Part shown: piece after piece, positions 1 through 64,000 of the stretch
Numbering within the stretch: the first letter of the stretch is position 1
How the letters are laid out: every line of letters starts with the position of its first letter
Notes under the pieces: model-generated
The model's input: only the letters and a program-made list of their open reading frames with translations
What the model was told of the DNA's origin: nothing
Database searches by the model: none
Translations under genes and position numbers: made by a program
Assembly: GCA_965116865.1 (NCBI GenBank)
Contig: OZ220727.1
Coordinates: 3,038,307-3,102,306 of the forward strand
DNA from: Acidimicrobiales bacterium
GTDB taxonomy: Bacteria; Actinomycetota; Acidimicrobiia; Acidimicrobiales; Aldehydirespiratoraceae
Reading direction: 5' to 3'
Length of the DNA stretch: 64,000 bases

Positions 1-53
1 GGCTGCCATGCCGGTCCCCTGCCCGGCTTCACCTGTCGGCCGCGCTCGCCTAA

Positions 54-188
54 GAGGCCGAGCGAATAGGCGGGCCAGTCCGGATCATACGGGCGAGGCC
101 GTGGCCCGAGCGGCCCGTGAGCGCAGCGAATAAGAGCGGGAATGACACCGCTGCGACACAATCGGCTCTCACCTATTCGCGGACGCTC
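54..188 (-). mobile_element. MITE-like non-autonomous element, copy 1 (135 bp, inverted relative to copies 2 and 3)
   Basis: Its reverse complement is near-identical by eye to 39585-39720 and 49669-49805. Imperfect 23-bp terminal inverted repeats: GAGGCCGAGCGAATAGGCGGGAG and GAGCGTCCGCGAATAGGTGAGAG. Flanked by direct TAA (51-53 and 189-191). Ends 12 nt before the ATG at 201. Confidence 0.75.
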
Positions 189-200
189 TAAGGTTGCGCT

Positions 201-896
201 ATGAAGTCGACGACGGCCGACACGGCGCCGTACGAGTCGCCCGAGTGGCATCCGGCCTTCGAGGAGTACTGCGAGACGATCTTCGAGTTGGCCGAGGACG
301 ACCTGGACGTGATCCAGGCCCGCATCGCCGACCGCTTGGAGATTTCGCGTCCCGCGGTCTCGGAGATGATCCGGCGGATGCAGACCGAGGGCCTCGTCGA
401 GGAGGGGAAGGGCACCATCAGACTCACCCCGCGGGGGCACGCACTGGCCGAGACGGTGGTGCGCCGCCACCGTCTGGCCGAGTGCTTCCTCACCGACATC
501 CTGGGTCTGTCGTGGGCCGAGGCCCACCAGGAGGCGGGCAAGTGGGAGCACGTCATCTCACCGGCGGTGGAGAAGGCCATGATGCGGGTGCTCGAGCAGC
601 CCACGACCTGCCCCCACGGCAACCCCATTCCCGGCTCCGGCTACGAAGCCCCGGACATGGTGACTCTCGACACCCTCGAGGTGGGCCGGGAGTTCACGGT
701 GCAGCGCATTCCGGAGGAGTTGGAGTTCCAACCCGGGATGCTCGAGTTCTTGGAGGAGGCGAGGGTGACTCCCGGATCGACGGGCACCGTCACGGCCCGC
801 TCCCCGGACGGCACGGCCACGCTCGACGTCGAGGGCGGCCCCGTCGGCCTGAGCGACTACGCCGTTTCCCGCATCCTGGTCACCGTGGCCGGCTAG
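201..896 (+). CDS. DtxR/IdeR/MntR-family metal-dependent transcriptional repressor with C-terminal SH3-like (FeoA-like) domain
   Basis: 231-aa ORF starting at ATG. Winged-helix region (ARIADRLEISRPAVSEMIRRMQTEGLV). Dimerisation and metal-site region (RRHRLAECFLTDILGLSWAEAHQEAGKWEHV ... CPHGNPIPG) aligns by eye with IdeR/DtxR. The stop codon TAG (894-896) lies inside an IS630-type terminal repeat. Confidence 0.85.
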   Translation: MKSTTADTAPYESPEWHPAFEEYCETIFELAEDDLDVIQARIADRLEISRPAVSEMIRRMQTEGLVEEGKGTIRLTPRGHALAETVVRRHRLAECFLTDILGLSWAEAHQEAGKWEHVISPAVEKAMMRVLEQPTTCPHGNPIPGSGYEAPDMVTLDTLEVGREFTVQRIPEELEFQPGMLEFLEEARVTPGSTGTVTARSPDGTATLDVEGGPVGLSDYAVSRILVTVAG

Positions 897-1070
897 TGTC
901 CTGAGCGGGGTTCTCGTTGCGTGTGCTCGTTGTAGGCATGTTGTTGTGGTTTCGAGGGTCTTGTTGGTGGTGTCGTGTTGTTCTGTTCTTGTTGTTGGGT
1001 GGGTTGGTGTTTGCGGCTTGAGTGTTTTTGTGTTTTCATGGGTTTCGGTGGTGGTTGTGTTGGGAGGGGT
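894..1070 (+). mobile_element. Solo IS630-type terminal inverted repeat followed by a strongly GT-skewed tract (remnant or MITE; right boundary uncertain)
   Basis: TAGTGTCCTGAG at 894-905 is identical to the first 12 nt of the left end of the intact IS630-family element (22785-22796). Both are followed by G/T-rich sequence. No matching right-hand repeat found. Confidence 0.4.
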
Positions 1071-1926
1071 GCCATCGCAGTATTTGTTTTTCGAGGGCGG
1101 TCAGTAGCAGTACGAGGGTCACGCCGATGAGGGCTAGTGCGAGGACGCTTCCCCAGAGTTGTTCGACGAGCAGTCGGGACTGGGCGACTCGGGCTGCGTT
1201 GCCGAGTCCTTCCTGGGAGTTGAAGAATTCGCCGACTACTGCTCCGACTAGGGCGAGGCCGATGCAGATGCGGCCGGCGGCGAAGAGGTATGGCAGCGAG
1301 TGCGGGATCCTGAGGCGCCAGTAGATCTCCCAGCGGCTTGCGTTGATTGATCGCAGCAGTTCGTGTGTTTCGTTGTCTATCGATCGTAGTCCGGTGAGGG
1401 CGTTGGTCACGAACGGCACCCATGCGAACAGTGCGGCGGTGAGGATTTTCGGCCAGGGCGAGAATCCGAACCACAGCAGGAAGATCGGCACGAGCGCCGC
1501 GGCCGGCGTTGATTGCACGAGCACGATCACTGGGGTGGTCGCGCGTTCCGCGAGCTCGGAGTGGGCCATCCAGGTGGCTGTTAGGAGGGCTGCGAAGAAG
1601 GCGATCCAGAATCCCCAGAACGCTTCTTGGACGGTCACCAGTCCGTTGCGGGAGTAGAAGCCGGGGTTCTCGGCTATGTGGATGATCACGTCGGAGGGCA
1701 GCGGCAGTGTGAGGGGTCGGAGGTCGCGGGCCGCGGCGTAGGTCTCCCAGCCGGCGAAGAAGGCGGTCAGGCCGGCGAGCGGCGCTGTCAGCAGGGCGGC
1801 GCGCCGCAGCGGCCGTTGGGGTGTCTCGGGCGGTTCGTCGGGCGGTTGGTCGGTGTCGGTGCCTGTGTCGTTGCCCGCGTCGGGGTCGGGCGGTCCCGGA
1901 GCGGGTGTCGCGGCCTGGCTTTTCAA
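1036..1926 (-). CDS. ABC transporter permease, NitT/TauT (SsuC/TauC-like) family
   Basis: Only the C-terminal ~296 codons of the 819-aa ORF-track entry are credible. Multiple hydrophobic helices and the cytoplasmic coupling loop (ALTGLRSIDNETHELLRSINASRWEIYWRLRIPHSLPYL). An in-frame TTG at 1926 overlaps the ATPase stop (TTGA), giving operon coupling. The start codon is an inference. Confidence 0.7.
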   Translation of the reverse strand: MKSQAATPAPGPPDPDAGNDTGTDTDQPPDEPPETPQRPLRRAALLTAPLAGLTAFFAGWETYAAARDLRPLTLPLPSDVIIHIAENPGFYSRNGLVTVQEAFWGFWIAFFAALLTATWMAHSELAERATTPVIVLVQSTPAAALVPIFLLWFGFSPWPKILTAALFAWVPFVTNALTGLRSIDNETHELLRSINASRWEIYWRLRIPHSLPYLFAAGRICIGLALVGAVVGEFFNSQEGLGNAARVAQSRLLVEQLWGSVLALALIGVTLVLLLTALEKQILRWHPSQHNHHRNP

Positions 1927-2843
1927 TTCGCCCAGCCTTGTCTCAGCGCTGCGCGCACCTCTTTGAGCGTGTGGTGGTAGTCGTCGCTGTCCTCGGCCTC
2001 GGCGCGGCGGGGCCGGGGCAGGCGCACGTCGATCACCCGGGTGATGCGTCCTGGTCTGGCTCCGAGCACGGCGACCCGGTCCGACAGCACCACCGCTTCG
2101 GGGATGGAGTGCGTCACGAACACCACGGTGCTGCCGGTCTTGCGCCACAGGCGCAGCAGCATGTAGCGCATGTCGGTCCGGGTGATCTCGTCGAGGGCCG
2201 AGAACGGTTCGTCCATCAGCAGCACCGGTGCTCCCAGCGCGAAGGCGCGGGCGATGCTCACCCGCTGTTGGAGGCCTCCGCTCAGCTCGCGGGGCAGCGA
2301 GTCCAGGAAAGGGGTGAGCCCGATGTCGTCGAGCATGGCCAGACGGTCGTCGGCGGGCATGCCCGGGTCGCCCTGGCGGCGGTTGACGTCCGACAGCAGC
2401 GAGACGTTCCTGCGCACTGTCCGCCACGGCAGCAGCGCCGGGTGCTGCGGCACGAAGCCGTAGCGTTTCTGCCGACGGGCCTCGGCGGGCGGCTGGCCGT
2501 TCACGGCGACCGACCCGCGGTCGGGTTCGAGCAGTCCCCCGGCCAGGCGCAGCATGGTCGATTTGCCGCAGCCCGAGGGCCCGATGAGGCTCACGAACTC
2601 CGACGGGCGCACGTCCAGGCTGACCCGCGACAGGGCGTGGACTAGGCGGTGCTTGGGTCTGAACCACTTCGACACCGCCTTGAAGCTGACGGCGGGTTCG
2701 GTCGTGGTCGCGGGTCGGGGCTTGTTGGGGTGGTGTTCGGTGTTTGCGGGGTTGGGGCTGGCGGCGGGTTCGGTCGCGGGTCGGGGCTTGTTTGGGTGGT
2801 GTTCGGTGTTTGCGGGGTTGGGGTTGGTGGTGGGTTCGGTCAT
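1923..2843 (-). CDS. ABC transporter ATP-binding protein, NitT/TauT family
   Basis: Walker A GPSGCGKST, ABC signature LSGGLQQR, Walker B LLMDEPFSALD, H-loop VTHS. The N-terminal 45 aa are a duplicated low-complexity segment. Confidence 0.9.
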   Translation of the reverse strand: MTEPTTNPNPANTEHHPNKPRPATEPAASPNPANTEHHPNKPRPATTTEPAVSFKAVSKWFRPKHRLVHALSRVSLDVRPSEFVSLIGPSGCGKSTMLRLAGGLLEPDRGSVAVNGQPPAEARRQKRYGFVPQHPALLPWRTVRRNVSLLSDVNRRQGDPGMPADDRLAMLDDIGLTPFLDSLPRELSGGLQQRVSIARAFALGAPVLLMDEPFSALDEITRTDMRYMLLRLWRKTGSTVVFVTHSIPEAVVLSDRVAVLGARPGRITRVIDVRLPRPRRAEAEDSDDYHHTLKEVRAALRQGWAN

Positions 2844-2860
2844 GGTCGCGGGTCAGGGTC
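2691..2860. repeat. 66-bp tandem duplication (2 copies plus a partial third) covering the ATPase 5' end, its start codon and the SBP stop
   Basis: gggttcggtcg(tg)gtcgcgggtcggggcttgtt(g/t)gggtggtgttcggtgtttgcggggttgggg repeated. Encodes PNPANTEHHPNKPRPAT twice. The partial third copy contains the ATG (2843-2841). Confidence 0.8.
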
Positions 2861-4160
2861 CGGGCCAGATGAGCGTGGTTCCGTTGTAGAGGCTTGCGGC
2901 GATGTCGGGGTTGACCATGGGTTGCCAGTCGGGTGGCGGTTCGAAAATCCCGGCTTGTGTCAGGGTGTTGATCTCTGCTGCGAGGAGGTCGGTGTCTGGG
3001 ATGCCTGTTCCGGTGTTGGTGGGGGCGAGGTCGGCGATCAGTGATGATTCCACTGCCCATCGGTGGCGTTCTGTTTGTTTGGCGAGGTGCAGCGGGTTGC
3101 CGGCGGCGTCGATGAGTTCGAAGGCGTTGTCGATGGCTGTGTCGGGGTTGGCGGCGGCGAAGGCTTGGCCTCGTATCAGCGCGCGGACTACGTCGGTTAC
3201 CAGGTCTGGGTGGTCGTCGATCATTGATTGGGTGGTGAAGGTCACTCCGAAGCTGGAGGGCACGTCGAAGTCCAGCGGGTCGAGCAGCGTGTGCGGTACC
3301 TCGTTGTTGGTGAGGGTGTTGGGTTCGTTGGATTTGTAGACGGGCAGCGCGTCGATGCCCAGCTCGAGGTGCGCGACCGGGTCGAAGCCGTCGAGCAGGA
3401 CTTCGTCGAAGCAGTTCCGTTCGATGCCTGCCAGCGCGATGGAGGCTTGCAGCGAGTAGGGGAGGTCGCCTTTGATGCCGACGAGGCTGCCGCACAGTCC
3501 GGCGAAGTCGGTGATCTGGCTGTTTTCGGGCACGGCGATCGCCTCGATGGCGGTGCGGCCCCAGTGCAGCAGGGCTACTAGGTCGCCGTCGCCGGCCACG
3601 TTGTTGTTGACGAGCTCGGCGAACGATCCCGACGCGCCGAAGTGGGCTTGGCCCTCTATGACCAGGGCTCCGTTGGAGGGCGCGAACCCGGGCTGGATCT
3701 CGAAGTCGATGCAGAGCTCGTCGAAGTATCCCTGGGCCTCGGCGGTGATGGCGTCGATGATTCCGGCTGCTGCGGCGAAGCCGAATCCGGTCACGAAGGT
3801 CACGGTGCCGGCCTCGCGGTTGGCCTCGCAGCGCGCCGCTGCGGCGTCGGTCGCCGGGCCGGGTCCGGGCTCGCTGGTGGCTGCACCGTCGTCACCGCAC
3901 GCGGCCGCCGCCAGCGCCAGCGCCAGCACGGCCGGCACGGCGGGCCGCCGCGTCCGGCATCTCGATCCCGTCGTTGGTGCAGGCGGTGGTATCCGCAGCA
4001 CGGCTGGCCGCCGCGTCCGGCATCTCGATCCCGCCGTCAGCGCCAGCACGGCCGGCACGGCGGGCCGCCGCGTCCGGCATCTCGTTCCCGCCGCCGGCGC
4101 CGGTGCTGGCACGGCTGGTGGGGGGCGCTGTCGCGTCCGGCGCGGGTTCTTTCGCCTCAT
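2853..4160 (-). CDS. ABC transporter substrate-binding lipoprotein, NMT1/THI5-like (NitT/TauT family)
   Basis: The ATG at 4160 is preceded by GAGGAGG. Lipobox LALALAAAAC followed by GDD. The mature region resembles NMT1/THI5-type periplasmic binding proteins from memory. First gene of the SBP-ATPase-permease operon. The unusually long pre-lipobox region is caused by an internal triplication. Confidence 0.75.
   Translation of the reverse strand: MRRKNPRRTRQRPPPAVPAPAPAAGTRCRTRRPAVPAVLALTAGSRCRTRRPAVLRIPPPAPTTGSRCRTRRPAVPAVLALALAAAACGDDGAATSEPGPGPATDAAAARCEANREAGTVTFVTGFGFAAAAGIIDAITAEAQGYFDELCIDFEIQPGFAPSNGALVIEGQAHFGASGSFAELVNNNVAGDGDLVALLHWGRTAIEAIAVPENSQITDFAGLCGSLVGIKGDLPYSLQASIALAGIERNCFDEVLLDGFDPVAHLELGIDALPVYKSNEPNTLTNNEVPHTLLDPLDFDVPSSFGVTFTTQSMIDDHPDLVTDVVRALIRGQAFAAANPDTAIDNAFELIDAAGNPLHLAKQTERHRWAVESSLIADLAPTNTGTGIPDTDLLAAEINTLTQAGIFEPPPDWQPMVNPDIAASLYNGTTLIWPGP
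3918..4090. repeat. Imperfect ~60-bp triplication of the signal-peptide-coding segment of the SBP gene
   Basis: cagcgccagcacggccggcacggcgggccgccgcgtccggcatctcg(a/t)tcccg occurs at 3918 and 4038, with a partial copy at about 4006-4031. The protein shows SRCRTRRPAV three times. Confidence 0.8.
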
Positions 4161-4361
4161 CTCGCCCTCCTCGAAGCGGGCCGTAGCGGCCGCGCGGTCA
4201 CGACCTCGGGCGCCGACCAGTCTGCCAACGCGCGGCGGGCGCGGCAACGGCCGCGCACGGTCCTGGCGGCGGTCGGCCTGCGGTTTTCCGTCGGCGGCTC
4301 ACGGGCGCGGCGGGGGTCCTGCTCCCGCCGCTGGGGGGGAGGTTGTTGCAACCCCACCAAG

Positions 4362-4401
4362 CTGGTATACAGTCCGGTATACGAGTCTGTATACCAGGAG
4401 G
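4362..4401 (+). promoter_or_regulatory. Triple GTATAC motif and 9-bp-stem hairpin abutting the Shine-Dalgarno of giant gene 1
   Basis: CTGGTATAC (4362-4370), GGTATAC (4376-4382), GTATACCAG (4389-4397). The outer pair are perfect reverse complements. AGGAGG lies at 4396-4401 and the ATG at 4407. Confidence 0.45.
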
Positions 4402-4406
4402 CTGTT

Positions 4407-7400
4407 ATGTCTGAGACACTACCGAGTCGGCTGCTGACGGCGCGCTGGGCCCGCGCGGCGGGCCGCGGCGCTCTCGTGAAGGTGTCGTGCGCGAGGGCCG
4501 CGGCCGCGCTCGTGGCCGTCGCGCTGGTGGCCGTGCTGCTGCCTGCGGCGGTCTCGGCGCAGGCGCTGTCGGATGTCGCCGCGCTCAATAACATCACGGT
4601 GGCCGGCGGGACCTTGTCGCCGGAGTTCTCTGCCGACGTTCATGGCTACCGCGTGGGCGTCGCCCACGACGAGGACCAGGCGACGGTCGGGTTCACCAAG
4701 GGCCACAGCGGCCAGCAGGTGGCCCTCAAGGACGGCTCCGACCAGGACCTCGCCGACGCCGACACCGGCGAGGGCGGCCACCAAGTGGACCTGGCCCACG
4801 GCGCCAACACGGTGAAGCTGGTCGTCACGCCCGAGGACACCGCCGCCGACGCCGCGACCTACACCCTGACCATTGTGCGGGCCCTGCCCGCCGGCGTGGT
4901 CGGGGTGCCTGCAGACTGGGCCCTGAAGCCCGACGGTCTGAGCGCCGGCGACCAGTTCCGGCTCATGCTCGTCACGAGCAGCACACGCGACGCCGCATCG
5001 ACGAGCATCGACGACTACGACACGTTCGTGCGCGGCACGATCACCAGCAACGGCCACGACGCCATCAAGGAGTTCGCCCGGTTCTTCAAAGCGCTGGCCA
5101 GCACCGCTGCGGTCTCGGCCCGCGACCACACGACGACGACGTACACCGACGGCGGCGCCGAAGGCGTGCCCATCCACTGGCTGAACGGTCAGCGCGTCCA
5201 TGCAAGAAACCCCGATGGGGCAGAGCCCAGACTCGTGCCGGTCAACAATTATGAGGAATTCTGGGAGACGAGCGACTCGTGGTATATGAGACCCCGCTAT
5301 GAGACCGGCTCGCGCGCATCGGGCTCCCAAACTCTCATTTGGACGGGCTCTGCGTCAGACGGCAGCCGGATGGAGGGGGCGACGCTGGGCTCGACAGCCG
5401 TGCATACGGGGCATTTCGACCAATCCGTACTATTCAGCCGCCCCTTCAATGAAAGACAGGACAACACATTAGACAACTCCCGTGAATTCCGGATGCTGGG
5501 TTTGTCGGGTGTGTTTCAGGTGGTGGATGTTCTGCCTGCTGCTGGGTTGGCTGCGTTGTCGGTGACCGCGGCGGGCGACTCGGACGACAGGCTGCACGGT
5601 TTTTCTATAGATCACAGTGTCTATCATGGCGGGTTCGGTGCGGGTGTGTCGCGGGCGACGCTGGATTGGACGGCGGTGGATGAGGCCGTGGCGGCAGTGT
5701 CGGTGCTGGACGCGGACGGTGGCGTGCTCGAAGACGCCGACGGCGGGCAGGAGGGCCACCAGGTCGACTTGGAGGAGGGCCTCAACACCGTCACCGTCAG
5801 GGTGGCGCGCACCGACAACAACTTGAGCAGGGAATACACGCTGCATCTGGGGGTCGGCTCGACGGAGCTGGGCGGCTGGCGCGCCGACGACGACATTGAT
5901 TTCTTGTGGAATGTCGACGGCATCAAACCCCGCGGCATGACGGGCACCGTCGACACATTGTGGGTGGCCGACGCGGGCAGCAACAAACTGCTGGCGTTCG
6001 ACCGCTCCGACGGCAGCCGGGAGGCGGGCCGCGACATCATGTTGAGCTCCGCCGACGGAAACGACAAGTTGTGGGGCGGAATCTGGTCCGACATGGTCAA
6101 GGACGGCAGCGATTTCACGGTGAGCGGCACGGTGTGGGTGGCCGACCCCGACAACGACAAGCTCTTCGCGTACAGGATCGATGTCAACGCCGACGGCACG
6201 CCGGGCACGGATCACGGCGGCCGCGACTCCGGCAAGGACATCAAGTTGTCGGGGGGCAACGACAATCCGGAGGGTTTGTGGTCGAACGGTTCGACGATGT
6301 GGGTGAACGACAGCCGCGACCGCAATCTGTACGCGTACCATCTTGGCGGCACCAGTCACGGCGAACGCGACTCGGACAAAGACATCGATGTCTCGAGCTT
6401 GTTCAATGGCAACGAGCGGCCGAAAGGCATTGTCGGCGACGGCACCGCAGTCTGGGTGCTCAACGACTCCAACAACAGGCTGCAGGCGTTCCAGATCGCC
6501 AACAAGCTGCGCAACCAGAGCTGGGATATCCGACTGCACGACAGCCAACACCAACGCTCCGGCAGCAGGCCCTACAGCGCGTGGATCGAAGGCGATGCAA
6601 TCTACGTGGACCGCGGCAACAAAGCATCCTCCAAGGTCTTCGCCTACAACACCACCCACGACACGTCGCTGTCCAGCGTCGCCCTTTCGGGCCTGACGCT
6701 GACGGGCAGCGACTCCAGCGCACTCACGCTCAACCCGACGTTCGCGCCCGGCGTCACCTACTACGAGACGACCGATCCGTACGTCGGCGACAAGGTGACG
6801 GTAGCCGCCGTCGGTTCCCACGTCGGCGCCGGGGTCAAGGTCGCCCCCGCCGACGCCGACAGCGTCGAGACCGGCCACCAGGTCGCCGTTATGTTCGACC
6901 GCACCCACATCGAGGTCACAGCAACAGCACCGAGCGGGTACATCGAGTCCTATCGCGTGCTTGTGAGCGTCGGCGAGGTACAGGCTCTCAACGACTGGGC
7001 CCTCAAGCCACAGGGCCTCTCGGTCGGCGACCGGTTCCGTACCGGCGACTGGAACGTGTTCAAGTCGGTGACGGTGGCTGCGGGCGCTGATGCTGTCATT
7101 GCCGATGAGGCGGTGACGTTGCGCTATGCGGCGTCGGGCGACGGCTACGACGTGTCGGGTGATGTGGCGGTGACTGCCGCCGACGACACGGGCGCGCTGG
7201 TGTTCGTCGACGCTCCAGTGTCTGTGATTGAGGGCCGCAGCGCCTTTTATGGGGTGAAGTTGTCGGCTGAGCCGTCGGGTTCTGTGTCGGTGTCGGTGGC
7301 TGCGGGCGGTGATCTGGTGCTGTCGTCCGGGTGGGTGGGTTCGGTGTCTGTGCTGTCGTTGGCGTTCACGACGGGTGACTGGAATGTGTTCAAGTCGGTG

Positions 7401-10400
7401 AGGGTGGATGCCGCTGCCGACGATGACATCGCCGACGACGTTGTGACGCTGCGCCATGTCGCGTCGGGTGGCGGCTACGACGTGTCGGGTGATGTGGTGG
7501 TGAGGGTCGAAGATGACGATATTGGGGGGTTGATGTTCACTTCGGGTTCGGTGTCGGTGGGTGAGGGTGCCGGGGTCGCGTACGGGGTGAGGTTGTCGGG
7601 TGAGCCGTCGGGTTCTGTGTCGGTGTCGGTGGCTGCGGGCGGTGATCTGGTGCTGTCGTCCGGGTGGGTGGGTTCGGTGTCTGTGCTGTCGTTGGCGTTC
7701 ACGACGGGTGACTGGAATGTGTTCAAGTCGGTGAGGGTGGATGCCGGTTCCGACGATGACATCGTCGACGACGTTGTGGCGCTGCGCCATGTCGCGTCGG
7801 GCGGCGGCTACCACGCGTCGGGTGATGTGGAGGTGACCGTCGAAGACGACGATATTGCGGGGTTGGAGTTCACTTCACCGTCGGGGTCGGTGTCGGTGGG
7901 CGAGGGCTCGCACACGGTCTACGGGGTGAGGCTGTCGGCTGAGCCTTCGGGGCCTGTGTCGGTGTCGGTGTCGACGGTCGCGGGCAGTGATCTGGTGCTG
8001 TCGAGTGCGGGTTCGGTGGCGGTGACGCTGCTCGCGGCGAGCGATCTGGTACCGGGCAGGGCCATGGTGTCGGGTTCGGTGTCTGTGCTGTCGTTGGCGT
8101 TCACGACGGGTGACTGGAATGTGTTCAAGTCGGTGAGGGTGGATGCCGGTTCCGACGATGACATCGTCGACGACGTTGTGGCGCTGCGCCATGTCGCGTC
8201 GGGCGGCGGCTACCACGCGTCGGGTGATGTGGAGGTGACCGTCGAAGACGACGATATTGCGGGGTTGGAGTTCACTTCACCGTCGGGGTCGGTGTCGGTG
8301 GGCGAGGGCTCGCACACGGTCTACGGGGTGAGGCTGTCGGCTGAGCCTTCGGGGCCTGTGTCGGTGTCGGTGTCGACGGTCGCGGGCAGTGATCTGGTGC
8401 TGTCGAGTGCGGGTTCGGTGGCGGTGACGCTGCTCGCGGCGAGCGATCTGGTACCGGGCAGGGCCATGGTGTCGGGTTCGGGGTCTGTGTTGTCGTTGGT
8501 GTTCGCTGCGGATGATTGGGACAGCTTCCAGTCGGTGACGGTGCTTGCCGGTTCCGACGATGACATTGTCGACGATGTCGTGGTGTTGCGCCACATGGCG
8601 TCGGGTGGCGGTTTCGATGTGTCGGGTGATGTGGAGGTGACGGTCGAAGATGACGATATCGGGGGGTTGATGTTCACTTCGGGTTCGGTGTCGGTGGGTG
8701 AGGGTGCCGGGGTCGCGTACGGGGTGAGGTTGTCGGGTGAGCCGTCGGGTTCTGTGTCGGTGTCGGTGGCTGCGGGCGGTGATCTGGTGCTGTCGTCCGG
8801 GTTGGTGGGTTCGGTGTCTGTGCTGTCGTTGGCGTTCACGACGGGTGACTGGAATGTGTTCAAGTCGGTGAGGGTGGATGCCGGTTCCGACGATGACATC
8901 GTCGACGACGTTGTGGCGCTGCGCCATGTCGCGTCGGGCGGCGGCTACCACGCGTCGGGTGATGTGGAGGTGACCGTCGAAGACGACGATATTGCGGGGT
9001 TGGAGTTCACTTCACCGTCGGGGTCGGTGTCGGTGGGCGAGGGCTCGCACACGGTCTACGGGGTGAGGCTGTCGGCTGAGCCTTTGGGGCCTGTGTCGGT
9101 GTCGGTGTCGACGGTCGCGGGCAGTGATCTGGTGCTGTCGAGTGCGGGTTCGGTGGCGGTGACGCTGCTCGCGGCGAGCGATCTGGTACCGGGCAGGGCC
9201 ATGGTGTCGGGTTCGGGGTCTGTGTTGTCGTTGGTGTTCTCTGTGGGTGATTGGGACAGTTTCCAGTCGGTGACGGTGCTTGCCGGTTCCGACGATGACA
9301 TTGTCGACGATGTCGTGGTGTTGCGCCACACGGCGTCGGGTGGTGGTTTCGATGTGTCTGGTGATGTGGAGGTGACCGTCGAAGACGATGACACCGCGGG
9401 GTTGGTGTTCGATGCGGGTTCGGTGTCTGTGGTTGAGGGTGCCGGGGTCGAGTACGGGGTGAGGTTGTCTGCTGAGCCGTCGGGGTCTGTGTCTGTGTCG
9501 GTGTCGGCGGGCGCGGGCAGTGATCTGGTGTTGTCGGCTGCGACGGCGGGTTCGGGTTCTGTGTTGTCGTTGGTGTTCGCTGTGGGTGATTGGGACAGTT
9601 TCCAGTCGGTGACGGTGCTTGCTGGTTCTGACGATGACATTGTCGACGATGTCGTGGTGTTGCGCCATGTGGCGTCGGGTGGTGGTTTCGATGTGTCGGG
9701 TGATGTGGAGGTGACGGTCGAAGATGATGACACCGCGGGGTTGGTGTTCGACGCGGGGTCGGTGTCGATGGTTGAGGGTTCGCACGCGGTTTACGGGGTG
9801 AGGTTGTCTGCTGAGCCGTCGGGGTCTGTGTCTGTGTCGGTGTCGGCGGTCGCGGGCAGTGATCTGGTGTTGTCGGCTGCGACGGCGGGTTCGGGTTCGG
9901 TGTTGTCGTTGGTGTTTGCTGTGGGTGATTGGGACAGTTTCCAGTCGGTGACGGTGCTTGCTGGTTCTGACGATGACATTGTCGACGATGTCGTGGTGTT
10001 GCGCCATGTGGCGTCGGGTGGTGGTTTCGATGTGTCGGGTGATGTGGAGGTGACGGTCGAAGATGATGACACCGCGGGGTTGGTGTTCGATGCGGGGTCG
10101 GTGTCGGTGGTTGAGGGTGCCGGGGTCGAGTACGGGGTGAGGTTGTCGGGGGAGCCGTCGGGGTCTGTGTCTGTGTCGTTGTCGGCGGTTGACGGCGCGG
10201 GTGGTGATCTGGTGTTGTCGGCTGCGACGGCGGGTTCGGGTTCTGTGTTGTCGTTGGTGTTCGCTGTGGGTGATTGGGACAGTTTCCAGTCGGTGACGGT
10301 GCTTGCTGGTTCTGACGATGACATTGTCGACGATGTCGTGGTGTTGCGCCATGTGGCGTCGGGTGGTGGTTTCGATGTGTCTGGTGATGTGGAGGTGACG

Positions 10401-13400
10401 GTCGAAGATGATGACACCGCGGGGTTGGTGTTCGACGCGGGTTCGGTGTCTGTGGGTGAGGGTGCCGGGGTCGAGTACGGGGTGAGGTTGTCTGCTGAGC
10501 CGTCGGGGTCTGTGTCGGTGTCGGTGTCGGCGGTCGCGGGCAGTGATCTGGTGTTGTCGGCTGCGACGGCGGGTTCGGGTTCGGTGTTGTCGTTGGTGTT
10601 TGCTGTGGGTGATTGGGACAGTTTCCAGTCGGTGACGGTGCTTGCCGGCGGCGACGATGACATTGTCGACGATGTCGTGGTGTTGCGCCATGTGGCGTCG
10701 GGTGGTGGTTTCGATGTGTCTGGTGATGTTGAGGTGACGGTCGAAGATGACGACACCGCGGGGTTGGTGTTCGACGCGGGGTCGATGTCGATGGGCGAGG
10801 GTTCGCACGCGGTTTACGGGGTGAGGTTGTCTGCTGAGCCGTCGGGGTCTGTGTCTGTGTCTGTGTCGGCTGTTGACGGCGCGGGTGGTGATCTGGTGTT
10901 GTCGGCTGCGACGGCGGGTTCGGGTTCTGTGTTGTCGTTGGTGTTCGCTGTGGGTGATTGGGACAGTTTCCAGTCGGTGACGGTGCTTGCTGGCGGCGAC
11001 GATGACATCGTCGACGATGTCGTGACGTTGCGCCACATGGCGTCGGGTGGTGGTTTCGATGTGTCTGGTGATGTGGAGGTGACCGTCGAAGATGATGACA
11101 CCGCGGGGTTGGTGTTCGATGCGGGTTCGGTGTCTGTGGTTGAGGGTGCCGGGGTCGAGTACGGGGTGAGGTTGTCGGGTGAGCCGTCGGGGTCTGTGTC
11201 TGTGTCGTTGTCGGCGGTTGACGGCGCGGGTGGTGATCTGGTGTTGTCGGCTGCGACGGCGGGTTCGGGTTCTGTGTTGTCGTTGGTGTTCTCTGTGGGT
11301 GATTGGGACAGTTTCCAGTCGGTGACGGTGCTTGCTGGTTCTGACGATGACATTGTCGACGATGTCGTGGTGTTGCGCCATGTGGCGTCGGGTGGTGGTT
11401 TCGATGTGTCTGGTGATGTGGAGGTGACGGTCGAAGATGATGACACCGCGGGGTTGGTGTTCGATGCGGGTTCGGTGTCTGTGGTTGAGGGTGCCGGGGT
11501 CGAGTACGGGGTGAGGTTGTCGGGTGAGCCGTCGGGGTCTGTGTCTGTGTCGTTGTCGGCGGTTGACGGCGCGGGTGGTGATCTGGTGTTGTCGGCTGCG
11601 ACGGCGGGTTCGGGTTCTGTGTTGTCGTTGGTGTTCTCTGTGGGTGATTGGGACAGTTTCCAGTCGGTGACGGTGCTTGCTGGTTCTGACGATGACATTG
11701 TCGACGATGTCGTGACGTTGCGCCATGTGGCGTCGGGTGGTGGTTTCGATGTGTCTGGTGATGTGGAGGTGAGGGTCGAAGATGATGACACCGCGGGGTT
11801 GGTGTTCGATGCGGGTTCGGTGTCTGTGGTTGAGGGTGCCGGGGTCGAGTACGGGGTGAGGTTGTCGGGTGAGCCGTCGGGGTCTGTGTCTGTGTCGGTG
11901 TCGGCTGTTGACGGCGCGGGTGGTGATCTGGTGTTGTCGGCTGCGACGGCGGGTTCGGGTTCTGTGTTGTCGTTGGTGTTCGCTGTGGGTGATTGGGACA
12001 GTTTCCAGTCGGTGACGGTGCTTGCTGGTTCTGACGATGACATTGTCGACGATGTCGTGGTGTTGCGCCATGTGGCGTCGGGTGGTGGTTTCGATGTGTC
12101 TGGTGATGTGGAGGTGACGGTCGAAGATGATGACACCGCGGGGTTGGTGTTCGATGCGGGTTCGGTGTCTGTGGTTGAGGGTGCCGGGGTCGAGTACGGG
12201 GTGAGGTTGTCGGGTGAGCCGTCGGGGTCTGTGTCTGTGTCTGTGTCGACGGTCGCGGGCAGTGATCTGGTGTTGTCGGCTGCGACGGCGGGTTCGGGTT
12301 CTGTGTTGTCGTTGGTGTTCGCTGTGGGTGATTGGGACAGTTTCCAGTCGGTGACGGTGCTTGCTGGTTCTGACGATGACATTGTCGACGATGTCGTGGT
12401 GTTGCGCCATGTGGCGTCGGGTGGTGGTTTCGATGTGTCTGGTGATGTGGAGGTGACGGTCGAAGATGATGACACCGCGGGGTTGGTGTTCGATGCGGGT
12501 TCGGTGTCTGTGGTTGAGGGTGCCGGGGTCGAGTACGGGGTGAGGTTGTCGGGTGAGCCGTCGGGGTCTGTGTCTGTGTCGGTGTCGGCTGTTGACGGCG
12601 CGGGTGGTGATCTGGTGTTGTCGGCTGCGACGGCGGGTTCGGGTTCTGTGTTGTCGTTGGTGTTTGCTGTGGGTGATTGGGACAGTTTCCAGTCGGTGAC
12701 GGTGCTTGCCGGCGGCGACGATGACATTGTCGACGATGTCGTGACGTTGCGCCATGTCGCGTCGGGTGGTGGTTTCGATGTGTCTGGTGATGTGGAGGTG
12801 ACGGTCGAAGATGATGACACCGCGGGGTTGGTGTTCGATGCGGGTTCGGTGTCTGTGGTTGAGGGTGCCGGGGTCGAGTACGGGGTGAGGTTGTCGGGTG
12901 AGCCGTCGGGGTCTGTGTCTGTGTCGGTGTCGGCTGTTGACGGCGCGGGTGGTGATCTGGTGTTGTCGGCTGCGACGGCGGGTTCGGGTTCTGTGTTGTC
13001 GTTGGTGTTTGCTGTGGGTGATTGGGACAGTTTCCAGTCGGTGACGGTGCTTGCCGGCGGCGACGATGACATTGTCGACGATGTCGTGACGTTGCGCCAT
13101 GTCGCGTCGGGTGGTGGTTTCGATGTGTCTGGTGATGTGGAGGTGACCGTCGAAGATGATGACACCGCGGGGTTGGTGTTCGACGCGGGTTCGGTGTCTG
13201 TGGTTGAGGGTGCCGGGGTCGAGTACGGGGTGAGGTTGTCTGCTGAGCCGTCGGGGTCTGTGTCGGTGTCGGTGTCGGCTGTTGACGGCGCGGGTGGTGA
13301 TCTGGTGTTGTCGGCTGCGACGGCGGGTTCGGGTTCGGTGTTGTCGTTGGTGTTTGCTGTGGGTGATTGGGACAGTTTCCAGTCGGTGACGGTGCTTGCC

Positions 13401-16400
13401 GGCGGCGACGATGACATTGTCGACGATGTCGTGGTGTTGCGCCATGTGGCGTCGGGTGGTGGTTTCGATGTGTCTGGTGATGTGGAGGTGACGGTCGAAG
13501 ATGATGACACCGCGGGGTTGGTGTTCGATGCGGGTTCGGTGTCGGTGGTTGAGGGTGCCGGGGTCGAGTACGGGGTGAGGTTGTCGGGTGAGCCGTCGGG
13601 GTCGGTGTCGGTGTCGGTGTCGGCGGTTGACGGCGCGGGTGGTGATCTGGTGTTGTCGGCTGCGACGGCGGGTTCGGGTTCTGTGTTGTCGTTGGTGTTT
13701 GCTGTGGGTGATTGGGACAGTTTCCAGTCGGTGACGGTGCTTGCCGGCGGCGACGATGACATTGTCGACGATGTCGTGACGTTGCGCCATGTCGCGTCGG
13801 GTGGTGGTTTCGATGTGTCTGGTGATGTGGAGGTGACCGTCGAAGATGATGACACCGCGGGGTTGGTGTTCGACGCGGGTTCGGTGTCTGTGGTTGAGGG
13901 TGCCGGGGTCGAGTACGGGGTGAGGTTGTCGGGTGAGCCGTCGGGGTCTGTGTCTGTGTCGGTGTCGGCTGTTGACGGCGCGGGTGGTGATCTGGTGTTG
14001 TCGGCTGCGACGGCGGGTTCGGGTTCTGTGTTGTCGTTGGTGTTTGCTGTGGGTGATTGGGACAGTTTCCAGTCGGTGACGGTGCTTGCCGGCGGCGACG
14101 ATGACATTGTCGACGATGTCGTGACGTTGCGCCATGTCGCGTCGGGTGGTGGTTTCGATGTGTCTGGTGATGTGGAGGTGACGGTCGAAGATGACGACAC
14201 CGCGGGGTTGGTGTTCGACGCGGGGTCGATGTCGATGGGCGAGGGTTCGCACGCGGTTTACGGGGTGAGGTTGTCGGGTGAGCCGTCGGGGTCGGTGTCT
14301 GTGTCGGTGTCGGCTGTTGACGGCGCGGGTGGTGATCTGGTGTTGTCGGCTGCGACGGCGGGTTCGGGTTCTGTGTTGTCGTTGGTGTTTGCTGTGGGTG
14401 ATTGGGACAGTTTCCAGTCGGTGACGGTGCTTGCCGGCGGCGACGATGACATTGTCGACGATGTCGTGACGTTGCGCCATGTCGCGTCGGGTGGTGGTTT
14501 CGATGTGTCTGGTGATGTGGAGGTGACGGTCGAAGATGATGACACCGCGGGGTTGGTGTTCGATGCGGGTTCGGTGTCGGTGGTTGAGGGTGCCGGGGTC
14601 GAGTACGGGGTGAGGTTGTCTGCTGAGCCGTCGGGGTCTGTGTCTGTGTCGTTGTCGACGGTCGCGGGCAGTGATCTGGTGTTGTCGGCTGCGACGGCGG
14701 GTTCGGGTTCTGTGTTGTCGTTGGTGTTCGCTGTGGGTGATTGGGACAGTTTCCAGTCGGTGACGGTGCTTGCCGGCGGCGACGATGACATTGTCGACGA
14801 TGTCGTGACGTTGCGCCATGTCGCGTCGGGTGGTGGTTTCGATGTGTCTGGTGATGTGGAGGTGACGGTCGAAGATGATGACACCGCGGGGTTGGTGTTC
14901 GATGCGGGTTCGGTGTCGGTGGTTGAGGGTGCCGGGGTCGAGTACGGGGTGAGGTTGTCTGCTGAGCCGTCGGGGTCTGTGTCTGTGTCGTTGTCGACGG
15001 TCGCGGGCAGTGATCTGGTGTTGTCGGCTGCGACGGCGGGTTCGGGTTCTGTGTTGTCGTTGGTGTTCGCTGTGGGTGATTGGGACAGTTTCCAGTCGGT
15101 GACAGTGCTTGCCGGCGGCGACGATGACATTGTCGACGATGTCGTGACGTTGCGCCATGTCGCGTCGGGTGGTGGTTTCGATGTGTCTGGTGATGTGGAG
15201 GTGACCGTCGAAGACGATGACACCGCTGGGTTGGTGTTCGATGCGGGTTCGGTGTCGGTGGTTGAGGGTGCCGGGGTCGAGTACGGGGTGAGGTTGTCTG
15301 CTGAGCCGTCGGGGTCTGTGTCTGTGTCGTTGTCGACGGTCGCGGGCAGTGATCTGGTGTTGTCGGCTGCGACGGCGGGTTCGGGGTCTGTGTTGTCGTT
15401 GGTGTTCGCTGTGGGTGATTGGGACAGTTTCCAGTCGGTGACGGTGCTTGCCGGCGGCGACGATGACATTGTCGACGATGTCGTGACGTTGCGCCATGTC
15501 GCGTCGGGTGGTGGTTTCGATGTGTCTGGTGATGTGGAGGTGACCGTCGAAGACGATGACACCGCGGGGTTGGTGTTCGACGCGGGTTCGGTGTCGGTGG
15601 TGGAGGGTTCGCACGCGGTTTACGGGGTGAGGTTGTCGGGTGAGCCGTCGGGGTCTGTGTCTGTGTCGTTGTCGGCGGTTGACGGCGCGGGTGGTGATCT
15701 GGTGTTGTCGGCTGCGACGGCAGGTTCGGGGTCTGTGTTGTCGTTGGTGTTCTCTGTGGGTGATTGGGACAGTTTCCAGTCGGTGACAGTGCTTGCCGGT
15801 TCTGACGATGACATTGTCGACGATGTCGTGACGTTGCGCCATGTCGCGTCGGGTGGTGGTTTCGATGTGTCTGGTGATGTGGAGGTGACGGTCGAAGATG
15901 ATGACACCGCTGGGTTGGTGTTCGATGCAGGTTCGGTGTCGGTGGTTGAGGGTGCCGGGGTCGAGTACGGGGTGAGGTTGTCTGCTGAGCCGTCGGGGTC
16001 TGTGTCTGTGTCGTTGTCGACGGTCGCGGGCAGTGATCTGGTGTTGTCGGCTGCGACGGCGGGTTCGGGTTCTGTGTTGTCGTTGGTGTTCGCTGTGGGT
16101 GATTGGGACAGTTTCCAGTCGGTGACGGTGCTTGCCGGCGGCGACGATGACATTGTCGACGATGTCGTGACGTTGCGCCATGTCGCGTCGGGTGGTGGTT
16201 TCGATGTGTCTGGTGATGTGGAGGTGACCGTCGAAGACGATGACACCGCTGGGTTGGTGTTCGATGCGGGTTCGGTGTCGGTGGTTGAGGGTGCCGGGGT
16301 CGAGTACGGGGTGAGGTTGTCGGGTGAGCCGTCGGGGTCGGTGTCGGTGTCGGTGTCGGCGGTTGACGGCGCGGGTGGTGATCTGGTGTTGTCGGCTGCG

Positions 16401-19400
16401 ACGGCGGGTTCGGGTTCTGTGTTGTCGTTGGTGTTTGCTGTGGGTGATTGGGACAGTTTCCAGTCGGTGACGGTGCTTGCCGGCGGCGACGATGACATTG
16501 TCGACGATGTCGTGACGTTGCGCCATGTCGCGTCGGGTGGTGGTTTCGATGTGTCTGGTGATGTGGAGGTGACCGTCGAAGATGATGACACCGCGGGGTT
16601 GGTGTTCGACGCGGGTTCGGTGTCGGTGGTGGAGGGTTCGCACGCGGTTTACGGGGTGAGGTTGTCGGGTGAGCCGTCGGGGTCTGTGTCTGTGTCGTTG
16701 TCGGCGGTTGACGGCGCGGGTGGTGATCTGGTGTTGTCGGCTGCGACGGCAGGTTCGGGGTCTGTGTTGTCGTTGGTGTTCTCTGTGGGTGATTGGGACA
16801 GTTTCCAGTCGGTGACAGTGCTTGCCGGTTCTGACGATGACATTGTCGACGATGTCGTGACGTTGCGCCACATGGCGTCTGGTGGTGGTTTCGATGTGTC
16901 TGGTGATGTTGAGGTGACCGTCGAAGACGATGACACCGCGGGGTTGGTGTTCGACACGGGGTCGGTGTCGGTGGTTGAGGGTGCCGGGGTCGAGTACGGG
17001 GTGAGGTTGTCTGCTGAGCCGTCGGGGTCTGTGTCTGTGTCGGTGTCGGCGGGCGCGGGCAGTGATCTGGTGTTGTCGGCTGCGACGGCGGGTTCGGGTT
17101 CTGTGTTGTCGTTGGTGTTCGCTGTGGGTGATTGGGACAGTTTCCAGTCGGTGACGGTGCTTGCTGGTTCTGACGATGACATTGTCGACGATGTCGTGGT
17201 GTTGCGCCATGTGGCGTCGGGTGGTGGTTTCGATGTGTCGGGTGATGTGGAGGTGACGGTCGAAGATGATGACACCGCGGGGTTGGTGTTCGATGCGGGG
17301 TCGGTGTCGGTGGTTGAGGGTGCCGGGGTCGAGTACGGGGTGAGGTTGTCTGCTGAGCCGTCGGGGTCTGTGTCTGTGTCGGTGTCGGCGGTTGATGGCG
17401 CGGGTGGTGATCTGGTGTTGTCGGCTGCGACGGCGGGTTCGGGTTCTGTGTTGTCGTTGGTGTTCGCTGTGGGTGATTGGGACAGTTTCCAGTCGGTGAC
17501 GGTGCTTGCTGGTTCTGACGATGACATTGTCGACGATGTCGTGGTGTTGCGCCATGTGGCGTCGGGTGGTGGTTTCGATGTGTCGGGTGATGTGGAGGTG
17601 ACGGTCGAAGATGATGACACCGCGGGGTTGGTGTTCGATGCGGGGTCGGTGTCGGTGGTTGAGGGTGCCGGGGTCGAGTACGGGGTGAGGTTGTCTGCTG
17701 AGCCGTCGGGGTCTGTGTCTGTGTCGGTGTCGGCGGTTGATGGCGCGGGTGGTGATCTGGTGTTGTCGGCTGCGACGGCGGGTTCGGGTTCTGTGTTGTC
17801 GTTGGTGTTCGCTGTGGGTGATTGGGACAGTTTCCAGTCGGTGACGGTGCTTGCTGGTTCTGACGATGACATTGTCGACGATGTCGTGGTGTTGCGCCAT
17901 GTGGCGTCGGGTGGTGGTTTCGATGTGTCGGGTGATGTGGAGGTGACGGTCGAAGATGATGACACCGCGGGGTTGGTGTTCGATGCGGGTTCGGTGTCGG
18001 TGGTTGAGGGTGCCGGGGTCGAGTACGGGGTGAGGTTGTCTGCTGAGCCGTCGGGGTCTGTGTCTGTGTCGGTGTCGGCGGTCGCGGGCAGTGATCTGGT
18101 GTTGTCGGCTGCGACGGCGGGTTCGGGTTCTGTGTTGTCGTTGGTGTTCGCTGTGGGTGATTGGGACAGTTTCCAGTCGGTGACGGTGCTTGCTGGTTCT
18201 GACGATGACATTGTCGACGATGTCGTGGTGTTGCGCCATGTGGCGTCGGGTGGTGGTTTCGATGTGTCGGGTGATGTGGAGGTGACGGTCGAAGATGATG
18301 ACACCGCAGGGTTGGTGTTCGACGCGGGGTCGATGTCGATGGTTGAAGGTTCGCACGCGGTTTACGGGGTGAGGTTGTCTGCTGAGCCGTCGGGGTCTGT
18401 GTCTGTGTCGGTGTCGGCGGTCGCGGGCAGTGATCTGGTGTTGTCGGCTGCGACGGCGGGTTCGGGTTCGGTGTTGTCGTTGGTGTTCGCTGTGGGTGAT
18501 TGGGACAGTTTCCAGTCGGTGACGGTGCTTGCTGGTTCTGACGATGACATTGTCGACGATGTCGTGACGTTGCGCCACATGGCGTCGGGTGGTGGTTTCA
18601 ATGTGTCGGGTGATGTGGAGGTGACGGTCGAAGATGATGACACCGCGGGGTTGGTGTTCGACGCGGGGTCGGTGTCGGTGGGCGAGGGTTCGCACGCGGT
18701 CTACGGGGTGAGGTTGTCGGGTGAGCCGTCGGGGTCTGTGTCTGTGTCGGTGTCGGCGGTTGACGGAGCGGGCAGTTATCTAGTGCTAGTGTCGGGTTCG
18801 AGGTCTGTGCTGTCGTTGGTGTTCGCGGCGGGTGATTGGGACAGCTTCCAGTCAGTGACGGTGTACGCTGCTGGCGACGCTGACATCGTCGACGATGTCG
18901 TGACGCTGCGCCATGTCGCGTCGGGTGGTGGTTTCGATGTGTCTGGTGATGTGGAGGTGACGGTCGAAGATGACGACACCGCGGGGTTGGTGTTCGATGC
19001 GGGGTCGATGTCGATGGTTGAGGGTTCGCACGCGGTTTACGGGGTGAGGTTGTCGGGTGAGCCGTCGGGGTCTGTGTCTGTGTCGTTGTCGGCGGTTGAC
19101 GGCGCGGGTGATGATCTGGTGTTGTCGGCTGCGACGGCGGGTTCGGGTTCTGTGTTGTCGTTGGTGTTCGCTGTGGGTGATTGGGACAGCTTCCAGTCGG
19201 TGACGGTGCATGCTGGCGGCGACGCTGACATCGTCGACGATGTCGTGACGCTGCGCCATGTCGCGTCGGGTGGTGGTTTCGATGTGTCGGGTGATATGGT
19301 GGTGACCGTCGAAGATGACGACACCGCTCCGCCGTCTCCGCCACCCCCGCCTCCTCCGCCGTCAAGTTCGCCTCTTCTTCCGCCGGAGGGTCCTTCTTCG

Positions 19401-19958
19401 TCGCAGTTCGAGGGGTTCGCCGACATGGACACCAACAGCGTCCACATGCCGGCCATCGCAACAATGTTCCACAGTGGCATCACTCGTGGTTGCGACACCG
19501 ACCCGCCGCGCTTCTGCCCCAAGCAGTCCGTCACCAGGGCTCAGATGGCCAGCCTGATGTCGCGTGCGCTCGGCTTGGACGACGCTCCCCAGCCTGCAGG
19601 CTTCGTCGATGTTGACCCGGACAGTCCCCACGCGGCGGCCATCGACGCGTTGCACTACGCCGGGATCACCATGGGTTGCGACACCGATCCGTTGCGCTAC
19701 TGTCCTGATCTGCCCGTCACCCGAGCCCAGATGGCCGGCCTCCTGCATCGAGCGCTTGGCTCAACAGGTGCTCCACGGTCTGCGGGCTTCGTCGATGTTG
19801 ACCCGGACAGTCCCCACGCGGCGGCCATCGACGCGTTGCACTACGCCGGGATCACCATGGGTTGCGACACCGATCCGTTGCGCTACTGCCCGCACCAGCA
19901 TGTCACCCGGGCTCAGATGGCCAGCCTTCTGCGACGCGCCCTCGATGCAACTGCATAA
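4407..19958 (+). CDS. Giant (5183-aa) secreted SLH-anchored cell-surface protein with 35 complete plus 1 partial Calx-beta-like Asp-rich repeats
   Basis: ATG at 4407 with AGGAGG 5 nt upstream; the upstream 255 codons of the ORF-track entry overlap the SBP gene and are rejected. Signal peptide (...LLPAAVSAQA/LSD). Three cadherin-like beta-sandwich modules (about 4567-4880, 5530-5850, 6660-6975). An uncharacterised module starting DWALKPDGLSAGDQFR (about 4880-5520). Five beta-propeller-like blades (about 5900-6650; pattern xxWVxDxxxxKLxAY...DIxL). Repeat array 7040-19325. Pro-rich linker 19326-19400. Three SLH domains. Confidence 0.9.
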   Translation: MSETLPSRLLTARWARAAGRGALVKVSCARAAAALVAVALVAVLLPAAVSAQALSDVAALNNITVAGGTLSPEFSADVHGYRVGVAHDEDQATVGFTKGHSGQQVALKDGSDQDLADADTGEGGHQVDLAHGANTVKLVVTPEDTAADAATYTLTIVRALPAGVVGVPADWALKPDGLSAGDQFRLMLVTSSTRDAASTSIDDYDTFVRGTITSNGHDAIKEFARFFKALASTAAVSARDHTTTTYTDGGAEGVPIHWLNGQRVHARNPDGAEPRLVPVNNYEEFWETSDSWYMRPRYETGSRASGSQTLIWTGSASDGSRMEGATLGSTAVHTGHFDQSVLFSRPFNERQDNTLDNSREFRMLGLSGVFQVVDVLPAAGLAALSVTAAGDSDDRLHGFSIDHSVYHGGFGAGVSRATLDWTAVDEAVAAVSVLDADGGVLEDADGGQEGHQVDLEEGLNTVTVRVARTDNNLSREYTLHLGVGSTELGGWRADDDIDFLWNVDGIKPRGMTGTVDTLWVADAGSNKLLAFDRSDGSREAGRDIMLSSADGNDKLWGGIWSDMVKDGSDFTVSGTVWVADPDNDKLFAYRIDVNADGTPGTDHGGRDSGKDIKLSGGNDNPEGLWSNGSTMWVNDSRDRNLYAYHLGGTSHGERDSDKDIDVSSLFNGNERPKGIVGDGTAVWVLNDSNNRLQAFQIANKLRNQSWDIRLHDSQHQRSGSRPYSAWIEGDAIYVDRGNKASSKVFAYNTTHDTSLSSVALSGLTLTGSDSSALTLNPTFAPGVTYYETTDPYVGDKVTVAAVGSHVGAGVKVAPADADSVETGHQVAVMFDRTHIEVTATAPSGYIESYRVLVSVGEVQALNDWALKPQGLSVGDRFRTGDWNVFKSVTVAAGADAVIADEAVTLRYAASGDGYDVSGDVAVTAADDTGALVFVDAPVSVIEGRSAFYGVKLSAEPSGSVSVSVAAGGDLVLSSGWVGSVSVLSLAFTTGDWNVFKSVRVDAAADDDIADDVVTLRHVASGGGYDVSGDVVVRVEDDDIGGLMFTSGSVSVGEGAGVAYGVRLSGEPSGSVSVSVAAGGDLVLSSGWVGSVSVLSLAFTTGDWNVFKSVRVDAGSDDDIVDDVVALRHVASGGGYHASGDVEVTVEDDDIAGLEFTSPSGSVSVGEGSHTVYGVRLSAEPSGPVSVSVSTVAGSDLVLSSAGSVAVTLLAASDLVPGRAMVSGSVSVLSLAFTTGDWNVFKSVRVDAGSDDDIVDDVVALRHVASGGGYHASGDVEVTVEDDDIAGLEFTSPSGSVSVGEGSHTVYGVRLSAEPSGPVSVSVSTVAGSDLVLSSAGSVAVTLLAASDLVPGRAMVSGSGSVLSLVFAADDWDSFQSVTVLAGSDDDIVDDVVVLRHMASGGGFDVSGDVEVTVEDDDIGGLMFTSGSVSVGEGAGVAYGVRLSGEPSGSVSVSVAAGGDLVLSSGLVGSVSVLSLAFTTGDWNVFKSVRVDAGSDDDIVDDVVALRHVASGGGYHASGDVEVTVEDDDIAGLEFTSPSGSVSVGEGSHTVYGVRLSAEPLGPVSVSVSTVAGSDLVLSSAGSVAVTLLAASDLVPGRAMVSGSGSVLSLVFSVGDWDSFQSVTVLAGSDDDIVDDVVVLRHTASGGGFDVSGDVEVTVEDDDTAGLVFDAGSVSVVEGAGVEYGVRLSAEPSGSVSVSVSAGAGSDLVLSAATAGSGSVLSLVFAVGDWDSFQSVTVLAGSDDDIVDDVVVLRHVASGGGFDVSGDVEVTVEDDDTAGLVFDAGSVSMVEGSHAVYGVRLSAEPSGSVSVSVSAVAGSDLVLSAATAGSGSVLSLVFAVGDWDSFQSVTVLAGSDDDIVDDVVVLRHVASGGGFDVSGDVEVTVEDDDTAGLVFDAGSVSVVEGAGVEYGVRLSGEPSGSVSVSLSAVDGAGGDLVLSAATAGSGSVLSLVFAVGDWDSFQSVTVLAGSDDDIVDDVVVLRHVASGGGFDVSGDVEVTVEDDDTAGLVFDAGSVSVGEGAGVEYGVRLSAEPSGSVSVSVSAVAGSDLVLSAATAGSGSVLSLVFAVGDWDSFQSVTVLAGGDDDIVDDVVVLRHVASGGGFDVSGDVEVTVEDDDTAGLVFDAGSMSMGEGSHAVYGVRLSAEPSGSVSVSVSAVDGAGGDLVLSAATAGSGSVLSLVFAVGDWDSFQSVTVLAGGDDDIVDDVVTLRHMASGGGFDVSGDVEVTVEDDDTAGLVFDAGSVSVVEGAGVEYGVRLSGEPSGSVSVSLSAVDGAGGDLVLSAATAGSGSVLSLVFSVGDWDSFQSVTVLAGSDDDIVDDVVVLRHVASGGGFDVSGDVEVTVEDDDTAGLVFDAGSVSVVEGAGVEYGVRLSGEPSGSVSVSLSAVDGAGGDLVLSAATAGSGSVLSLVFSVGDWDSFQSVTVLAGSDDDIVDDVVTLRHVASGGGFDVSGDVEVRVEDDDTAGLVFDAGSVSVVEGAGVEYGVRLSGEPSGSVSVSVSAVDGAGGDLVLSAATAGSGSVLSLVFAVGDWDSFQSVTVLAGSDDDIVDDVVVLRHVASGGGFDVSGDVEVTVEDDDTAGLVFDAGSVSVVEGAGVEYGVRLSGEPSGSVSVSVSTVAGSDLVLSAATAGSGSVLSLVFAVGDWDSFQSVTVLAGSDDDIVDDVVVLRHVASGGGFDVSGDVEVTVEDDDTAGLVFDAGSVSVVEGAGVEYGVRLSGEPSGSVSVSVSAVDGAGGDLVLSAATAGSGSVLSLVFAVGDWDSFQSVTVLAGGDDDIVDDVVTLRHVASGGGFDVSGDVEVTVEDDDTAGLVFDAGSVSVVEGAGVEYGVRLSGEPSGSVSVSVSAVDGAGGDLVLSAATAGSGSVLSLVFAVGDWDSFQSVTVLAGGDDDIVDDVVTLRHVASGGGFDVSGDVEVTVEDDDTAGLVFDAGSVSVVEGAGVEYGVRLSAEPSGSVSVSVSAVDGAGGDLVLSAATAGSGSVLSLVFAVGDWDSFQSVTVLAGGDDDIVDDVVVLRHVASGGGFDVSGDVEVTVEDDDTAGLVFDAGSVSVVEGAGVEYGVRLSGEPSGSVSVSVSAVDGAGGDLVLSAATAGSGSVLSLVFAVGDWDSFQSVTVLAGGDDDIVDDVVTLRHVASGGGFDVSGDVEVTVEDDDTAGLVFDAGSVSVVEGAGVEYGVRLSGEPSGSVSVSVSAVDGAGGDLVLSAATAGSGSVLSLVFAVGDWDSFQSVTVLAGGDDDIVDDVVTLRHVASGGGFDVSGDVEVTVEDDDTAGLVFDAGSMSMGEGSHAVYGVRLSGEPSGSVSVSVSAVDGAGGDLVLSAATAGSGSVLSLVFAVGDWDSFQSVTVLAGGDDDIVDDVVTLRHVASGGGFDVSGDVEVTVEDDDTAGLVFDAGSVSVVEGAGVEYGVRLSAEPSGSVSVSLSTVAGSDLVLSAATAGSGSVLSLVFAVGDWDSFQSVTVLAGGDDDIVDDVVTLRHVASGGGFDVSGDVEVTVEDDDTAGLVFDAGSVSVVEGAGVEYGVRLSAEPSGSVSVSLSTVAGSDLVLSAATAGSGSVLSLVFAVGDWDSFQSVTVLAGGDDDIVDDVVTLRHVASGGGFDVSGDVEVTVEDDDTAGLVFDAGSVSVVEGAGVEYGVRLSAEPSGSVSVSLSTVAGSDLVLSAATAGSGSVLSLVFAVGDWDSFQSVTVLAGGDDDIVDDVVTLRHVASGGGFDVSGDVEVTVEDDDTAGLVFDAGSVSVVEGSHAVYGVRLSGEPSGSVSVSLSAVDGAGGDLVLSAATAGSGSVLSLVFSVGDWDSFQSVTVLAGSDDDIVDDVVTLRHVASGGGFDVSGDVEVTVEDDDTAGLVFDAGSVSVVEGAGVEYGVRLSAEPSGSVSVSLSTVAGSDLVLSAATAGSGSVLSLVFAVGDWDSFQSVTVLAGGDDDIVDDVVTLRHVASGGGFDVSGDVEVTVEDDDTAGLVFDAGSVSVVEGAGVEYGVRLSGEPSGSVSVSVSAVDGAGGDLVLSAATAGSGSVLSLVFAVGDWDSFQSVTVLAGGDDDIVDDVVTLRHVASGGGFDVSGDVEVTVEDDDTAGLVFDAGSVSVVEGSHAVYGVRLSGEPSGSVSVSLSAVDGAGGDLVLSAATAGSGSVLSLVFSVGDWDSFQSVTVLAGSDDDIVDDVVTLRHMASGGGFDVSGDVEVTVEDDDTAGLVFDTGSVSVVEGAGVEYGVRLSAEPSGSVSVSVSAGAGSDLVLSAATAGSGSVLSLVFAVGDWDSFQSVTVLAGSDDDIVDDVVVLRHVASGGGFDVSGDVEVTVEDDDTAGLVFDAGSVSVVEGAGVEYGVRLSAEPSGSVSVSVSAVDGAGGDLVLSAATAGSGSVLSLVFAVGDWDSFQSVTVLAGSDDDIVDDVVVLRHVASGGGFDVSGDVEVTVEDDDTAGLVFDAGSVSVVEGAGVEYGVRLSAEPSGSVSVSVSAVDGAGGDLVLSAATAGSGSVLSLVFAVGDWDSFQSVTVLAGSDDDIVDDVVVLRHVASGGGFDVSGDVEVTVEDDDTAGLVFDAGSVSVVEGAGVEYGVRLSAEPSGSVSVSVSAVAGSDLVLSAATAGSGSVLSLVFAVGDWDSFQSVTVLAGSDDDIVDDVVVLRHVASGGGFDVSGDVEVTVEDDDTAGLVFDAGSMSMVEGSHAVYGVRLSAEPSGSVSVSVSAVAGSDLVLSAATAGSGSVLSLVFAVGDWDSFQSVTVLAGSDDDIVDDVVTLRHMASGGGFNVSGDVEVTVEDDDTAGLVFDAGSVSVGEGSHAVYGVRLSGEPSGSVSVSVSAVDGAGSYLVLVSGSRSVLSLVFAAGDWDSFQSVTVYAAGDADIVDDVVTLRHVASGGGFDVSGDVEVTVEDDDTAGLVFDAGSMSMVEGSHAVYGVRLSGEPSGSVSVSLSAVDGAGDDLVLSAATAGSGSVLSLVFAVGDWDSFQSVTVHAGGDADIVDDVVTLRHVASGGGFDVSGDMVVTVEDDDTAPPSPPPPPPPPSSSPLLPPEGPSSSQFEGFADMDTNSVHMPAIATMFHSGITRGCDTDPPRFCPKQSVTRAQMASLMSRALGLDDAPQPAGFVDVDPDSPHAAAIDALHYAGITMGCDTDPLRYCPDLPVTRAQMAGLLHRALGSTGAPRSAGFVDVDPDSPHAAAIDALHYAGITMGCDTDPLRYCPHQHVTRAQMASLLRRALDATA
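7040..19325 (+). repeat. In-frame coding tandem array: 6 complete plus 1 partial diverged proximal units, then 29 highly homogenised units of 112-115 aa (336-345 bp)
   Basis: Unit consensus AGLVFDAGSVSVVEGAGVEYGVRLSGEPSGSVSVSVSAVDGAGGDLVLSAATAGSGSVLSLVFAVGDWDSFQSVTVLAGGDDDIVDDVVTLRHVASGGGFDVSGDVEVTVEDDDT. The distance between the first and last homogeneous-unit boundaries (9393 to 19323) fits 11x113 + 17x115 + 1x112 aa. Confidence 0.95.
19408..19955 (+). other. Three tandem SLH (S-layer homology) domains, C-terminus of giant gene 1
   Basis: FxDxDxxSxHxxAIxxxxxxGITxGCDTDPxRxCPxxxVTRAQMAxLxxRALG repeated three times. Confidence 0.85.
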
Positions 19959-19960
19959 GC

Positions 19961-20195
19961 GGCTCTTCGCGTTTCGGGGTCGAGCAGCGCCCAGTTGGGT
20001 CTGCCGGTGTAGAGCATGGCGCGGATTCGGTAGTTGGCGAAGTCAGTGCCCCCGAACGCGGCGCGTTTGACGCGCTTGGTGAGGTTGTCGGCGGCTTCGG
20101 CAGTCGTGTTGGTGACCGGGGCGGTGTGCCAGTCAACGGTCTGGGCGCGCCGCCCGACCCGGCCCGCCGCGTCGCCCAACGCGCCGCCCCCGACG
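19961..20195 (-). pseudogene. ISL3-family transposase, C-terminal fragment with terminal inverted repeat
   Basis: Minus-strand translation ...TVDWHTAPVTNTTAEAADNLTKRVKRAAFGGTDFANYRIRAMLYTGRPNWALL matches the conserved ISL3 C-terminus from memory. GGCTCTTCG (19961-19969) is the typical ISL3-family end sequence and begins 2 nt after the TAA of giant gene 1. The upstream boundary is approximate. Confidence 0.65.
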
Positions 20196-20500
20196 TCGAT
20201 TTCCCACGCGGCGACGCGATCCGCGGATCTTGCCCGATGACCGTGCTCGCCCCGTGTCCGTGGCCTCGATGTTGGCCCAGCGGGCCATCTCGCGGCCCTG
20301 GTCCCAGGTGAGGGTCTTGACTAGGTGGCGGGGCTGGTGGGCCGGCGCGGCGGCGGCCGCGGCGGCGGTGCGGTCTGTTGCGTCTGATTCCGCGTGACAG
20401 GATCCACCGGGTCGGACCCTTGTGTTGCGACCGGCCATCATGGCTGATCGCTTGCATCCACCGGCGGAGGTCGCCATGGGGGGGTGTCCCTGTCTTGTTG
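20196..20500 (-). pseudogene. IS30-family transposase remnant (DDE core region, frameshifted)
   Basis: Minus-strand frames give RQGH.., KRSAMMAGRNTRV, LVKTLTWDQGREMARW, and (after a 1-nt shift) TG/ASTVIGQDPRIASPRGKSTSG. These resemble the IS30 motifs GHWEGDL, TWDxGxEMA and DPxSPWQRGxNENxNG from memory. Truncated at both ends. Confidence 0.5.
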
Positions 20501-20599
20501 TCAAGTCTTTCTAGGTGGCTGGTGTTTTTCTCGGGTGGGGTTGGGTGTGTGTGGTAGAGTTGCAGGGATGTTGTTCGGTCTCGTGGGGAGGTTCGTGTC

Positions 20600-22546
<1,947 letters not shown>

Positions 22547-22695
22547 CCCCGCCAAAGCCCCAACCCGCCCCCGACACGACCAACCAGCCGACCCCGACAC
22601 GACCAACCCTCGCCCAACCCGCCGACCCCGGCCACCACCCACCACAAGAGCCCACCGAACACCAATTTGGCACCAGCCACCTAGGAGAGTGTTGA

Positions 22696-22784
22696 TTATG
22701 TCCCAAAATCGCGATATCGCTGTCACAAAACCGCAGGTCAGAAGGTTGTGTACTGCGCGAAATCGGCATTACTCAACAGTCTCC
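22696..22784 (-). pseudogene. Continuation of the IS30-family transposase remnant between the IS1182 and IS630 elements
   Basis: Minus-strand frame ...CGFVTAISRFWDI abuts the IS1182 end. Joined to KDLTTRQGH on the other side, it reproduces the spacing of the IS30 segment ISxRPxxVxxRxxxGH (12 residues between IS and GH). Assignment by eye only. Confidence 0.35.
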
Positions 22785-23949
22785 TAGTGTCCTGAGTCTT
22801 TAGTTATTGGGGTTGGTTGTGGTATGGTTGGTGTGGATGCAGGCGGTGATTGGAGGCAGTCGTGGCTAGAGGCCGTCGTGCGGTGGAGGTGGTGCTCGCC
22901 GATGAGCAGCGCGAGACGCTGGAGCGGTGGGCGCGGCGCCAGAAGTCGTCGCAGGCTCTGGCGCTGCGGTGCCGGATAGTGCTGGGCGCGGCCGCGGGGG
23001 AGACGAACAAGTCGATCGCGGCGTCGCTGGGGTGCAGCGAGGCGACGGTGTCGAAGTGGCGGCGCCGGTTCGCGGGGCGCGGGTTGGACGGGCTCTGCGA
23101 CGAGCCGCGTCCGGGCGCGCCGCGCACGGTGAGCGACGACAAGGTGCAGGAGGTGATCGTCAAGACGCTGGAGTCGGCTCCTGAGGGCGCGACGCACTGG
23201 TCGACGCGCTCGATGGCCGCGCAGGTGGGGCTGTCGCAGTCGACGATCTCGAGGATGTGGCGGGCCTTCGGGCTCAGGCCCCATGGCGTGGAGGAGTTCA
23301 AGGTGTCGCCGGACCCCCAGTTCATCGACAAGGTGCGCGACGTCGCCGGGCTGTACTTGAACCCGCCGGAGGCAGCGGTGGTGCTCTGCGTGGACGAGAA
23401 GACCCGGATCCAGGCTCTCGACCGCGCCGCGCCGGTGCTTGCCTTGATGCCGGGTGTGCCCCAGCGCCGAACCCACGACTACCGCCGCTTCGGCACCACC
23501 AACCTCTACGCGGCGCTCGACGCCGCCTCGGGCAAAGTCATCTCCTCGATGACCGCGCGCCGCCGCGCCATCGAGTTCCGCAAGTTCCTGGACCTCATCG
23601 ACAGCGAAGTCCCCGAGGGCCTCAAGGTGCATGTCGTGCTGGACAACTCCTCCACCCACAAGACCCCCGCCATACAGCGCTGGCTGCTGCGCCACCCCCG
23701 CTTCAGCTTCCACTTCACCCCCACCTACAGCTCGTGGACGAACCTCGTCGAGCGCTGGTTCGCCGAGCTCACCACCAAATGGATCCGCCGCGGCACCCAC
23801 CGCAGCACCAAAGAGCTCACCGGCTCCATCCAGCACTGGATCGACCACTGGAACCACAACCCTCGCCCGTTCACATGGCACAAGAGCGCCGACGAGATAC
23901 TCCACAACCTGGCAACATATCTCCAACGAATTTCTGACTCGGGACACTA
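22785..23949 (+). mobile_element. IS630-family insertion sequence, intact (1165 bp)
   Basis: Terminal inverted repeats TAGTGTCCTGAGTC (22785-22798) and GACTCGGGACACTA (23936-23949), 13/14 complementary, with terminal TA as expected for IS630/Tc1-type elements. Single transposase ORF. Confidence 0.9.
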
Positions 23950-23950
23950 G
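22862..23950 (+). CDS. IS630-family transposase
   Basis: GTG at 22862 preceded by TGGAGG (the ORF track starts at TTG 22850). HTH region (LALRCRIVLGAAAGETNKSIAASLGCSEATVSKWRRRF). DDE region (VLCVDEKTRIQAL ... HVVLDNSSTHKT ... FHFTPTYSSWTNLVERWF). Confidence 0.9.
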   Translation: MARGRRAVEVVLADEQRETLERWARRQKSSQALALRCRIVLGAAAGETNKSIAASLGCSEATVSKWRRRFAGRGLDGLCDEPRPGAPRTVSDDKVQEVIVKTLESAPEGATHWSTRSMAAQVGLSQSTISRMWRAFGLRPHGVEEFKVSPDPQFIDKVRDVAGLYLNPPEAAVVLCVDEKTRIQALDRAAPVLALMPGVPQRRTHDYRRFGTTNLYAALDAASGKVISSMTARRRAIEFRKFLDLIDSEVPEGLKVHVVLDNSSTHKTPAIQRWLLRHPRFSFHFTPTYSSWTNLVERWFAELTTKWIRRGTHRSTKELTGSIQHWIDHWNHNPRPFTWHKSADEILHNLATYLQRISDSGH

Positions 23951-25481
23951 CCGGTTGATCTCTGCGGGCGTGCCGGGGTCCTGGAGGTCCTTCGCGATCT
24001 GGCTCACGGTGGCGGCGCCGGTCTCGGCGTCGTCGATGTCGTAGATGCCGCGCAGGGTCTCTTCAGCGGTGCCGGGCGTCACGGACCTCGCCGTAGGGGT
24101 CTCCTGCATCCAGCAGGCTCCGCAGCCGGACACGGCCCGCGTCGGTGATCTTCTTCGAGGCGGACACCAGCAGCTTGCGGGCACTGTAGAGGTGGTCGTG
24201 TTTGTGGCCTCGGTGGCCGAGGGTCTGTTGTTGGACTCTGCGGCGGACCTCGTCGAGGGCGGTGTTGCCCGACCGCGCGATGTGGAAGGGGTCCGCAACC
24301 TGGCCGGCGTGGGGCAGCGCCTCGTCGAGCGTGGTCCGGTAGGGGCCTGAGAGGTCCAGCACCGCCCAGCGGACCGGCGAGCCAGTTGCGGGGCCGCTCA
24401 AGCAGCCACGCTGCGGGTGTTTTGGCGGTGCGGCCTGGGACTGTGTCGAGGAGCTGGCCTGCTCCGACATCGACGATGCCGGTCGCCCAGGCCTTGGTCC
24501 GGAACCGTCCCCGCCGCCACATCAGGTGCTCGTCGAGCCCCAACGCGACGACAGCTGAGATGCGTTCGGTGTCGGCCTCAAGCAGCGCCTCGCCCCAGCG
24601 CCGCACCGAGGCGTTCACCGGGCCCCGGCTGTACCCGAGCTCGTCGGCGACCTCTGCCACGCTGCGGCTCAGCCCGGCCTGGCGCGTCGCCCAGCGCTCC
24701 GCTCTTGTGGTCAGCCTCTCATGTTCGAGCGCGATCTCAGGCACCTGCTCGGTCGCAGTGCCCGCCTCGCGGTCAGGGTCACCGCTGCCGCAGCTGCTTG
24801 TGCCGCACCAGCCGTCCGAACGCCGGCAGGTCCACCAGCTCCATCCGGCTATCGCTGTGGGACCACAGCCGCCCGCCGCAGCCCACACAACCCGGCCGCG
24901 GTGCCCGGCCCGAGGTCGGCCGGATCATGCGCGAGGACCTCGCGCCCGCCGCAGCCCACACAACCCGGCCGCGGTGCCCGGCCCGAGGTCGGCCGGATCA
25001 TGCGCGAGGACCTCGCGCCCGCCGCAGCCCACACAACCCGGCCGCGGTGCCCGGCCCGAGGTCGGCCGGATCATGCGCGAGGACCTCGCGCCCGCCGCAG
25101 CCCACACAACCCGGCCGCGGTGCCCGGCCCGAGGTCGGCCGGATCATGCGCGAGGACCTCGCGCCCGCCGCAGCCCACACAACCCGGCCGCGGTGCCCGC
25201 CTCCGCACATGCACCCGCAGCGGCGCGCCAGCCTCGACCTCGACGCCGAGCACCTCCACATCGCCCAATGCCAACATCAACTCGCACACAAGCGCAGGGC
25301 CGCACTCCACAGGGACCCTCCAGCTGCTCGGCTGCCTGGCGGCACCGAATTCTGCCTGATGCGCACCCGCAGCGGCGTCGACGCCGAGCACCTCCACATC
25401 TCCCAGTCCCACCAGCAGCTCACACGCGCGTAGGGTCTCACTCCACAGGGATCCCCCAGTTCCCAGATGCTTGGAAGCGCC
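23950..25481 (-). pseudogene. ISL3-family transposase, N-terminal and central part, multiply frameshifted and internally duplicated
   Basis: Spread over at least 3 minus-strand frames: ELLVGLGDVEVLGV / RPGCVGCGG..VDLPAFGR (zinc-finger region); GDPDREAGTATEQVPEIA..LTTRAERWATRQAG...ALGLDEHLMWRRG...WATGIVDV; LDLSGPYRTTLDEALPHAGQVADPFHIARSGNTALDEVRRRVQQQTLGHRGHKHDHLY; GDPYGEV...ETLRGIYDIDD...PAEINRL. Candidate outer repeat GGCGCTTCC (complement of 25473-25481), a weak match to GGCTCTTCG. Confidence 0.7.
24870..25199. repeat. 73-bp tandem repeat, about 4.5 copies, inside the ISL3 zinc-finger coding region
   Basis: gcccgccgcagcccacacaacccggccgcggtgcccggcccgaggtcggccggatcatgcgcgaggacctcgc starts at 24870, 24943, 25016, 25089 and 25162. 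The unit is not a multiple of 3. A further ~95-bp segmental duplication of the N-terminal coding region lies at about 25237-25470. Confidence 0.9.
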
Positions 25482-25522
25482 GATTCTGGGCAATCCTTCG
25501 CGTTCAGCCGAACAACCGGCGC

Positions 25523-28500
25523 TTATGCGGTTGTGTCGAGGTTGAGGGCGTGTCGCAGAAAGCTGGCCATCTGAGCCCTTGTGACATGCTGGTGCGGGCA
25601 GTAGCGCAACGGGTCGGTGCCGCAGCCCCTGGTGATACCGTTGTGGCGCATGGCGTCGATGGCTGCCGCGTGGGGACTCTCCGGGTCCACATCAACGAAT
25701 CCCGCAGGCTGGGGAGCACCCGCCAAGCCGAGCGTACGCGACAACAGGCTGGCCATCTGAGCCCTGGTGACGGGCAGGTCGGGGCAGTAGCGCAACGGGT
25801 TGGTGCCGCAGCCCTTGGTGACATCGTTGTGGTGCAAGGCGTCGATGGCTGCCGCGTGGGGACTCTCCGGGTCCACATCAACGAATCCCGCAGGCTGGGG
25901 AGCACCCGCCAAGCCGAGCGTACGCGACAACAGGCTGGCCATCTGAGCCCTGGTGACGGGCAGGTCGGGGCAGTAGCGCAACGGGTTGGTGCCGCAGCCG
26001 TGAGTGATGCCGTTGTGGAACATCATTTCGATGGCCGTCGCGTGGGCACTGGCGATGTCCACGTCGGCGAACCCCGCGAACTGCGGCGGGGGCGGCGGGG
26101 GCTGCGGGGCAGGATCCTCCTGAGCCGACGGAGGCGGCGGCGGAGGCGGAGGCGGAGGCGGAGGCGGCGGAGGCGGAGGCGGAGGCGGAGGCGGCGGAGG
26201 CGGCGCGGTGTCGTCGTCGGTGATGGTGACGATGACGTTGCCGGTTGTGTCGTAGCCGCCGCCTGAGGTGTCGTGGCGTAGTGTCGCGGTGTCGTCGACG
26301 ATGTCGTCGTCTTCGTCGGCGTGCACCGTCACTGTCTGGTAGGTGTCCCAGTTGTTTGTGGTGAATGTCAGTGACAGCACAGGCCCTGCAGCCGTCACTG
26401 TCACTGAGCTTGCCGTCGGTGTGGACAGTACCAGGTCGTTGTCTGCGAGCGCGGACACGGTCATGGTCACAGCGTCTGCGGGCTGCGCCGAGAGCCGCAC
26501 CGTGTATGTGGAGTCGGTGCCTTCGGTGACTGTCGCTGCTGTCGGGTCGAATTGCAGGCCTGCGGTGTCGTCGTCGGTGATGGTGACGATGACGTTGCCG
26601 GTTGTGTCGTAGTCGCCGCCTGAGGTGTCGTGGCGTAGTGTCGCGGTGTCGTCGGCGGTGTCGTCGTCTTCGTCGGCGTGCACCGTCACTGTCTGGTAGG
26701 TGTCCCAGTTGTTTGTGGTGAATGTCAGTGACAGTACAGGCCCTGCAGTCGTCACTGTCACTGAGCTTGCCGTCGGTGTGGACAGCACTAGGTCGTTGTC
26801 TGCGAGCGCGGACACGGTCATGGTCACAGCGTCTGCGGGCTGCGCCGAGAGCCGCACCGTGTATGTGGTGTCGGTGCCTTCGGTGACTGTCGCTGCTGTC
26901 GGGTCGAATTGCAGGCCTGCGGTGTCGTCGTCGGTGATGGTGACGATGACGTTGCCGGTTGTGTCGTAGTCGCCGCCTGAGGTGTCGTGGCGTAGTGTTG
27001 CGGTGTCGTCGGCGGTGTCGTCGTCTTCGTCGGCGTGCACCGTCACTGTCTGGTAGGTGTCCCAGTTGTTTGTGGTGAATGTCAGTGACAGTACAGGCCC
27101 TGCAGTCGTCACTGTCACTGAGCTTGCCGTCGGTGTGGACAGTACCAGGTCGTTGTCTGCGAGCGCGGACACGGTCATGGTCACAGCGTCTGCGGGCTGC
27201 GCCGAGAGCCGCACCGTGTATGTGGTGTCGGTGCCTTCGGTGACTGTCGCTGCTGTCGGGTCGAATTGCAGGCCTGCGGTGTCGTCGTCGGTGATGGTGA
27301 CGATGACGTTGCCGGTTGTGTCGTAGTCGCCGCCTGAGGTGTCGTGGCGTAGTGTTGCGGTGTCGTCGGCGGTGTCGTCGTCTTCGTCGGCGTGCACCGT
27401 CACTGTCTGGTAGGTGTCCCAGTTGTTTGTGGTGAATGTCAGTGACAGTACAGGCCCTGCAGTCGTCACTGTCACTGAGCTTGCCGTCGGTGTGGACAGC
27501 ACTAGGTCGTTGTCTGCGAGCGCGGACACGGTCATGGTCACAGCGTCTGCGGGCTGCGCCGAGAGCCGCACCGTGTATGTGGTGTCGGTGCCTTCGGTGA
27601 CTGTCGCTGCTGTCGGGTCGAATTGCAGGCCTGCGGTGTCGTCGTCGGTGATGGTGACGATGACGTTGCCGGTTGTGTCGTAGTCGCCGCCTGAGGTGTC
27701 GTGGCGTAGTGTTGCGGTGTCGTCGGCGGTGTCGTCGTCTTCGTCGGCGTGCACCGTCACTGTCTGGTAGGTGTCCCAGTTGTTTGTGGTGAATGTCAGT
27801 GACAGCACAGGCCCTGCAGTCGTCACTGTCACTGAGCTTGCCGTCGGTGTGGACAGCACTAGGTCGTTGTCTGCGAGCGCGGACACGGTCATGGTCACAG
27901 CGTCTGCGGGCTGCGCCGAGAGCCGCACCGTGTATGTGGTGTCGGTGCCTTCGGTGACTGTCGCTGCTGTCGGGTCGAATTGCAGGCCTGCGGTGTCGTC
28001 GTCGGTGATGGTGACGATGACGTTGCCGGTTGTGTCGTAGTCGCCGCCTGAGGTGTCGTGGCGTAGTGTTGCGGTGTCGTCGGCGGTGTCGTCGTCTTCG
28101 TCGGCGTGCACCGTCACTGTCTGGTAGGTGTCCCAGTTGTTTGTGGTGAATGTCAGTGACAGTACAGGCCCTGCAGTCGTCACTGTCACTGAGCTTGCCG
28201 TCGGTGTGGACAGTACCAGGTCGTTGTCTGCGAGCGCGGACACGGTCATGGTCACAGCGTCTGCGGGCTGCGCCGAGAGCCGCACCGTGTATGTGGTGTC
28301 GGTGCCTTCGGTGACTGTCGCTGCTGTCGGGTCGAATTGCAGGCCTGCGGTGTCGTCGTCGGTGATGGTGACGATGACGTTGCCGGTTGTGTCGTAGTCG
28401 CCGCCTGAGGTGTCGTGGCGTAGTGTTGCGGTGTCGTCGGCGGTGTCGTCGTCTTCGTCGGCGTGCACCGTCACTGTCTGGTAGGTGTCCCAGTTGTTTG

Positions 28501-31500
28501 TGGTGAATGTCAGTGACAGTACAGGCCCTGCAGTCGTCACTGTCACTGAGCTTGCCGTCGGTGTGGACAGTACCAGGTCGTTGTCTGCGAGCGCGGACAC
28601 GGTCATGGTCACAGCGTCTGCGGGCTGCGCCGAGAGCCGCACCGTGTATGTGGTGTCGGTGCCTTCGGTGACTGTCGCTGCTGTCGGGTCGAATTGCAGG
28701 CCTGCGGTGTCGTCGTCGGTGATGGTGACGATGACGTTGCCGGTTGTGTCGTAGTCGCCGCCTGAGGTGTCGTGGCGTAGTGTTGCGGTGTCGTCGGCGG
28801 TGTCGTCGTCTTCGTCGGCGTGCACCGTCACTGTCTGGTAGGTGTCCCAGTTGTTTGTGGTGAATGTCAGTGACAGTACAGGCCCTGCAGTCGTCACTGT
28901 CACTGGGCTTGTCGTCGGTGTGGACAGTACCAGGTCGTTGTCTGCGAGCGCGGACACGGTCATGGTCACATCGTCTGCGGGCTGCGACGAGAGCCGCACC
29001 GTGTATGTGGTGTCGGTGCCTTCGGTGACTGTCGCTGCTGTCGGGTCGAATTGCAGGCCTGCGGTGTCGTCGTCGGTGATGGTGACGATGACGTTGCCGG
29101 TTGTGTCGTAGTCGCCGCCTGAGGTGTCGTGGCGTAGTGTTGCGGTGTCGTCGGCGGTGTCGTCGTCTTCGTCGGCGTGCACCGTCACTGTCTGGTAGGT
29201 GTCCCAGTTGTTTGTGGTGAATGTCAGTGACAGCACAGGCCCTGCAGTCGTCACTGTCACTGAGCTTGCCGTCGGTGTGGACAGTACCAGGTCGTTGTCT
29301 GCGAGCGCGGACACGGTCATGGTCACAGCGTCTGCGGGCTGCGCCGAGAGCCGCACCGTGTATGTGGAGTCGGTGCCTTCGGTGACTGTCGCTGCTGTCG
29401 GGTCGAATTGCAGGCCTGCGGTGTCGTCGTCGGTGATGGTGACGATGACGTTGCCGGTTGTGTCGTAGCCGCCGCCTGAGGTGTCGTGGCGTAGTGTCGC
29501 GGTGTCGTCGGCGATGTCGTCGTCTTCGTCGGCGTGCACCGTCACTGTCTGGTAGGTGTCCCAGTTGTTTGTGGTGAATGTCAGTGACAGTACAGGCCCT
29601 GCAGTCGTCACTGTCACTGAGCTTGCCGTCGGTGTGGACAGTACCAGGTCGTTGTCTGCGAGCGCGGACACGGTCATGGTCACAGCGTCTGCGGGCTGCG
29701 CCGAGAGCCGCACCGTGTATGTGGAGTCGGTGCCTTCGGTGACTGTCGCTGCTGTCGGGTCGAATTGCAGGCCTGCGGTGTCGTCGTCGGTGATGGTGAC
29801 GATGACGTTGCCGGTTGTGTCGTAGCCGCCGCCTGAGGTGTCGTGGCGCAGTGTTGCGGTGTCGTCGGCGATGTCGTCGTCTTCGTCGGCGTGCACCGTC
29901 ACTGTCTGGTAGGTGTCCCAGTTGTTTGTGGTGAATGTCAGTGACAGTACAGGCCCTGCAGTCGTCACTGTCACTGAGCTTGCCGTCGGTGTGGACAGTA
30001 CCAGGTCGTTGTCTGCGAGCGCGGACACGGTCATGGTCACAGCGTCTGCGGGCTGCGCCGAGAGCCGCACCGTGTATGTGGAGTCGGTGCCTTCGGTGAC
30101 TGTCGCTGCTGTCGGGTCGAATTGCAGGCCTGCGGTGTCGTCGTCGGTGATGGTGACGATGACGTTGCCGGTTGTGTCGTAGTCGCCGCCTGAGGTGTCG
30201 TGGCGCAGTGTTGCGGTGTCGTCGGCGATGTCGTCGTCTTCGTCGGCGTGCACCGTCACTGTCTGGTAGGTGTCCCAGTTGTTTGTGGTGAATGTCAGTG
30301 ACAGTACAGGCCCTGCAGTCGTCACTGTCACTGGGCTTGTCGTCGGTGTGGACAGTACCAGGTCGTTGTCTGCGAGCGCGGACACGGTCATGGTCACATC
30401 GTCTGCGGGCTGCGACGAGAGCCGCACCGTGTATGCGGTGTTGGTGCCTTCGGTCACAGACAGCGCTGGCGGGTTGAATTGCAGGCCTGCGGTGTCGCTG
30501 TCTGTGATGGTGACGGTGATGTTGCCGGTTGTGTCGTAGTCGCCGCCTGAGGTGTCGTGGCGCAGTGTTGCGGTGTCGTCGACGGCGTCGTCGTCTTCGT
30601 CGGCGTGCACCGTCACTGTCTGGAACACGTTCCAGTTGCTTGTGGTGAATGTCAGTGACAGCACAGGTTCCGAAATCGACACTGACACTGAGCTTGCCGT
30701 CGGTGTGGACAGTACCAGGTCGTTGTCTGCGAGCGCGGACACGGTCATGGTCACAGCGTCTGCGGGCTGCGACGAGAGCCGCACCGCGTATGTGGTGCTG
30801 TCGCCTTCGGTCACAGACAGCGCTGGCGGGTTGAATTGCAGGCCTGCGGTGTCGTTGTCGGTGATGGTGACGGTGATGTTGCCGGTTGTGTCGTAGTCGC
30901 CGCCTGAGGTGTCGTGGCGTAGTGTCGCGGTGTCGTCGACGGCGTCGTCGTCTTCGTCGGCGTGCACCGTCACTGACTGGTAGGTGCCCCAGTTGCTTGT
31001 GGTGAATGTCAGTGACAGCACAGGTTCCGAAATCGACACTGACACTGAGCTTGCCGTCGGTGTGGACAGTACCAGGTCGTTGTCTGCGAGCGCGGACACG
31101 GTCACGGTCACATCGTCTGCGGGCTGCGACGAGAGCCGCACCGCGTATGTGGTGCTGTCGCCTTCGGTCACAGACAGCGCTGGCGGGTTGAATTGCAGGC
31201 CTGCGGTGTCGTTGTCGGTGATGGTGACGGTGATGTTGCCGGTTGTGTCGTAGTCGCCGCCTGAGGTGTCGTGGCGTAGTGTCGCGGTGTCGTCGGCGAT
31301 GTCGTCGTCTTCGTCGGCGTGCACCGTCACTGACTGGTAGGTGCCCCAGTTGCTTGTGGTGAATGTCAGTGACAGCACAGGTTCCGAAATCGACACTGAC
31401 ACTGAGCTTGCCGTCGGTGTGGACAGTACCAGGTCGTTGTCTGCGAGCGCGGACACGGTCACGGTCACATCGTCTGCGGGCTGCGACGAGAGCCGCACCC

Positions 31501-34500
31501 CGTATGTGGTGTTGGTGCCTTCGGTGACCGTCACTGCTGGCGGGTCGAATTGCAGGCCTGCGGTGTCGTCGTCGGTGACCGTCACGGTCATGCTGGCGGT
31601 GACGGTGTCGAAGTCGGCGCCTGATGCGGTGTGGGTTAGTGTGAGAGTGTCGTTGGCAATGTCGTCGTCGTGGCTGGCAGTGACGGTGACGGTCTGTGCT
31701 GTGTTCCAAGCGGCCTGGGCGAACGTCAAGGAGGTGCTGCTGAGGGTGGCGTCGGTGTCGGCGTGGCCGGTGACGGCGACGATGACTGGTCCGGTGGGCT
31801 GCCCGTTCAGTTTGACGTTGTAGCTGTTGGTAAAGCCTTCGTTGACGGTCAGCGACGACGTGGACAGTTTCAGGGCCTGGGTGTCGTTGTCGGTGCTTTC
31901 GGCGTAGAAGTGAGTGTCGGCAGAGTCGAAGCCGCCGCCGCTAGCGTTGTGCCTCAGCCCGATCGAGTTGTCTGAGAAGTCGTCGTCTTCCGCGGCGGTG
32001 ACGGAGACGGTCTGCCAGGTGTCCCATGCGGAGACGGCGAACGTTAAGGTCGTCGGACTCACCGTCATGATGGAGCTGGTTGCAGGAATGATCTCGACAG
32101 TCACCTCGGCCGTTGGCTCTCCGGACAGCCTCACAGTGTATCCGGCGGTGGAGCCCTCCGGCACGCTTACCCCGGAGGACGGCTGGAATTCAAGAGATGG
32201 GGTGTCGTTGTCGTTGATGGTGACGACGAGGTTGTTGTCGGCGTCGTCAAAGCCGCCGCCGGTGGAGTCGTGGGCGAGCGAGAGCGAGTCGGTGACAATG
32301 TTGTCGTCCTCGCCGGCGGTGACGGAGACGGTCTGCCAGGTGTCCCATGCGGAGACGGCGAACGTTAAGGTCGTCGAGCTCACCGTCATGATGGAGCTGG
32401 CTGGAGGAGTGATCGCTACGGTTACATCGTCTGCGGGCTGCGACGAGAGCCGCACCCCGTATGTGGTGTTGGTGCCTTCGGTGACCGTCACTGCTGGCGG
32501 GTCGAATTGCAGGCCTGCGGTGTCGTCGTCGGTGACCGTCACGGTCATGCTGGCGGTGACGGTGTCGAAGTCGGCGCCTGATGCGGTGTGGGTTAGTGTG
32601 AGAGTGTCGTTGGCAATGTCGTCGTCGTGGCTGGCAGTGACGGTGACGGTCTGTGCTGTGTTCCAAGCGGCCTGGGTGAACGTCAAGGAGGTGCTGCTGA
32701 GGGTGGCGTCGGTGTCGGCGTGGCCGGTGACGGCGACGATGACTGGTCCGGTGGGCTGCCCGTTCAGTTTGACGTTGTAGCTGTTGGTAAAGCCTTCGTT
32801 GACGGTCAGCGACGACGTGGACAGTTTCAGGGCCTGGGTGTCGTTGTCGGTGCTTTCGGCGTAGAAGTGAGTGTCGGCAGAGTCGAAGCCGCCGCCGCTA
32901 GCGTTGTGCCTCAGCCCGATCGAGTTGTCTGAGAAGTCGTCGTCTTCCGCGGCGGTGACGGAGACGGTCTGCCAGGTGTCCCATGCGGAGACGGCGAACG
33001 TTAAGGTCGTCGGACTCACCGTCATGATGGAGCTGGTTGCAGGAATGATCTCGACAGTCACCTCGGCCGTTGGCTCTCCGGACAGCCTCACAGTGTATCC
33101 GGCGGTGGAGCCCTCCGGCACGCTTACCCCGGAGGACGGCTGGAATTCAAGAGATGGGGTGTCGTTGTCGTTGATGGTGACGACGAGGTTGTTGTCGGCG
33201 TCGTCAAAGCCGCCGCCGGTGGAGTCGTGGGCGAGCGAGAGCGAGTCGGTGACAATGTTGTCGTCCTCGCCGGCGGTGACGGAGACGGTCTGCCAGGTGT
33301 CCCATGCGGAGACGGCGAACGTTAAGGTCGTCGAGCTCACCGTCATGATGGAGCTGGCTGGAGGAGTGATCGCTACGGTTACATCGTCTGCGGGCTGCGA
33401 CGAGAGCCGCACCGCGTATGTGGTGCTGTCGCCTTCGGTCACAGACAGCGCTGTCGGGTCGAATTTCAGGCCTGCGGTGTCGTTGTCGGTGATGGTGACG
33501 GTGATGTTGCCGGTTGTGTCGTAGTCGCCGCCTGAGGTGTCGTGGCGTAGTGTCGCGGTGTCGTCGGCGATGTCGTCGTCTTCGTCGGCGTGCACCGTCA
33601 CTGACTGGTAGGTGCCCCAGTTGCTTGTGGTGAATGTCAGTGACAGCACAGGTTCCGAAATCGACACTGACACTGAGCTTGCCGTCGGTGTGGACAGTAC
33701 CAGGTCGTTGTCTGCGAGCGCGGACACGGTCACGGTCACATCGTCTGCGGGCTGCGACGAGAGCCGCACCCCGTATGTGGTGTTGGTGCCTTCGGTGACC
33801 GTCACTGCTGGCGGGTCGAATTGCAGGCCTGCGGTGTCGTCGTCGGTGACCGTCACGGTCATGCTGGCGGTGACGGTGTCGAAGTCGGCGCCTGATGCGG
33901 TGTGGGTTAGTGTGAGAGTGTCGTTGGCAATGTCGTCGTCGTGGCTGGCAGTGACGGTGACGGTCTGTGCTGTGTTCCAAGCGGCCTGGGCGAACGTCAA
34001 GGAGGTGCTGCTGAGGGTGGCGTCGGTGTCGGCGTGGCCGGTGACGGCGACGATGACTGGTCCGGTGGGCTGCCCGTTCAGTTTGACGTTGTAGCTGTTG
34101 GTAAAGCCTTCGTTGACGGTCAGCGACGACGTGGACAGTTTCAGGGCCTGGGTGTCGTTGTCGGTGCTTTCGGCGTAGAAGTGAGTGCCGGCAGAGTCGA
34201 AGCCGCCGCCGCTAGCGTTGTGCCACAGCCCGATCGAGTTGTCTGAGAAGTCGTCGTCTTCCGCGGCGGTGACGGAGACGGTCTGCCAGGTGTCCCATGC
34301 GGAGACGGCGAACGTTAAGGTCGTCGGACTCACCGTCATGATGGAGCTGGTTGCAGGAATGATCTCGACAGTCACCTCGGCCGTTGGCTCTCCGGACAGC
34401 CTCACAGTGTATCCGGCGGTGGAGCCCTCCGGCACGCTTACCCCGGAGGACGGCTGGAATTCAAGAGATGGGGTGTCGTTGTCGTTGATGGTGACGACGA

Positions 34501-36250
34501 GGTTGTTGTCGGCGTCGTCAAAGCCGCCGCCGGTGGAGTCGTGGGCGAGCGAGAGCGAGTCGGTGACAATGTTGTCGTCCTCGCCGGCGGTGACGGAGAC
34601 GGTCTGCCAGGTGTCCCATGCGGAGACGGCGAACGTTAAGGTCGTCGGGCTCACCGTCATGATGGAGCTGGCTGGAGGAGTGATCGCTACGGTCACATCG
34701 TCTGCGGGCTGTTTAGATAGTTGCACCTTGTAGTTGGCGGTGGAGCCCTCATCAACCTCGACCGGGTCAGGACTGAAAATCAGGCCATGGGTGCTGATAA
34801 CGATCGGTGCCTTGTTCCGTGAGAGTTCGGAGAAGCCGGTGTAGCCAGCCTCAGCTAGGGCCACATAGAAGATTTCACGACTTTCTGTAGGCTCATTTCC
34901 AGATACGTCGATTTCGATATTAGCGGACCCATTTGCCGTAGCGGTGCCAGCACCGTTGAACTTCTCGTAGCCGTAGATGATGTAATCTGTGATAGATCCG
35001 CCGGAGAAGAGCTCAGCGTGTCCATAATTGAAGTTCTCCATCGTCAGGCTCTGTGTATCGCTGAAAGACACATCCTGACTGAATCCAGGATCGGCTTGGG
35101 GGATCAGCGAATCTCCCGACACCAGCGCGCGCTGACCGCCGTCGTTGGAAGAGTGAAGAATGGCGACCACTGGCCAAGGAGCCGCGTCTCCGTTATTAGT
35201 CAGCGTGCATTCCGAGGTATCGCCCGGTGCTACTTCCGCTGGGCAGTTTAGCTGGAAGTCGCCGGAGTTGACTGTCACTGTGCTGGACATCGTAGCTCGG
35301 GTGACGTTCAGGGTGTATGTCGTCTGCGTGGTTCCGTCTTCTGCTGTGACCTCGACGACCAGGCTTGTTATGCCCACATCTATGGGTATTGCCGGGCTCT
35401 CTGTTTCGCTGGTGAGCGTGGCTACGGTCGTTCCGTTGATGCTCAAAGTAATGGTCTGTGCTTGACTGTGGGTAGGTGTGGCGGTCAGATAGACCTCTGT
35501 GATCGAATAATCGACAGACTGATTATATGTGCGCGGATCAGCGCTGGTGTCCAATGAAATCGGACTCGCGGAACCGTAGGTAAAGGTCAGTTCGCTCAGT
35601 GAACTGTCGGTGCTCTTGCTGTCCGAACTCGCGATGGTTATTGCCGTCTTGTTCAGAAAGAACCGGCCGGCTCCCGTGGCGTCGTTAGGGGCAAGTCCGA
35701 CGTAGAAGGTCTCGCTGTCTTCATAGTGGGAGTCGTCCACGACAGTGATCGGGATGGTCCGGGAGTCGTTGCCGTCGGCGTCGCCGGATGCGGGGGCTAC
35801 TCCGGACCAATCGAATCGAGAGATCCCGATGAGGTGCTCGCCTACCCAGATGAGCTCGCCCTCGACAGTCGGTTCGGGGGTGAGCGTGCCCCATTGGACA
35901 TCGACGGACCCGCCTCGTACCAGGGCTCTGTTCGAGTCTGTGGACAGGTGAAGCATGGCGACGGCGGGCCAGTTGGCCTCCGCGTCGCCGGTGTGGGTGA
36001 GGGTGCATTGGTGGGTCGTCCCTTCCTGCATGGTGGACGGGCACGCCAACGTGAAGTCGCCGGAGGAGACCTCGGCCAGGGAGTCCTCCGACTCTGGGGG
36101 GGAGGCGAGTTGCCAGGCGATCAGAGTTACCCACGCGGCCGGAGCGAGCATGACCAGCGCTCGCGCCGCGGTGCGAGCGGGCGAACGGCGCCAAGACCGC
36201 CCCCCGGCTGCCTCGTCTCGCACTGCCGCTGGCGCTTCGGGGTCGATCAT
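25523..36250 (-). CDS. Giant (3575-aa) SLH-anchored cell-surface protein with 25 Calx-beta-like repeats
   Basis: N-terminal Arg-rich region plus hydrophobic helix (RSWRRSPARTAARALVMLAPAAWVTLIAWQLA). Two Cys-containing Calx-beta-like modules (ending ...TIPITVVDDSHYEDSETFYVGL and ...EPTESREIFYVALAE) flank one cadherin-like beta-sandwich (SLSELTFTYGSASPISL...TYTLNVTRA). Repeat array. About 25 consecutive Pro. Three SLH domains. No convincing SD before the ATG at 36250, so the start is less certain than the gene. Confidence 0.88.
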   Translation of the reverse strand: MIDPEAPAAVRDEAAGGRSWRRSPARTAARALVMLAPAAWVTLIAWQLASPPESEDSLAEVSSGDFTLACPSTMQEGTTHQCTLTHTGDAEANWPAVAMLHLSTDSNRALVRGGSVDVQWGTLTPEPTVEGELIWVGEHLIGISRFDWSGVAPASGDADGNDSRTIPITVVDDSHYEDSETFYVGLAPNDATGAGRFFLNKTAITIASSDSKSTDSSLSELTFTYGSASPISLDTSADPRTYNQSVDYSITEVYLTATPTHSQAQTITLSINGTTVATLTSETESPAIPIDVGITSLVVEVTAEDGTTQTTYTLNVTRATMSSTVTVNSGDFQLNCPAEVAPGDTSECTLTNNGDAAPWPVVAILHSSNDGGQRALVSGDSLIPQADPGFSQDVSFSDTQSLTMENFNYGHAELFSGGSITDYIIYGYEKFNGAGTATANGSANIEIDVSGNEPTESREIFYVALAEAGYTGFSELSRNKAPIVISTHGLIFSPDPVEVDEGSTANYKVQLSKQPADDVTVAITPPASSIMTVSPTTLTFAVSAWDTWQTVSVTAGEDDNIVTDSLSLAHDSTGGGFDDADNNLVVTINDNDTPSLEFQPSSGVSVPEGSTAGYTVRLSGEPTAEVTVEIIPATSSIMTVSPTTLTFAVSAWDTWQTVSVTAAEDDDFSDNSIGLWHNASGGGFDSAGTHFYAESTDNDTQALKLSTSSLTVNEGFTNSYNVKLNGQPTGPVIVAVTGHADTDATLSSTSLTFAQAAWNTAQTVTVTASHDDDIANDTLTLTHTASGADFDTVTASMTVTVTDDDTAGLQFDPPAVTVTEGTNTTYGVRLSSQPADDVTVTVSALADNDLVLSTPTASSVSVSISEPVLSLTFTTSNWGTYQSVTVHADEDDDIADDTATLRHDTSGGDYDTTGNITVTITDNDTAGLKFDPTALSVTEGDSTTYAVRLSSQPADDVTVAITPPASSIMTVSSTTLTFAVSAWDTWQTVSVTAGEDDNIVTDSLSLAHDSTGGGFDDADNNLVVTINDNDTPSLEFQPSSGVSVPEGSTAGYTVRLSGEPTAEVTVEIIPATSSIMTVSPTTLTFAVSAWDTWQTVSVTAAEDDDFSDNSIGLRHNASGGGFDSADTHFYAESTDNDTQALKLSTSSLTVNEGFTNSYNVKLNGQPTGPVIVAVTGHADTDATLSSTSLTFTQAAWNTAQTVTVTASHDDDIANDTLTLTHTASGADFDTVTASMTVTVTDDDTAGLQFDPPAVTVTEGTNTTYGVRLSSQPADDVTVAITPPASSIMTVSSTTLTFAVSAWDTWQTVSVTAGEDDNIVTDSLSLAHDSTGGGFDDADNNLVVTINDNDTPSLEFQPSSGVSVPEGSTAGYTVRLSGEPTAEVTVEIIPATSSIMTVSPTTLTFAVSAWDTWQTVSVTAAEDDDFSDNSIGLRHNASGGGFDSADTHFYAESTDNDTQALKLSTSSLTVNEGFTNSYNVKLNGQPTGPVIVAVTGHADTDATLSSTSLTFAQAAWNTAQTVTVTASHDDDIANDTLTLTHTASGADFDTVTASMTVTVTDDDTAGLQFDPPAVTVTEGTNTTYGVRLSSQPADDVTVTVSALADNDLVLSTPTASSVSVSISEPVLSLTFTTSNWGTYQSVTVHADEDDDIADDTATLRHDTSGGDYDTTGNITVTITDNDTAGLQFNPPALSVTEGDSTTYAVRLSSQPADDVTVTVSALADNDLVLSTPTASSVSVSISEPVLSLTFTTSNWGTYQSVTVHADEDDDAVDDTATLRHDTSGGDYDTTGNITVTITDNDTAGLQFNPPALSVTEGDSTTYAVRLSSQPADAVTMTVSALADNDLVLSTPTASSVSVSISEPVLSLTFTTSNWNVFQTVTVHADEDDDAVDDTATLRHDTSGGDYDTTGNITVTITDSDTAGLQFNPPALSVTEGTNTAYTVRLSSQPADDVTMTVSALADNDLVLSTPTTSPVTVTTAGPVLSLTFTTNNWDTYQTVTVHADEDDDIADDTATLRHDTSGGDYDTTGNVIVTITDDDTAGLQFDPTAATVTEGTDSTYTVRLSAQPADAVTMTVSALADNDLVLSTPTASSVTVTTAGPVLSLTFTTNNWDTYQTVTVHADEDDDIADDTATLRHDTSGGGYDTTGNVIVTITDDDTAGLQFDPTAATVTEGTDSTYTVRLSAQPADAVTMTVSALADNDLVLSTPTASSVTVTTAGPVLSLTFTTNNWDTYQTVTVHADEDDDIADDTATLRHDTSGGGYDTTGNVIVTITDDDTAGLQFDPTAATVTEGTDSTYTVRLSAQPADAVTMTVSALADNDLVLSTPTASSVTVTTAGPVLSLTFTTNNWDTYQTVTVHADEDDDTADDTATLRHDTSGGDYDTTGNVIVTITDDDTAGLQFDPTAATVTEGTDTTYTVRLSSQPADDVTMTVSALADNDLVLSTPTTSPVTVTTAGPVLSLTFTTNNWDTYQTVTVHADEDDDTADDTATLRHDTSGGDYDTTGNVIVTITDDDTAGLQFDPTAATVTEGTDTTYTVRLSAQPADAVTMTVSALADNDLVLSTPTASSVTVTTAGPVLSLTFTTNNWDTYQTVTVHADEDDDTADDTATLRHDTSGGDYDTTGNVIVTITDDDTAGLQFDPTAATVTEGTDTTYTVRLSAQPADAVTMTVSALADNDLVLSTPTASSVTVTTAGPVLSLTFTTNNWDTYQTVTVHADEDDDTADDTATLRHDTSGGDYDTTGNVIVTITDDDTAGLQFDPTAATVTEGTDTTYTVRLSAQPADAVTMTVSALADNDLVLSTPTASSVTVTTAGPVLSLTFTTNNWDTYQTVTVHADEDDDTADDTATLRHDTSGGDYDTTGNVIVTITDDDTAGLQFDPTAATVTEGTDTTYTVRLSAQPADAVTMTVSALADNDLVLSTPTASSVTVTTAGPVLSLTFTTNNWDTYQTVTVHADEDDDTADDTATLRHDTSGGDYDTTGNVIVTITDDDTAGLQFDPTAATVTEGTDTTYTVRLSAQPADAVTMTVSALADNDLVLSTPTASSVTVTTAGPVLSLTFTTNNWDTYQTVTVHADEDDDTADDTATLRHDTSGGDYDTTGNVIVTITDDDTAGLQFDPTAATVTEGTDTTYTVRLSAQPADAVTMTVSALADNDLVLSTPTASSVTVTTAGPVLSLTFTTNNWDTYQTVTVHADEDDDTADDTATLRHDTSGGDYDTTGNVIVTITDDDTAGLQFDPTAATVTEGTDSTYTVRLSAQPADAVTMTVSALADNDLVLSTPTASSVTVTAAGPVLSLTFTTNNWDTYQTVTVHADEDDDIVDDTATLRHDTSGGGYDTTGNVIVTITDDDTAPPPPPPPPPPPPPPPPPPPPPPPPPSAQEDPAPQPPPPPPQFAGFADVDIASAHATAIEMMFHNGITHGCGTNPLRYCPDLPVTRAQMASLLSRTLGLAGAPQPAGFVDVDPESPHAAAIDALHHNDVTKGCGTNPLRYCPDLPVTRAQMASLLSRTLGLAGAPQPAGFVDVDPESPHAAAIDAMRHNGITRGCGTDPLRYCPHQHVTRAQMASFLRHALNLDTTA
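25526..26084 (-). other. Three tandem SLH domains, C-terminus of giant gene 2
   Basis: FADVDIASAHATAIEMMFHNGITHGCGTNPLRYCPDLPVTRAQMASLLSRTLG and two further copies. The last 32+ nt of conserved core (CCGTTGCGCTACTGCCCGCACCAGCATGTCAC) are identical to gene 1. Confidence 0.85.
26129..26203 (-). repeat. (CCG/CCT)n proline-codon tract, about 25 consecutive Pro codons by my count
   Basis: The plus strand reads cgg/agg triplets without interruption from 26129 to 26203. Confidence 0.9.
26215..34798 (-). repeat. In-frame coding tandem array of 25 units, protein order [A-B-C-D][A-B-C][A-B-C] then 15 D units of exactly 357 bp
   Basis: Off-frame plus-strand ORFs recur exactly every 357 bp at 26343, 26700 ... 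30270, 30984 and 31341. Larger periodicities of 957 and 1314 bp appear at 31914/32871/34185. D-unit consensus AGLQFDPTAATVTEGTDTTYTVRLSAQPADAVTMTVSALADNDLVLSTPTASSVTVTTAGPVLSLTFTTNNWDTYQTVTVHADEDDDTADDTATLRHDTSGGDYDTTGNVIVTITDDDT. Confidence 0.95.
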
Positions 36251-36329
36251 CTAGGCGAGGGACGCGGAGCTAGGCATCGAGGGCGGTGTCAGCGCGGCGC
36301 GGTCGAGGTCGTGCATGCCCGCCTCGGTG

Positions 36330-36922
36330 TCTGCGCTGCGGATAGCGGCACAGGTGCCTTCCGCGAATTCGAATGCATTTTGGCGATGTTTCCGACATTT
36401 TCGATGAAATAGCAGGTCAGGCAAAACTTTGACTCCTTTGTTTCGTGCCATTCCGCTGCGAGGTGCGACTCAAGCCCGAAGAACTTCCACGTAGTATACC
36501 TATAGCGTGCCCGACTGCGACGACTATCCGGACCGGAACCGCGACCGGTTCGCATGCCTGTTCCTCGGGGAGAAGCTGCCGGACGAGGCCGATCGGCCCG
36601 TGACGACCATGTAATCACGGTGGAGATCACCGAGTTATGCGACCGTGCTGCCAGCGACCGTGAATTCACAGTCACCAAAGGAGTCGAATGGACTCCCCGC
36701 GTGTACCTGACCTATGTCAAAGTGGACGGCCTGCACGATGACTTAATCCCAAGCGTCATCTTGGAACAAGTAGGTATCGGCCACGTTCCCGCCTGGCTGA
36801 GGTTCAGTTCATTGGGTTGGGGCAGCCCCGACACGGAACCCGCGACACGGGCGCATGTGGACTATGTCCGCGTGTTCCAGCCGGAGAATCTCTACGCCGA
36901 CATGGAGCCTGTCTACCAGTAG
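36330..36922 (+). pseudogene. Possible glycoside-hydrolase family 16 / concanavalin-like remnant (frameshifted, N-terminally truncated)
   Basis: The 122-aa ORF 36554-36922 ends ...EFTVTKGVEWTPRVYLTYVKVDG...TRAHVDYVRVFQPENLY, resembling the GH16 C-terminal strands (FHxYxxEWTPxxIxxYVDG ... VDYVRVY). Upstream frames show decayed AMFPTFSM / SDIFDEIAGQ. Locally lower GC. Confidence 0.35.
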
Positions 36923-36959
36923 CAGCACCGGCGCCCACCCGCCTGAATGCGCTGCCTGG

Positions 36960-38108
36960 CTAGCTGAGAGCCTGGTCGAGGTCGGCCAGGAGGTCATCGA
37001 TGGTCTCGATGCCGACGGAGAGGCGGATCAGTCCGGGGTCGACAGCCAGAGGGGAGTCGGCCACCGAGAGATGCGTCATGGTGGACGGCTGCTCGATGAG
37101 CGACTCCACCGCGCCCAGCGACTCGGCCAGCCGGAAGACCCGGGTGGAGCCAGCCGCGGCCGCCGCGGCGGGCTCGCCGCCGGCGAGGATGCACGACACC
37201 ATCCCGCCGAAGCCGCGCATCTGGCGTGCCGCCAGATCGTGGCCCGGATGGTCCGGCAGGCCCGGGTACAGAACGCGGGCCACTCCAGGGTGGTCGTCAA
37301 GGTACACGGCCACTGCCTGCGCGTTGGCACAGTGGCGGTCCATGCGGACGCCCAAGGTCTTGACGCCCCGCAGCAGCAGATAGCAGTCGAACGGGCCAGG
37401 CACCGCGCCCGCCGCGTTCTGGACGAAGGCCAGCTGTTCGGCCAGCTGGTCGTCGTTGGTGGCTACGAACCCGCCGACCACGTCGGAGTGGCCGCCCAGG
37501 TACTTGGTGCTGGAGTGGACCACGGCGTCGGCGCCCGCCGCCAGCGGGTTCTGCAGGTAGGGGGTGGCGAAGGTGTTGTCGACGATCAGCACGGCGCCCG
37601 CGGCGTGGGCCGCCTCGGCCGTCGCAGCGATGTCGACCACGGACAAGTTGGGGTTGGTCGGCGTCTCGACCCACACCTGCCGGGTCTCGGGCCGCAGCGC
37701 GCCGGCCAAGGCCGCGGGGTCGGTCAGGTCCACCGCCGACCAGGCGACGCCCCGCTGGCCGTGGATGCGGGCGATCAGCCGGAACGTTCCGCCGTAGGCG
37801 TCGAGGCCGAGCACCACGTGGTCGCCCGGGTGCAGCAGGCCCGCCAGCGCGTTCTCGGCGGCCATGCCGCTCGCGAACGCGAACCCGTGCCTCGCCCCCT
37901 CCAGCCCTGCCAAGCTGCGCTCCAGCGCGGCCCGTGTGGGGTTCGACGTGCGGGAGTACTCGTAGCCCCGGTGCTTCCCCGGCGCGTGCTGCACGAAGGT
38001 GGTGGCCAGGTGGACGGGCACGGTTATCGCCCCGGTGGCCTCGTCGGGCTCCTGGCCGACGTGGACGGCCCTGGTCTCGAACCCCCAGGTGTCGTCGCGC
38101 CCGCTCAC
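36960..38108 (-). CDS. Cystathionine gamma-lyase/gamma-synthase family PLP enzyme (Cys/Met metabolism)
   Basis: GTG at 38108 overlaps the CBS stop (GTGA). ETRAVHVG..., YSRTSNPTRAALE, PLP-lysine motif SSTKYLGGHSD, ...LIRLSVGIE. The upstream 374 codons of the 756-aa ORF-track entry run out of frame across CBS and are rejected. Confidence 0.88.
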   Translation of the reverse strand: MSGRDDTWGFETRAVHVGQEPDEATGAITVPVHLATTFVQHAPGKHRGYEYSRTSNPTRAALERSLAGLEGARHGFAFASGMAAENALAGLLHPGDHVVLGLDAYGGTFRLIARIHGQRGVAWSAVDLTDPAALAGALRPETRQVWVETPTNPNLSVVDIAATAEAAHAAGAVLIVDNTFATPYLQNPLAAGADAVVHSSTKYLGGHSDVVGGFVATNDDQLAEQLAFVQNAAGAVPGPFDCYLLLRGVKTLGVRMDRHCANAQAVAVYLDDHPGVARVLYPGLPDHPGHDLAARQMRGFGGMVSCILAGGEPAAAAAAGSTRVFRLAESLGAVESLIEQPSTMTHLSVADSPLAVDPGLIRLSVGIETIDDLLADLDQALS

Positions 38109-39496
38109 GGGCCCGACCCGTCGCCGATGGCGTCGCCCGACCCCGATGACAGGTAGCTGAGCACGTCGGTACTGGAGACAACCGCCCGGGGCCGGCCGCC
38201 GTCGAGCACCAGCAGCGCTGGCGACCGCTCCAGCTTCGTCACCGCCAGCGCTACCGGCTCGCCGATGCCGATCTGTTCCAGCGGCCTGCTCATCACGCTC
38301 TCCACCGGCCGGCCGAGCAGGTCGCCGTCGAAGGCCAGGGCCATCAGCTGCAGCTCGTGGACCGATCCCATCACCTCGGCCGCGGCCAGCGGCATCTCGC
38401 CCTTGGCCACGGGAAGCTGGCTCAGTCCGTTCTCGCGCATGCGGGTGACGGCCAGGCTCACCGGGTCGTCGGGGTTCACGTACACCAGCGGGGGGAGCGC
38501 GCCCGCCTTCGCGTCGAGCACGTCCTTCACGCAGGGATGCTCGCCGATCAGGAACCCGTGCGACGCCATCCACTCGTCGTTGAACACTTTCGACAGGTAG
38601 CCCCGGCCGGAGTCGGGCAGCAGCAGCACCACCACGTCGTCGGGTCCGCAGTCTCGGGCCAGCTCGGCGGCGGCGCACACAGCGGTCCCTCCCGAGCCTC
38701 CGATCAGCAGGCCCTCGCGGCGTGAGACCAGCCGGGCCATGTCGAAGGAGGCCTGGTCGGACACGGCGATCACGCGGTCCACCACCTCGGGGTGGTAGGT
38801 CTCGGGCCAGAAGTCCTCGCCGATGCCCTCCACCTGGTAGGGCCGCCCGGACCCGCCGCTGAACACCGAGCCGGCCGGGTCGGCCGCCACGACCTGCACT
38901 GACGGGTTGCACCGCTTGAGGTAGCGGCCCGCCCCGCTGATGGTGCCCCCGGTGCCCGGCCCGGCCACGAAATGGGTGATGCGGCCGCCGGTCTGGCGCC
39001 AGAGCTCGGGTCCGGTCGTCTTCTCGTGGGCGAGGGGGTTCTCCTGGTTGAAGTACTGGTTGGGCCGGTAGGCGCCCGGCGTGGAGGCCATGAGCCGCTC
39101 GGCGGTGGAGTAGTAGGAGTCGGGGTCCTCGGGCGCCACCGCCACGGGGCACACCACCACCTCGGCGCCGTAGGCCCGCAGCAGTTGCACCTTCTCTGCG
39201 CTCACCTTGTCGGTCATCACGAAGACGCACCGGTAGCCCCGCTGGGCGCCGACCATCGCCAGGCCGACACCGGTGTTGCCCGAAGTGGGCTCGATGATCG
39301 TTCCGCCCGGCTCGAGCAGCCCGTCGCGCTCTGCCCCGTCGATCATCGCGACAGCTATGCGGTCCTTGACGCTGCCGCCGGGGTTGAGCATCTCGAGCTT
39401 GGCCAGCACGTCGCAGCGAGCCTCGGGTATCGCCCGCTGCATCCGCACCAGCGGCGTGTTCCCCACGAGGTTGAGGACGGAGTCGGCGACCTCCAC
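38105..39496 (-). CDS. cbs: Cystathionine beta-synthase (PLP fold-type II domain plus tandem CBS domains)
   Basis: 463 aa. LVGNTPLV, PLP-lysine context NPGGSVKDR, TSGNTGVGLA, GTGGTISG. The C-terminal ~130 aa have two CBS-pair-like segments. Forms an operon with the gamma-lyase, consistent with reverse transsulfuration. Confidence 0.85.
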   Translation of the reverse strand: MEVADSVLNLVGNTPLVRMQRAIPEARCDVLAKLEMLNPGGSVKDRIAVAMIDGAERDGLLEPGGTIIEPTSGNTGVGLAMVGAQRGYRCVFVMTDKVSAEKVQLLRAYGAEVVVCPVAVAPEDPDSYYSTAERLMASTPGAYRPNQYFNQENPLAHEKTTGPELWRQTGGRITHFVAGPGTGGTISGAGRYLKRCNPSVQVVAADPAGSVFSGGSGRPYQVEGIGEDFWPETYHPEVVDRVIAVSDQASFDMARLVSRREGLLIGGSGGTAVCAAAELARDCGPDDVVVLLLPDSGRGYLSKVFNDEWMASHGFLIGEHPCVKDVLDAKAGALPPLVYVNPDDPVSLAVTRMRENGLSQLPVAKGEMPLAAAEVMGSVHELQLMALAFDGDLLGRPVESVMSRPLEQIGIGEPVALAVTKLERSPALLVLDGGRPRAVVSSTDVLSYLSSGSGDAIGDGSGP

Positions 39497-39584
39497 GCCC
39501 GGAAGGCTATCGGGCTCGGTCGTCCCGGCGCTCCCGCTGCAGCCCCCTTCAGCAATGTTGTTCTAGCGATCTATCCTAGACTAA

Positions 39585-39720
39585 GAGCAAGCGCAAATAG
39601 GTGAGAGTCTGTGGTGTCGCTGCGGTGTCATTCCCGCTCTTGTTCGCTGCGCTCACGGGCCGCTCGGGCCACGGCCTCGCCTGTATGGGCCGCGTCGCTC
39701 CCGCCTATTCGCTCGGCCTC
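39585..39720 (+). mobile_element. MITE-like element, copy 2 (136 bp)
   Basis: Termini GAGCAAGCGCAAATAGGTGAGAG ... CTCCCGCCTATTCGCTCGGCCTC (16/23 complementary). Flanked by TAA at 39582-39584 and 39721-39723. A paralogous uninterrupted target lies at 39782-39834. Confidence 0.8.
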
Positions 39721-39740
39721 TAAAATAACCGGCCGAATCG

Positions 39741-39776
39741 GGGGCCGCTATTTTAGTGGACTTGAATAGCGGCCCC
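39741..39776. other. Perfect 12-bp-stem hairpin (GGGGCCGCTATT N12 AATAGCGGCCCC)
   Basis: Seen directly. Lies between the filled and empty copies of the duplicated target sequence. No U-tract on either strand adjacent to a convergent gene, so it is not called as a terminator. Confidence 0.6.
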
Positions 39777-39781
39777 GTTCC

Positions 39782-39834
39782 AGCGATGTTGTTCTAGCAA
39801 TCTACTATTGACTAAAATAACTGGCCGAATCGGG
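39782..39834 (+). repeat. Paralogous empty site of MITE copy 2
   Basis: agcgatgttgttctagcaatctactattgacTAAaataactggccgaatcggg corresponds to 39551-39584 plus 39721-39745 (agcaatgttgttctagcgatctatcctagacTAA[element]TAAaataaccggccgaatcggg), with a single TAA. Confidence 0.8.
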
Positions 39835-39876
39835 CTTCGCGATTCTAGGATGGGCTGGAACATCGGCCGGCATTCA

Positions 39877-39918
39877 GCGGCAAGGAGAAGGCGGCAAGGA
39901 GAAGGGGGCAAGGAGAAG
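39877..39918 (+). repeat. 14-bp tandem repeat x3, each unit containing an SD-like AAGGAG
   Basis: gcggcaaggagaag gcggcaaggagaag ggggcaaggagaag, immediately upstream of the Fic-remnant ATG (39929). Confidence 0.85.
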
Positions 39919-39928
39919 GGAAGGACGG

Positions 39929-40304
39929 ATGGAACCCACCCGAGCCGGGCACTTCCGTCGGCAGCTCAGCGGTTACGAGGCGTTCGTGCCCAAGCCGCTT
40001 CCGCCCGACCCGCCGCTGCAGTGGGACACTCGCCTGGTCAGGCTGCTGTCAGACGCCACGGTGGCGCTGGGCCGCCTGGACGGGATGGCCGGCAGCCTCT
40101 CGAACCCCGACCTGTTCGTGGCGTCCTATGTCCGGCGCGAGGCGGTGCTCAGCCCTCGGCTCGTCGCCCGCGACCGTCGGCCGCCTGCTCGACGCGCTGG
40201 TCTCTGAGGGAATCATCGAGGAGATAACCGGCCGAAGGCGCGACCGCGTCTACCGGTACTCGCCGTTCCTCGACGTGCTCTCGGACGACGCCGAACCCGC
40301 CTAG
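39929..40304 (+). pseudogene. Fic/DOC-family protein remnant (Fic_N region fused out of frame to the C-terminal winged-helix; catalytic core deleted)
   Basis: The N-terminal ORF (GHFRRQLSGYEAFVPKPLPPDPPLQWDTRLVRLLSDATVALGRLDGMAGSLSNPDLFVASYVRREAVLS) matches the Fic N-terminal domain pattern. A different frame from about 40148 gives SSPATVGRLLDALVSEGIIEEITGRRRDRVYRYSPFLDVL. No HPFxxGNGR motif anywhere between. Confidence 0.6.
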
Positions 40305-40589
40305 ACGCCGCTGGCCTGCTGGCCAACGGCGCTCGGCCTTGGCCGAGCACGTGGCTCAGGTCGGTCAGCGGGCCGTCTTGTGGGCTCTCGAGAGCCGCGC
40401 CGTCGGTGATGACGGCCAGATGCACTCGGGTCTGAAGCTCCAAGGAGTCGAAGCGCTCGCCGGCGGAGTCTCCAACGGACGGCTCACGAGGGGATCAATC
40501 CACTGGCGGCAGGCACCCGCCGAACGTTACCGGAGGGCCGTCGCGACAGGCGTCCGGCGGTGTCGGTCGTCGGCAGTAGGGTGGCCTTG

Positions 40590-42812
40590 ATGGCGGAGTC
40601 GGCGATTCTGGAGGGCTTGAACCCGGCCCAGCACGAGGCGGTCACCCATGCCGGCGGACCGCTTCTAGTGGTGGCCGGAGCGGGGTCGGGCAAGACCCGC
40701 GTGCTGACCCGTCGCATCGCCCATCTGATCGAGGATCACGGCCTGTTGCCGTTCGAGATCCTGGCCATCACCTTCACCAACAAGGCCGCCGGCGAGATGC
40801 GCGACCGCGTCGGCGCCCTCGTGGGGCCGGTGGCGGAGAGCATGTGGGTGTCGACGTTCCATGCGGCCTGCGTGCGCATCCTGCGCCGCGACGCCGCCTG
40901 CATCGACTACCCGAGCCGCTTCACCATCTACGACCAAGGCGACGCGGTGCGCCTGTGCGGCTACGTGCTGCAAGACCTGAACCTCGACCATAAGCGGTTC
41001 CCGCCCCGGGCGGTCCACGCCACCATCTCCGCGGCCAAGAACGACAGCATCGGCGCCGAGCAGTACGCCGAGCAGGCCTCCAACGTCTACCAGCGGCGCA
41101 TCGCCGAGGTGTTCGACCACTACCAGCGCCGCCTGGCCGTCGCGGCGGCCATGGACTTCGACGATCTGCTGTTGCGCACCGTCGAGCTGTTCCGCAACTG
41201 CCCGGAGGTGCTGGAACGCTGGCGGCAGCGGTTCGCCCACGTGCTTGTGGACGAGTACCAGGACACCAACCCGGTGCAGAACGAGCTAGTGATCAGACTG
41301 GGCGCCGAGAGCCGCCAAGTGACCGCGGTGGGCGACGCCGACCAGTCGATCTACGCCTTCCGGGGCGCCGACATCCGCAACATCCTCGAGTTCGAGCGGG
41401 CCTTCGACGATGTCCGCATCGTGGTTCTGGAGCAGAACTACCGCAGCACCCAGAACATCCTCGACGCCGCCAACTCGGTGATCGTCAACAACGCCGGCCG
41501 CAAGCCCAAGGACCTGTGGACCGACCAGGGATCGGGTCCGGCCATTGTCCGCTACCACGCCGACGACGAAGAGGACGAGGCCCGCTACGTGGTCAGCGAG
41601 ATCGTGCGCCGCTGCGACGCCGAGCAGGCGCGCTTCGACGAGACGGCCGTCTTCTACCGCACCAACGCCCAGTCGCGGGCAGTCGAGGAGCAGCTCATCA
41701 AGGCCGAGGTCCCCTACCGGCTGGTGGGCGGCACCCGCTTCTACGACCGCCGCGAGGTGCGCGACGCCATGGCCTACCTCAAGACGGTCGCCAACCCCGG
41801 CGACGAGGTGAGCGTGAAACGGGCGCTGGGCGTGCCCAAGCGGGGTGTGGGCGCTGCCTCGGTGGCCAAGATCGACGCCTACGCCGCGGAGCGCGGGCTC
41901 ACCTTCTACGAGGCGCTCCGCCACTGCGCCGAGGCCGGCGTCACTGGACGCTCGGCGGCAGGCATCCGGCAGTTCTCCACGCTGATCGACGGCGCCGTCG
42001 GCCTGGAGGCGTCGCCGGCCGCGGTTCTGCAGGAGCTGCTGGAGCGCTCCGGGTACCTGGACGAGCTGCGCTCAGAGAAGTCGGTCGAGGCTGACGGTCG
42101 CCTGGAGAATCTGGCGGAGCTGGCGGGGGTGGCCGGCGAGCACGACACCCTCGACGAGCTGCTGGAGGCGGTGGCGCTGGTGGCTGACACCGACGAACTG
42201 GCCGACGCCGGCGCCGACGAGTCCGCGGTCACGCTCATGACCCTGCACGCAGCCAAGGGCCTCGAGTACCCCGACGTGTACATGATCGGGATGGAGGACG
42301 GCGTGTTCCCCCACATACGGGCCCTGGGCGAGCCTCGCGAACTGGAGGAGGAGCGCCGCCTCGCCTACGTCGGCATCACCCGGGCCATGCGCCGGCTCAC
42401 CCTGACCCACGCTTGGAGCCGGCTGCTGTACGGCAGCCGGCAGTACAACCCGCCGAGCCGGTTCCTCAAGGAGATCCCCGACGAACTGCTGCACACCGTC
42501 GACGGGTCCCGTGTGGTGCGCAGCCGCCACTTCAGCCGCACCCGGCATGAGCGCAGCCTCGACCGGCGGTCGGCTGACCGCGACGAGATCGTCGAGCGGG
42601 CCGTCGAGGCAGGCCGCCGGCCGCAGCCCTCCCGGTCGGGCGCCGACCGCCTCGGGCTTCGGGTAGGCGACGACGTGCGCCACGCCAAGTGGGGCGAGGG
42701 CGTGGTCCTGGACATCAAGGGAGCGGGGGACGAAGCGCAGGCGTCGGTGCGGTTCCCCGCCGTGGGCGAGAAGCAGTTGCTGCTGTCGTGGGCCCCTCTC
42801 GAGAGGATCTGA
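40590..42812 (+). CDS. pcrA: ATP-dependent DNA helicase PcrA/UvrD family
   Basis: ATG at 40590 (MAESAILEGLNPAQHEAV). Motif I AGAGSGKT, motif II VDEYQDTN, QNYRST, C-terminal ...HAKWGEGVV. The ORF track starts 10 codons earlier. Confidence 0.9.
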   Translation: MAESAILEGLNPAQHEAVTHAGGPLLVVAGAGSGKTRVLTRRIAHLIEDHGLLPFEILAITFTNKAAGEMRDRVGALVGPVAESMWVSTFHAACVRILRRDAACIDYPSRFTIYDQGDAVRLCGYVLQDLNLDHKRFPPRAVHATISAAKNDSIGAEQYAEQASNVYQRRIAEVFDHYQRRLAVAAAMDFDDLLLRTVELFRNCPEVLERWRQRFAHVLVDEYQDTNPVQNELVIRLGAESRQVTAVGDADQSIYAFRGADIRNILEFERAFDDVRIVVLEQNYRSTQNILDAANSVIVNNAGRKPKDLWTDQGSGPAIVRYHADDEEDEARYVVSEIVRRCDAEQARFDETAVFYRTNAQSRAVEEQLIKAEVPYRLVGGTRFYDRREVRDAMAYLKTVANPGDEVSVKRALGVPKRGVGAASVAKIDAYAAERGLTFYEALRHCAEAGVTGRSAAGIRQFSTLIDGAVGLEASPAAVLQELLERSGYLDELRSEKSVEADGRLENLAELAGVAGEHDTLDELLEAVALVADTDELADAGADESAVTLMTLHAAKGLEYPDVYMIGMEDGVFPHIRALGEPRELEEERRLAYVGITRAMRRLTLTHAWSRLLYGSRQYNPPSRFLKEIPDELLHTVDGSRVVRSRHFSRTRHERSLDRRSADRDEIVERAVEAGRRPQPSRSGADRLGLRVGDDVRHAKWGEGVVLDIKGAGDEAQASVRFPAVGEKQLLLSWAPLERI

Positions 42813-42900
42813 CGGCCCACACACAGAATCGATGCGGATTGTGGCCGTATCGGGGCGTCTCTGGCATCAATCCCGGCGGGTTCCGGCGGCTGGCAGCGGT

Positions 42901-43629
42901 TCAGGCGTCGTGGAGTGCGATGCGGAGGCGCTTGTTGGCTCTGCCCTTCGACTCGGTCTTCACCACCTCGAAGCGGCCCACCTCGCCGGTGGACGGCAGG
43001 TGGGTGCCTCCGTCGGCTTGCTTGTCCAGCCCGACGATGTCGACCACCCGGATCTCGGTCACCGACTCCGGTATGAGGTTGACCTTGGTGCGGATCAGGT
43101 CCTCGTCGGCCAGCGCCTCGGCCCGGGGCAGGAACGAGATCTCGATGGGACGGTCGGCGGCGATCTCGGCATTGACCAGCTCGGTGACCTGGGCCGCGAA
43201 CCCCTCAGGCAGAGGATCGAACTCGAAGTCCATGCGAGCCGACAGCGGGGCCATGTTGCCGCCCGTGACCGGCACGCCCCAAGTGTTGTAGATCACCCCG
43301 CACAGGATGTGCAGCGCGGTGTGGGTGCGCATCAGGGCGTGGCGGCGCTCCCAGTCGAGCTCCCCGCGCACCGGCGTGCCCACCGGCGGGACCGGGCCGT
43401 CGAGGGTGTGCCACACCGCATCGTGGCCCCTCACGTCGGTCACCGCCGCCGTGCCGTCGAGGAAGCTCAGCGTGCCGGTGTCGTGGGGCTGGCCGCCGCT
43501 GGTGGCGTAGAACGCGGTGGCGTCGAGGGCCACCCGACCGTCGCAGGCGACCGCTGCGACGGTCGCGTCGAAGGCCCGGCACTGGGCGTCACGCAGGAAT
43601 ATGCGGTCGGTGGGGGTCACGTCAGCCAT
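42901..43629 (-). CDS. Alanyl-tRNA editing protein AlaX-type (Thr/Ala-tRNA synthetase second additional domain)
   Basis: 242 aa. HxxxH zinc motif (HTALHILCG) and ...ADGGTH. GGAGGA lies 5 nt before the ATG. Confidence 0.8.
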   Translation of the reverse strand: MADVTPTDRIFLRDAQCRAFDATVAAVACDGRVALDATAFYATSGGQPHDTGTLSFLDGTAAVTDVRGHDAVWHTLDGPVPPVGTPVRGELDWERRHALMRTHTALHILCGVIYNTWGVPVTGGNMAPLSARMDFEFDPLPEGFAAQVTELVNAEIAADRPIEISFLPRAEALADEDLIRTKVNLIPESVTEIRVVDIVGLDKQADGGTHLPSTGEVGRFEVVKTESKGRANKRLRIALHDA

Positions 43630-43674
43630 TCGGTCCTCCAGTGTGCCGAGTCATCTCGGGTTGGTTCGGTTGGT

Positions 43675-44142
43675 TCATCGCGGGTTGATGTCGACTCGGA
43701 CGTCGCCGTTGACGATGGTCACATCGAAGCGGCGCAGGTCGCCGCCGGCCGCGTCCACGACGTCGGCGGTGTCGCAAGTGTTCACGAACTCAGCCTGCTG
43801 GGCCTGCCACTCGAAGAAGCAGTCCCGGCTCTGGCCCGGCCGGCGGGCCTCGAAGGCCAGCCATCCCGACTCAGGATCGTTCCCTATGTGCTGCAGGATG
43901 ATGTCGAGCTCGCCGTCGGCCACGTCGCCGAACAGGATCGGACCCCGATCGGCGATCTCGGCGCTTATCCTGCCTGTCTCCATGTCGCGGAAGTCGCGGT
44001 CGCCGAGGCGGACCTCCACGTCGCCGCCGCCCCGGCTCAGCAGAAGCACCCCCAAGACCAGGCCGAGCGCGACCGCCACGACCGCCAGGCCCACCACGAC
44101 GACGGAGCGCAGGTCCGGCCGGGATCGGCGGGCTACGGGCAT
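43675..44142 (-). CDS. Hypothetical membrane-anchored protein (155 aa)
   Basis: ATG at 44142. Arg-rich N-terminus plus one hydrophobic helix (VVVVGLAVVAVALGLVLGVLLL), then an acidic soluble domain. No family recognised. The longer ORF-track entry (311 aa) is rejected as GC-driven read-through. Confidence 0.55.
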   Translation of the reverse strand: MPVARRSRPDLRSVVVVGLAVVAVALGLVLGVLLLSRGGGDVEVRLGDRDFRDMETGRISAEIADRGPILFGDVADGELDIILQHIGNDPESGWLAFEARRPGQSRDCFFEWQAQQAEFVNTCDTADVVDAAGGDLRRFDVTIVNGDVRVDINPR

Positions 44143-44303
44143 CGCGGCCCAGCCCCCCGGTTCAGCGCGACGGCGCGCGGCGCTGCCGTCCGCGGGCTTG
44201 CAGCCGGCCATCCGAGATCTCCGCGCGTCGGGTTCGGGGCGGCGGTGAGCGGCGCTGCCGTCGAGGATCGCGTGGCGGGCATCGCGGCCTAGTATCGCCG
44301 CTC

Positions 44304-45463
44304 GTGGATCTGTTCGAGCACCAAGGCAAGGAGCTGTTCGCCCGGTATGGACTGCCTGTGCCGGCGGGCGAGGTGGCGTTCTCGCCCGACGAGGCAGTGG
44401 CCGCGGCGTCCAGGCTCGGGCTGCCGGTGGTGGTGAAGGCCCAGGTCCACACCGGAGGACGGGGCAAGGCCGGAGGCGTGAAGCTCGCCGCCGACATCGA
44501 CGCCGTGCGCGGCCATGCCGCCGCCATCCTGGGCCTCGACATCTCGGGCCACGCAGTGCGCCGCCTGTGGATCGAGCGGGCGTCCGACATCGCCGAGGAG
44601 TACTACGCAAGCTTCACTCTCGACCGCTCCGCCCGCAAGTACCTGGGGATGCTGTCAGCCGAGGGCGGCGTGGACATCGAGACGGTCGCCGCTCGCGACC
44701 CCGGCGCCATCGCATGCATCCACATCGATCCGGTGGACGGCCTGACGCAGCAGGCGTGCCGCCAGTGGGTGGCGGACGCCCGCATCGGCGAGACGGTGGC
44801 CGACGAGGTGGCCGGCGTGCTGGTGACCCTGTACGGCGTCTACGTGGACGCCGACGCCGACCTGGTCGAGGTCAACCCCCTCATCGTGACCTCCGGAGGC
44901 GAGGTGGTGCTGCTCGACTCCAAGGTCACCCTGGACGCCAACAGCACTTTCCGCCACGACGACTACGACCAGTACGACGCCACCCAGCCCCGCGACGAGC
45001 GCGAGCAGGCCGCCCACGCCGAGCGGCTGCAGTACGTGGGCCTGGACGGCTCGGTCGGGGTGATCGCCAACGGCGCCGGCCTGGCCATGAGCACCGTCGA
45101 CGTCGTGAACCAGGTGGGGGGCCGGCCGGCCAACTTCCTCGACATCGGCGGCGGCGCCAACGCAGAGGTCATGGCGGGCGCGCTGGAGGTGATCAACAAC
45201 GATCCTGCGGTGAGGGCCATCCTGATCAACATCTTCGGGGGCATCACCCGTGGCGAGGAGATCGCCAACGGCATCATTGAGGCCACCCGCCGGGTGGGCA
45301 TCGACTCGCCCATCGTGATCCGTCTCGACGGCACCAACGCCGCGGAGGGCCGCGAACTGCTGGAGCCCTGCCTGAGCGACGCCCTGATGGTGGAGCCCAC
45401 CATGCTGGACGCCGCCCGCCGGGCGGTGGAGTTGGCCGGTGCCGGCGACGGACGGGAGAGGCC

Positions 45464-45467
<4 letters not shown>
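44304..45467 (+). CDS. sucC: Succinyl-CoA synthetase beta subunit
   Basis: GTG start. MDLFEHQGKELFARYGLPVP, ATP-grasp region VVKAQVHTGGRGKAGGVK, ...NIFGGITRGEEIA. ATGA overlap with sucD. Confidence 0.93.
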
Positions 45468-46348
<881 letters not shown>

Positions 46349-46447
46349 GGGCGCTCAGCGGCCGTCGGCTGCTCCGGCAGCCACCGATCCTCGATTGGGG
46401 AGTCGACGGCGATGGCGCGGTCAGCATAGGGACACAGAGGATCATCA

Positions 46448-46500
46448 TTGATTTGTTTCATGATTGATTTGTTTCATGATTGTCTAATATAAATAAGTAT
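46448..46500 (+). promoter_or_regulatory. AT-rich island with 16-bp direct repeat upstream of purH (candidate promoter/operator)
   Basis: TTGATTTGTTTCATGA x2, then TTGTCTAATATAAATAAGTATAG. The only strongly AT-rich stretch in this part of the window, about 75 nt upstream of the purH ATG. Hexamer assignment is ambiguous. Confidence 0.35.
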
Positions 46501-46571
46501 AGAACAGCAGACGATGGCGGCCGCGTGACAGTAGCCTCCCTTGCAATGTCTGGCCGATAGGCTCCATACTG

Positions 46572-48110
46572 ATGGAAACGACACCTAGAGCGCTGCTGTC
46601 GACCTTCAACAAGAGGGACGTGGTCGAACTGGCGGCGGGGCTGGTGGAGTTGGGCTGGGAGTTGATCGCCAGCGCGGGAACAGCCCGGGTGGTCGCTGCC
46701 GCGGGGCTGCCGGTGGTGGACGTGGCCGACTACACGGGCTCGCCGACGATGCTGGGGCACCGGGTGGTGACCCTGCATCCCCGCATCCACGGCGGGATCC
46801 TGGCCGACCTGCACGACCCTGCCCATCGGGTCGATCTGGAGGCCAACGGCATAGGGGCGATCGGTCTCGTGGTGGTGAACCTGTACCCGTTCGAGGCGTC
46901 CCCCGGCATCTCCACGATCGACATAGGCGGCCCGACGATGGTGCGGGCCGCGGCCAAGAACCATGCCCAAGTGGGCGTGGTGGTGGATCCTGATGACTAC
47001 CCGGCCGTTCTGGGGGAACTCCGCTCGGACGGGCGGCTGTTGGCAGCCACCCGCCGCCGGATGGCCGCCAAGGCGTTCGCCCACACCGCGGCCTACGAGG
47101 CGGCCATCGCCGACTGGTTCGCCGCCGGGGACGGGCCGGATGAGCCTGGCCTGCCCGCGTCGCTCCGTTTGGAGCTCGAGCGAGTCGAGATCTTGCGCTA
47201 CGGCGAGAACCCCCACCAGCAGGGCGCTCGCTACCGGTCCCGAGGCCGGTCCGGGTTCTTCGACGGAGTGGTCCAGCACGGCGGACCGGCGTTGAGCTAC
47301 CTGAACCTGGTGGACGCCGAGGTGGCCTGGCGCTTGGCCCATGATCTGGGGGATCGGCTGGCTGCGGTGATCGTCAAGCACGCCAACCCTTGCGGCGCAG
47401 CCGTCGCCGACGAACTGGCCACCGCCTACGCCCGAGCCTTCGATTGCGACCGGCGCAGCGCCTTCGGCGGCGTCGTTGCCACCAGCACGGTGATCGACGA
47501 GGCCACGGCCGAGGCCATGGTCGCCGCAGCCCAGGCCGATCTGGTGATCGCGCCCGGCTTCGCTGAGGGCGTCATTGAGCGCTTGTCCGCTCGTCGCTCC
47601 AACACCCGCCTGCTGGAAGCTCCCACCGAGCCGGGCCGGCCCGCCGGCTTGGAGGTGCGCACCCTCGGCGGCCTGACCGACGAGTTCATGGTGCAGACGC
47701 CCGGGCGGCTCGCGTCCGATCCCGCTGGCTGGCGGGTGGCAACCGTCCGGGAGCCGACCGCCGACGAGATGGCCGACGCAGTGTTCGCGTGGCGCGTGTG
47801 TGCCCACACCAGCTCCAACGCCATCGTGCTGGCCAAGGACGGCACGGCCTGGGGCCTAGGCGCGGGCCAGCAGAACCGGGTGCAGGCCGGCGAGATCGCC
47901 GCGGCCAAGGCCGCGGGCCGGGCCGCGGGCGGCGCCTGCGCCAGCGACGGCTTCTACCCGTTTCCCGACGGCATCCACGCCGCAGCCGACGCCGGCGTAG
48001 CGGTCGTCGTCCAGCCCGGCGGCTCAGTCAACGATGCCGCGGTCATTGCCGCCGCCGACGAGCGCTGCATCTCGATGCTCTTCACCGGAGAGCGCCAGTT
48101 CCGCCACTGA
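46572..48110 (+). CDS. purH: Bifunctional AICAR transformylase / IMP cyclohydrolase
   Basis: 512 aa. RALLSTFNKRDVVELA, VVTLHPRIHGGIL, VVNLYPFE, KHANPCGAA, C-terminal FTGERQFRH. Confidence 0.93.
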   Translation: METTPRALLSTFNKRDVVELAAGLVELGWELIASAGTARVVAAAGLPVVDVADYTGSPTMLGHRVVTLHPRIHGGILADLHDPAHRVDLEANGIGAIGLVVVNLYPFEASPGISTIDIGGPTMVRAAAKNHAQVGVVVDPDDYPAVLGELRSDGRLLAATRRRMAAKAFAHTAAYEAAIADWFAAGDGPDEPGLPASLRLELERVEILRYGENPHQQGARYRSRGRSGFFDGVVQHGGPALSYLNLVDAEVAWRLAHDLGDRLAAVIVKHANPCGAAVADELATAYARAFDCDRRSAFGGVVATSTVIDEATAEAMVAAAQADLVIAPGFAEGVIERLSARRSNTRLLEAPTEPGRPAGLEVRTLGGLTDEFMVQTPGRLASDPAGWRVATVREPTADEMADAVFAWRVCAHTSSNAIVLAKDGTAWGLGAGQQNRVQAGEIAAAKAAGRAAGGACASDGFYPFPDGIHAAADAGVAVVVQPGGSVNDAAVIAAADERCISMLFTGERQFRH

Positions 48111-48364
48111 CCCGTGCGTTGCGTCTGATTCCGAGCGTCGGGATCCGCCGGGACTCAGTCGAGGAGACGAGCACCCAGGTGGCGGTCATCTTCGAGCGAG
48201 GGCTCGCCGTCCCCGGCGTGCCCACCACCAGCGTGTCGCCCGCCATCGCCGCAACACCACAGACCGTCCCGAGGAGAGGACCGTCGCTGAGGCGGCGCGT
48301 CGGCACCGGCTCATCTGGCATGTGGTGACGGCGCTGGTGTGGTAGAACAGGCCGAGTTGTCTCG

Positions 48365-49375
48365 CTAACCTCGGCGGCGGGTGTAACGGCGGGTATGATG
48401 GCGGGTGTGACGGCGGGCCAGCCGGTCCTCGGTGCCCGGCGAGGCTGATGGTGGCGCGGACTCGATGTCGGGGGGCGGCTCGTCGCCTCGCAGCACCGCG
48501 GCGATCTTGGCGGTGTGGGTCGGGGTGCTGCCGCAGCAGCTGCCGATGACGGCCACGCCCGCTGCTCGGACGCGGTGGGCGTGGGCGGCCAGCACCTCGG
48601 GCGTTCCGTCGTAGACCAGCGCGTCGCCGCTCCACACCGGCACGCCCGCGTTGGGCTTGGAGACCACCGGCGTGGAGGCCGACGACGCCGCCGCGATCAC
48701 GGCCGCCTCGGTGTCGGCCACATTGTTGCCGCAGTTGGCTCCCACCGCTGCCAGGCCCAGCCCGTCGAGCCGTTCGGCCAGGTCAGCGCCGGTGACGCCC
48801 ATCATGGTGCGCCCGGCCGTGTCGAAGCTCATGGTGGCAGCCACGTCGAGGTCGCAGGCCGAGCGGGCGCCCCGCACCGCGGCCTCCACCTCGTCGAGGT
48901 CGCTCATCGTCTCGATCCACAGCATGTCGGCGCCGCCTGCGGCCAGCCCCTCGGCCTGCTCGGCGAAGGCGGCCTCGCACTCCGCGGCCGACATGTTGCC
49001 CATGGGCTCCAGAAGCTCGCCGGTCGGGCCCATCGAACCGGCCACCAGCACCGAGCGGCCGGTCCGTTCAGCCTCGGCGTCGGCTTCGATGCGGGCGTTG
49101 CGGGCCGCGGCCGCATTCAACTCGACCCCCCTGTCGTCGAGGCCGTGCAAGGCCAGGCGGAACGAGGTTCCTCCGAAGCTGTTTGTGATCACCAGATCGG
49201 CCCCGGCCCGCAGGTACGCCCGGTGGATGGCCCGCACCTGCTCGGCGTGATGCAGGTTCCACGCCTCAGGGGGATCGCCGGCGCCGAGCCCGACCGCGAA
49301 GAGCTGGGTGCCCATGGCCCCGTCGGCCAAGACATGGCCGTTGGCCTTCAACAGCCCGGAGATGGACGCGGTCAT
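48365..49375 (-). CDS. Homocysteine S-methyltransferase domain protein (stand-alone MetH-N/MmuM/BHMT-like)
   Basis: ATG at 49375 with GGAG 4 nt upstream. DGAMGTQL, ITNSFGG, and the zinc-ligand contexts GANCG and GSCCGSTP. The C-terminal tail RRHTRHHTRRYTRRRG is encoded by a 12-bp tandem repeat (48376-48419). The 95-codon upstream extension in the ORF track is rejected. Confidence 0.8.
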   Translation of the reverse strand: MTASISGLLKANGHVLADGAMGTQLFAVGLGAGDPPEAWNLHHAEQVRAIHRAYLRAGADLVITNSFGGTSFRLALHGLDDRGVELNAAAARNARIEADAEAERTGRSVLVAGSMGPTGELLEPMGNMSAAECEAAFAEQAEGLAAGGADMLWIETMSDLDEVEAAVRGARSACDLDVAATMSFDTAGRTMMGVTGADLAERLDGLGLAAVGANCGNNVADTEAAVIAAASSASTPVVSKPNAGVPVWSGDALVYDGTPEVLAAHAHRVRAAGVAVIGSCCGSTPTHTAKIAAVLRGDEPPPDIESAPPSASPGTEDRLARRHTRHHTRRYTRRRG

Positions 49376-49460
49376 GGACTCCGGTCCGTCATGTCGCGGC
49401 ATCCCCTCGTCGTGCGCGGGCGACGAACAACCCGCAACTGTAACGGTAGCGCCCGAACCC

Positions 49461-49577
49461 GTCGGCATCAGCGGCTGCTGTGGCTTGCAGCTCGTCACTG
49501 TCGGTCGGGGTCGGTCATGCGTCGGTCGGGGGCCGTCGGCATCAGCGGCTGCTGTGGCTTGCATCTCGTCACTGTCG
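49461..49577. repeat. 43-bp direct repeat x2 (period 74 bp) in the leader of the homocysteine methyltransferase gene
   Basis: gtcggcatcagcggctgctgtggcttgca(g/t)ctcgtcactgtcg at 49461-49503 and 49535-49577. Confidence 0.9.
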
Positions 49578-49668
49578 CGCAACACCGAGTCTCTGCACCG
49601 TCTCGGCTCCGCAACCGGCGTGTCCGGCACCGTCGGTTGCGGCGGCAGCGTGGAGCGCACCGCCCCTT

Positions 49669-49805
49669 GAGCGCGCGCGAATCGGTGAGAGTCCGTGGTG
49701 TCGCAGCGGTGTCGTTCCCGCTCTTGTTCGCTGCGACCTGAGGGCCGTTCGGGCCACGGCCTCGCCTGTATGGGCCGCGTCGCTCCCGCCTGTTCGCTCG
49801 GCCTC
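49669..49805 (+). mobile_element. MITE-like element, copy 3 (137 bp)
   Basis: GAGCGCGCGCGAATCGGTGAGAG ... CCGCCTGTTCGCTCGGCCTC. Near-identical by eye to copy 2. Flanks are CTT and TAT, so the duplication is degraded or absent. Its last base overlaps the TAG stop of the PuuD-like gene. Confidence 0.7.
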
Positions 49806-50515
49806 TATGCCGCTGAGGCCGCCTTCACCAGCCAGTCGAAGACAGGGTCGCGGTCGCGGGAGTCCATCATCTCGGGGTGCCACTGCACGCCGATCCACGG
49901 CAGGCGGCGGGATTCGATGACTTCTATGGCGCCGTCGTCGCTGACTCCGGTCACCTCATAGTCGTCGGCCAGTTCGTCGATGATCTGGTGGTGCAGCGAG
50001 TTGACCTCGATCGACGGGCCATAGAGCGAAGCGGCCAGCGACCCCTCGGTCAGGTCGACCCGATGGACGATCGAATCGGGGGGCAGGTCGTGGCGGGCAT
50101 GGGGCGGGATGTGCTGGTGCAGCGTGCCTCCGCCGTGCACGTTGAGAACCTGGAGTCCCCGGCAGATCCCGAGCACCGGCCTCTCGGTGCTCAGCGCTTC
50201 GTCGAGAAGGCTCAGCTCGAAGGAGTCGCGATCCGGCTCGCGCGTGTACAGCTCGGGGCACGGCTCCTGGCCGTAACGCTCCGGCTCGATGTCGGTTCCG
50301 CCGGTCAGCAGCAGCCCGTCGAGGCGGTCGGCGTATGCGGTGGGATCGGCGCTGCCGGGCAGGAAGACCGGCAGGCCTCCTGCGGCGGTCACCCCGAGGG
50401 CGTAGTTGCGGTAGAACACGTCGAGTCGCAACTCCCGGAACGCTTCGGGCTTCATGTTGAGTTCACCCGCCGTCTTGGTCCGACCGGTGATGCCGATGAG
50501 CGGATCGCTTGCCAC
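49805..50515 (-). CDS. Gamma-glutamyl-gamma-aminobutyrate hydrolase family protein (class I glutamine amidotransferase-like, peptidase C26)
   Basis: 236 aa. Nucleophile elbow GICRGLQ, LLLTGGTDIEP, SLHHQ, VQWHPE. Confidence 0.82.
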   Translation of the reverse strand: MASDPLIGITGRTKTAGELNMKPEAFRELRLDVFYRNYALGVTAAGGLPVFLPGSADPTAYADRLDGLLLTGGTDIEPERYGQEPCPELYTREPDRDSFELSLLDEALSTERPVLGICRGLQVLNVHGGGTLHQHIPPHARHDLPPDSIVHRVDLTEGSLAASLYGPSIEVNSLHHQIIDELADDYEVTGVSDDGAIEVIESRRLPWIGVQWHPEMMDSRDRDPVFDWLVKAASAA

Positions 50516-50623
50516 GGGCGAGAGTGTATGTTCCGACCGTGTTCAACCCATCGTCGCGCCGCTCGGCAGCGAGGATGGTCGCCTCGGGCTACGATTCGCC
50601 GGGCGGCTCGTCACGGAGGAACG

Positions 50624-51682
50624 ATGACCAAGCGACCGCCACCTGAACGTCGTACCGAGATCTGGGAGCCTCCCGACGAGCTGACCGACCTAATGGGACC
50701 GGTCTCCGGGAACGAACTGAACGGCCACGGCGAGCCCGACCCCCGCCGGCCGACGCTGGTTATGTGGGACTGGAAGCGGGATTTCGTCCACCGGCCGATG
50801 CAAGACCTGATCAGCGAGCGACACCGCGAGCACCCGGGAATCGTGGGCACGTTGCGACTCGGGACCGAGCCGGGACATGTCCCCGTGGAGATCGGGGCAC
50901 GCAAGGTCCGCAAGACCCCGCAGGAATGGACGAGCAGTGTCTCGGAGTATGCGCTCGAACACCCGGATCATGCCGCGATGGACGTCGGGGTGGCCGCGGT
51001 CAGGCCTGAGTGGGTGTTCGAGCATGCGACGGTGACCGAGCCGTGGATCATCGTGATGGCTGTAGAGATGGACTTCGACGAACTCGCGGCCGCTCCATCG
51101 TGGAGGACCGGTGCGGAAGTGCAGCGGGGGTACAACACGGGCGCATATCTGGCCCGAGACCTCGCTGATTGGATCCGGGCGCAGGGCTACCAGGCCCGGG
51201 GCCATGGCGGGCCCAATGCCGGCCCCGTGCTCATGATTCCCCCCGCGCTCGCAGCCGGCCTCGGCGAACTCGGCAAGCATGGATCGATCATCCATCCTGA
51301 GCTCGGCTCGCGGTTCCGCCTCGCGAGCGTGCTGACGGACCTGCCGCTGCAACCGTCTGAGTCGCAGCGGTTCGGTGCTTTCGAGTTCTGTTGGAACTGC
51401 AGGGTCTGCCTCGATGCTTGCCCTCCAGGGGCCATCCACTCCACCGAGCAGCTTGTTCGAGGCGACGTCAAATGGTACGTCGACTTCGATCGGTGCCTGC
51501 CGTACTTCGCCGAGACCTACTCCTGCGGCATCTGCCTGGCGGTCTGCCCGTGGAGCAAACCCGGCGAGGCCGAGCGTCTAGTCGGCACGATGAGCCGGAA
51601 ACTGGCGCGACAGCAGGCGGGCGCAGAGAACACCGATCACTCTCAGGAGGAGACGGGACGAGACGGCGACGGCGACCGATAG
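50624..51682 (+). CDS. 4Fe-4S dicluster protein of the reductive-dehalogenase / QueG-like superfamily
   Basis: ATG at 50624 with GGAGGA upstream. AAGLGELGKHGSIIHPELGSRFRLASVLTDLPL. Two ferredoxin motifs, CWNCRVCLDACP and CGICLAVCP. The upstream 249 codons of the ORF-track entry are antisense to the PuuD-like gene and are rejected. Confidence 0.7.
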   Translation: MTKRPPPERRTEIWEPPDELTDLMGPVSGNELNGHGEPDPRRPTLVMWDWKRDFVHRPMQDLISERHREHPGIVGTLRLGTEPGHVPVEIGARKVRKTPQEWTSSVSEYALEHPDHAAMDVGVAAVRPEWVFEHATVTEPWIIVMAVEMDFDELAAAPSWRTGAEVQRGYNTGAYLARDLADWIRAQGYQARGHGGPNAGPVLMIPPALAAGLGELGKHGSIIHPELGSRFRLASVLTDLPLQPSESQRFGAFEFCWNCRVCLDACPPGAIHSTEQLVRGDVKWYVDFDRCLPYFAETYSCGICLAVCPWSKPGEAERLVGTMSRKLARQQAGAENTDHSQEETGRDGDGDR

Positions 51683-51768
51683 GCGGGCCCTGTGTCAGGC
51701 CGCGTCTGCTCCGTCCCCGAGGCCCGACTTAGGCGGCGCTTAGCGTTCAGAAGGGCAGGCCGGTCGGG

Positions 51769-52422
51769 CTAGAAGATGCGGCCCTCGATGCGGCTGGCGG
51801 CCAGCCACAACTCGACGTCGCGGATCGCCTCGGACATGGCCTGGCCGATCAGGTCGAGCTTGCGGACCTGATCGATGCGGCTGCGTACGCCCTCCAGCTC
51901 GCGTTTCGGCAACAGCTGGCGCAGCAGGCCGCATGCGTCCGCCAGGCAGATGATCACGATGTCGCGGGGGTCGGGGATCTCGTCGCTAAGGAGCACGCCC
52001 AGGATCCGCAGCTTCACCTCGCGCTCCTCGGTGCCGTCGATCATCGGGTAGCGCCGCGACCGGAACACCCACAGGAACCGCTCGTCGTGCTGTTCGAGGA
52101 TGCCGTGCTCGACGAGCCGGGCCAGCGCCTCGTCTCGGATGGCGTCGGCCTGCCTGGCCGTCTGCTCCACCCAGTAGCGGGCGTCGTGCTGCTCCCCGGC
52201 CGCGATCTGCTCCAGCGTCGGGTCGAGCAGGCTGTCGCCCACCGGCGTGGAGTCGATCAGAACGAGGTTGTCAGGGTCGGTGTCGATCCGGTTCTCCAGC
52301 GCCAGGTCCATGAGCACGGCGGCTGCCAGCGCGTGCTGCATCGACATCGCCGGGACCGGTACGAACTTGCCGTCGTCGTCCCGCAGTAGCAACAGGACAA
52401 TCTCCTCTGCGAATCTCAGCAT
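51769..52422 (-). CDS. GPP34/GOLPH3-family protein
   Basis: 217 aa. MLRFAEEIVLLLLRDDDGKF...LAAAVLMDLALENRI...ARLVEHGIL, typical of the bacterial GPP34 family as I recall it. Confidence 0.7.
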   Translation of the reverse strand: MLRFAEEIVLLLLRDDDGKFVPVPAMSMQHALAAAVLMDLALENRIDTDPDNLVLIDSTPVGDSLLDPTLEQIAAGEQHDARYWVEQTARQADAIRDEALARLVEHGILEQHDERFLWVFRSRRYPMIDGTEEREVKLRILGVLLSDEIPDPRDIVIICLADACGLLRQLLPKRELEGVRSRIDQVRKLDLIGQAMSEAIRDVELWLAASRIEGRIF

Positions 52423-52477
52423 GTCGCCTTGTGTATCACATGATCCGCAGCCGCGGACAGGCGCGCCGTCGACGGGG

Positions 52478-53626
52478 TCAGAAGTCCTGGTCGAACGAGA
52501 CCTCGCCCTCCACGCCCACCTGGTAGGCGGACACGGTGCGCTCGAAGAAGTTGGAGAGTTCCTGCACGTCTTGGAGCTCCATGAACGAGAACGGGTTGGG
52601 GCTTCCGAAGCGCCGCCTGAGACCCAGCTGCATGAGGCGCTGGTCGGCCACGTACTCGAGGTACAGCCGGGTGTCGGCCACCGACATGCCGGGTACGCCC
52701 TCGCCGAGCAGGTCCGCTGCGAACTGGTGCTCGGCGTCCACCGCCTCGGCCAGCATGTCGCCGATCCGACGCCCGAAGTCCTCGTCGAACAGTTCCGGCT
52801 CCTCGGAGCGCACAGTGCGGATCACCTCGAAGGCGAAGTTCATGTGCATCGACTCGTCGCGGAACACCCAGTTGGTGCCCGCCGCCAGCCCGTTGAGCAG
52901 GCCCTTGGACCGCAGGAAGTACACGTAGGCGAACGCAGCGAAGAAGAACAGGCCCTCGATGCAGGCTGCGAAGCACACCAGGTTCATGAGGAAGCGGCGG
53001 CGGTCGTCCGCGGTGCGCAGAGGCCCGTCGCCGACCGAGTCCATCCATTTGAAGCAGAATTCGGCCTTGGCCCGTATCGACGGGATGTTCTCGATGGCGG
53101 CGAACGCCTCGGCCCGCTCGTCGTGGTCGGGGATGTAGTTGTCGAGGAGGTTCAGGTAGAACTGCACGTGCAGTGCCTCCTCGAAGAGCTGGCGCGACAG
53201 GTACATCCGAGCCTCGGGCGCGTTGATGTGCTCGTACAGGTTCAACACGAGGTTGTTGGCCACGATCGAGTCGCCGGTGGCGAAGAAGGCCACGAGCCGG
53301 CGAATCAGGTGCTTCTCGGCCGGCATGAGTCTGCGGTCCAGGTCGACTAGGTCGTCGGAGAAGTCTATCTCGTCGACGGTCCAGGTGTTCTTGATGGCGT
53401 CACGGTACATATCGAAGAACTGCGGGTAGCGCATCGGGCGCAGGGTCAGGTCGAAGCCCGGGTCCAAGATGTTGGTCCGGCCGGAGACGTCCGGCGTGGG
53501 CGGCCCGGGCCGGGGCTCGGCTGCTGGCACAGGCTGGAAGCCTGTGGGAGGGTCGGGCAGTGCCGAGCCCCGGCCCGGGAGATCGAGAGGCTCGACGGTG
53601 ATGTGGGTGATGTCGGTGATGGCCAT
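52478..53626 (-). CDS. nrdB: Ribonucleoside-diphosphate reductase beta (R2) subunit, class I
   Basis: ATG at 53626 shares its A with the nrdA TGA. Di-iron ligand contexts (FFATGDSIV, EEALHVQFY, IEGLFFFAAF, RDESMHMNF). Confidence 0.9.
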   Translation of the reverse strand: MAITDITHITVEPLDLPGRGSALPDPPTGFQPVPAAEPRPGPPTPDVSGRTNILDPGFDLTLRPMRYPQFFDMYRDAIKNTWTVDEIDFSDDLVDLDRRLMPAEKHLIRRLVAFFATGDSIVANNLVLNLYEHINAPEARMYLSRQLFEEALHVQFYLNLLDNYIPDHDERAEAFAAIENIPSIRAKAEFCFKWMDSVGDGPLRTADDRRRFLMNLVCFAACIEGLFFFAAFAYVYFLRSKGLLNGLAAGTNWVFRDESMHMNFAFEVIRTVRSEEPELFDEDFGRRIGDMLAEAVDAEHQFAADLLGEGVPGMSVADTRLYLEYVADQRLMQLGLRRRFGSPNPFSFMELQDVQELSNFFERTVSAYQVGVEGEVSFDQDF

Positions 53627-56076
53627 CAGTCGCATGCCTCGCAAGTCTCGGGGTTCTCCAGCGAGCAGGCCACGTCGGCCGCCTCCTTTGCGGTGGCCGA
53701 CGCGGCCGCGTCGGCGCCCGAGCCGTTGGTGGTGGTCTGGTTGATGCGCGTCTTGGGCCGCGACCGCAGGTAGTAGGTGGTTTTGAGGCCCTGCTTCCAG
53801 GCGTGCATGTACATCGACGACAGCTTCCCGATGGTCGGCGCCTCCATGAAGAGGTTGAGCGACTGGCTCTGGTCGATGAAGGCGCCGCGGTCGGCGGCCA
53901 TCTCGATGAGGGAGCGCTGCGGTATCTCCCAGGCGGTGCGGTAGACGGCCCGCAGGTCCGCCGGCACGCGCTCGATCTGCTGGATCGAGCCCTCAGACCG
54001 CTTCACGTCAGCGATCATCTTGTCGTCCCACAGGCCTCGGGCCTTCAGTTCGGCCACCAAGTACCGGTTGACCTGCAGGAACTCGCCCGACAGGGTCTCT
54101 CGTTTGAACAGGTTCGACACTTGGGGCTCGATGCACTCGTAGCAGCCGGCTATGGCAGCGATGGTGGCGGTCGGGGCGACAGCGACGAGCAGCGAGTTGC
54201 GCAGCCCGTGGACGGTGATGCGCTCGCGCAGCGGCCGCCACCGGTCGGGATGGGACGGCTCGATCCCCCAGAGGTCGAACTGGAGGAGGCCGGCCGCGGC
54301 ACGGGTGTCGACGAAGCCGGGATGGGGCCCTTCGGCCTCGGCCAGCGCGGTGGAGGCCCACAGGGCGTTGAAGTAGATCTCCTCGGAGATGAGTCGGCTG
54401 AGGTTGCGGGCCTCGGGGGAGTCGAAGGCAAGGCCCAGCTTGAAGAACACGTCTTGGAGGCCCATGAGGCCGAGGCCCACCGGCCGCCAGCGCTGGTTGG
54501 AGGCCGCCGACTCGGAGGTCGGGTAATAGTTGATGTCGATGACGCGGTCGAGGAAGCCGACCACTAGCCGCACCACCGCGCCGAGCCGGTCGAAGTCGAA
54601 GCGCAGCGGTGCGCCGCCGGTCCTCGACCGCTGGACGAAGGCGCCGAGGTTGACCGACCCGAGGTTGCACACCGCGGTCTCCTCCGCGCCGGTCACTTCG
54701 ACGATCTCGGTGCACAGGTTGGAGAGATGCACGACGCGGCCGCGGTCGTTGGTGTCGCCGCCGGTCCCGGGACCGGTCTGGTTGCACTTGGCGTTGGAGG
54801 CGTCCTTGAACGTCATCCAGCCGTTGCCGGTCTCGGCCAGGGTCCGCATCATACGGGTGTAGAGCCGGCGGGCCGGGATCTGCGCCTCGTAACGCCCGTC
54901 GGCCTCGGCTTGCTCGTAGATGGCCCGGAACTCCTCGCCGTAGGTGTCGGTGAGCTCGGGCGCCTTCTTGGGGTCGAACAGGCTCCACTGCCAGTCCTTC
55001 TCGACGCGCTCCATGAACAGGTCGGGCACCCAGTTGGCGAGGTTGATGTTGTGGGTGCGGCGGGCGTGGTCGCCGGTGTTGTCGCGCAGCTCGAGGAACT
55101 GTTCAACGTCGGCATGCCAGGTCTCGAGGTAGACGCAGGCCGCGCCCTTGCGCCTTCCTCCCTGGTTGACGGCGGCCACCGACGAGTCGAGGGTTTTGAG
55201 CCACGGCACGATGCCGTTGGACAGGCCGTTGGTGCCCCGGATCAGCGATCCCTTGGAGCGGACCCGATGCCAGCCGACCCCGATGCCGCCCGCGTACTTC
55301 GAGAGGCGGGCGATGTCGGTGTAGCGCTGGTAGATGCCTTCCAGCGAGTCGGCGGGCGAGTCGAGCAGGTAGCAACTCGACATCTGCGGATGCACGGTGC
55401 CCGAGTTGAACAGGGTCGGGCTCGACGGGAGGTAGGCCAGCGACGAGATCAGGTCGTAGAACGCGACCGCCTCCTCGGGGCTGGTGCTCAGCCCGCACGC
55501 CACCCGCAGCATGAAGTACTGCGGGGTTTCGATCACCAGCCGGGTGTCCGGGTGGCGCAGCAGGTAGCGGTCGTACACGGTGCGCAGCCCGAAGAACTCG
55601 AAGTTGCGGTCGCGGCCAGAGTCGACGGCGGCGTTCAGCGCCGGGGAGTGGGCCCGCACGAACTCGGCGGTGCTGTCGCCGATGAGGTTGAGCCGGTGCC
55701 CGGTCTCCATGGCCTCGGAGAACCATGGGATGTTCTGGTTGCGGACCTCCTTGTCGATGTAGGTGGCCAGCATGCGGGCCGCGAGCTTGGAGTAGTTGGG
55801 TTCCTCCACGATGAGCCCGGCCGCGGTGCGGATGCTGAGCTCGTCGAGCTCGCGGGTGGTGGCCCCGTCGGCGAGGGCGGCGATCGTGCGGGTGCTGACC
55901 GTAAGCGGATCGACGCCTAGCAGGCCCTCGGCCGCCTGCGCCACAGCGTTGACGATCTTGTTCACGTCGACCGGCTCGACGCTGCCGTTGCGCTTGCGCA
56001 CCCGCATGGTGGTAGGCGCGGCCGCTGCCGGTGTCGGCTCCGCGACGGTGGTCAGCCTGTCCTGGGTCATCGTCAC
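53626..56076 (-). CDS. nrdA: Ribonucleoside-diphosphate reductase alpha (R1) subunit, class I
   Basis: GTG at 56076 lies 9 nt after AGGAGG; the alternative ATG is at 56070. ATP-cone-like N-terminus (VRKRNGSVEPVDVNKIVNAV). Catalytic region (LSNLCTEI, NLGS, PTATIA). C-terminal Cys pair (CSLENPETCEAC). Confidence 0.9.
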   Translation of the reverse strand: MTMTQDRLTTVAEPTPAAAAPTTMRVRKRNGSVEPVDVNKIVNAVAQAAEGLLGVDPLTVSTRTIAALADGATTRELDELSIRTAAGLIVEEPNYSKLAARMLATYIDKEVRNQNIPWFSEAMETGHRLNLIGDSTAEFVRAHSPALNAAVDSGRDRNFEFFGLRTVYDRYLLRHPDTRLVIETPQYFMLRVACGLSTSPEEAVAFYDLISSLAYLPSSPTLFNSGTVHPQMSSCYLLDSPADSLEGIYQRYTDIARLSKYAGGIGVGWHRVRSKGSLIRGTNGLSNGIVPWLKTLDSSVAAVNQGGRRKGAACVYLETWHADVEQFLELRDNTGDHARRTHNINLANWVPDLFMERVEKDWQWSLFDPKKAPELTDTYGEEFRAIYEQAEADGRYEAQIPARRLYTRMMRTLAETGNGWMTFKDASNAKCNQTGPGTGGDTNDRGRVVHLSNLCTEIVEVTGAEETAVCNLGSVNLGAFVQRSRTGGAPLRFDFDRLGAVVRLVVGFLDRVIDINYYPTSESAASNQRWRPVGLGLMGLQDVFFKLGLAFDSPEARNLSRLISEEIYFNALWASTALAEAEGPHPGFVDTRAAAGLLQFDLWGIEPSHPDRWRPLRERITVHGLRNSLLVAVAPTATIAAIAGCYECIEPQVSNLFKRETLSGEFLQVNRYLVAELKARGLWDDKMIADVKRSEGSIQQIERVPADLRAVYRTAWEIPQRSLIEMAADRGAFIDQSQSLNLFMEAPTIGKLSSMYMHAWKQGLKTTYYLRSRPKTRINQTTTNGSGADAAASATAKEAADVACSLENPETCEACD

Positions 56077-56163
56077 GTCGGTACGCCTCCTCTTGCCTTT
56101 GACCAGCGGTCGCCCCGCCAGTTGCGGGCCCCGACCGAGCCCGGCCACAACTGCGAAGCTTGA

Positions 56164-56193
56164 ATTACAGCATCGTAACTACACAAGTGTCAA
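56164..56193 (-). promoter_or_regulatory. Candidate sigma-70-type promoter of nrdAB
   Basis: Minus strand reads TTGACA (56193-56188), 18 nt, TGTAAT (56169-56164), in the only AT-rich patch upstream of nrdA. The partial palindrome ACACTTGTGT lies in the spacer. Confidence 0.45.
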
Positions 56194-56550
56194 ATTGCGC
56201 GCCTGCTGCCCGGCGCCGGGCCTGCAGCGGGTCCGGCGCCGCGTCGCCCGGCCGCCCCGCGGCTGCTGCTCGGCGCTGCAGTGCGCGCATCCCGCGCCGT
56301 GGCGCCTGCGTCACCGTCGAGCGCCCTCTGAGGCTCCCCGCGATCGCTGCGGCCGACGCTCTCGACAAGGTCGTCCGGAAGATCAACCTGGTGGAGGACG
56401 CTCGCCGGGCCGCGGTCCCGCTCGACGCCGTGCCCATCCGCGGGGAGACGTCCGACTGTGTCGACGGAGCGAGACCGATGCCGTGGGCTGGACTCAGTTC
56501 TCACTGCTGTTGTTGAGCCCGTGGGAGGGGCAGGATAGCCTGCCGCGCTA

Positions 56551-59172
56551 GTGCTGACGACCGAGGCCGAGACGGGAACCGAAGGGTCTGCCGAGGAGAT
56601 CGAAGGGTCTGCCGAGGAGATCGAAGGGTCTGCCGAGGAGATCGAAGGGTCTGCCGAGGAGATCGAAGGGTCTGCCGAGGAGTCCGAAAAGTCCCGTCGG
56701 AGGCTCCCGCGTTGGACGCGCCCGAGTTGGCTGCATCCGGGCAGCCGGGCGGCTGTCGCCGCGGTCGGACTGCTCGCCGTGGTGGTGTTCATACCGGCGT
56801 TCAATGCAGCCTTCGTGTGGGACGACGTGCTCATCGTCAATCTGTCAGAGTTCGTGACGGGCTTCCGAGACATCTGGTTCAACCCCAGGTTGATCGAGTC
56901 GGAGGGCCACTACTGGCCGATGGTCTACACCACGTTCTGGGTCGAGCAAATGCTGTGGGGGACCGACCCGGTGGGGTACCACGTTGTCAACGTGGCGCTC
57001 CATGCGGCCAACGCCATGCTCGTGCTGGTCCTGTTGCGTCGTCTGGGGGCGCCCGGCGCCTGGGTCGCGGCGGCGATCTTCGCGGTGCATCCGACGCACG
57101 TCGACTCGGTGGCGTGGGCCATCGAGCGCAAGGACGTGCTCTCGGCGCTGTTCTACCTGCTGGCGGCGCTGGCCTATCTGAGCTGGGACGAGCGCACAAG
57201 AGAGGCCAGCTCAAGCGTCGGGACCCGAGGCGCGTCCAGGCACCGTCGGCGGGCCGCGCGTCGCCGGCGGTCCACAGGCCGGGACGAGGCTATGTATGCG
57301 GGCTCGTTGGCAGCGTTTGTGCTGGCACTGCTCAGCAAGTCGATCGCGGTGACGTTGCCGGCCACGCTGCTGGTCTACCACTGGTGGCGCGGCGGCCGGG
57401 TCCGGGGCCACGAGTTCGCCCGGTCGGTGCCGTTCTTCGCGGCGGCGGCCGTGATCACCGCGGGCGATCTCGTCTACTACCGCAGCCTCGAGCGCCTGTC
57501 GCTGGACATATCGTTGGCGGAACGGGCCCAAATCGTGGCGCGGGCGTTCTGGCACTATGCGCAGCAGCTGCTGTGGCCGGCCGACCTGCTGCCGATCTAT
57601 CCCCGCTGGGAAATCGACGGCGGCGACGTGCTCGGCTGGGCGCTGTTCGTGCTCGGCGCCGGTGTCGTCGTGGGCCTGTGGACGCTGCGCGGCCGTGTCG
57701 GGCGGGCGCCGCTGGCCGCTGTGCTGTTCTTCGGCATCACCCTTTCGCCGGTGCTGGGACTGGTGGACTACGGCTACATGCGCACCAGTTACGTGGCCGA
57801 CCGGTTCCAGTACCTGGCCGGCATCGGGTTCATCGCGCTGGTGGTGGGCTCGGTCTCGTGGACGGTGTCCAGACTCGAGGCCGGGCACCGGCTCCGTGCC
57901 GTCGGAGTGCTTTCGTTGCTGTGCGCAGCGGCTCTGGTGGCGCTGGGGGTCCTAACCTGGCGGCTGACGCTGAACTACGAGACCCCAGAGAAGTTCTACA
58001 CCTACATCGTCACCAAAAACCCCACAGCCAGGGGCGGCGCGTACGTGAACCTCGGCAACGCCTATCGCGGGCAGGGAAGAATCGACGACGCCATCGAGGC
58101 GTACGAGCAGTCGCTGATCAACGACGCTCCCGACGTGCGGCTCACCCACTACAACCTGGGAACCCTGCACCACAGTGAGGGCGACATCGACCTGGCAGAG
58201 TCGCACTTGAGGCAGTCGCTGGAGGCCGACCCGAACTATACGTCGGCCATCAGTCAACTGTCGAAGCTGCTGGCTTCCCGCCAGGAGTTCGACGAAGCCG
58301 AGAAACTGGCTCTGAAGGCGTTGAGCCTGAGCCCTCGGAAAGCTCAGGTCCTGCTGAACGCCTCCGATCTGTACGAGAGGATCGGCGACATCGAGCAGGC
58401 TGAGAAGTACTTGGTCCAGGCCCTGGATCGGCGTCCCGACGACGTGAACTGGCTGTCCAACTACGGGCTGTTCCTGTACAGGCACGGACGCGAGGCCGAC
58501 GCGGAGCCAGTCCTGCGGCGGGCGCTCGAAGCCGAACCCGGCCTGGAGGGTGTGGCGCAGTCGCTGGCAGCACTGATGCTCCGCCAAGGCCGCGACGACG
58601 AGGCGGCCCGCCTCGTCGAGGAGGGCTACATCGAGTCGCTGGAGCTGGCGGCCGCCAGCTCCGACGTGGATCGCGGCAACGACCTGTTGGAGGAGCGACG
58701 GTTCGACGAGGCCGTGGAGGCCTATGAGGCGGCCCTGACAGCAAACTCCGACAATGTGGCCGCCCACGTCCAGCTGGGGGTGGCGTTAGAGAACCTCGGC
58801 CGGGGCGAAGACGCTCTGGAGAGTTACCGGGACGCCTACGACATCGATGACGAGGACATCAGCGCCGTCTACTTCCGCGCGCTGCTGCTGGCCCGGATGG
58901 AACGCAACGACGAGGCGCTGGTACTGTTCGACGAGGCGGCGGAGCTGTTCGACCAGGGCAAGGTGCCGCCCGCCTCAGACGGGGCCGAGCTTCCCGATCT
59001 CGCCGACGTGCATCTCAACCGGGCGGTCGTGTTCGTCGGCCTCGACCGGCTCGACGAGGCTCTCGCCGACACCGAGCGTGCCCTGGAGCTGGATCCCGAC
59101 CTGGAGCTGGCAGGCGTGAACCGGGAGCAGATCCTGGGCATGATCTCTCAGCGAGACCGGCCAGACGGATGA
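56551..59172 (+). CDS. GT-C-type (PMT/ArnT-like) membrane glycosyltransferase fused to a C-terminal TPR-repeat domain
   Basis: About 450 aa with many hydrophobic helices and an early loop VWDDVLIV...GYHVVNVALHAANAMLVLVLLRRLG...FAVHPTHVDSVAWAIERKDVLSALFYLLA, as in TMTC/PMT_2-type enzymes. Followed by about 400 aa of TPR repeats (AYVNLGNAYRGQGRIDDAIEAYEQSL...). The start is uncertain: GTG at 56551 without a good SD. Confidence 0.7.
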   Translation: MLTTEAETGTEGSAEEIEGSAEEIEGSAEEIEGSAEEIEGSAEESEKSRRRLPRWTRPSWLHPGSRAAVAAVGLLAVVVFIPAFNAAFVWDDVLIVNLSEFVTGFRDIWFNPRLIESEGHYWPMVYTTFWVEQMLWGTDPVGYHVVNVALHAANAMLVLVLLRRLGAPGAWVAAAIFAVHPTHVDSVAWAIERKDVLSALFYLLAALAYLSWDERTREASSSVGTRGASRHRRRAARRRRSTGRDEAMYAGSLAAFVLALLSKSIAVTLPATLLVYHWWRGGRVRGHEFARSVPFFAAAAVITAGDLVYYRSLERLSLDISLAERAQIVARAFWHYAQQLLWPADLLPIYPRWEIDGGDVLGWALFVLGAGVVVGLWTLRGRVGRAPLAAVLFFGITLSPVLGLVDYGYMRTSYVADRFQYLAGIGFIALVVGSVSWTVSRLEAGHRLRAVGVLSLLCAAALVALGVLTWRLTLNYETPEKFYTYIVTKNPTARGGAYVNLGNAYRGQGRIDDAIEAYEQSLINDAPDVRLTHYNLGTLHHSEGDIDLAESHLRQSLEADPNYTSAISQLSKLLASRQEFDEAEKLALKALSLSPRKAQVLLNASDLYERIGDIEQAEKYLVQALDRRPDDVNWLSNYGLFLYRHGREADAEPVLRRALEAEPGLEGVAQSLAALMLRQGRDDEAARLVEEGYIESLELAAASSDVDRGNDLLEERRFDEAVEAYEAALTANSDNVAAHVQLGVALENLGRGEDALESYRDAYDIDDEDISAVYFRALLLARMERNDEALVLFDEAAELFDQGKVPPASDGAELPDLADVHLNRAVVFVGLDRLDEALADTERALELDPDLELAGVNREQILGMISQRDRPDG
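56581..56685 (+). repeat. 21-bp in-frame tandem repeat x5 (EGSAEEI) at the 5' end of the glycosyltransferase gene
   Basis: gaagggtctgccgaggagatc starts at 56581, 56602, 56623, 56644 and 56665. Confidence 0.95.
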
Positions 59173-59906
59173 GTACGCCGCGATCCGGCCGGCCGGCGGT
59201 GTCGGTGGTGGTTCCGACGCTGCGGGAGGCGCAGAACATCGCCTCGCTCGTCGAGCAGGTAGCGCGGGCCATGGAGCCCACTGCGCTCGACTGGGAGATG
59301 GTCGTGGTGGACGACGACTCGCGCGACGGCATCGAGCAGTCGGTGGCGGTGCTGGCCGAGACGTTGCCGGTCCGCCTGCTGGTTCGCGCCGGGCAGCCTC
59401 GGAGCCTGTCGCTGGCGGTGATCACGGGAATCGAGCAGTGCCGCTCCGACACCGTCGTCGTGATGGACGCCGACCTGTCCCATCCGCCTGCGGCCATCCC
59501 GCCGATGCTGGCCGCGCTGGACTCCGACGGTATCGACATGGTGGTGGGCAGCCGCTACACCGCCGGCGGCGAGATCGACGTCGACTGGGGATGGCACCGG
59601 CGCCTCGTATCGCGGGCCGGCACCCTGCTGACCCGGCCGCTGACGGCGTGCGCCGATCCGCTGTCGGGGTTCTTCGCGCTGGATCGTCGAGCCGTCGGCG
59701 ACCTCGCGCAGCTGAGGCCGGTCGGCTTCAAGATCGGGCTCGAGTTGATGGCGCGCGGCCGGCTGCGCGTCGCTGAGGTCCCCATCAAGTTCCAGGACCG
59801 CGGTCGGGGCAAGAGCAAGTTCAACCTCAAGGAGCAGGCCAGGTACCTGCACCACCTGTCGCGGCTCTACGGGCATGCCCTGATGCGCCTCCTTGTCCGT
59901 CGCTGA
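59169..59906 (+). CDS. Polyprenol-phosphate mannose synthase / dolichol-phosphate mannosyltransferase-like GT2
   Basis: 245 aa. VSVVVPTLREAQNI, VVVDDDSRDG, VVVMDADLSHPP, VVGSRY. ATGA overlap with the upstream GT-C gene. Confidence 0.8.
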   Translation: MSTPRSGRPAVSVVVPTLREAQNIASLVEQVARAMEPTALDWEMVVVDDDSRDGIEQSVAVLAETLPVRLLVRAGQPRSLSLAVITGIEQCRSDTVVVMDADLSHPPAAIPPMLAALDSDGIDMVVGSRYTAGGEIDVDWGWHRRLVSRAGTLLTRPLTACADPLSGFFALDRRAVGDLAQLRPVGFKIGLELMARGRLRVAEVPIKFQDRGRGKSKFNLKEQARYLHHLSRLYGHALMRLLVRR

Positions 59907-59957
59907 GGGCCCGTCGGCAGGGACCGGCTTGGGCCGGCAGCGGAGGCGCCGGCCCGG

Positions 59958-62900
59958 TCAGCGTCGGCGGATACGGTCGCCGGGTTGGCGCGGCACGGTC
60001 GAGCCGGGGGCTAGATCGCAACGGGCCGGCTGGCCGTCGATGGTCACGTCGTGGCTGACGAAGCCCGCCGGCCAGCGGCTCGTCGCGTTCGGCCCAGGTG
60101 CTCGGGCGGTGTCGCTTGGATGGAGTGCGCCGACCTGCAGGTCGGCGGCGAGCACCTGCTCGGCCACGTAGTCGCGCCATTGCCGCACCCCGGCGGTCTG
60201 CTCGGTCGAGGACAGCGCCAGCGAGACCTGGATGCGGTCGGTCACCATGTAGCCGTCGATGCGCCGGCAGTCCTGGATCACACGCACCGCGTCGCGGGCC
60301 CAGCCCTCGGCCTCCAGCTCTGGCGTGACGGCCGTGTCGAGCACGACCACCGCGTCGCCGCAGGCCAGTCTGGCTGCGGCGACGCCCTCCGGCGTCTCCA
60401 CCGACAACTCGAAGCTGCCCGCCTCCAGCACATGGCCGGCGACCGTGGCCGTGCCGTCGTCGTTGTGGTGCCAGTCGCCGGAGCGTGCCGCCCTGAACAC
60501 CTCCTGCACGGCTCCTCCCAGCCGCGGCCCCAGCACCGCGCCGTTCGGTCTCAGCACCAGCGAGGCGTGCGCGGCGAGGTCGTCGGTCAACACCACCGAC
60601 TTGACATTGATCTCGTCGGCCAGCAGGTCGGCCAGCGGGGCCAGGTCCTCGGCGCCGTCGCCTGCCACGATGACCCGGGCCAGGGGCAGGCGCACCCGCA
60701 GTCCGGCGTCCTCCCGCACCCGCAGAGCAGCCGAGGCCGCGTCGCGCAGGCGATCCATACGGGCCACCAGAGCGTCGTCGGCGGGCAGGCCCTCGGCGTC
60801 GGGGTCGGGCCAGTCGGCCAGATGCACCGACGCGTCCCCGGTCAGCCCGCTGTGGATCTCCTCGGCGACCATGGGGAGGAACGGCGCGGCCACCCTGGTC
60901 AGCGTGGTGAGCACCAGGTAGAGCGTGTCGAAGGCGGCCCGGTCGGTGTCGGCGCCGCCCGCGTTCCAGAAGCGGTCCCGTGACCGGCGGATGTACCAGT
61001 TGTTCAAGGTGTCGATGAAGGCCGCGATCTCGGCCGCGCCGCCGGGCAGGTCGTAGGCGTCCATCCGCTCGGCGACCCGCCGCACCAGCATCCGGGCCCG
61101 GGCCAGCACGTACCGGTCGAGCACGGCGCCGCTGCCGGCGCGCGGCTGGGCGCGGTAGCCTTCGGCGTTGGCGTACATGGTGAAGAACGTGTAGGCGTTC
61201 CAGATCGGCAGCAGGACCTGGCGGGTGACATCGTCGATGCTGTCGTCGTTGATCCGCAGGTCGCCGCCCCGAACGATGTTCGCCGACATGAAGTACCAGC
61301 GCAGGGCGTCGGCCCCCTGGCGCTCGAAGATGTCGGCGGGCTCGGTGTAGTTGCGCAGCTTCTTGGACAGCTTGGCGCCGTCGGCGGCGAGCAGGATCCC
61401 GTGGCAGATCACGTTGGAGAACGCCGGGCGGTCGAACAGCGCCCCGGCCAGGACGTGCAGCGTGTAGAACCAGCCACGGGTCTGGTTGATGTACTCCACG
61501 ATGAAGTCGGCCGGGAAGCAGTTCTTGAACCGCTCGGCGTTCTCGAAGGGGTAGTGCATCTGCGCGAAGGGCATGGAGCCCGACTCGAACCAGCAGTCGA
61601 GCACCTCGGGCACCCGCCGCATCACCGACCGCCCGCTGGGGTCGTCGGGGTTGGGCCGGGTGAGGGCGTCGATGAAGGGCCGGTGCAGGTCGTCGGGGCG
61701 AACCCCGAAGTCGCGCTCGAGCTCGTCGAGCGAGCCGTACACGTCGATGCGGGGGTAGGCGGGATCGTCGCTGCGCCACACCGGGATGGGCGACCCCCAG
61801 AACCGGTTGCGGCTGATCGACCAGTCCCGCGCGCCCTCGAGCCACATGCCGAAACGGCCGTCGCGCACATGGCCCGGCACCCAGTTGATCTGCTGGTTGA
61901 GCTCCATCAGCCGGTCCCGGACGGCGGTCACCTGCACGTACCAGCTGTTGATTGCTCGGTAGATGACGGGGGTGTCGGTGCGCCAGCAGTACGGGTAGTT
62001 GTGCTCGTGGCTGTCGTGGCGCACGACGCGGCCCTCGGCCTTGAGGCGGCGGATGATCGACGCGTTGGCTTCGAACACGTTGACGCCGGCCCAGTCCGAC
62101 ACCGGCTCGGTGAACCGCCCGCGGTCGTCCACGGGCACGGCGTCGCCGATGGCGATGCCGTTGGCCTCGCACACATCTTGGTCTTCGGCGCCGAAGCCGG
62201 GGGCGGAATGGACGATGCCGGTGCCCTCGGCGGTGTCGACGAAGTCGCCGGCCAGCACCCGGAAGGCGTCGGTGCGGTGGGCGAAGAAGTCGAACAGCGG
62301 GACGTAGCTGCGGCCTGCCAGTTCGGCGCCGCGGACCGTTCCGACGAGACGGGCCTGCGAGAGTTGCGCCTCGTAGGCGGCTGTCCTGTCGGCGGCCAGT
62401 ACATAGTGGGCCCCGTCCTGCTCCATCACCGCGTAGGGGATGTCGCTGCCGACGGCCAGCGCCAAGTTCGACGGCAAGGTCCACGGGGTGGTTGTCCAGG
62501 CCAGCATGCGCATCGGCCCGGGATCGCCGGGCTCAGGATCCAGGTCGAAGGCCACGGTGACCGCCGGGTCCTGGCGGGGCCGGGTGGCGTCGTCGAGGCG
62601 GATCTCGAAGTTCGACAGCGGCGTCTCCGCGCCCCACGAGTAGGGCATCACCCGGTAGGCCTCGTACACCAGTCCCTTGCGGTGGAGTTGGGCGAAGGCC
62701 CACATGACCGACTCCATGTAGGGCAGGTCCATGGTTTTGTAGTCGTTGCCGAAGTCCACCCAGCGGGCCTGCCGGGTGACCGTGTCCTCCCACTCCTGCG
62801 TGTAGCGGACAACCGACTGCCGGCACTGCCGGTTGAACTCGGCGATGCCGAGAGACTCCACCGCGGCCCGGCCTGACACTCCCAGCTCGCGCTCGGTCTC

Positions 62901-63200
62901 CATCTCTGCCGGCAGCCCGTGGCAGTCCCACCCGAAGCGCCGGTCCACCCGGTTGCCCCGCATCGTCCGGTAGCGGGGCACGACGTCCTTGACGTAGCCG
63001 GTGAGCAGGTGCCCGTGGTGGGGCAGGCCGTTGGCGAACGGCGGGCCGTCGTAGAACACCCAGTCCCGATCGGGGGACCGGGCCGCCACCGACTGCTCGA
63101 AGGTCCCCTCGGCCTTCCAACGGGCCAGGACCCGACGCTCGATGGCCGGAAAATCAGGACTGTCGACGGCCGGGTAGGGGCCGTCACCGCCGTCAGTCAT
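59958..63200 (-). CDS. ileS: Isoleucyl-tRNA synthetase
   Basis: ATG at 63200. HIGH-region PPFANGLPHHGHLLT, GWDCHGLP, KMSKS-region KLSKKLRN. 1080 aa. The ORF-track start 21 codons upstream is rejected. Confidence 0.93.
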   Translation of the reverse strand: MTDGGDGPYPAVDSPDFPAIERRVLARWKAEGTFEQSVAARSPDRDWVFYDGPPFANGLPHHGHLLTGYVKDVVPRYRTMRGNRVDRRFGWDCHGLPAEMETERELGVSGRAAVESLGIAEFNRQCRQSVVRYTQEWEDTVTRQARWVDFGNDYKTMDLPYMESVMWAFAQLHRKGLVYEAYRVMPYSWGAETPLSNFEIRLDDATRPRQDPAVTVAFDLDPEPGDPGPMRMLAWTTTPWTLPSNLALAVGSDIPYAVMEQDGAHYVLAADRTAAYEAQLSQARLVGTVRGAELAGRSYVPLFDFFAHRTDAFRVLAGDFVDTAEGTGIVHSAPGFGAEDQDVCEANGIAIGDAVPVDDRGRFTEPVSDWAGVNVFEANASIIRRLKAEGRVVRHDSHEHNYPYCWRTDTPVIYRAINSWYVQVTAVRDRLMELNQQINWVPGHVRDGRFGMWLEGARDWSISRNRFWGSPIPVWRSDDPAYPRIDVYGSLDELERDFGVRPDDLHRPFIDALTRPNPDDPSGRSVMRRVPEVLDCWFESGSMPFAQMHYPFENAERFKNCFPADFIVEYINQTRGWFYTLHVLAGALFDRPAFSNVICHGILLAADGAKLSKKLRNYTEPADIFERQGADALRWYFMSANIVRGGDLRINDDSIDDVTRQVLLPIWNAYTFFTMYANAEGYRAQPRAGSGAVLDRYVLARARMLVRRVAERMDAYDLPGGAAEIAAFIDTLNNWYIRRSRDRFWNAGGADTDRAAFDTLYLVLTTLTRVAAPFLPMVAEEIHSGLTGDASVHLADWPDPDAEGLPADDALVARMDRLRDAASAALRVREDAGLRVRLPLARVIVAGDGAEDLAPLADLLADEINVKSVVLTDDLAAHASLVLRPNGAVLGPRLGGAVQEVFRAARSGDWHHNDDGTATVAGHVLEAGSFELSVETPEGVAAARLACGDAVVVLDTAVTPELEAEGWARDAVRVIQDCRRIDGYMVTDRIQVSLALSSTEQTAGVRQWRDYVAEQVLAADLQVGALHPSDTARAPGPNATSRWPAGFVSHDVTIDGQPARCDLAPGSTVPRQPGDRIRRR

Positions 63201-63228
63201 AGCCGACCAGGCTACCGCCGCCCCTCGG

Positions 63229-63732
63229 TCAGCTGTGCCCGAGCGTCTGCCCGTCGGCGGCACGAGCCGGTGGGCTAGGAGTGTCGTCGCTGGTCGTTGT
63301 CGCTGCCTGTTCGGCGGTTGTGTCGTCGCTGGTAGTTGTCGCTGCCTGTTCGGCCTGTTCGGCGGGCGGCTCCGGGGCGGCGCTCACGTCTGCGTCGTCC
63401 CCGCTCCGGTCCTCGGCTTCGTTGCCCGTCCCTCGCGGGGTTCCGCTTCCGCCTTCGCTGAGGCGGTTCAGCGTCTGGACGGCTTCGCGGTAGGCCGCCT
63501 CCGCCGCGGCAGTCTCAGACGCCGGGGCCTTGCGTTCGTTCAGCTTGCGAACCGCTGCCGCTGCCTCGTCCTTGACCTTCTCGGCCTTCTTGATGGCCCG
63601 CTCGTGGGCCTGTTGCTCCCGGTCTGCGACCAGGTACGTGTTGAACAGCGCCAAGGCGGAAGCGGACTCGTCGTCGAGCGGATACCGTCCGGCGGCCCCG
63701 GTCACGCCGCCGGGCGTCTGCGGTCCAGGCAT
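63229..63732 (-). CDS. Hypothetical protein (167 aa) with coiled-coil-like centre and duplicated acidic C-terminal tail
   Basis: ATG at 63732. LALFNTYLVADREQQAHERAIKKAEKVKDEAAAAVRKLNERK. No family recognised. The 3' end lies only 28 nt from the ileS start. Confidence 0.5.
   Translation of the reverse strand: MPGPQTPGGVTGAAGRYPLDDESASALALFNTYLVADREQQAHERAIKKAEKVKDEAAAAVRKLNERKAPASETAAAEAAYREAVQTLNRLSEGGSGTPRGTGNEAEDRSGDDADVSAAPEPPAEQAEQAATTTSDDTTAEQAATTTSDDTPSPPARAADGQTLGHS
63281..63358. repeat. 39-bp in-frame tandem duplication (AEQAATTTSDDT x2)
   Basis: gtgtcgtcgctggt(c/a)gttgtcgctgcctgttcggc at 63281 and 63320. Confidence 0.9.
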
Positions 63733-63939
63733 GCGGATCGGTCTACGCGGTCGGCGAGCTGCGCTCAATACGCGCCCTGAGCAAGCCCCTGACGCGGAGT
63801 GTCGTGGCGGCGGCCGCACGATTCGGGGAGTTGCTCGTCACGCTCCCCTGGGAAGCTGCTGAGCAATGCTGATGCCGCGTGACGAGCAAGCCCTTGGCCT
63901 GGGGTTTTGCGAGCGAGGATTGCGCCAGTCGGGATTTGC

Positions 63940-64000
63940 TCATCACTCTCCTTCATCACTCTCCTTCATCACTCTCTTAGGTGGCTGGTGCCAGCGCCCG
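63940..64000 (-). mobile_element. End of a second IS1182-family copy (truncated by the window edge), preceded by a 13-bp terminal triplication
   Basis: TAGGTGGCTGGTGCCA at 63979-63994 equals the reverse complement of the right end of the first copy (22668-22683). tcatcactctcct occurs about three times at 63940-63978; its last copy overlaps the IS terminus (compare ATCAACACTCTCCTAGG in copy 1). Confidence 0.65.

Follow-up and report, generated by a model that had tools for sequence, protein, structure and literature searches.

The 64-kb stretch of DNA analysed here (the window) carries two giant genes whose products contain long arrays of repeated units:

4407-19958, + strand: giant gene 1, coding sequence of 5183 aa; translated from MSETLPS, it matches database protein P0001 exactly
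7521-9392, + strand: older units U01-U05 of giant gene 1, of alternating 111-aa and 134-aa types
9393-19322, + strand: 29 homogenised units U06-U34 of 339/345 bp, corresponding to 113/115 aa (one of 112 aa); TRF period 345, 29.6 copies, 94% matches
19323-19403, + strand: Pro/Ser-rich linker joining the stalk to the anchor
19404-19955, + strand: cell-wall anchor made up of three S-layer homology (SLH) repeats (PF00395, E = 7.5e-14 in Pfam; TRF period 186)
25523-36250, - strand: giant gene 2 (3575 aa), a paralogue that served as the internal control; its 119-aa units number 16 and are accompanied by a poly-Pro linker and three SLH domains

From the N- to the C-terminus, the product of giant gene 1 comprises a signal peptide, a non-repeat region of approximately 880 aa, the repeat stalk, a poly-Pro linker and the three SLH domains. 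The signal-peptide-like N-terminus (…LLPAAVSAQA/LSD) was read off the translation and, together with the SLH domains, predicts a secreted, surface-attached protein. A Cadherin-like domain (PF12733, E = 2.8e-13 in Pfam) and propeller-like repeats were found in the N-terminal region. The reading frame was unbroken across 15.5 kb, and every indel was a multiple of 3. The repeat region, which contains at least 34 Ig-like units, probably acts as a stalk. The AF2 model of the unit was an Ig-like beta-sandwich of ten strands (pLDDT 90), for which Foldseek returned generic Ig-like matches only, and no Pfam or NCBIfam family matched the domain. The whole protein formed a singleton cluster on a single 3.32-Mb contig. 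No close relative emerged from scans of genomes and metagenomes, and the exact gene was present in one genome. Only transposases lie between the two giant genes. The neighbouring genes examined encode transposases, an ABC transporter ATPase, an NMT1/THI5-like protein, an iron-dependent repressor, a PLP-dependent enzyme and a UvrD-type helicase.

The 29 homogenised units, framed to begin after 'EDDD' (U06 start at 9393, U34 end at 19322), differed from each other at 7.1% of nucleotides on average and shared a mean amino acid identity of 93%. They comprised 21 distinct protein and 28 distinct nucleotide sequences, U29/U30 being the sole pair identical at the nucleotide level. An earlier note on this DNA had described the array as a mosaic of a few alternative short segments. 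Its coordinates were reproduced and all the versions it quoted were found, confirming that the mosaic is real. The versions included SVSVVEGAGVEY, SMSMGEGSHAVY and SVSVVEGSHAVY, the loops AVDGAGGD, AVAGSD, TVAGSD and AGAGSD, and both VFAVGDW and VFSVGDW. LAGGDDD...VVT and LAGSDDD...VVV occurred along with both of their recombinants, G...V in U09 and U17, and S...T in U12, U24, U27 and U32. RHV and RHM were likewise present among the 29 units, while the RHT that the note had listed with them was confined to U05 (8991-9392), outside the homogenised array. Blocks of recurring identical combinations were also recovered, the three consecutive SLSTVAGSD units being U21-U23, with U25 identical in this version. 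Adjacent units with identical protein sequence were U15 and U16, U18 and U19, U21-U23, and U29 and U30; identical neighbours are thus not avoided.

The distribution of the variable sites showed that the array is a mosaic of short tracts. Of its 95 variable nucleotide columns, 53 were biallelic and informative. The four-gamete check proposed in the earlier note gave 815 incompatible pairs out of 1378 informative site pairs (~59-60%; Hudson-Kaplan Rm of at least 15), so that the variant sites are not fully linked. Incompatibility between neighbouring sites was lower than in 2000 permutations of the site order (0.465 versus 0.592 +/- 0.018). The r2 value fell from 0.50 at distances below 10 bp to 0.19 at 10-30 bp and approximately 0.06 beyond 60 bp, and the observed value of a Sawyer-type condensed-fragment statistic was reached in 0 of 500 permutations. 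A greedy copy-parse divided the array into 90 segments with a median of 80 and a maximum of 351 columns; a single identical tract exceeded 400 columns. Neighbouring units differed at 19.9 positions, compared to approximately 27 for distant units, and near-identity also linked U06 to U28 and U31, at a distance of 22-25 units. Blocks of several nucleotides, namely segment A (9/12 nt) and the 6-bp indel with its flanking changes, recurred on differing backgrounds.

Three double-breakpoint patches of 26-59, 55-80 and 64-100 bp were identified on otherwise identical backgrounds. The patches and a donor-like copy of one of them are located as follows:

12242-12261, + strand: patch in U14, C-C' loop STVAGSD versus SAVDGAGGD, 6-bp indel included; tract of 26-59 bp
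14195-14275, + strand: patch of 81 nt with the SMSMGEGSHAVY version, spanning the U19/U20 boundary; exact match to 10751-10831
10751-10831, + strand: where U09 meets U10, a donor-like copy of the 81-nt tract
18308-18362, + strand: patch in U32, SMSMVEGSHAVY version on a U31-like background, columns 6-60; tract of 55-80 bp

Both flanks of the U19/U20 patch were U15/U16-like, the 306 nt upstream of it matching U15 exactly, and the differences between U20 and U15 were confined to columns 21-60 and 96. U14 differed from U13 only within unit columns 108-133, and U32 differed from U31 in a second block at columns 271-304. The claim of short-tract gene conversion in the earlier note is supported by these patches, by the decay of linkage and by toy simulations matched for diversity, which were equilibrium models without founder types or selection. 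Conversion-dominated simulations with mean tracts of 60-100 bp yielded 0.54-0.59 incompatible pairs and a comparable r2 decay.

The alternative versions were found to be old. They were inherited from older unit types rather than made within the array, which explains why there are so few of them; these types are represented by U01-U05 and by a homologue of the gene in a different assembly (L036). Many minor versions of the array were matched at the nucleotide level in U01-U05, including the SH..VY block TGCACCGT, the 6-bp deletion with AGSD, and T39, S81, V91, M95 and S65. U03 and U05 were themselves chimeras, with the 3' third of the core type. L036 carried both segment-A versions, as GGTGCCAGTGTCGAGTAC and GGTTCGCGTGCGGTTTAT. 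Its units shared about 65-93% nucleotide identity (in windows) with those of the array, which are much more alike among themselves. The post-Trp versions AACGTGTTC and GGCACCTAC were kept across different genes and genomes. The highest pS values (0.20-0.23) fell in the most variable segments. The units of giant gene 2 belong to the same domain family (42-54% amino acid identity to those of gene 1). Their array was more homogeneous and gradient-like, with few chimeric units.

No signal of positive selection was present in the 29-unit array. The pN/pS ratio, a blunt test when applied to recombining repeats, was 0.28 for the array as a whole and stayed below 1 in each segment, with regional values of 0.58 (the maximum), 0.38 and 0.54. 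The variable sites favoured third codon positions (22, 16 and 44 at positions 1, 2 and 3), half of the polymorphism was synonymous, and the amino acid changes were mostly conservative. Amino acid differences clustered at aa 11-20 and 37-45, and the non-synonymous ones additionally at aa 81-95. The variable positions were mapped onto the predicted structure, with burial judged by family conservation and secondary structure rather than coordinates. Residues outside strands accounted for 9/19 informative variable residues, against a baseline of 42%, and core columns were not depleted of variable residues (Fisher p = 1.0). No enrichment in loops was seen. The three core-column changes were V/M, V/M and V/L, and none of the columns strongly conserved in the family was variable. 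Both versions were predicted to adopt the same fold (AF2, pLDDT 90 versus 89), the blocks of lowest pLDDT (41-50 and 81-90) coinciding with two variable loops. The earlier note had left two interpretations side by side, surface variation or a mere reflection of homogenisation; the low pN/pS, the lack of loop or core bias and the equal predicted folds disfavour the former and favour the latter.

We consider it probable that the array, as part of a periscope-like surface protein, evolves in concert through short-patch exchange, with a heterogeneity that is tolerated and nearly neutral and does not depend on a dedicated variation device. The 29 core domains would be held at approximately 93% identity by concerted evolution and would differ chiefly by a limited number of old differences traceable to two or more ancestral unit types, which survive upstream (U01-U05) and in the homologous gene from a different genome. 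Homologous exchange in register, presumably by RecA-type gene conversion or replicative template switching, would copy patches of tens to approximately 100 bp from unit to unit, often across unit borders. As such exchange is repeated, the old differences would therefore come to stand in many combinations. Local duplication of combinations would produce the runs of alike units, some unequal crossover may duplicate or delete units, and the remaining heterogeneity would be under purifying selection.

It is very unlikely that unequal crossover alone, in which single-breakpoint, out-of-register exchange explains all chimeras without short-tract conversion, shaped the array. The near-identical runs U21-U23, U15-U16 and U29-U30, the slightly closer neighbours and the chimeric boundary units U03 and U05 are in line with it, but crossover-only simulations gave only 0.11-0.28 incompatible pairs (maximum 0.45 in 30 replicates) versus the 0.60 observed, with a slower r2 decay, and small offsets gave a far stronger spatial structure than that seen. 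The double-breakpoint patches and the near-identity of units as distant as U06 and U31 also oppose this mechanism. An assembly or polishing artefact, whereby misplaced reads in a 10-kb near-identical array made chimeric consensus units, is still less credible and would be an extremely improbable source of the pattern. The source is apparently a metagenome-assembled chromosome, the closest relatives are long-read MAGs, and the singleton status of the gene, with no independent copy in the genome and metagenome scans, fits such an error; yet the intact frame, the preference for third positions with a pN/pS of 0.28, the strong short-range linkage disequilibrium and the recurrence of the same combinations in several units all contradict it. 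Chimeric units were, moreover, found in L036, an independent assembly, and in other family members. Recurrent hotspot mutation generating the same variants independently, without exchange, has effectively been refuted by the distance dependence of linkage disequilibrium. Strand bias in the composition of the array is extreme (GC skew +0.44; third codon positions 51% G and 29% T) and suggests strong mutational pressure, but multi-nucleotide blocks recurring on different backgrounds, clustered concordant sites and distance-dependent incompatibility and r2 cannot be yielded by independent mutation.

Adaptive heterogeneity, in which balancing or diversifying selection keeps the versions and shuffling within the gene varies the stalk surface across the population, is unlikely. 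Such variation could help to escape recognition by phages or hosts, or could reduce misfolding between identical adjacent domains. The preservation of segment-A and post-Trp versions across genes and genomes argues for it: that the same dimorphisms outlast homogenisation in several arrays and two genomes could reflect selection for heterogeneity. The clustering of non-synonymous changes, the match of low-pLDDT blocks to two variable loops and a loose G4-like motif created on the coding strand by the AGVEY version in 11 units point the same way. Against it stand the pN/pS below 1 everywhere, when true cassette systems such as vls have loop regions with a dN/dS far above 1 (PMC3828179), the absence of a loop or core bias among variable residues, the protein-identical units that adjoin each other, the mostly conservative changes and the synonymous half of the polymorphism. 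A stronger form, which we regard as highly improbable, would have the heterogeneity actively maintained: a small ancient repertoire, common to paralogous giant genes and genomes, would be reshuffled by short-tract conversion inside the expressed gene, so that phages or a presumed host meet a stalk surface that differs from lineage to lineage. The extremely G/T-rich coding strand, including the G4-like motif found in only one segment-A version, might then stimulate conversion. If true, this would be an 'archive-free' cassette system with the expressed array as its own donor pool, and a new, self-contained means of cell-surface variation.

Concerted evolution in a periscope-like protein would place giant gene 1 in a known kind. 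Periscope proteins and fibrillar adhesin stalks include SasG, Aap, Rib/alpha C and the SHIRT domains of Sgo_0707 (Whelan et al. 2021, PMC8201768; review PMC9704523), whose repeat arrays have been proposed to be driven by intragenic homologous recombination (PMC8201768, PMC9704523). Giant gene 1 resembles them in its wall anchor, its non-repeat region at the far end and its long Ig-like array of units of more than 50 residues with highly identical coding sequences (here 29 units of 339/345 bp). In contrast, it comes from an Acidimicrobiales-type genome and is anchored by three SLH domains at the C-terminus instead of LPXTG, its unit domain matches no Pfam/NCBIfam family, and its units share ~93% rather than ~100% identity, the differences between them being old and reshuffled. 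The defining behaviour of periscope proteins is variation of repeat number between strains, whereas giant gene 1 is known from one genome alone. The chimeric units, the decay of linkage disequilibrium, the local duplicated runs and the 93% identity within the array versus 42-54% to gene 2 units agree with the general model of concerted evolution of tandem repeats, as in the vls cassette array (PMC3828179), but homogenisation is incomplete in gene 1, where ancestral dimorphisms common to the gene of another genome survive. Copying of short tracts and combinatorial mosaics of a few versions are shared with the antigenic-variation systems Borrelia vlsE/vls, Neisseria pilE/pilS, Anaplasma msp2 and Mycoplasma MgPa/MgPar. 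Unlike the expression site and silent donors of vls/pilS-type systems, all gene 1 units lie in one expressed ORF. Such a system was rejected for gene 1: searches of the 64-kb window (blastn and tblastn) revealed no unit-like copies beyond the two giant genes and hence no silent cassettes, non-synonymous changes were not in excess, and no accessory element was identified. A diversity-generating retroelement, which would share localised variability in a surface protein, was likewise rejected: the changes were not adenine-specific (26/82 variable sites involve A), a template/variable repeat pair was lacking, and no reverse transcriptase was present among the subset of window ORFs examined.

The array of giant gene 1 provides a clean, quantified case of how near-identical domain arrays in giant bacterial surface proteins evolve, with short-patch exchange, as opposed to new mutation or crossover by itself, reshuffling old differences between unit types. 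The pattern looks like an ordinary by-product of recombining repeats and not a purpose-built surface-variation system, and cassette-like repeat mosaics should not be taken for variation systems without a selection signal or a donor archive. The mosaic signature was widespread in this very large domain family, which has 18,500 cluster representatives, many of them 2000-7900 aa long: of 14 other homogenised arrays, 11 showed more than 20% incompatibility at the protein level (median 0.49).

The open reading frame of gene 1 was translated from the ATG at 4407, and the product was identical throughout to a 5183-aa database protein, which forms a singleton cluster and is located on one 3.32-Mb NCBI/ENA contig. 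After a signal-peptide-like N-terminus, the protein has a non-repeat region of approximately 880 aa, which contains Cadherin-like PF12733. This is followed by a long array, whose units measure roughly 111-134 aa, then by a Pro-rich linker and three SLH cell-wall-binding domains. Cutting the array after the conserved 'EDDD' yielded 34 full units, and in this frame the extent assigned to the 29 homogenised units in the earlier note was matched exactly. TRF described the array as 29.6 copies with a period of 345 and 94% matches. The repeat-bearing features were as follows.

3642-19958, + strand: open reading frame of gene 1, 16.3 kb
7521-9392, + strand: units U01-U05, older units of 111-aa and 134-aa types in alternation
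9393-19322, + strand: units U06-U34, the core array of 29 homogenised units of 113 or 115 aa
25523-36250, - strand: gene 2, a paralogous giant gene convergent with gene 1, whose 119-aa units belong to the family seen in gene 1 and which has a linker and SLH end like those of gene 1

The 29 core units comprised 28 distinct nucleotide sequences and 21 distinct proteins. The alternative short segments (versions) quoted in the earlier note were all present, in the combinations described, except for RHT, which exists in gene 1 but only in U05, outside the core. The mosaic of the core units was real and far beyond chance. A codon-aware nucleotide alignment of the 29 units contained 95 variable columns, 53 of them biallelic and informative. 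All four gametes were found for 815 of 1378 site pairs (Rm of at least 15), the incompatibility of neighbouring sites was below that of all 2000 site-order permutations, and mean r2 fell from 0.50 (<10 bp) to 0.19 (10-30 bp) and to about 0.06 (>60 bp). A Sawyer-type condensed-fragment statistic exceeded 500 of 500 permutations. The four-gamete, linkage disequilibrium (LD) and Sawyer-type results therefore show that the variants are not fully linked. Recurrent mutation as the source of the variants was rejected on the distance dependence of LD. Multi-unit (higher-order) duplication was likewise rejected as the source of the pattern, with only one identical tract longer than 400 columns (U29 = U30). 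An avoidance of identical adjacent units was also rejected.

The scale of exchange was evaluated by parsing the core array as copies of itself, in register and with singletons masked. The parse required 90 segments, with a median of 80 and a maximum of 351 columns. Three patches had two breakpoints each in otherwise identical backgrounds.

14195-14275, + strand: patch at the U19/U20 border (SMSMGEGSHAVY), identical to 10751-10831 (U09/U10 border), with flanks matching U15/U16
Columns 108-133 of U14, + strand: patch that is the sole difference from U13
Columns 6-60 of U32, + strand: patch in a background of U31

The observed values were compared with simulated 29-unit arrays of matched diversity (pi ~0.07), generated under equilibrium toy models.

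Simulated and observed arrays: fraction of incompatible site pairs and associated statistics
Unequal crossover only, offset of at most 1: 0.11; neighbour/distant difference ratio 0.18
Unequal crossover only, offsets of at most 5 or 10: 0.26-0.28 (maximum 0.45); r2 decay slower than observed
Conversion-dominated, mean tract 60-100 bp: 0.54-0.59; r2 down to 0.04-0.06
Observed core array: 0.60; r2 about 0.06 beyond 60 bp; neighbour/distant ratio 0.74

Within these toy models, the earlier proposal that short-tract exchange shuffles the versions was upheld. An analytic estimate had suggested that unequal crossover at a single offset could yield the observed decay of LD, but the simulations contradicted it. 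The neighbour/distant ratio of 0.74 suggested that some local duplication also took place. The route of exchange may be either gene conversion or replicative template switching.

The minor versions of the core array are not new. The SH..VY block, the 6-bp deletion with AGSD, and T39, S65, S81, V91 and M95 all occurred in U01-U05 at the nucleotide level. A homologous SLH-anchored gene (protein P0010) was also found on an independent ENA contig, L036, and carried both versions of segment A, one of the variable stretches of the unit, almost base for base (GASVEY = GGTGCCAGTGTCGAGTAC, GSRAVY = GGTTCGCGTGCGGTTTAT). The small set of versions is thus explained by descent from a few old unit types, continually reshuffled by recombination.

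Chimeric units were also seen at the junction of the homogenised array with the older units and in L036. In U03 (8256-8657) and U05 (8991-9392), which mark that junction, the 134-aa type seen in U02 supplies the first two-thirds (5') and the core-array type the 3' third (…LVFAADDWDSFQSVTVLAGSDDD…RHM/RHT…). In L036 (1-6832, ENA ERZ25072196, ctg186947_3x_l), unit X14 combines the 5' part of X13 with the 3' part of X11/X12, and X08 combines the 5' part of X03 with a different 3' part. The L036 array is split by a frame break near position 608, and '_3x' in the contig name suggests low coverage. Alternative versions also exist for the three residues that follow the conserved Trp, with identical 9-nt strings across genes and genomes, at loci in gene 2 (W03/W04, window ~30494-31207), L036 (X01/X10) and gene 1 (U02). 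AACGTGTTC (NVF) is common to W04 and X10, and GGCACCTAC (GTY) to W03 and X01. These shared strings with differing flanks may go back to an old repertoire that the genes have in common, or paralogues may have exchanged them.

No Pfam, NCBIfam or PDB sequence match named the gene 1 unit, and the consensus unit returned no match in a word-indexed search for homologues. Only weak fn3_6 matches to the 106-134-aa Ig-like unit were seen, in some homologues. An exhaustive profile search with the unit retrieved 18,500 cluster representatives (E <= 1e-3), including many giants of 2000-7900 aa with 20-67 domains. In at least three (P0002, P0003, P0016), the C-terminal region looked by eye like an autotransporter-type beta-barrel. 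Fourteen other proteins had arrays suitable for comparison (at least 10 units, at least 85% identical, sufficient informative column pairs), and in 11 of them more than 20% of column pairs were four-gamete-incompatible (median over the arrays 0.49). Taken with the array of gene 2, which was more homogeneous than that of gene 1 and showed a gradient, this makes mosaicism a common and variable property of such arrays. Chromosome-level 'Acidimicrobiales bacterium' MAGs (L001-L004) carried the nearest relatives of the N-terminal region, at 48-59% identity, and none of them had a homogenised ~345-bp array within 10 kb; more distant relatives were in MAGs of Dehalococcoidia, Latescibacterota and 'Candidatus Poriferisodalis'. 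Two metagenome scans (exact 30-mer; C-terminal protein) returned no close relative.

There is a small residual probability that mis-assembly or polishing chimeras made the mosaic. Against such an artefact, the gene 1 frame is unbroken over 15.5 kb, every indel is a multiple of three, the variation is biased towards third codon positions (22, 16 and 44 variable sites at positions 1, 2 and 3), short-range LD is strong, several units repeat the same combinations and L036 shows the same kind of chimera. The earlier note had also suggested that the shuffling could generate surface variation. No dedicated variation machinery was found by the unit search of the window, among the intergenic genes or in the allele spectrum. 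A silent cassette archive within the window was rejected, as no unit-like sequence was found there outside the two giant genes, and a DGR was rejected on an allele spectrum without adenine bias and on the neighbouring genes examined. In the window, the variation does not show the features that define archive-based antigenic variation and DGRs. The pattern of variation in gene 1 is one of concerted evolution with incomplete homogenisation. The gene 1 protein probably works in the way of periscope proteins and fibrillar adhesin stalks (PMC8201768, PMC9704523); a defining feature of periscope proteins is strain-to-strain length variation.

The Nei-Gojobori pN/pS over all unit pairs was 0.28 (pS 0.131, pN 0.036) and reached 0.58 at most in any segment; in Borrelia vls, a true cassette archive, dN/dS lies far above 1 in loop regions (PMC3828179). 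The highest pS (0.20-0.23) fell in the most variable segments and therefore fits old alleles rather than positive selection. AF2 predicted a confident Ig-like sandwich for the unit (20-sequence alignment, pLDDT 90), with the same secondary structure when alternative versions were used (pLDDT 89). Burial was approximated by family conservation and secondary structure, in place of coordinates or solvent accessibility, with a family profile of 400 non-redundant domains from 149 homologous proteins. By this proxy, the variable positions do not appear to be concentrated in the buried core, since core-hydrophobic columns held three of 17 informative positions, with V/M, V/M and V/L swaps. None of the 21 strongly conserved family columns varied in the core array. 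Variable positions were no scarcer in core columns than elsewhere (Fisher p = 1.0), family entropy at variable positions was only slightly raised (p = 0.038), and 9 of 19 positions lay outside strands against a 42% baseline. Purifying selection would by itself suffice to produce this placement. We consider it very improbable that the pattern reflects archive-free cassette shuffling maintained by selection, possibly aided by the G-rich coding strand.

Several further repeats were observed in and around gene 2. Upstream of its homogenised 119-aa units, a higher-order repeat (31565-34474, - strand) consists of three copies of three different units (107 + 106 + 106 aa, 319 aa), interrupted by a single 119-aa unit that follows the first copy. 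The SLH-coding 3' ends of genes 1 and 2 form a 545-nt inverted repeat (19399-19943 versus 25544-26088, 83% complementary), through which inversion or exchange between these genes could take place. It flanks a 5.6-kb intergenic segment with three transposase genes.

20600-22546: transposase gene (DDE_Tnp_1/DUF772)
22850-23950: transposase gene (DDE_3)
24063-24470: transposase gene (ISL3 fragment)

A degenerate simple repeat inside the first of these (21564-21955, ACACCGCCG/CCGACA; periods 6, 9 and 15) was the source of spurious blastn matches to the unit. The same transposase-rich spacer also contains a perfect tandem repeat (24870-25199; 4.5 copies of 73 bp, 100% matches), a short way downstream of the gene 2 stop. 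Elsewhere in the window, the start of the ORF 56551-59172 contains another perfect tandem repeat (56580-56682; 4.9 copies of 21 bp, 100% matches).

A loose G4-like motif (GGGTGCCGGGGTCGAGTACGGGGTGAGGTTGTCGGG) was present on the coding strand in 11 of the 29 core units (unit columns 45-80, e.g., window 12518-12553), where it overlaps the most variable segment. It is confined to units with the AGVEY and G27 versions and is destroyed by the SHAVY version; its density was 1.1 per kb in the array and about 0.2 per kb elsewhere, with none in gene 2. Both arrays (9393-19322; 26200-34000) are strongly G+T-rich on the window + strand despite their opposite coding strands. GC skew was +0.40 to +0.44 in the gene 1 array and +0.20 in that of gene 2, AT skew was about -0.5 and -0.2 to -0.4, respectively, and both were ~0.02-0.06 elsewhere. 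Third codon positions were 51% G, 29% T, 19% C and 1% A in the gene 1 array, and 51% C, 34% G and 8% T in the N-terminal part of the gene. Gene 1 has S/V/G where gene 2 and the family consensus have T/A/D. The skew of the arrays looks like a replication-strand mutational bias amplified within them.

Follow-up and report, generated by a model that had tools for sequence, protein, structure and literature searches.

The window, by which we mean the whole 64-kb stretch of DNA that was analysed, contains on its minus strand a cystathionine beta-synthase (CBS) gene (38105–39496) and, diverging from it on the plus strand, the remains of a gene for a Fic protein (39929–40304). Between the two lie two 92-nt units in tandem, of which the CBS-proximal one (39550–39780, plus strand) is filled by a 136-nt non-coding element and the Fic-proximal one (39781–39872, plus strand) is free of it. 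The element (39585–39720, plus strand), situated 88 nt from the start codon of the CBS gene, is a member of a MITE family that is present three times within the 64 kb: it is 88–91% identical to the other two copies, found at 49669–49805 (plus strand, 91% identical) and at 54–188 (minus strand, 88% identical, flanked by TTA on both sides), and 88% identical to the family consensus. The sole ORF of at least 50 aa that overlaps the element (39611–39769) extends past it into the flank. What the locus records, as we argue here with high confidence, is the insertion of a MITE, accompanied by the duplication of a short TNA, into one of the units of a tandem module that was already in place.

The boundaries of the element can be read to the base. 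The 136-nt segment begins with GAG, ends with CTC and is bracketed by TAA, at 39582–39584 on the left and at 39721–39723 on the right, the very coordinates that had been given for the triplets in the original prediction. The two triplets pair with one another as a target-site duplication, and a single TAA is present at this point in the paralogous and in the orthologous empty sites. The terminal inverted repeats are imperfect: the left one, GAGCAAGCGCAAATAGGTGAGAG (39585–39607, plus strand), agrees at about 16 of its 23 positions with the right one (39698–39720, plus strand) read as reverse complement. The right end terminates in CCTATTCGCTCGGCCTC and is, of the two, the better conserved in the family, its last 17 nt standing at 90% or above over 84 copies.

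A filled site and a paralogous empty site had been proposed to lie side by side, and this is indeed the arrangement. When 39585–39723 is cut out, the rebuilt site aligns to the adjacent unit straight through the junction, without a gap, and GACTAAAATAAC occurs in both with one TAA, located in the empty copy at 39813–39815. The similarity of the flanks does, then, cross the insertion point: the local score of the rebuilt site against the downstream copy is 94, compared with 13.9 ± 2.1 and a maximum of 24 in 2000 shuffles, and BLAST of one against the other gives E = 1e-12. A repeat search likewise pairs 39543–39584 with 39774–39815 (79%) and 39720–39756 with 39812–39848 (84%). Two descriptions in the original prediction need amending. 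The duplicate of ~53 bp at 39782–39834 is real and its coordinates are right, but the similarity spans the full 92-nt tandem unit; and the hairpin at 39741–39776 (GCTATTTTAG...TTGAATAGC), said to separate the two target copies, does have a perfect 12-bp stem (GGGGCCGCTATT / AATAGCGGCCCC) with a 12-nt loop, but is part of the first, filled unit and no neutral spacer. An assembly artefact is out, since L001, an independent assembly of the same organism that is 99.985% identical over 13.4 kb, shows the identical filled structure. The logic is shared with the RESites ('Related to Empty Sites') of plant MITEs, in which an insertion-free paralogue fixes the boundaries and the duplication and which document MITE mobility in plants (the method of Le et al., as described in PMC2213677). 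In contrast to the plant cases, the empty site is here the adjoining tandem unit, the host is a bacterium, and an orthologous empty site stands in support.

That orthologous site comes from a sister species, L108, which was identically recovered from two samples as L190 and L191. Both of its units are empty, with a single TAA at the target, and the presence/absence polymorphism that was to be looked for in related strains is therefore there: the window and L001 have the filled site, L108, L190 and L191 the empty one. With the MITE and one TAA taken out, the whole intergenic region of the window is 94% identical to that of L108, and a search of 21 kb about the sister-species locus turned up no copy of the MITE. 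The same removal leaves the filled unit exactly 92 nt long (39550–39584 joined to 39724–39780) and 96% identical to its orthologue in L108, as against 75% to its neighbour; the Fic-proximal unit is 89% identical to its own orthologue. Since orthologous units are 89–96% identical whereas paralogous units are 73–78% identical, the duplication took place long before the species split; and since the sister species is empty in both units, the insertion took place after the duplication and after the split. The events accordingly line up as module duplication, species split and MITE insertion.

Orthologous loci, retrieved via the CBS protein, give the history of the module itself. CBS and Fic are divergent in these genomes, and where the 382-aa Fic is intact a tandem array of ~92–93-nt units lies between them, with two units each in L099, L101, L102, L103, L107 and L108 and three in L100. 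Fic and the array are both missing from L104–L106 and L109, in which pcrA lies 56 nt from CBS. Because the array is missing where Fic is missing, it belongs to the Fic upstream region, its copy number being variable; the duplication is an old, conserved 92-nt module of the Fic–CBS intergenic region and no by-product of transposition. L099 (2727–3000) and L100 (1439–1805), which encode the same CBS protein, carry two and three nearly identical units, respectively. Among close relatives (CBS ~94% identical), Fic and the array come and go as a block between pcrA and CBS, a pattern suggesting that the two together are an accessory cassette. The counterpart of the hairpin is degenerate in the second (Fic-proximal) unit, and an equivalent imperfect palindrome is located between units in L099, L102 and L107.

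Other histories of the locus have to be set against this one. The window by itself fits insertion and precise excision alike, so that the MITE could have inserted before the unit was duplicated and one of the copies could later have lost it without leaving a footprint. However, both units are empty in the sister species and in all five type-1 loci, and although the duplication far predates the species split, the MITE was seen in this lineage only; for practical purposes this rules out that a second unit, once filled, lost its copy by excision. The 92-bp unit might instead be a dispersed repeat, REP-like or a second mobile element, that was targeted by the MITE, in which case no local duplication would be involved. 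The unit does hold palindromes, as REP elements do, and some IS families target REP-type repeats. Nevertheless, it was found nowhere else in the 64-kb window or in ~0.8 Mb of related Acidimicrobiia loci, it is confined to the Fic–CBS interval and is missing together with Fic, and distant Fic genes retain its palindrome upstream, while the flanks of the other MITE copies are unrelated. We regard such a dispersed repeat as highly improbable, and retain the insertion of the MITE into one of two pre-existing tandem units.

The MITE family was surveyed by scanning genome contigs for an exact 28-mer from the MITE core. This returned more than 97 matching stretches; among the matches listed, all are in Acidimicrobiia MAGs, and the hosts include Candidatus Aldehydirespirator and sponge-associated Acidimicrobiaceae. 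The family statistics come from an alignment of 84 non-redundant copies, collected via the core 28-mer from the matches listed. The elements are 134–137 nt long in this alignment, with ends GAG...AATAGG and CCTATT...CTC. In some subfamilies the two terminal inverted repeats match almost perfectly (GAGGCCACGCGGATAGG vs GAGGCCGAGCGGATAGG), and at 39585–39720 they are imperfect, the left one being degenerate. On the left flank C is found at -4 in 66/84 copies, T at -3 in 55/84 and A at -1 in 57/84, and on the right flank T at +1 in 75/84 and G at +4 in 57/84, giving a family context of C-TNA-G. The TNA triplets on the two sides are identical in 22 of the 84 copies, compared with 6.3 ± 2.3 in permutations, 0 of 100,000 of which reach 22. 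Together with the single-TAA empty sites, this count bears out the predicted transposition with a 3-bp target duplication. The family is short and non-coding and combines terminal inverted repeats with a fixed duplication, dispersed copies and presence/absence polymorphism, that is, all the features by which MITEs are recognized. A variant subfamily of ~150 nt has one hairpin swapped and keeps the box GGTGTCATTCCCGCTCTTGTTCGCTGCGCTCAC. We also observed head-to-tail dimers of the MITE with one shared TNA (L005, 4305–4577; L084, 7453–7730) and, at ~6020–6090 of L096, stacked repeats of the terminal motif; these dimers and stacks suggest repeated insertion beside existing copies. BLAST of the MITE found nothing in a plasmid collection, there is no tRNA or tmRNA that could have served as integration target, and we found no paper in the literature that mentions both MITEs and Acidimicrobiia. 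The family is apparently new and undescribed, of a well-known kind. One locus hence provides base-precise boundaries and the duplication for a MITE family that is abundant in uncultured Acidimicrobiia, whose hosts include sponge-associated MAGs and a genus linked to sponge symbionts; such boundaries are an aid to repeat annotation and assembly, and provide a marker separating close lineages.

As to how the element arrived, we infer a cut-and-paste insertion at TAA in which a 136-bp non-autonomous DNA transposon, with imperfect terminal inverted repeats of ~17–23 bp starting with GAG, would have duplicated a 3-bp target by means of a transposase supplied in trans. An affiliation with the IS5 / PIF-Harbinger (Tourist-like) lineage seems reasonably probable, the two bases for this assignment being the TNA duplication in C-TNA-G and the end sequence. 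PIF/Harbinger elements, with transposases similar to that of IS5, typically duplicate 3 bp, TTA/TAA (PMC2213677), and 3-nt insertion sites occur in the IS1031 group and in the actinobacterial IS5-family element ISLxx6 (PMC2516522). The duplication described here lies within the 2–4 bp of the IS5 family, which is typically a 3-bp TNA. The ends of the IS1031 group, as given in ISfinder, also begin with GAG. Like Tourist-like MITEs, PIF/Harbinger and IS5 elements (IS1031 and IS427 groups), the present family is short and non-coding, with inverted ends and a TNA duplication, and like them it is intergenic and has a high copy number. Unlike its Tourist and IS5 relatives, however, its internal core outdoes the ends in conservation, and its hosts are uncultured Acidimicrobiia. 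Small intergenic repeats with inverted ends and short AT-rich targets near gene starts are also known as Correia elements (in Neisseria, where they duplicate TA), RUP and ERIC; they are like our family in being small inverted-end repeats between genes and near gene starts, but the sequences are unrelated.

We searched ~0.8 Mb of related loci for an autonomous IS with matching ends, both as end-motif pairs 60–3000 bp apart, with inspection of the ORFs in the best pairs, and as single ends, and found none. The pairs consisted of MITEs, of the 150-nt variant and of ordinary genes between two MITEs. One end pair, in L096, encloses a response regulator and another, in L089, a deacetylase-like gene, neither of which is a transposase, and ends that came without the standard core belong to the ~150-nt MITE variant and not to an autonomous IS.

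Two points about the element itself, the length of its duplication and the nature of its core, allow a different reading. A duplication of 5 bp (CTNAG) was discarded: both empty sites read CTAAA, and the left junction reads CTAAG with the G being the first base of the element. A 4-bp duplication, CTAA, would make the element 135 nt long, ending in ...GGCCT, with a target of the IS5-proper type (CTAA/CTAG). The empty sites, GA-CTAA-AATAAC, fit CTAA as well as they fit TAA, and among the 22 copies with an exact match -4 is C in 22/22 and +4 is G in 15/22. On the other hand, the terminal repeats are in register only if the outer G and C are counted at both ends (GAGGCC...), the right-hand C is present in 80/84 copies whereas C at -4 on the left is present in 66/84, and one insertion (L091, L062) has G-TAG on its right and C-TAG on its left. 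The register of the terminal repeats and the better conserved right-hand C thus favour 3 bp, and we consider the 4-bp alternative unlikely. The core, for its part, spans ~60 nt (element positions ~38–100, window 39622–39684) and is 90–100% conserved across genera, ~32 nt of it outside the ascertainment 28-mer, although the core looks more conserved than it is when copies are collected by an exact 28-mer taken from it; the left end of the family elements reaches just 50–80%. MITEs do not typically have a core that exceeds the ends in conservation. It could be proposed that selection maintains the 136-nt element chiefly as a functional module, for instance as a small RNA or protein-binding site, and that upstream of CBS it is regulatory; both the near-invariance of the core beside variable ends and the retention of the same box by the ~150-nt subfamily speak for this. 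Nonetheless, Rfam gave no match at gathering score over the whole window, and chance-level matches at E up to 10 over 39400–40000; as a single strand the MITE folds no better than shuffled sequence does (z = 0.16), and RNAalifold over 73 copies gave no meaningful covariation (covariation term -0.46). Moreover, a function would be compatible with mobility, for which the duplications and the empty sites are proof. We therefore find it improbable that the element is chiefly such a module; that transposition has spread its 60-nt core as a functional module is also less likely than the novel Fic operator to which we now turn. The preferred reading remains a MITE inserted with a TNA duplication.

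Each 92-nt unit contains a palindrome whose 10-bp arms are set apart by a 14-bp spacer. In the empty unit it is intact, GTTGTTCTAG-N14-CTAAAATAAC (39788–39821). In the filled unit (39557–39584) the left arm GTTGTTCTAG (39557–39566), the 14-nt spacer (39567–39580) and the CTAA of the right arm are still together, and the rest of the right arm, AATAAC, now lies at 39724–39729, 139 bp off. The target was the TAA in the right arm, CTAAAATAAC, of the CBS-proximal palindrome, the Fic-proximal copy having been spared. Another allele type of the palindrome reads GTTATTCTAG-N14-CTAGAAT(A/T)AA. A TAnnnT hexamer is present in each palindrome arm, and a simple sigma-70 scan of the intergenic region gave 0 promoter sites.

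The palindrome is also found upstream of distant homologues of the Fic gene. A metagenome scan with the L108 Fic protein gave 80 loci (L110–L189) with homologues 45–60% identical, and the upstream regions checked among them have a local G+C of 39% to 66%. Counting as a match at least 14 of the 18 positions of the consensus, no more than 200 nt upstream of the Fic start, TTATTTTAG-N14-CTAAAATAA is located upstream of Fic in 19 of the 80 loci (15 kb), compared with 4 matches in 344 kb elsewhere, a density ~100-fold higher upstream of Fic. The spacing is specific: in a scan of spacers from 8 to 20, N14 was found in 19 loci and each other spacing in 0–8. The sites cluster 45–103 nt before the Fic start codon. 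The hairpin at 39741–39776 corresponds to a second palindrome type with the same half-site at a shorter spacing; TTATTTCA-N6-TGAAATAA is present at the distant Fic loci L125 and L129, and this second type, with a half-site gap of 10, has weak support upstream of distant Fic genes, in 4 loci. L129 also has a second perfect TTATTTTAG-N14-CTAAAATAA, which closely follows the end of its Fic gene, ~1277 nt downstream of the start, and perhaps lies in front of another gene.

The proteins encoded next to these palindromes have a candidate DNA-binding domain. In the relatives (L099–L103, L107 and L108) the Fic protein contains Fic_N, Fic and a C-terminal HTH according to Pfam, and matches SoFic (3EQX) over its full length, a structure deposited as 'FIC domain containing transcriptional regulator'. 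CccR, a class II Fic protein with a C-terminal HTH, represses its own promoter via 10-bp inverted repeats (PMC9755527). At the level of architecture, our Fic proteins resemble CccR of Yersinia pseudotuberculosis (~380 aa, N-terminal inhibitory motif, Fic domain and C-terminal HTH), and the two systems also share 10-bp inverted repeats in the promoter region of the gene itself. They differ in the repeats, the arm being AGATAATCAT with N26 in CccR and TTATTTTAG with N14 here, and in that the module is tandemly duplicated here. A class II Fic + HTH gene is adjacent in the relatives, and as a remnant in the window, with conserved inverted repeats upstream, as at the CccR promoter. By analogy, the likeliest reading, to which we give about even odds, is that the 92-nt units are promoter/operator modules for Fic autoregulation; the palindromes would in that case be candidate operators that overlap the promoter and to which SoFic-type Fic would attach through its C-terminal winged-helix domain. 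More tentatively, the 34-bp palindrome may be an undescribed candidate operator that spans the phylum, and SoFic-type Fic AMP-transferases may generally be DNA-binding proteins that repress themselves. The insertion is well documented and biologically ordinary; the part of most follow-up value is the conserved Fic-associated palindrome. In the literature we found an experimentally defined target of a SoFic-type DNA-binding domain for CccR only, and the tandem 92-bp module with its conserved palindrome is a candidate operator for these widespread Fic proteins.

If this is true, the window would be a case of a MITE having put one of two tandem operators out of action in a lineage with a decayed toxin gene. 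The sister genomes have an intact 382-aa Fic gene, whereas tblastn with the L108 Fic finds in the window (39929–40304) residues 1–78 and 331–382 of the 382-aa protein, in different frames; the catalytic Fic domain is deleted, and Pfam gives Fic_N and a weak HTH. As Fic is here a deletion pseudogene, the split of one candidate operator probably came at little cost and with little consequence. Just before the Fic start codon, a 14-bp tandem repeat, GCGGCAAGGAGAAG, is present in 3 copies (39877–39918, plus strand), compared with one copy in L108, and overlaps the likely ribosome-binding region. The luciferase-like gene that adjoins Fic in the relatives is missing from the window. Elsewhere in the 64 kb there are two very long ORFs, one of 5438 aa on the plus strand (3642–19958) and one of 3575 aa on the minus strand (25523–36250), the latter including at ~26200–34700 a tandem array with a 357-bp period and units ~88–99% identical; they possibly encode giant repetitive surface proteins.

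Follow-up and report, generated by a model that had tools for sequence, protein, structure and literature searches.

Genes and repeats in the window

The window (the whole stretch of 64 kb that was analysed) carries two giant ORFs, one of 5438 amino acids at 3642-19958 on the forward strand and the other of 3575 amino acids at 25523-36250 on the reverse strand. The former contains about 35 tandem repeats of 339-345 nt, up to 99-100% identical, as well as a Cadherin-like domain near the N-terminus, and long internal repeats occur in the latter too. The repeat units of the 5438-aa ORF matched no Pfam family above threshold. Both ORFs probably encode surface or adhesin-like proteins, a type that is common in sponge symbionts. 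Positions 19900-25500 form a nest of insertion sequences which includes ISL3-type transposase fragments (19913-20179 and 24063-24888), an IS1182-like element (transposase at 20600-22546, ends CTAGGTGGCTGGTG at about 20514 and 22685) and, adjoining it, an IS630-like element at 22850-23950. The ISL3-type transposase appears to have been split by the other two elements. A GACACC-rich simple repeat is present in the IS1182-like ORF around 21.6-21.95 kb. The window also encodes a homologue of GPP34 (Golgi phosphoprotein 3) at 51769-52422 on the reverse strand; in Actinobacteriota this family is reported to mark sponge symbiosis (PMC11706023), and its presence is consistent with a sponge-symbiont origin of the window.

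The feature that is the subject of this article is a short repeat which occurs three times in the window. Copy 1 (135 nt, 54-188, reverse strand) lies between an upstream gene, the apparent stop codon of which is the TAA at 51-53, and a DtxR/IdeR-like gene at 201-896 on the forward strand; no exact-protein match was on record for P0001 or for the product of the gene at 201-896. Copy 2 (136 nt, 39585-39720, forward strand) is located in a divergent intergenic region, with a CBS/PALP gene (38105-39496, reverse strand) on one side and a degraded Fic gene and UvrD/PcrA (40560-42812, forward strand) on the other. The Fic/DOC-family remnant spans 39929-40305, with a Fic_N match at 39929-40207, and its frame is broken and shortened before a TAG at about 40303. 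Copy 3 (137 nt, 49669-49805, forward strand) adjoins the stop of a Peptidase_C26 gene (49805-50515, reverse strand), the TAG of which takes the last base of the element. Beside this copy, about 100 nt (49560-49665) share homology with a cytochrome P450 gene at its 3' end; in two related loci (L119 and L120) the P450 gene is convergent to Peptidase_C26, and in the window it has been lost and only the fragment is left.

Anatomy of the three copies

The sequence-only reading had described these repeats as three near-identical copies of a MITE-like family. Direct reading, alignment and profile search all returned exactly the coordinates that it had given; "near-identical" was slightly too strong, as the pairwise identities obtained by blastn are 88% (copies 1 and 2), 83% (copies 1 and 3) and 91% (copies 2 and 3), that is, 83-91%. 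An nhmmer profile built from the three copies recovered them with E values of 6.6e-41, 1.4e-43 and 1.4e-39, respectively, and revealed no fourth copy in the 64-kb window, the next match having E=0.33. The element is not AT-rich, its GC content being 67-71% compared with 66% for the window. With a length of 135-137 nt the copies are too small to encode a transposase, in agreement with the absence of coding capacity noted before.

In copy 2, direct reading and the family consensus place the left terminal inverted repeat (TIR), GAGCAAGCGCAAATAGGTGAGAG, at 39585-39607 and the right one, CTCCCGCCTATTCGCTCGGCCTC, at 39698-39720. These termini are complementary at 16 of 23 positions, as the first reading had it. 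Between them lies a conserved core of 50 nt, TTCCCGCTCTTGTTCGCTGCGCTCACGGGCCGCTCGGGCCACGGCCTCGC (39631-39680), which contains the internal third copy of the terminal box (CTCTTGTTCGC) that had also been predicted; the core corresponds to 93-142 in copy 1 and to 49715-49765 in copy 3, where it has a 1-nt insertion. Direct reading likewise confirmed TAA on both sides of copies 1 and 2 and CTT and TAT beside copy 3. The duplicated triplets are found at 51-53 (TAA on the forward strand) and 189-191 for copy 1, and at 39582-39584 and 39721-39723 for copy 2, and the flanks of copy 3 look like a decayed duplication. The TAA at 51-53 is probably also the stop codon of the upstream ORF, judging from a frame with high GC3.

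Distribution and size of the family

Species-representative genomes were scanned with a 21-nt piece of the element core as query. At least 117 loci were obtained overall, of which at least 116, from at least 41 Acidimicrobiia MAGs, are true loci; one of the 117 listed, in an alphaproteobacterial MAG, is a chance match within a gene. The hosts among the matches listed include Ca. Aldehydirespirator, Ca. Poriferisodalis and further MAGs of the class, several of which bear the names of sponge symbionts. The repeat is therefore a dispersed, multi-copy family, the point on which the first reading had proposed to search relatives. No match to copy 2 was detected by blastn in plasmid and phage collections. 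In the JGI metagenome 3300003175, one contig aligns with the window over copy 3; its 200-nt flanks are 100% identical and its insertion is of equal length. No publication on MITEs in these bacteria, or describing the element, was found in the literature.

The DNA fetched for comparison (the L-numbered loci cited below) amounts to about 0.9-1 Mb in total from related loci. In the window and the 117 listed loci together, nhmmer produced 185 hits, which correspond to 161 sites once merged. Within the 117 loci there were 182 profile hits, 56 of which lack the search pattern; these bystander sites amount to about 45 per Mb of fetched DNA, a density equal to that of the window. Since hits that are free of the search pattern occur at a window-like density, the family must be large; by extrapolation, the number of copies is on the order of 100 or more per genome.

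Termini, target site and duplication

Among 50 full-length copies with flanks, the boundaries of the element are sharp (GAGC...GGCCTC) and the tips, GAGCG.GCGC...CGCTCGGCCTC, are conserved, with inverted repeats that are imperfect. The left arm starts with GAGCG.GCGC.(A/G)ATAGG and the right tip is CCTAT(T/C)CGCTCGGCCTC, the 50-nt core and the right arm lying between the two. The right end GAGGCCGAGCG is unlike the left end GAGCGTGCGCG. The family consists of elements of about 115-150 bp, within the size range of about 50-600 bp set for MITEs; those measured are 133-151 nt long, and the inverted termini lie 135-150 nt apart.

The flanks have the consensus C-T-W-R / element / T-W-R-G, and the target looks like C-TNA-G. 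Identical 3-bp flanks occur in 17 of the 50 full-length copies, compared with 4.9 expected and with a maximum of 15 in 10,000 trials in which left and right flanks were re-paired at random. Of 10 cases with TTA, 7 have it on both sides, and TAA is on both sides in 5 of 8; an inverted match was seen once. The duplication is therefore direct and not the extension of a palindrome. The element ends in C in 49 of the 50 copies, also where flank position -4 is not C, which favours a duplication of 3 bp over one of 5 bp. Duplications of 2 bp (TA) or 5 bp (CTNAG) were ruled out by these flank statistics. A perfect duplication is kept in only about one third of the copies. Both consistent termini and target duplications, the genome-wide features on which the MITE interpretation had been made to depend, are thus present among the 50 full-length copies.

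Occupied and empty sites

The two flanks of each copy were joined and searched in the other loci, and species were found to differ at orthologous sites by the element plus about 3 bp. In two comparisons (L022 with L074 and L103 with L085) the flanks, when projected onto the empty locus, have exactly 3 bp in common, and in three others (L046/L066, L090/L064 and L031/L083) 2-4 bp. In L079 the empty site coincides with the stop codon that ends the upstream gene (GAATAG|CGCC), where the occupied locus L025 reads GAATAA-[element]-TAG. The homologous site is also empty in the pair L009/L032, and the window itself lacks the element at a site which in L028 is occupied by a tandem pair.

A paralogous empty site of copy 2 is found in the window at 39779-39843 (forward strand), ...ATTGAC TAA AATAACTGGCCGAATCGGG, with a single TAA at 39813-39815. 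The site of copy 2 reads ...CTAGAC TAA [element] TAA AATAACCGGCCGAATCGGG, and the comparison of the two reveals an exact TAA duplication. The surroundings of copy 2 (39548-39860) consist of a pre-MITE tandem duplication of about 95 nt, the units of which start with the 18-mer CAGC(A/G)ATGTTGTTCTAGC at 39550 and 39781, and a perfect 12-bp hairpin, GGGGCCGCTATT...AATAGCGGCCCC, is located between them at about 39737-39776.

For copy 3, the orthologous position in L119 and L120 (about 80% protein identity) was considered as an empty site and set aside. It has 24-28 nt between convergent stops and is not cleanly empty, because L120 holds a TIR-like remnant there: the 24 nt between the stops at 3209-3236 of that locus read TGA CCTATCCCGCACGCCGTGCTC CG TCA, which looks like a left-end remnant of the element.

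Dispersed copies, consistent termini, TNA flanks that match above chance and orthologous sites at which one species has the element and another lacks it support the MITE interpretation of the first reading.

Insertion preference and gene context

The elements are intergenic and, among the cases with a gene end within 60 nt, about 20 of 85 abut a stop codon (distance -1 or 0). The orientation of the copies with respect to genes was unbiased (22 and 14 copies in the two orientations between co-directional genes, 48 and 37 relative to the abutting gene end), and no enrichment near particular gene classes was obvious. Stop codons and their complements are TNA triplets, and such triplets are scarce in the host genome. 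Insertion takes place at TNA, preferably within C-TNA-G and often at a stop codon or its complement, with duplication of the three bases. An insertion exactly at a stop codon regenerates the codon, so the gene stays intact.

Head-to-tail dimers which share one triplet occur in L011, L028 and L068. Such dimers may arise because the end of the element plus TNA-G recreates the target: ...CTC-TNA followed by G would remake the preferred site and would thereby permit reinsertion at the element's own end.

Comparison with structured RNAs

The two ends of the element are able to pair as a long stem, and G-C/A-U exchanges are found at two pairs of columns, 12/130 (6 double changes) and 13/129 (4 double changes). 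These features would agree with a structured ncRNA gene or a cis-regulatory RNA present in many copies, in which the inverted repeats form the closing stem. Such an origin is very improbable. The search of Rfam 15 that had been recommended as a control gave no match at gathering over the whole window, nor any match on the element at E up to 10 around copy 2; the relaxed search (E up to 10) yielded a single match outside the element, with E=1.8. An RNA family is thus recognized at neither level. The folding energy is no better than that of shuffled sequences (MFE z-scores of +0.38 and -0.88), the covariation term of RNAalifold amounts to only -0.57 kcal/mol and any double change is present in only 5 of 29 pairs. 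Furthermore, the two orientations with respect to transcription are about equally common, and neither 3-bp duplications nor precise presence and absence of the sequence are expected of an RNA gene.

Modularity, decay and age

Family members vary in their interior. Subfamilies of 135 nt and of about 146-151 nt are distinguished, and short forms without the right arm pass from the core directly to CTCGGCCTC. Partial forms comprise model positions 1-97, 43-136 and 47-99, and footprints of 25-35 nt retain both tips (for example in L044 around 4976). Internal tandem units are present in L027 (5 x 27 nt plus 5 x 22 nt, still flanked by TGA and TGA), L052 (6 x 44 nt) and L099 (at least 5 x 27 nt). 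In L101 (6945-7130), two neighbouring elements, each of about 88 nt, have the ends GAGGCAGCGCGGATAGG...CCTATCCGCACACGTTC and TTA flanks but no 50-nt core; they are a sister MITE family with the same termini. After insertion, copies would decay mainly by internal deletion down to the 25-35-nt footprints, and the internal units of 22, 27 or 44 nt would expand and contract.

Excluding the core, the arms are on average 75% identical within a genome and 70% between genomes, with a maximum of 92% for a non-tandem pair. This low identity between the arms of different copies, only about 70-75%, suggests that the family may be old.

The modular structure, with the partial forms 43-136, 47-99 and 1-97 and with arrays of the 44-nt unit, recalls REP/BIME-type mosaics, as do the extragenic position of the copies, their high number and their frequent location at gene ends. 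A mosaic of this type would have been spread by a RAYT (an IS200/IS605-like tyrosine transposase) or by recombination, and not by a DDE transposase. We regard this origin as extremely improbable, since the repeated units are not short palindromes and have no REP architecture, the inverted termini are defined and lie 135-150 nt apart, and insertion of the element duplicates 3 bp of target. Target duplications of such a kind are not known from REPs. No RAYT-like gene was noticed beside the copies in a casual view of their neighbours. A match to REP/BIME-type elements, which the sequence-only reading had itself named as the observation that would speak against a MITE, was therefore not encountered, there being no REP-like anatomy.

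The conserved 50-nt core

Conservation is highest in the 50-nt core and not in the TIRs, an atypical pattern for a MITE; neither this nor the modularity of the family could be seen in the first reading. Even where copies had been recovered independently of the search pattern, almost all core positions (model positions 47-96) are 90-100% conserved, compared with 50-90% for most positions of the arms. Four orthologous pairs from different species were compared, with an identity of 83-96% between their flanking genes and with arms that are visibly diverged; of 106 positions contributed by the 29 core bases that the search pattern does not cover, about 2 differ. Cores anchored on the right tip have a bimodal distribution, with scores of 40-49 of 50 or no core at all and few intermediates, and the same core is common to subfamilies with different arms and to different genera.

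Part of this conservation is a matter of ascertainment, as a core pattern had been used to retrieve the loci. The remainder could be due to gene conversion or to a sequence needed in cis for transposition.

The contrast between core and arms (90-100% conservation compared with 50-90% at most arm positions), the approximately 2 differences in 106 positions of orthologous pairs despite diverged arms, the nearly intact or absent state of right-tip-anchored cores and the presence of the core in subfamilies with different arms and in different genera would also agree with a functional module under host selection that is carried by a MITE vehicle and could be a regulatory site in the DNA, a site bound by a protein or one that the element itself requires in cis. 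This reading adds to the MITE explanation and does not exclude it; the family would persist through the action of its core. We hold it to be unlikely. The 21-nt search pattern selected both members of each orthologous pair for an intact core, and uniformity would equally result from gene conversion among about 100 or more copies or from a cis-requirement for transposition. Neither orientation bias nor obvious enrichment of a gene class accompanies the copies, and there is no excess of fold stability (z = +0.4 and -0.9). In the region of copy 2, no promoter- or terminator-like match was detected within the element, the only hairpin lying outside of it. That the core TTCCCGCTCTTGTTCGCTGCGCTCACGGGCCGCTCGGGCCACGGCCTCGC was spread by the MITE to about 100 or more intergenic sites per genome in several genera, and was then kept by selection, is thus proposed only tentatively and with more doubt than confidence.

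The putative partner transposase

The MITE interpretation raises the question of the enzyme that moves the element. The IS1031 subgroup of the IS5 family inserts at TNA and generates exclusively 3-bp repeats, and the TIR of ISLrh begins with GAACCTG (PMC12016507); the suggestion of the first reading that a 3-bp T(N/W)A duplication is typical of some IS5 subgroups agrees with this property (PMC12016507). Other TIRs of the IS5 family have the form GAGACC...GGTCTC (ISPg1, ISPg4 and ISNme1) (PMC4596501), and a Streptomyces IS5-family element among the fetched DNA (L241) has the TIR GGACCTGTCTGA in a CTAG target. Like the IS5 elements of the IS1031/IS427 type, the Acidimicrobiia element has a 3-bp TNA duplication and a T(N)A target in a C...G context, and its GAG...CTC tips recall theirs, which begin with GAG/GAA and end in CTC. 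Unlike the IS5 elements compared, its TIRs are longer, imperfect and only weakly similar past the first few bases. They agree with those of ISLrh (GAACCTGTCT) and Streptomyces (GGACCTGTCTGA) at about 6-7 of 10 bases, and the resemblance of the imperfect TIRs (16 of 23) to known IS5 tips is confined to GAG/GAAC.TG.

The GAG(C/A)...CTC tips and the C-TNA-G preference fit this group and make a DDE transposase of the IS5 family, supplied in trans, the most likely agent. We consider it probable that the family represents non-autonomous MITEs of sponge-associated Acidimicrobiia which would be mobilised in trans by an IS5-family (IS1031/IS427-like) DDE transposase. The nearest relation appears to be the IS5 family (IS1031/IS427 type), and there was no cognate IS by which the element could be assigned to a particular IS lineage.

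The IS1182-, IS630- and ISL3-type elements of the window have unrelated ends, as had been remarked, and no partner transposase is present in the window. Across the approximately 0.9-1 Mb of related loci, pairing of TIR HMM hits, regular expressions and clustering of ORFs identified no autonomous element with matching ends. The repeated ORFs that clustered were rejected as partner candidates, as Pfam assigned them to sulfatases, SDRs, ABC proteins and similar families. A tblastn search of about 1 Mb of fetched DNA for an IS427/IS1031-like transposase (DUF4096/DDE_Tnp_1_2 type) returned nothing; the query used is about 70% identical to Streptomyces IS5-family transposases. A metagenome scan with the TIR 15-mer GTGCGCGGATAGGTG, a pattern that is too short, gave 120 chance matches (soil, gut and other sources), none of them with the element or an IS5-like gene.

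Comparison with known repeats

The element is a bacterial MITE of a familiar kind apart from its unusually invariant 50-bp centre. The BrickBuilt MITE of Porphyromonas gingivalis has IS5-like GAG... tips and a variable number of short tandem units inside (PMC4596501). The Acidimicrobiia element resembles it in the IS5-like tips and, in L027, L052 and L099, in the tandem interior units. It differs in that BrickBuilt always has a minisatellite and inconsistent target duplications, whereas here a single core and a regular 3-bp TNA duplication are found; hosts and sequences are unrelated. The BOX elements of Streptococcus pneumoniae are intergenic, have the structure boxA-boxB(n)-boxC, and their partner IS is uncertain (PMC3049150). 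Both families disperse between genes and have terminal modules that can pair around a central module which is absent, single or in tandem. BOX, however, has no clear target duplication, in contrast to the Acidimicrobiia element, the central module of which is in addition the part most conserved across genera; the sequences of the two are unrelated.

Actinobacteria also contain the intergenic MIRU repeats, which measure 40-100 bp, often lie between the genes of an operon and vary in tandem copy number. They are not known to have terminal inverted repeats or target duplications, nor to transpose. In contrast, the Acidimicrobiia element has terminal inverted repeats, target duplications and insertion polymorphism.

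Biological significance

The family described here is a defined and testable family of mobile elements for uncultured sponge symbionts, for which no repeats described in the literature were found. Its HMM together with the TNA rule allows repeats to be masked or annotated in MAGs, in which they are probably behind assembly breaks and spurious calls of small ORFs, and the presence or absence of insertions provides markers of strain and species history. Insertion exactly at stop codons illustrates a way for a high-GC genome to tolerate hundreds of insertions. The conserved core could be of biological significance if it is a true functional site; in that case, for example as a site to which a protein of the host or of the element binds, it would be an exapted motif with a regulatory or architectural role throughout the genome, and not junk DNA.
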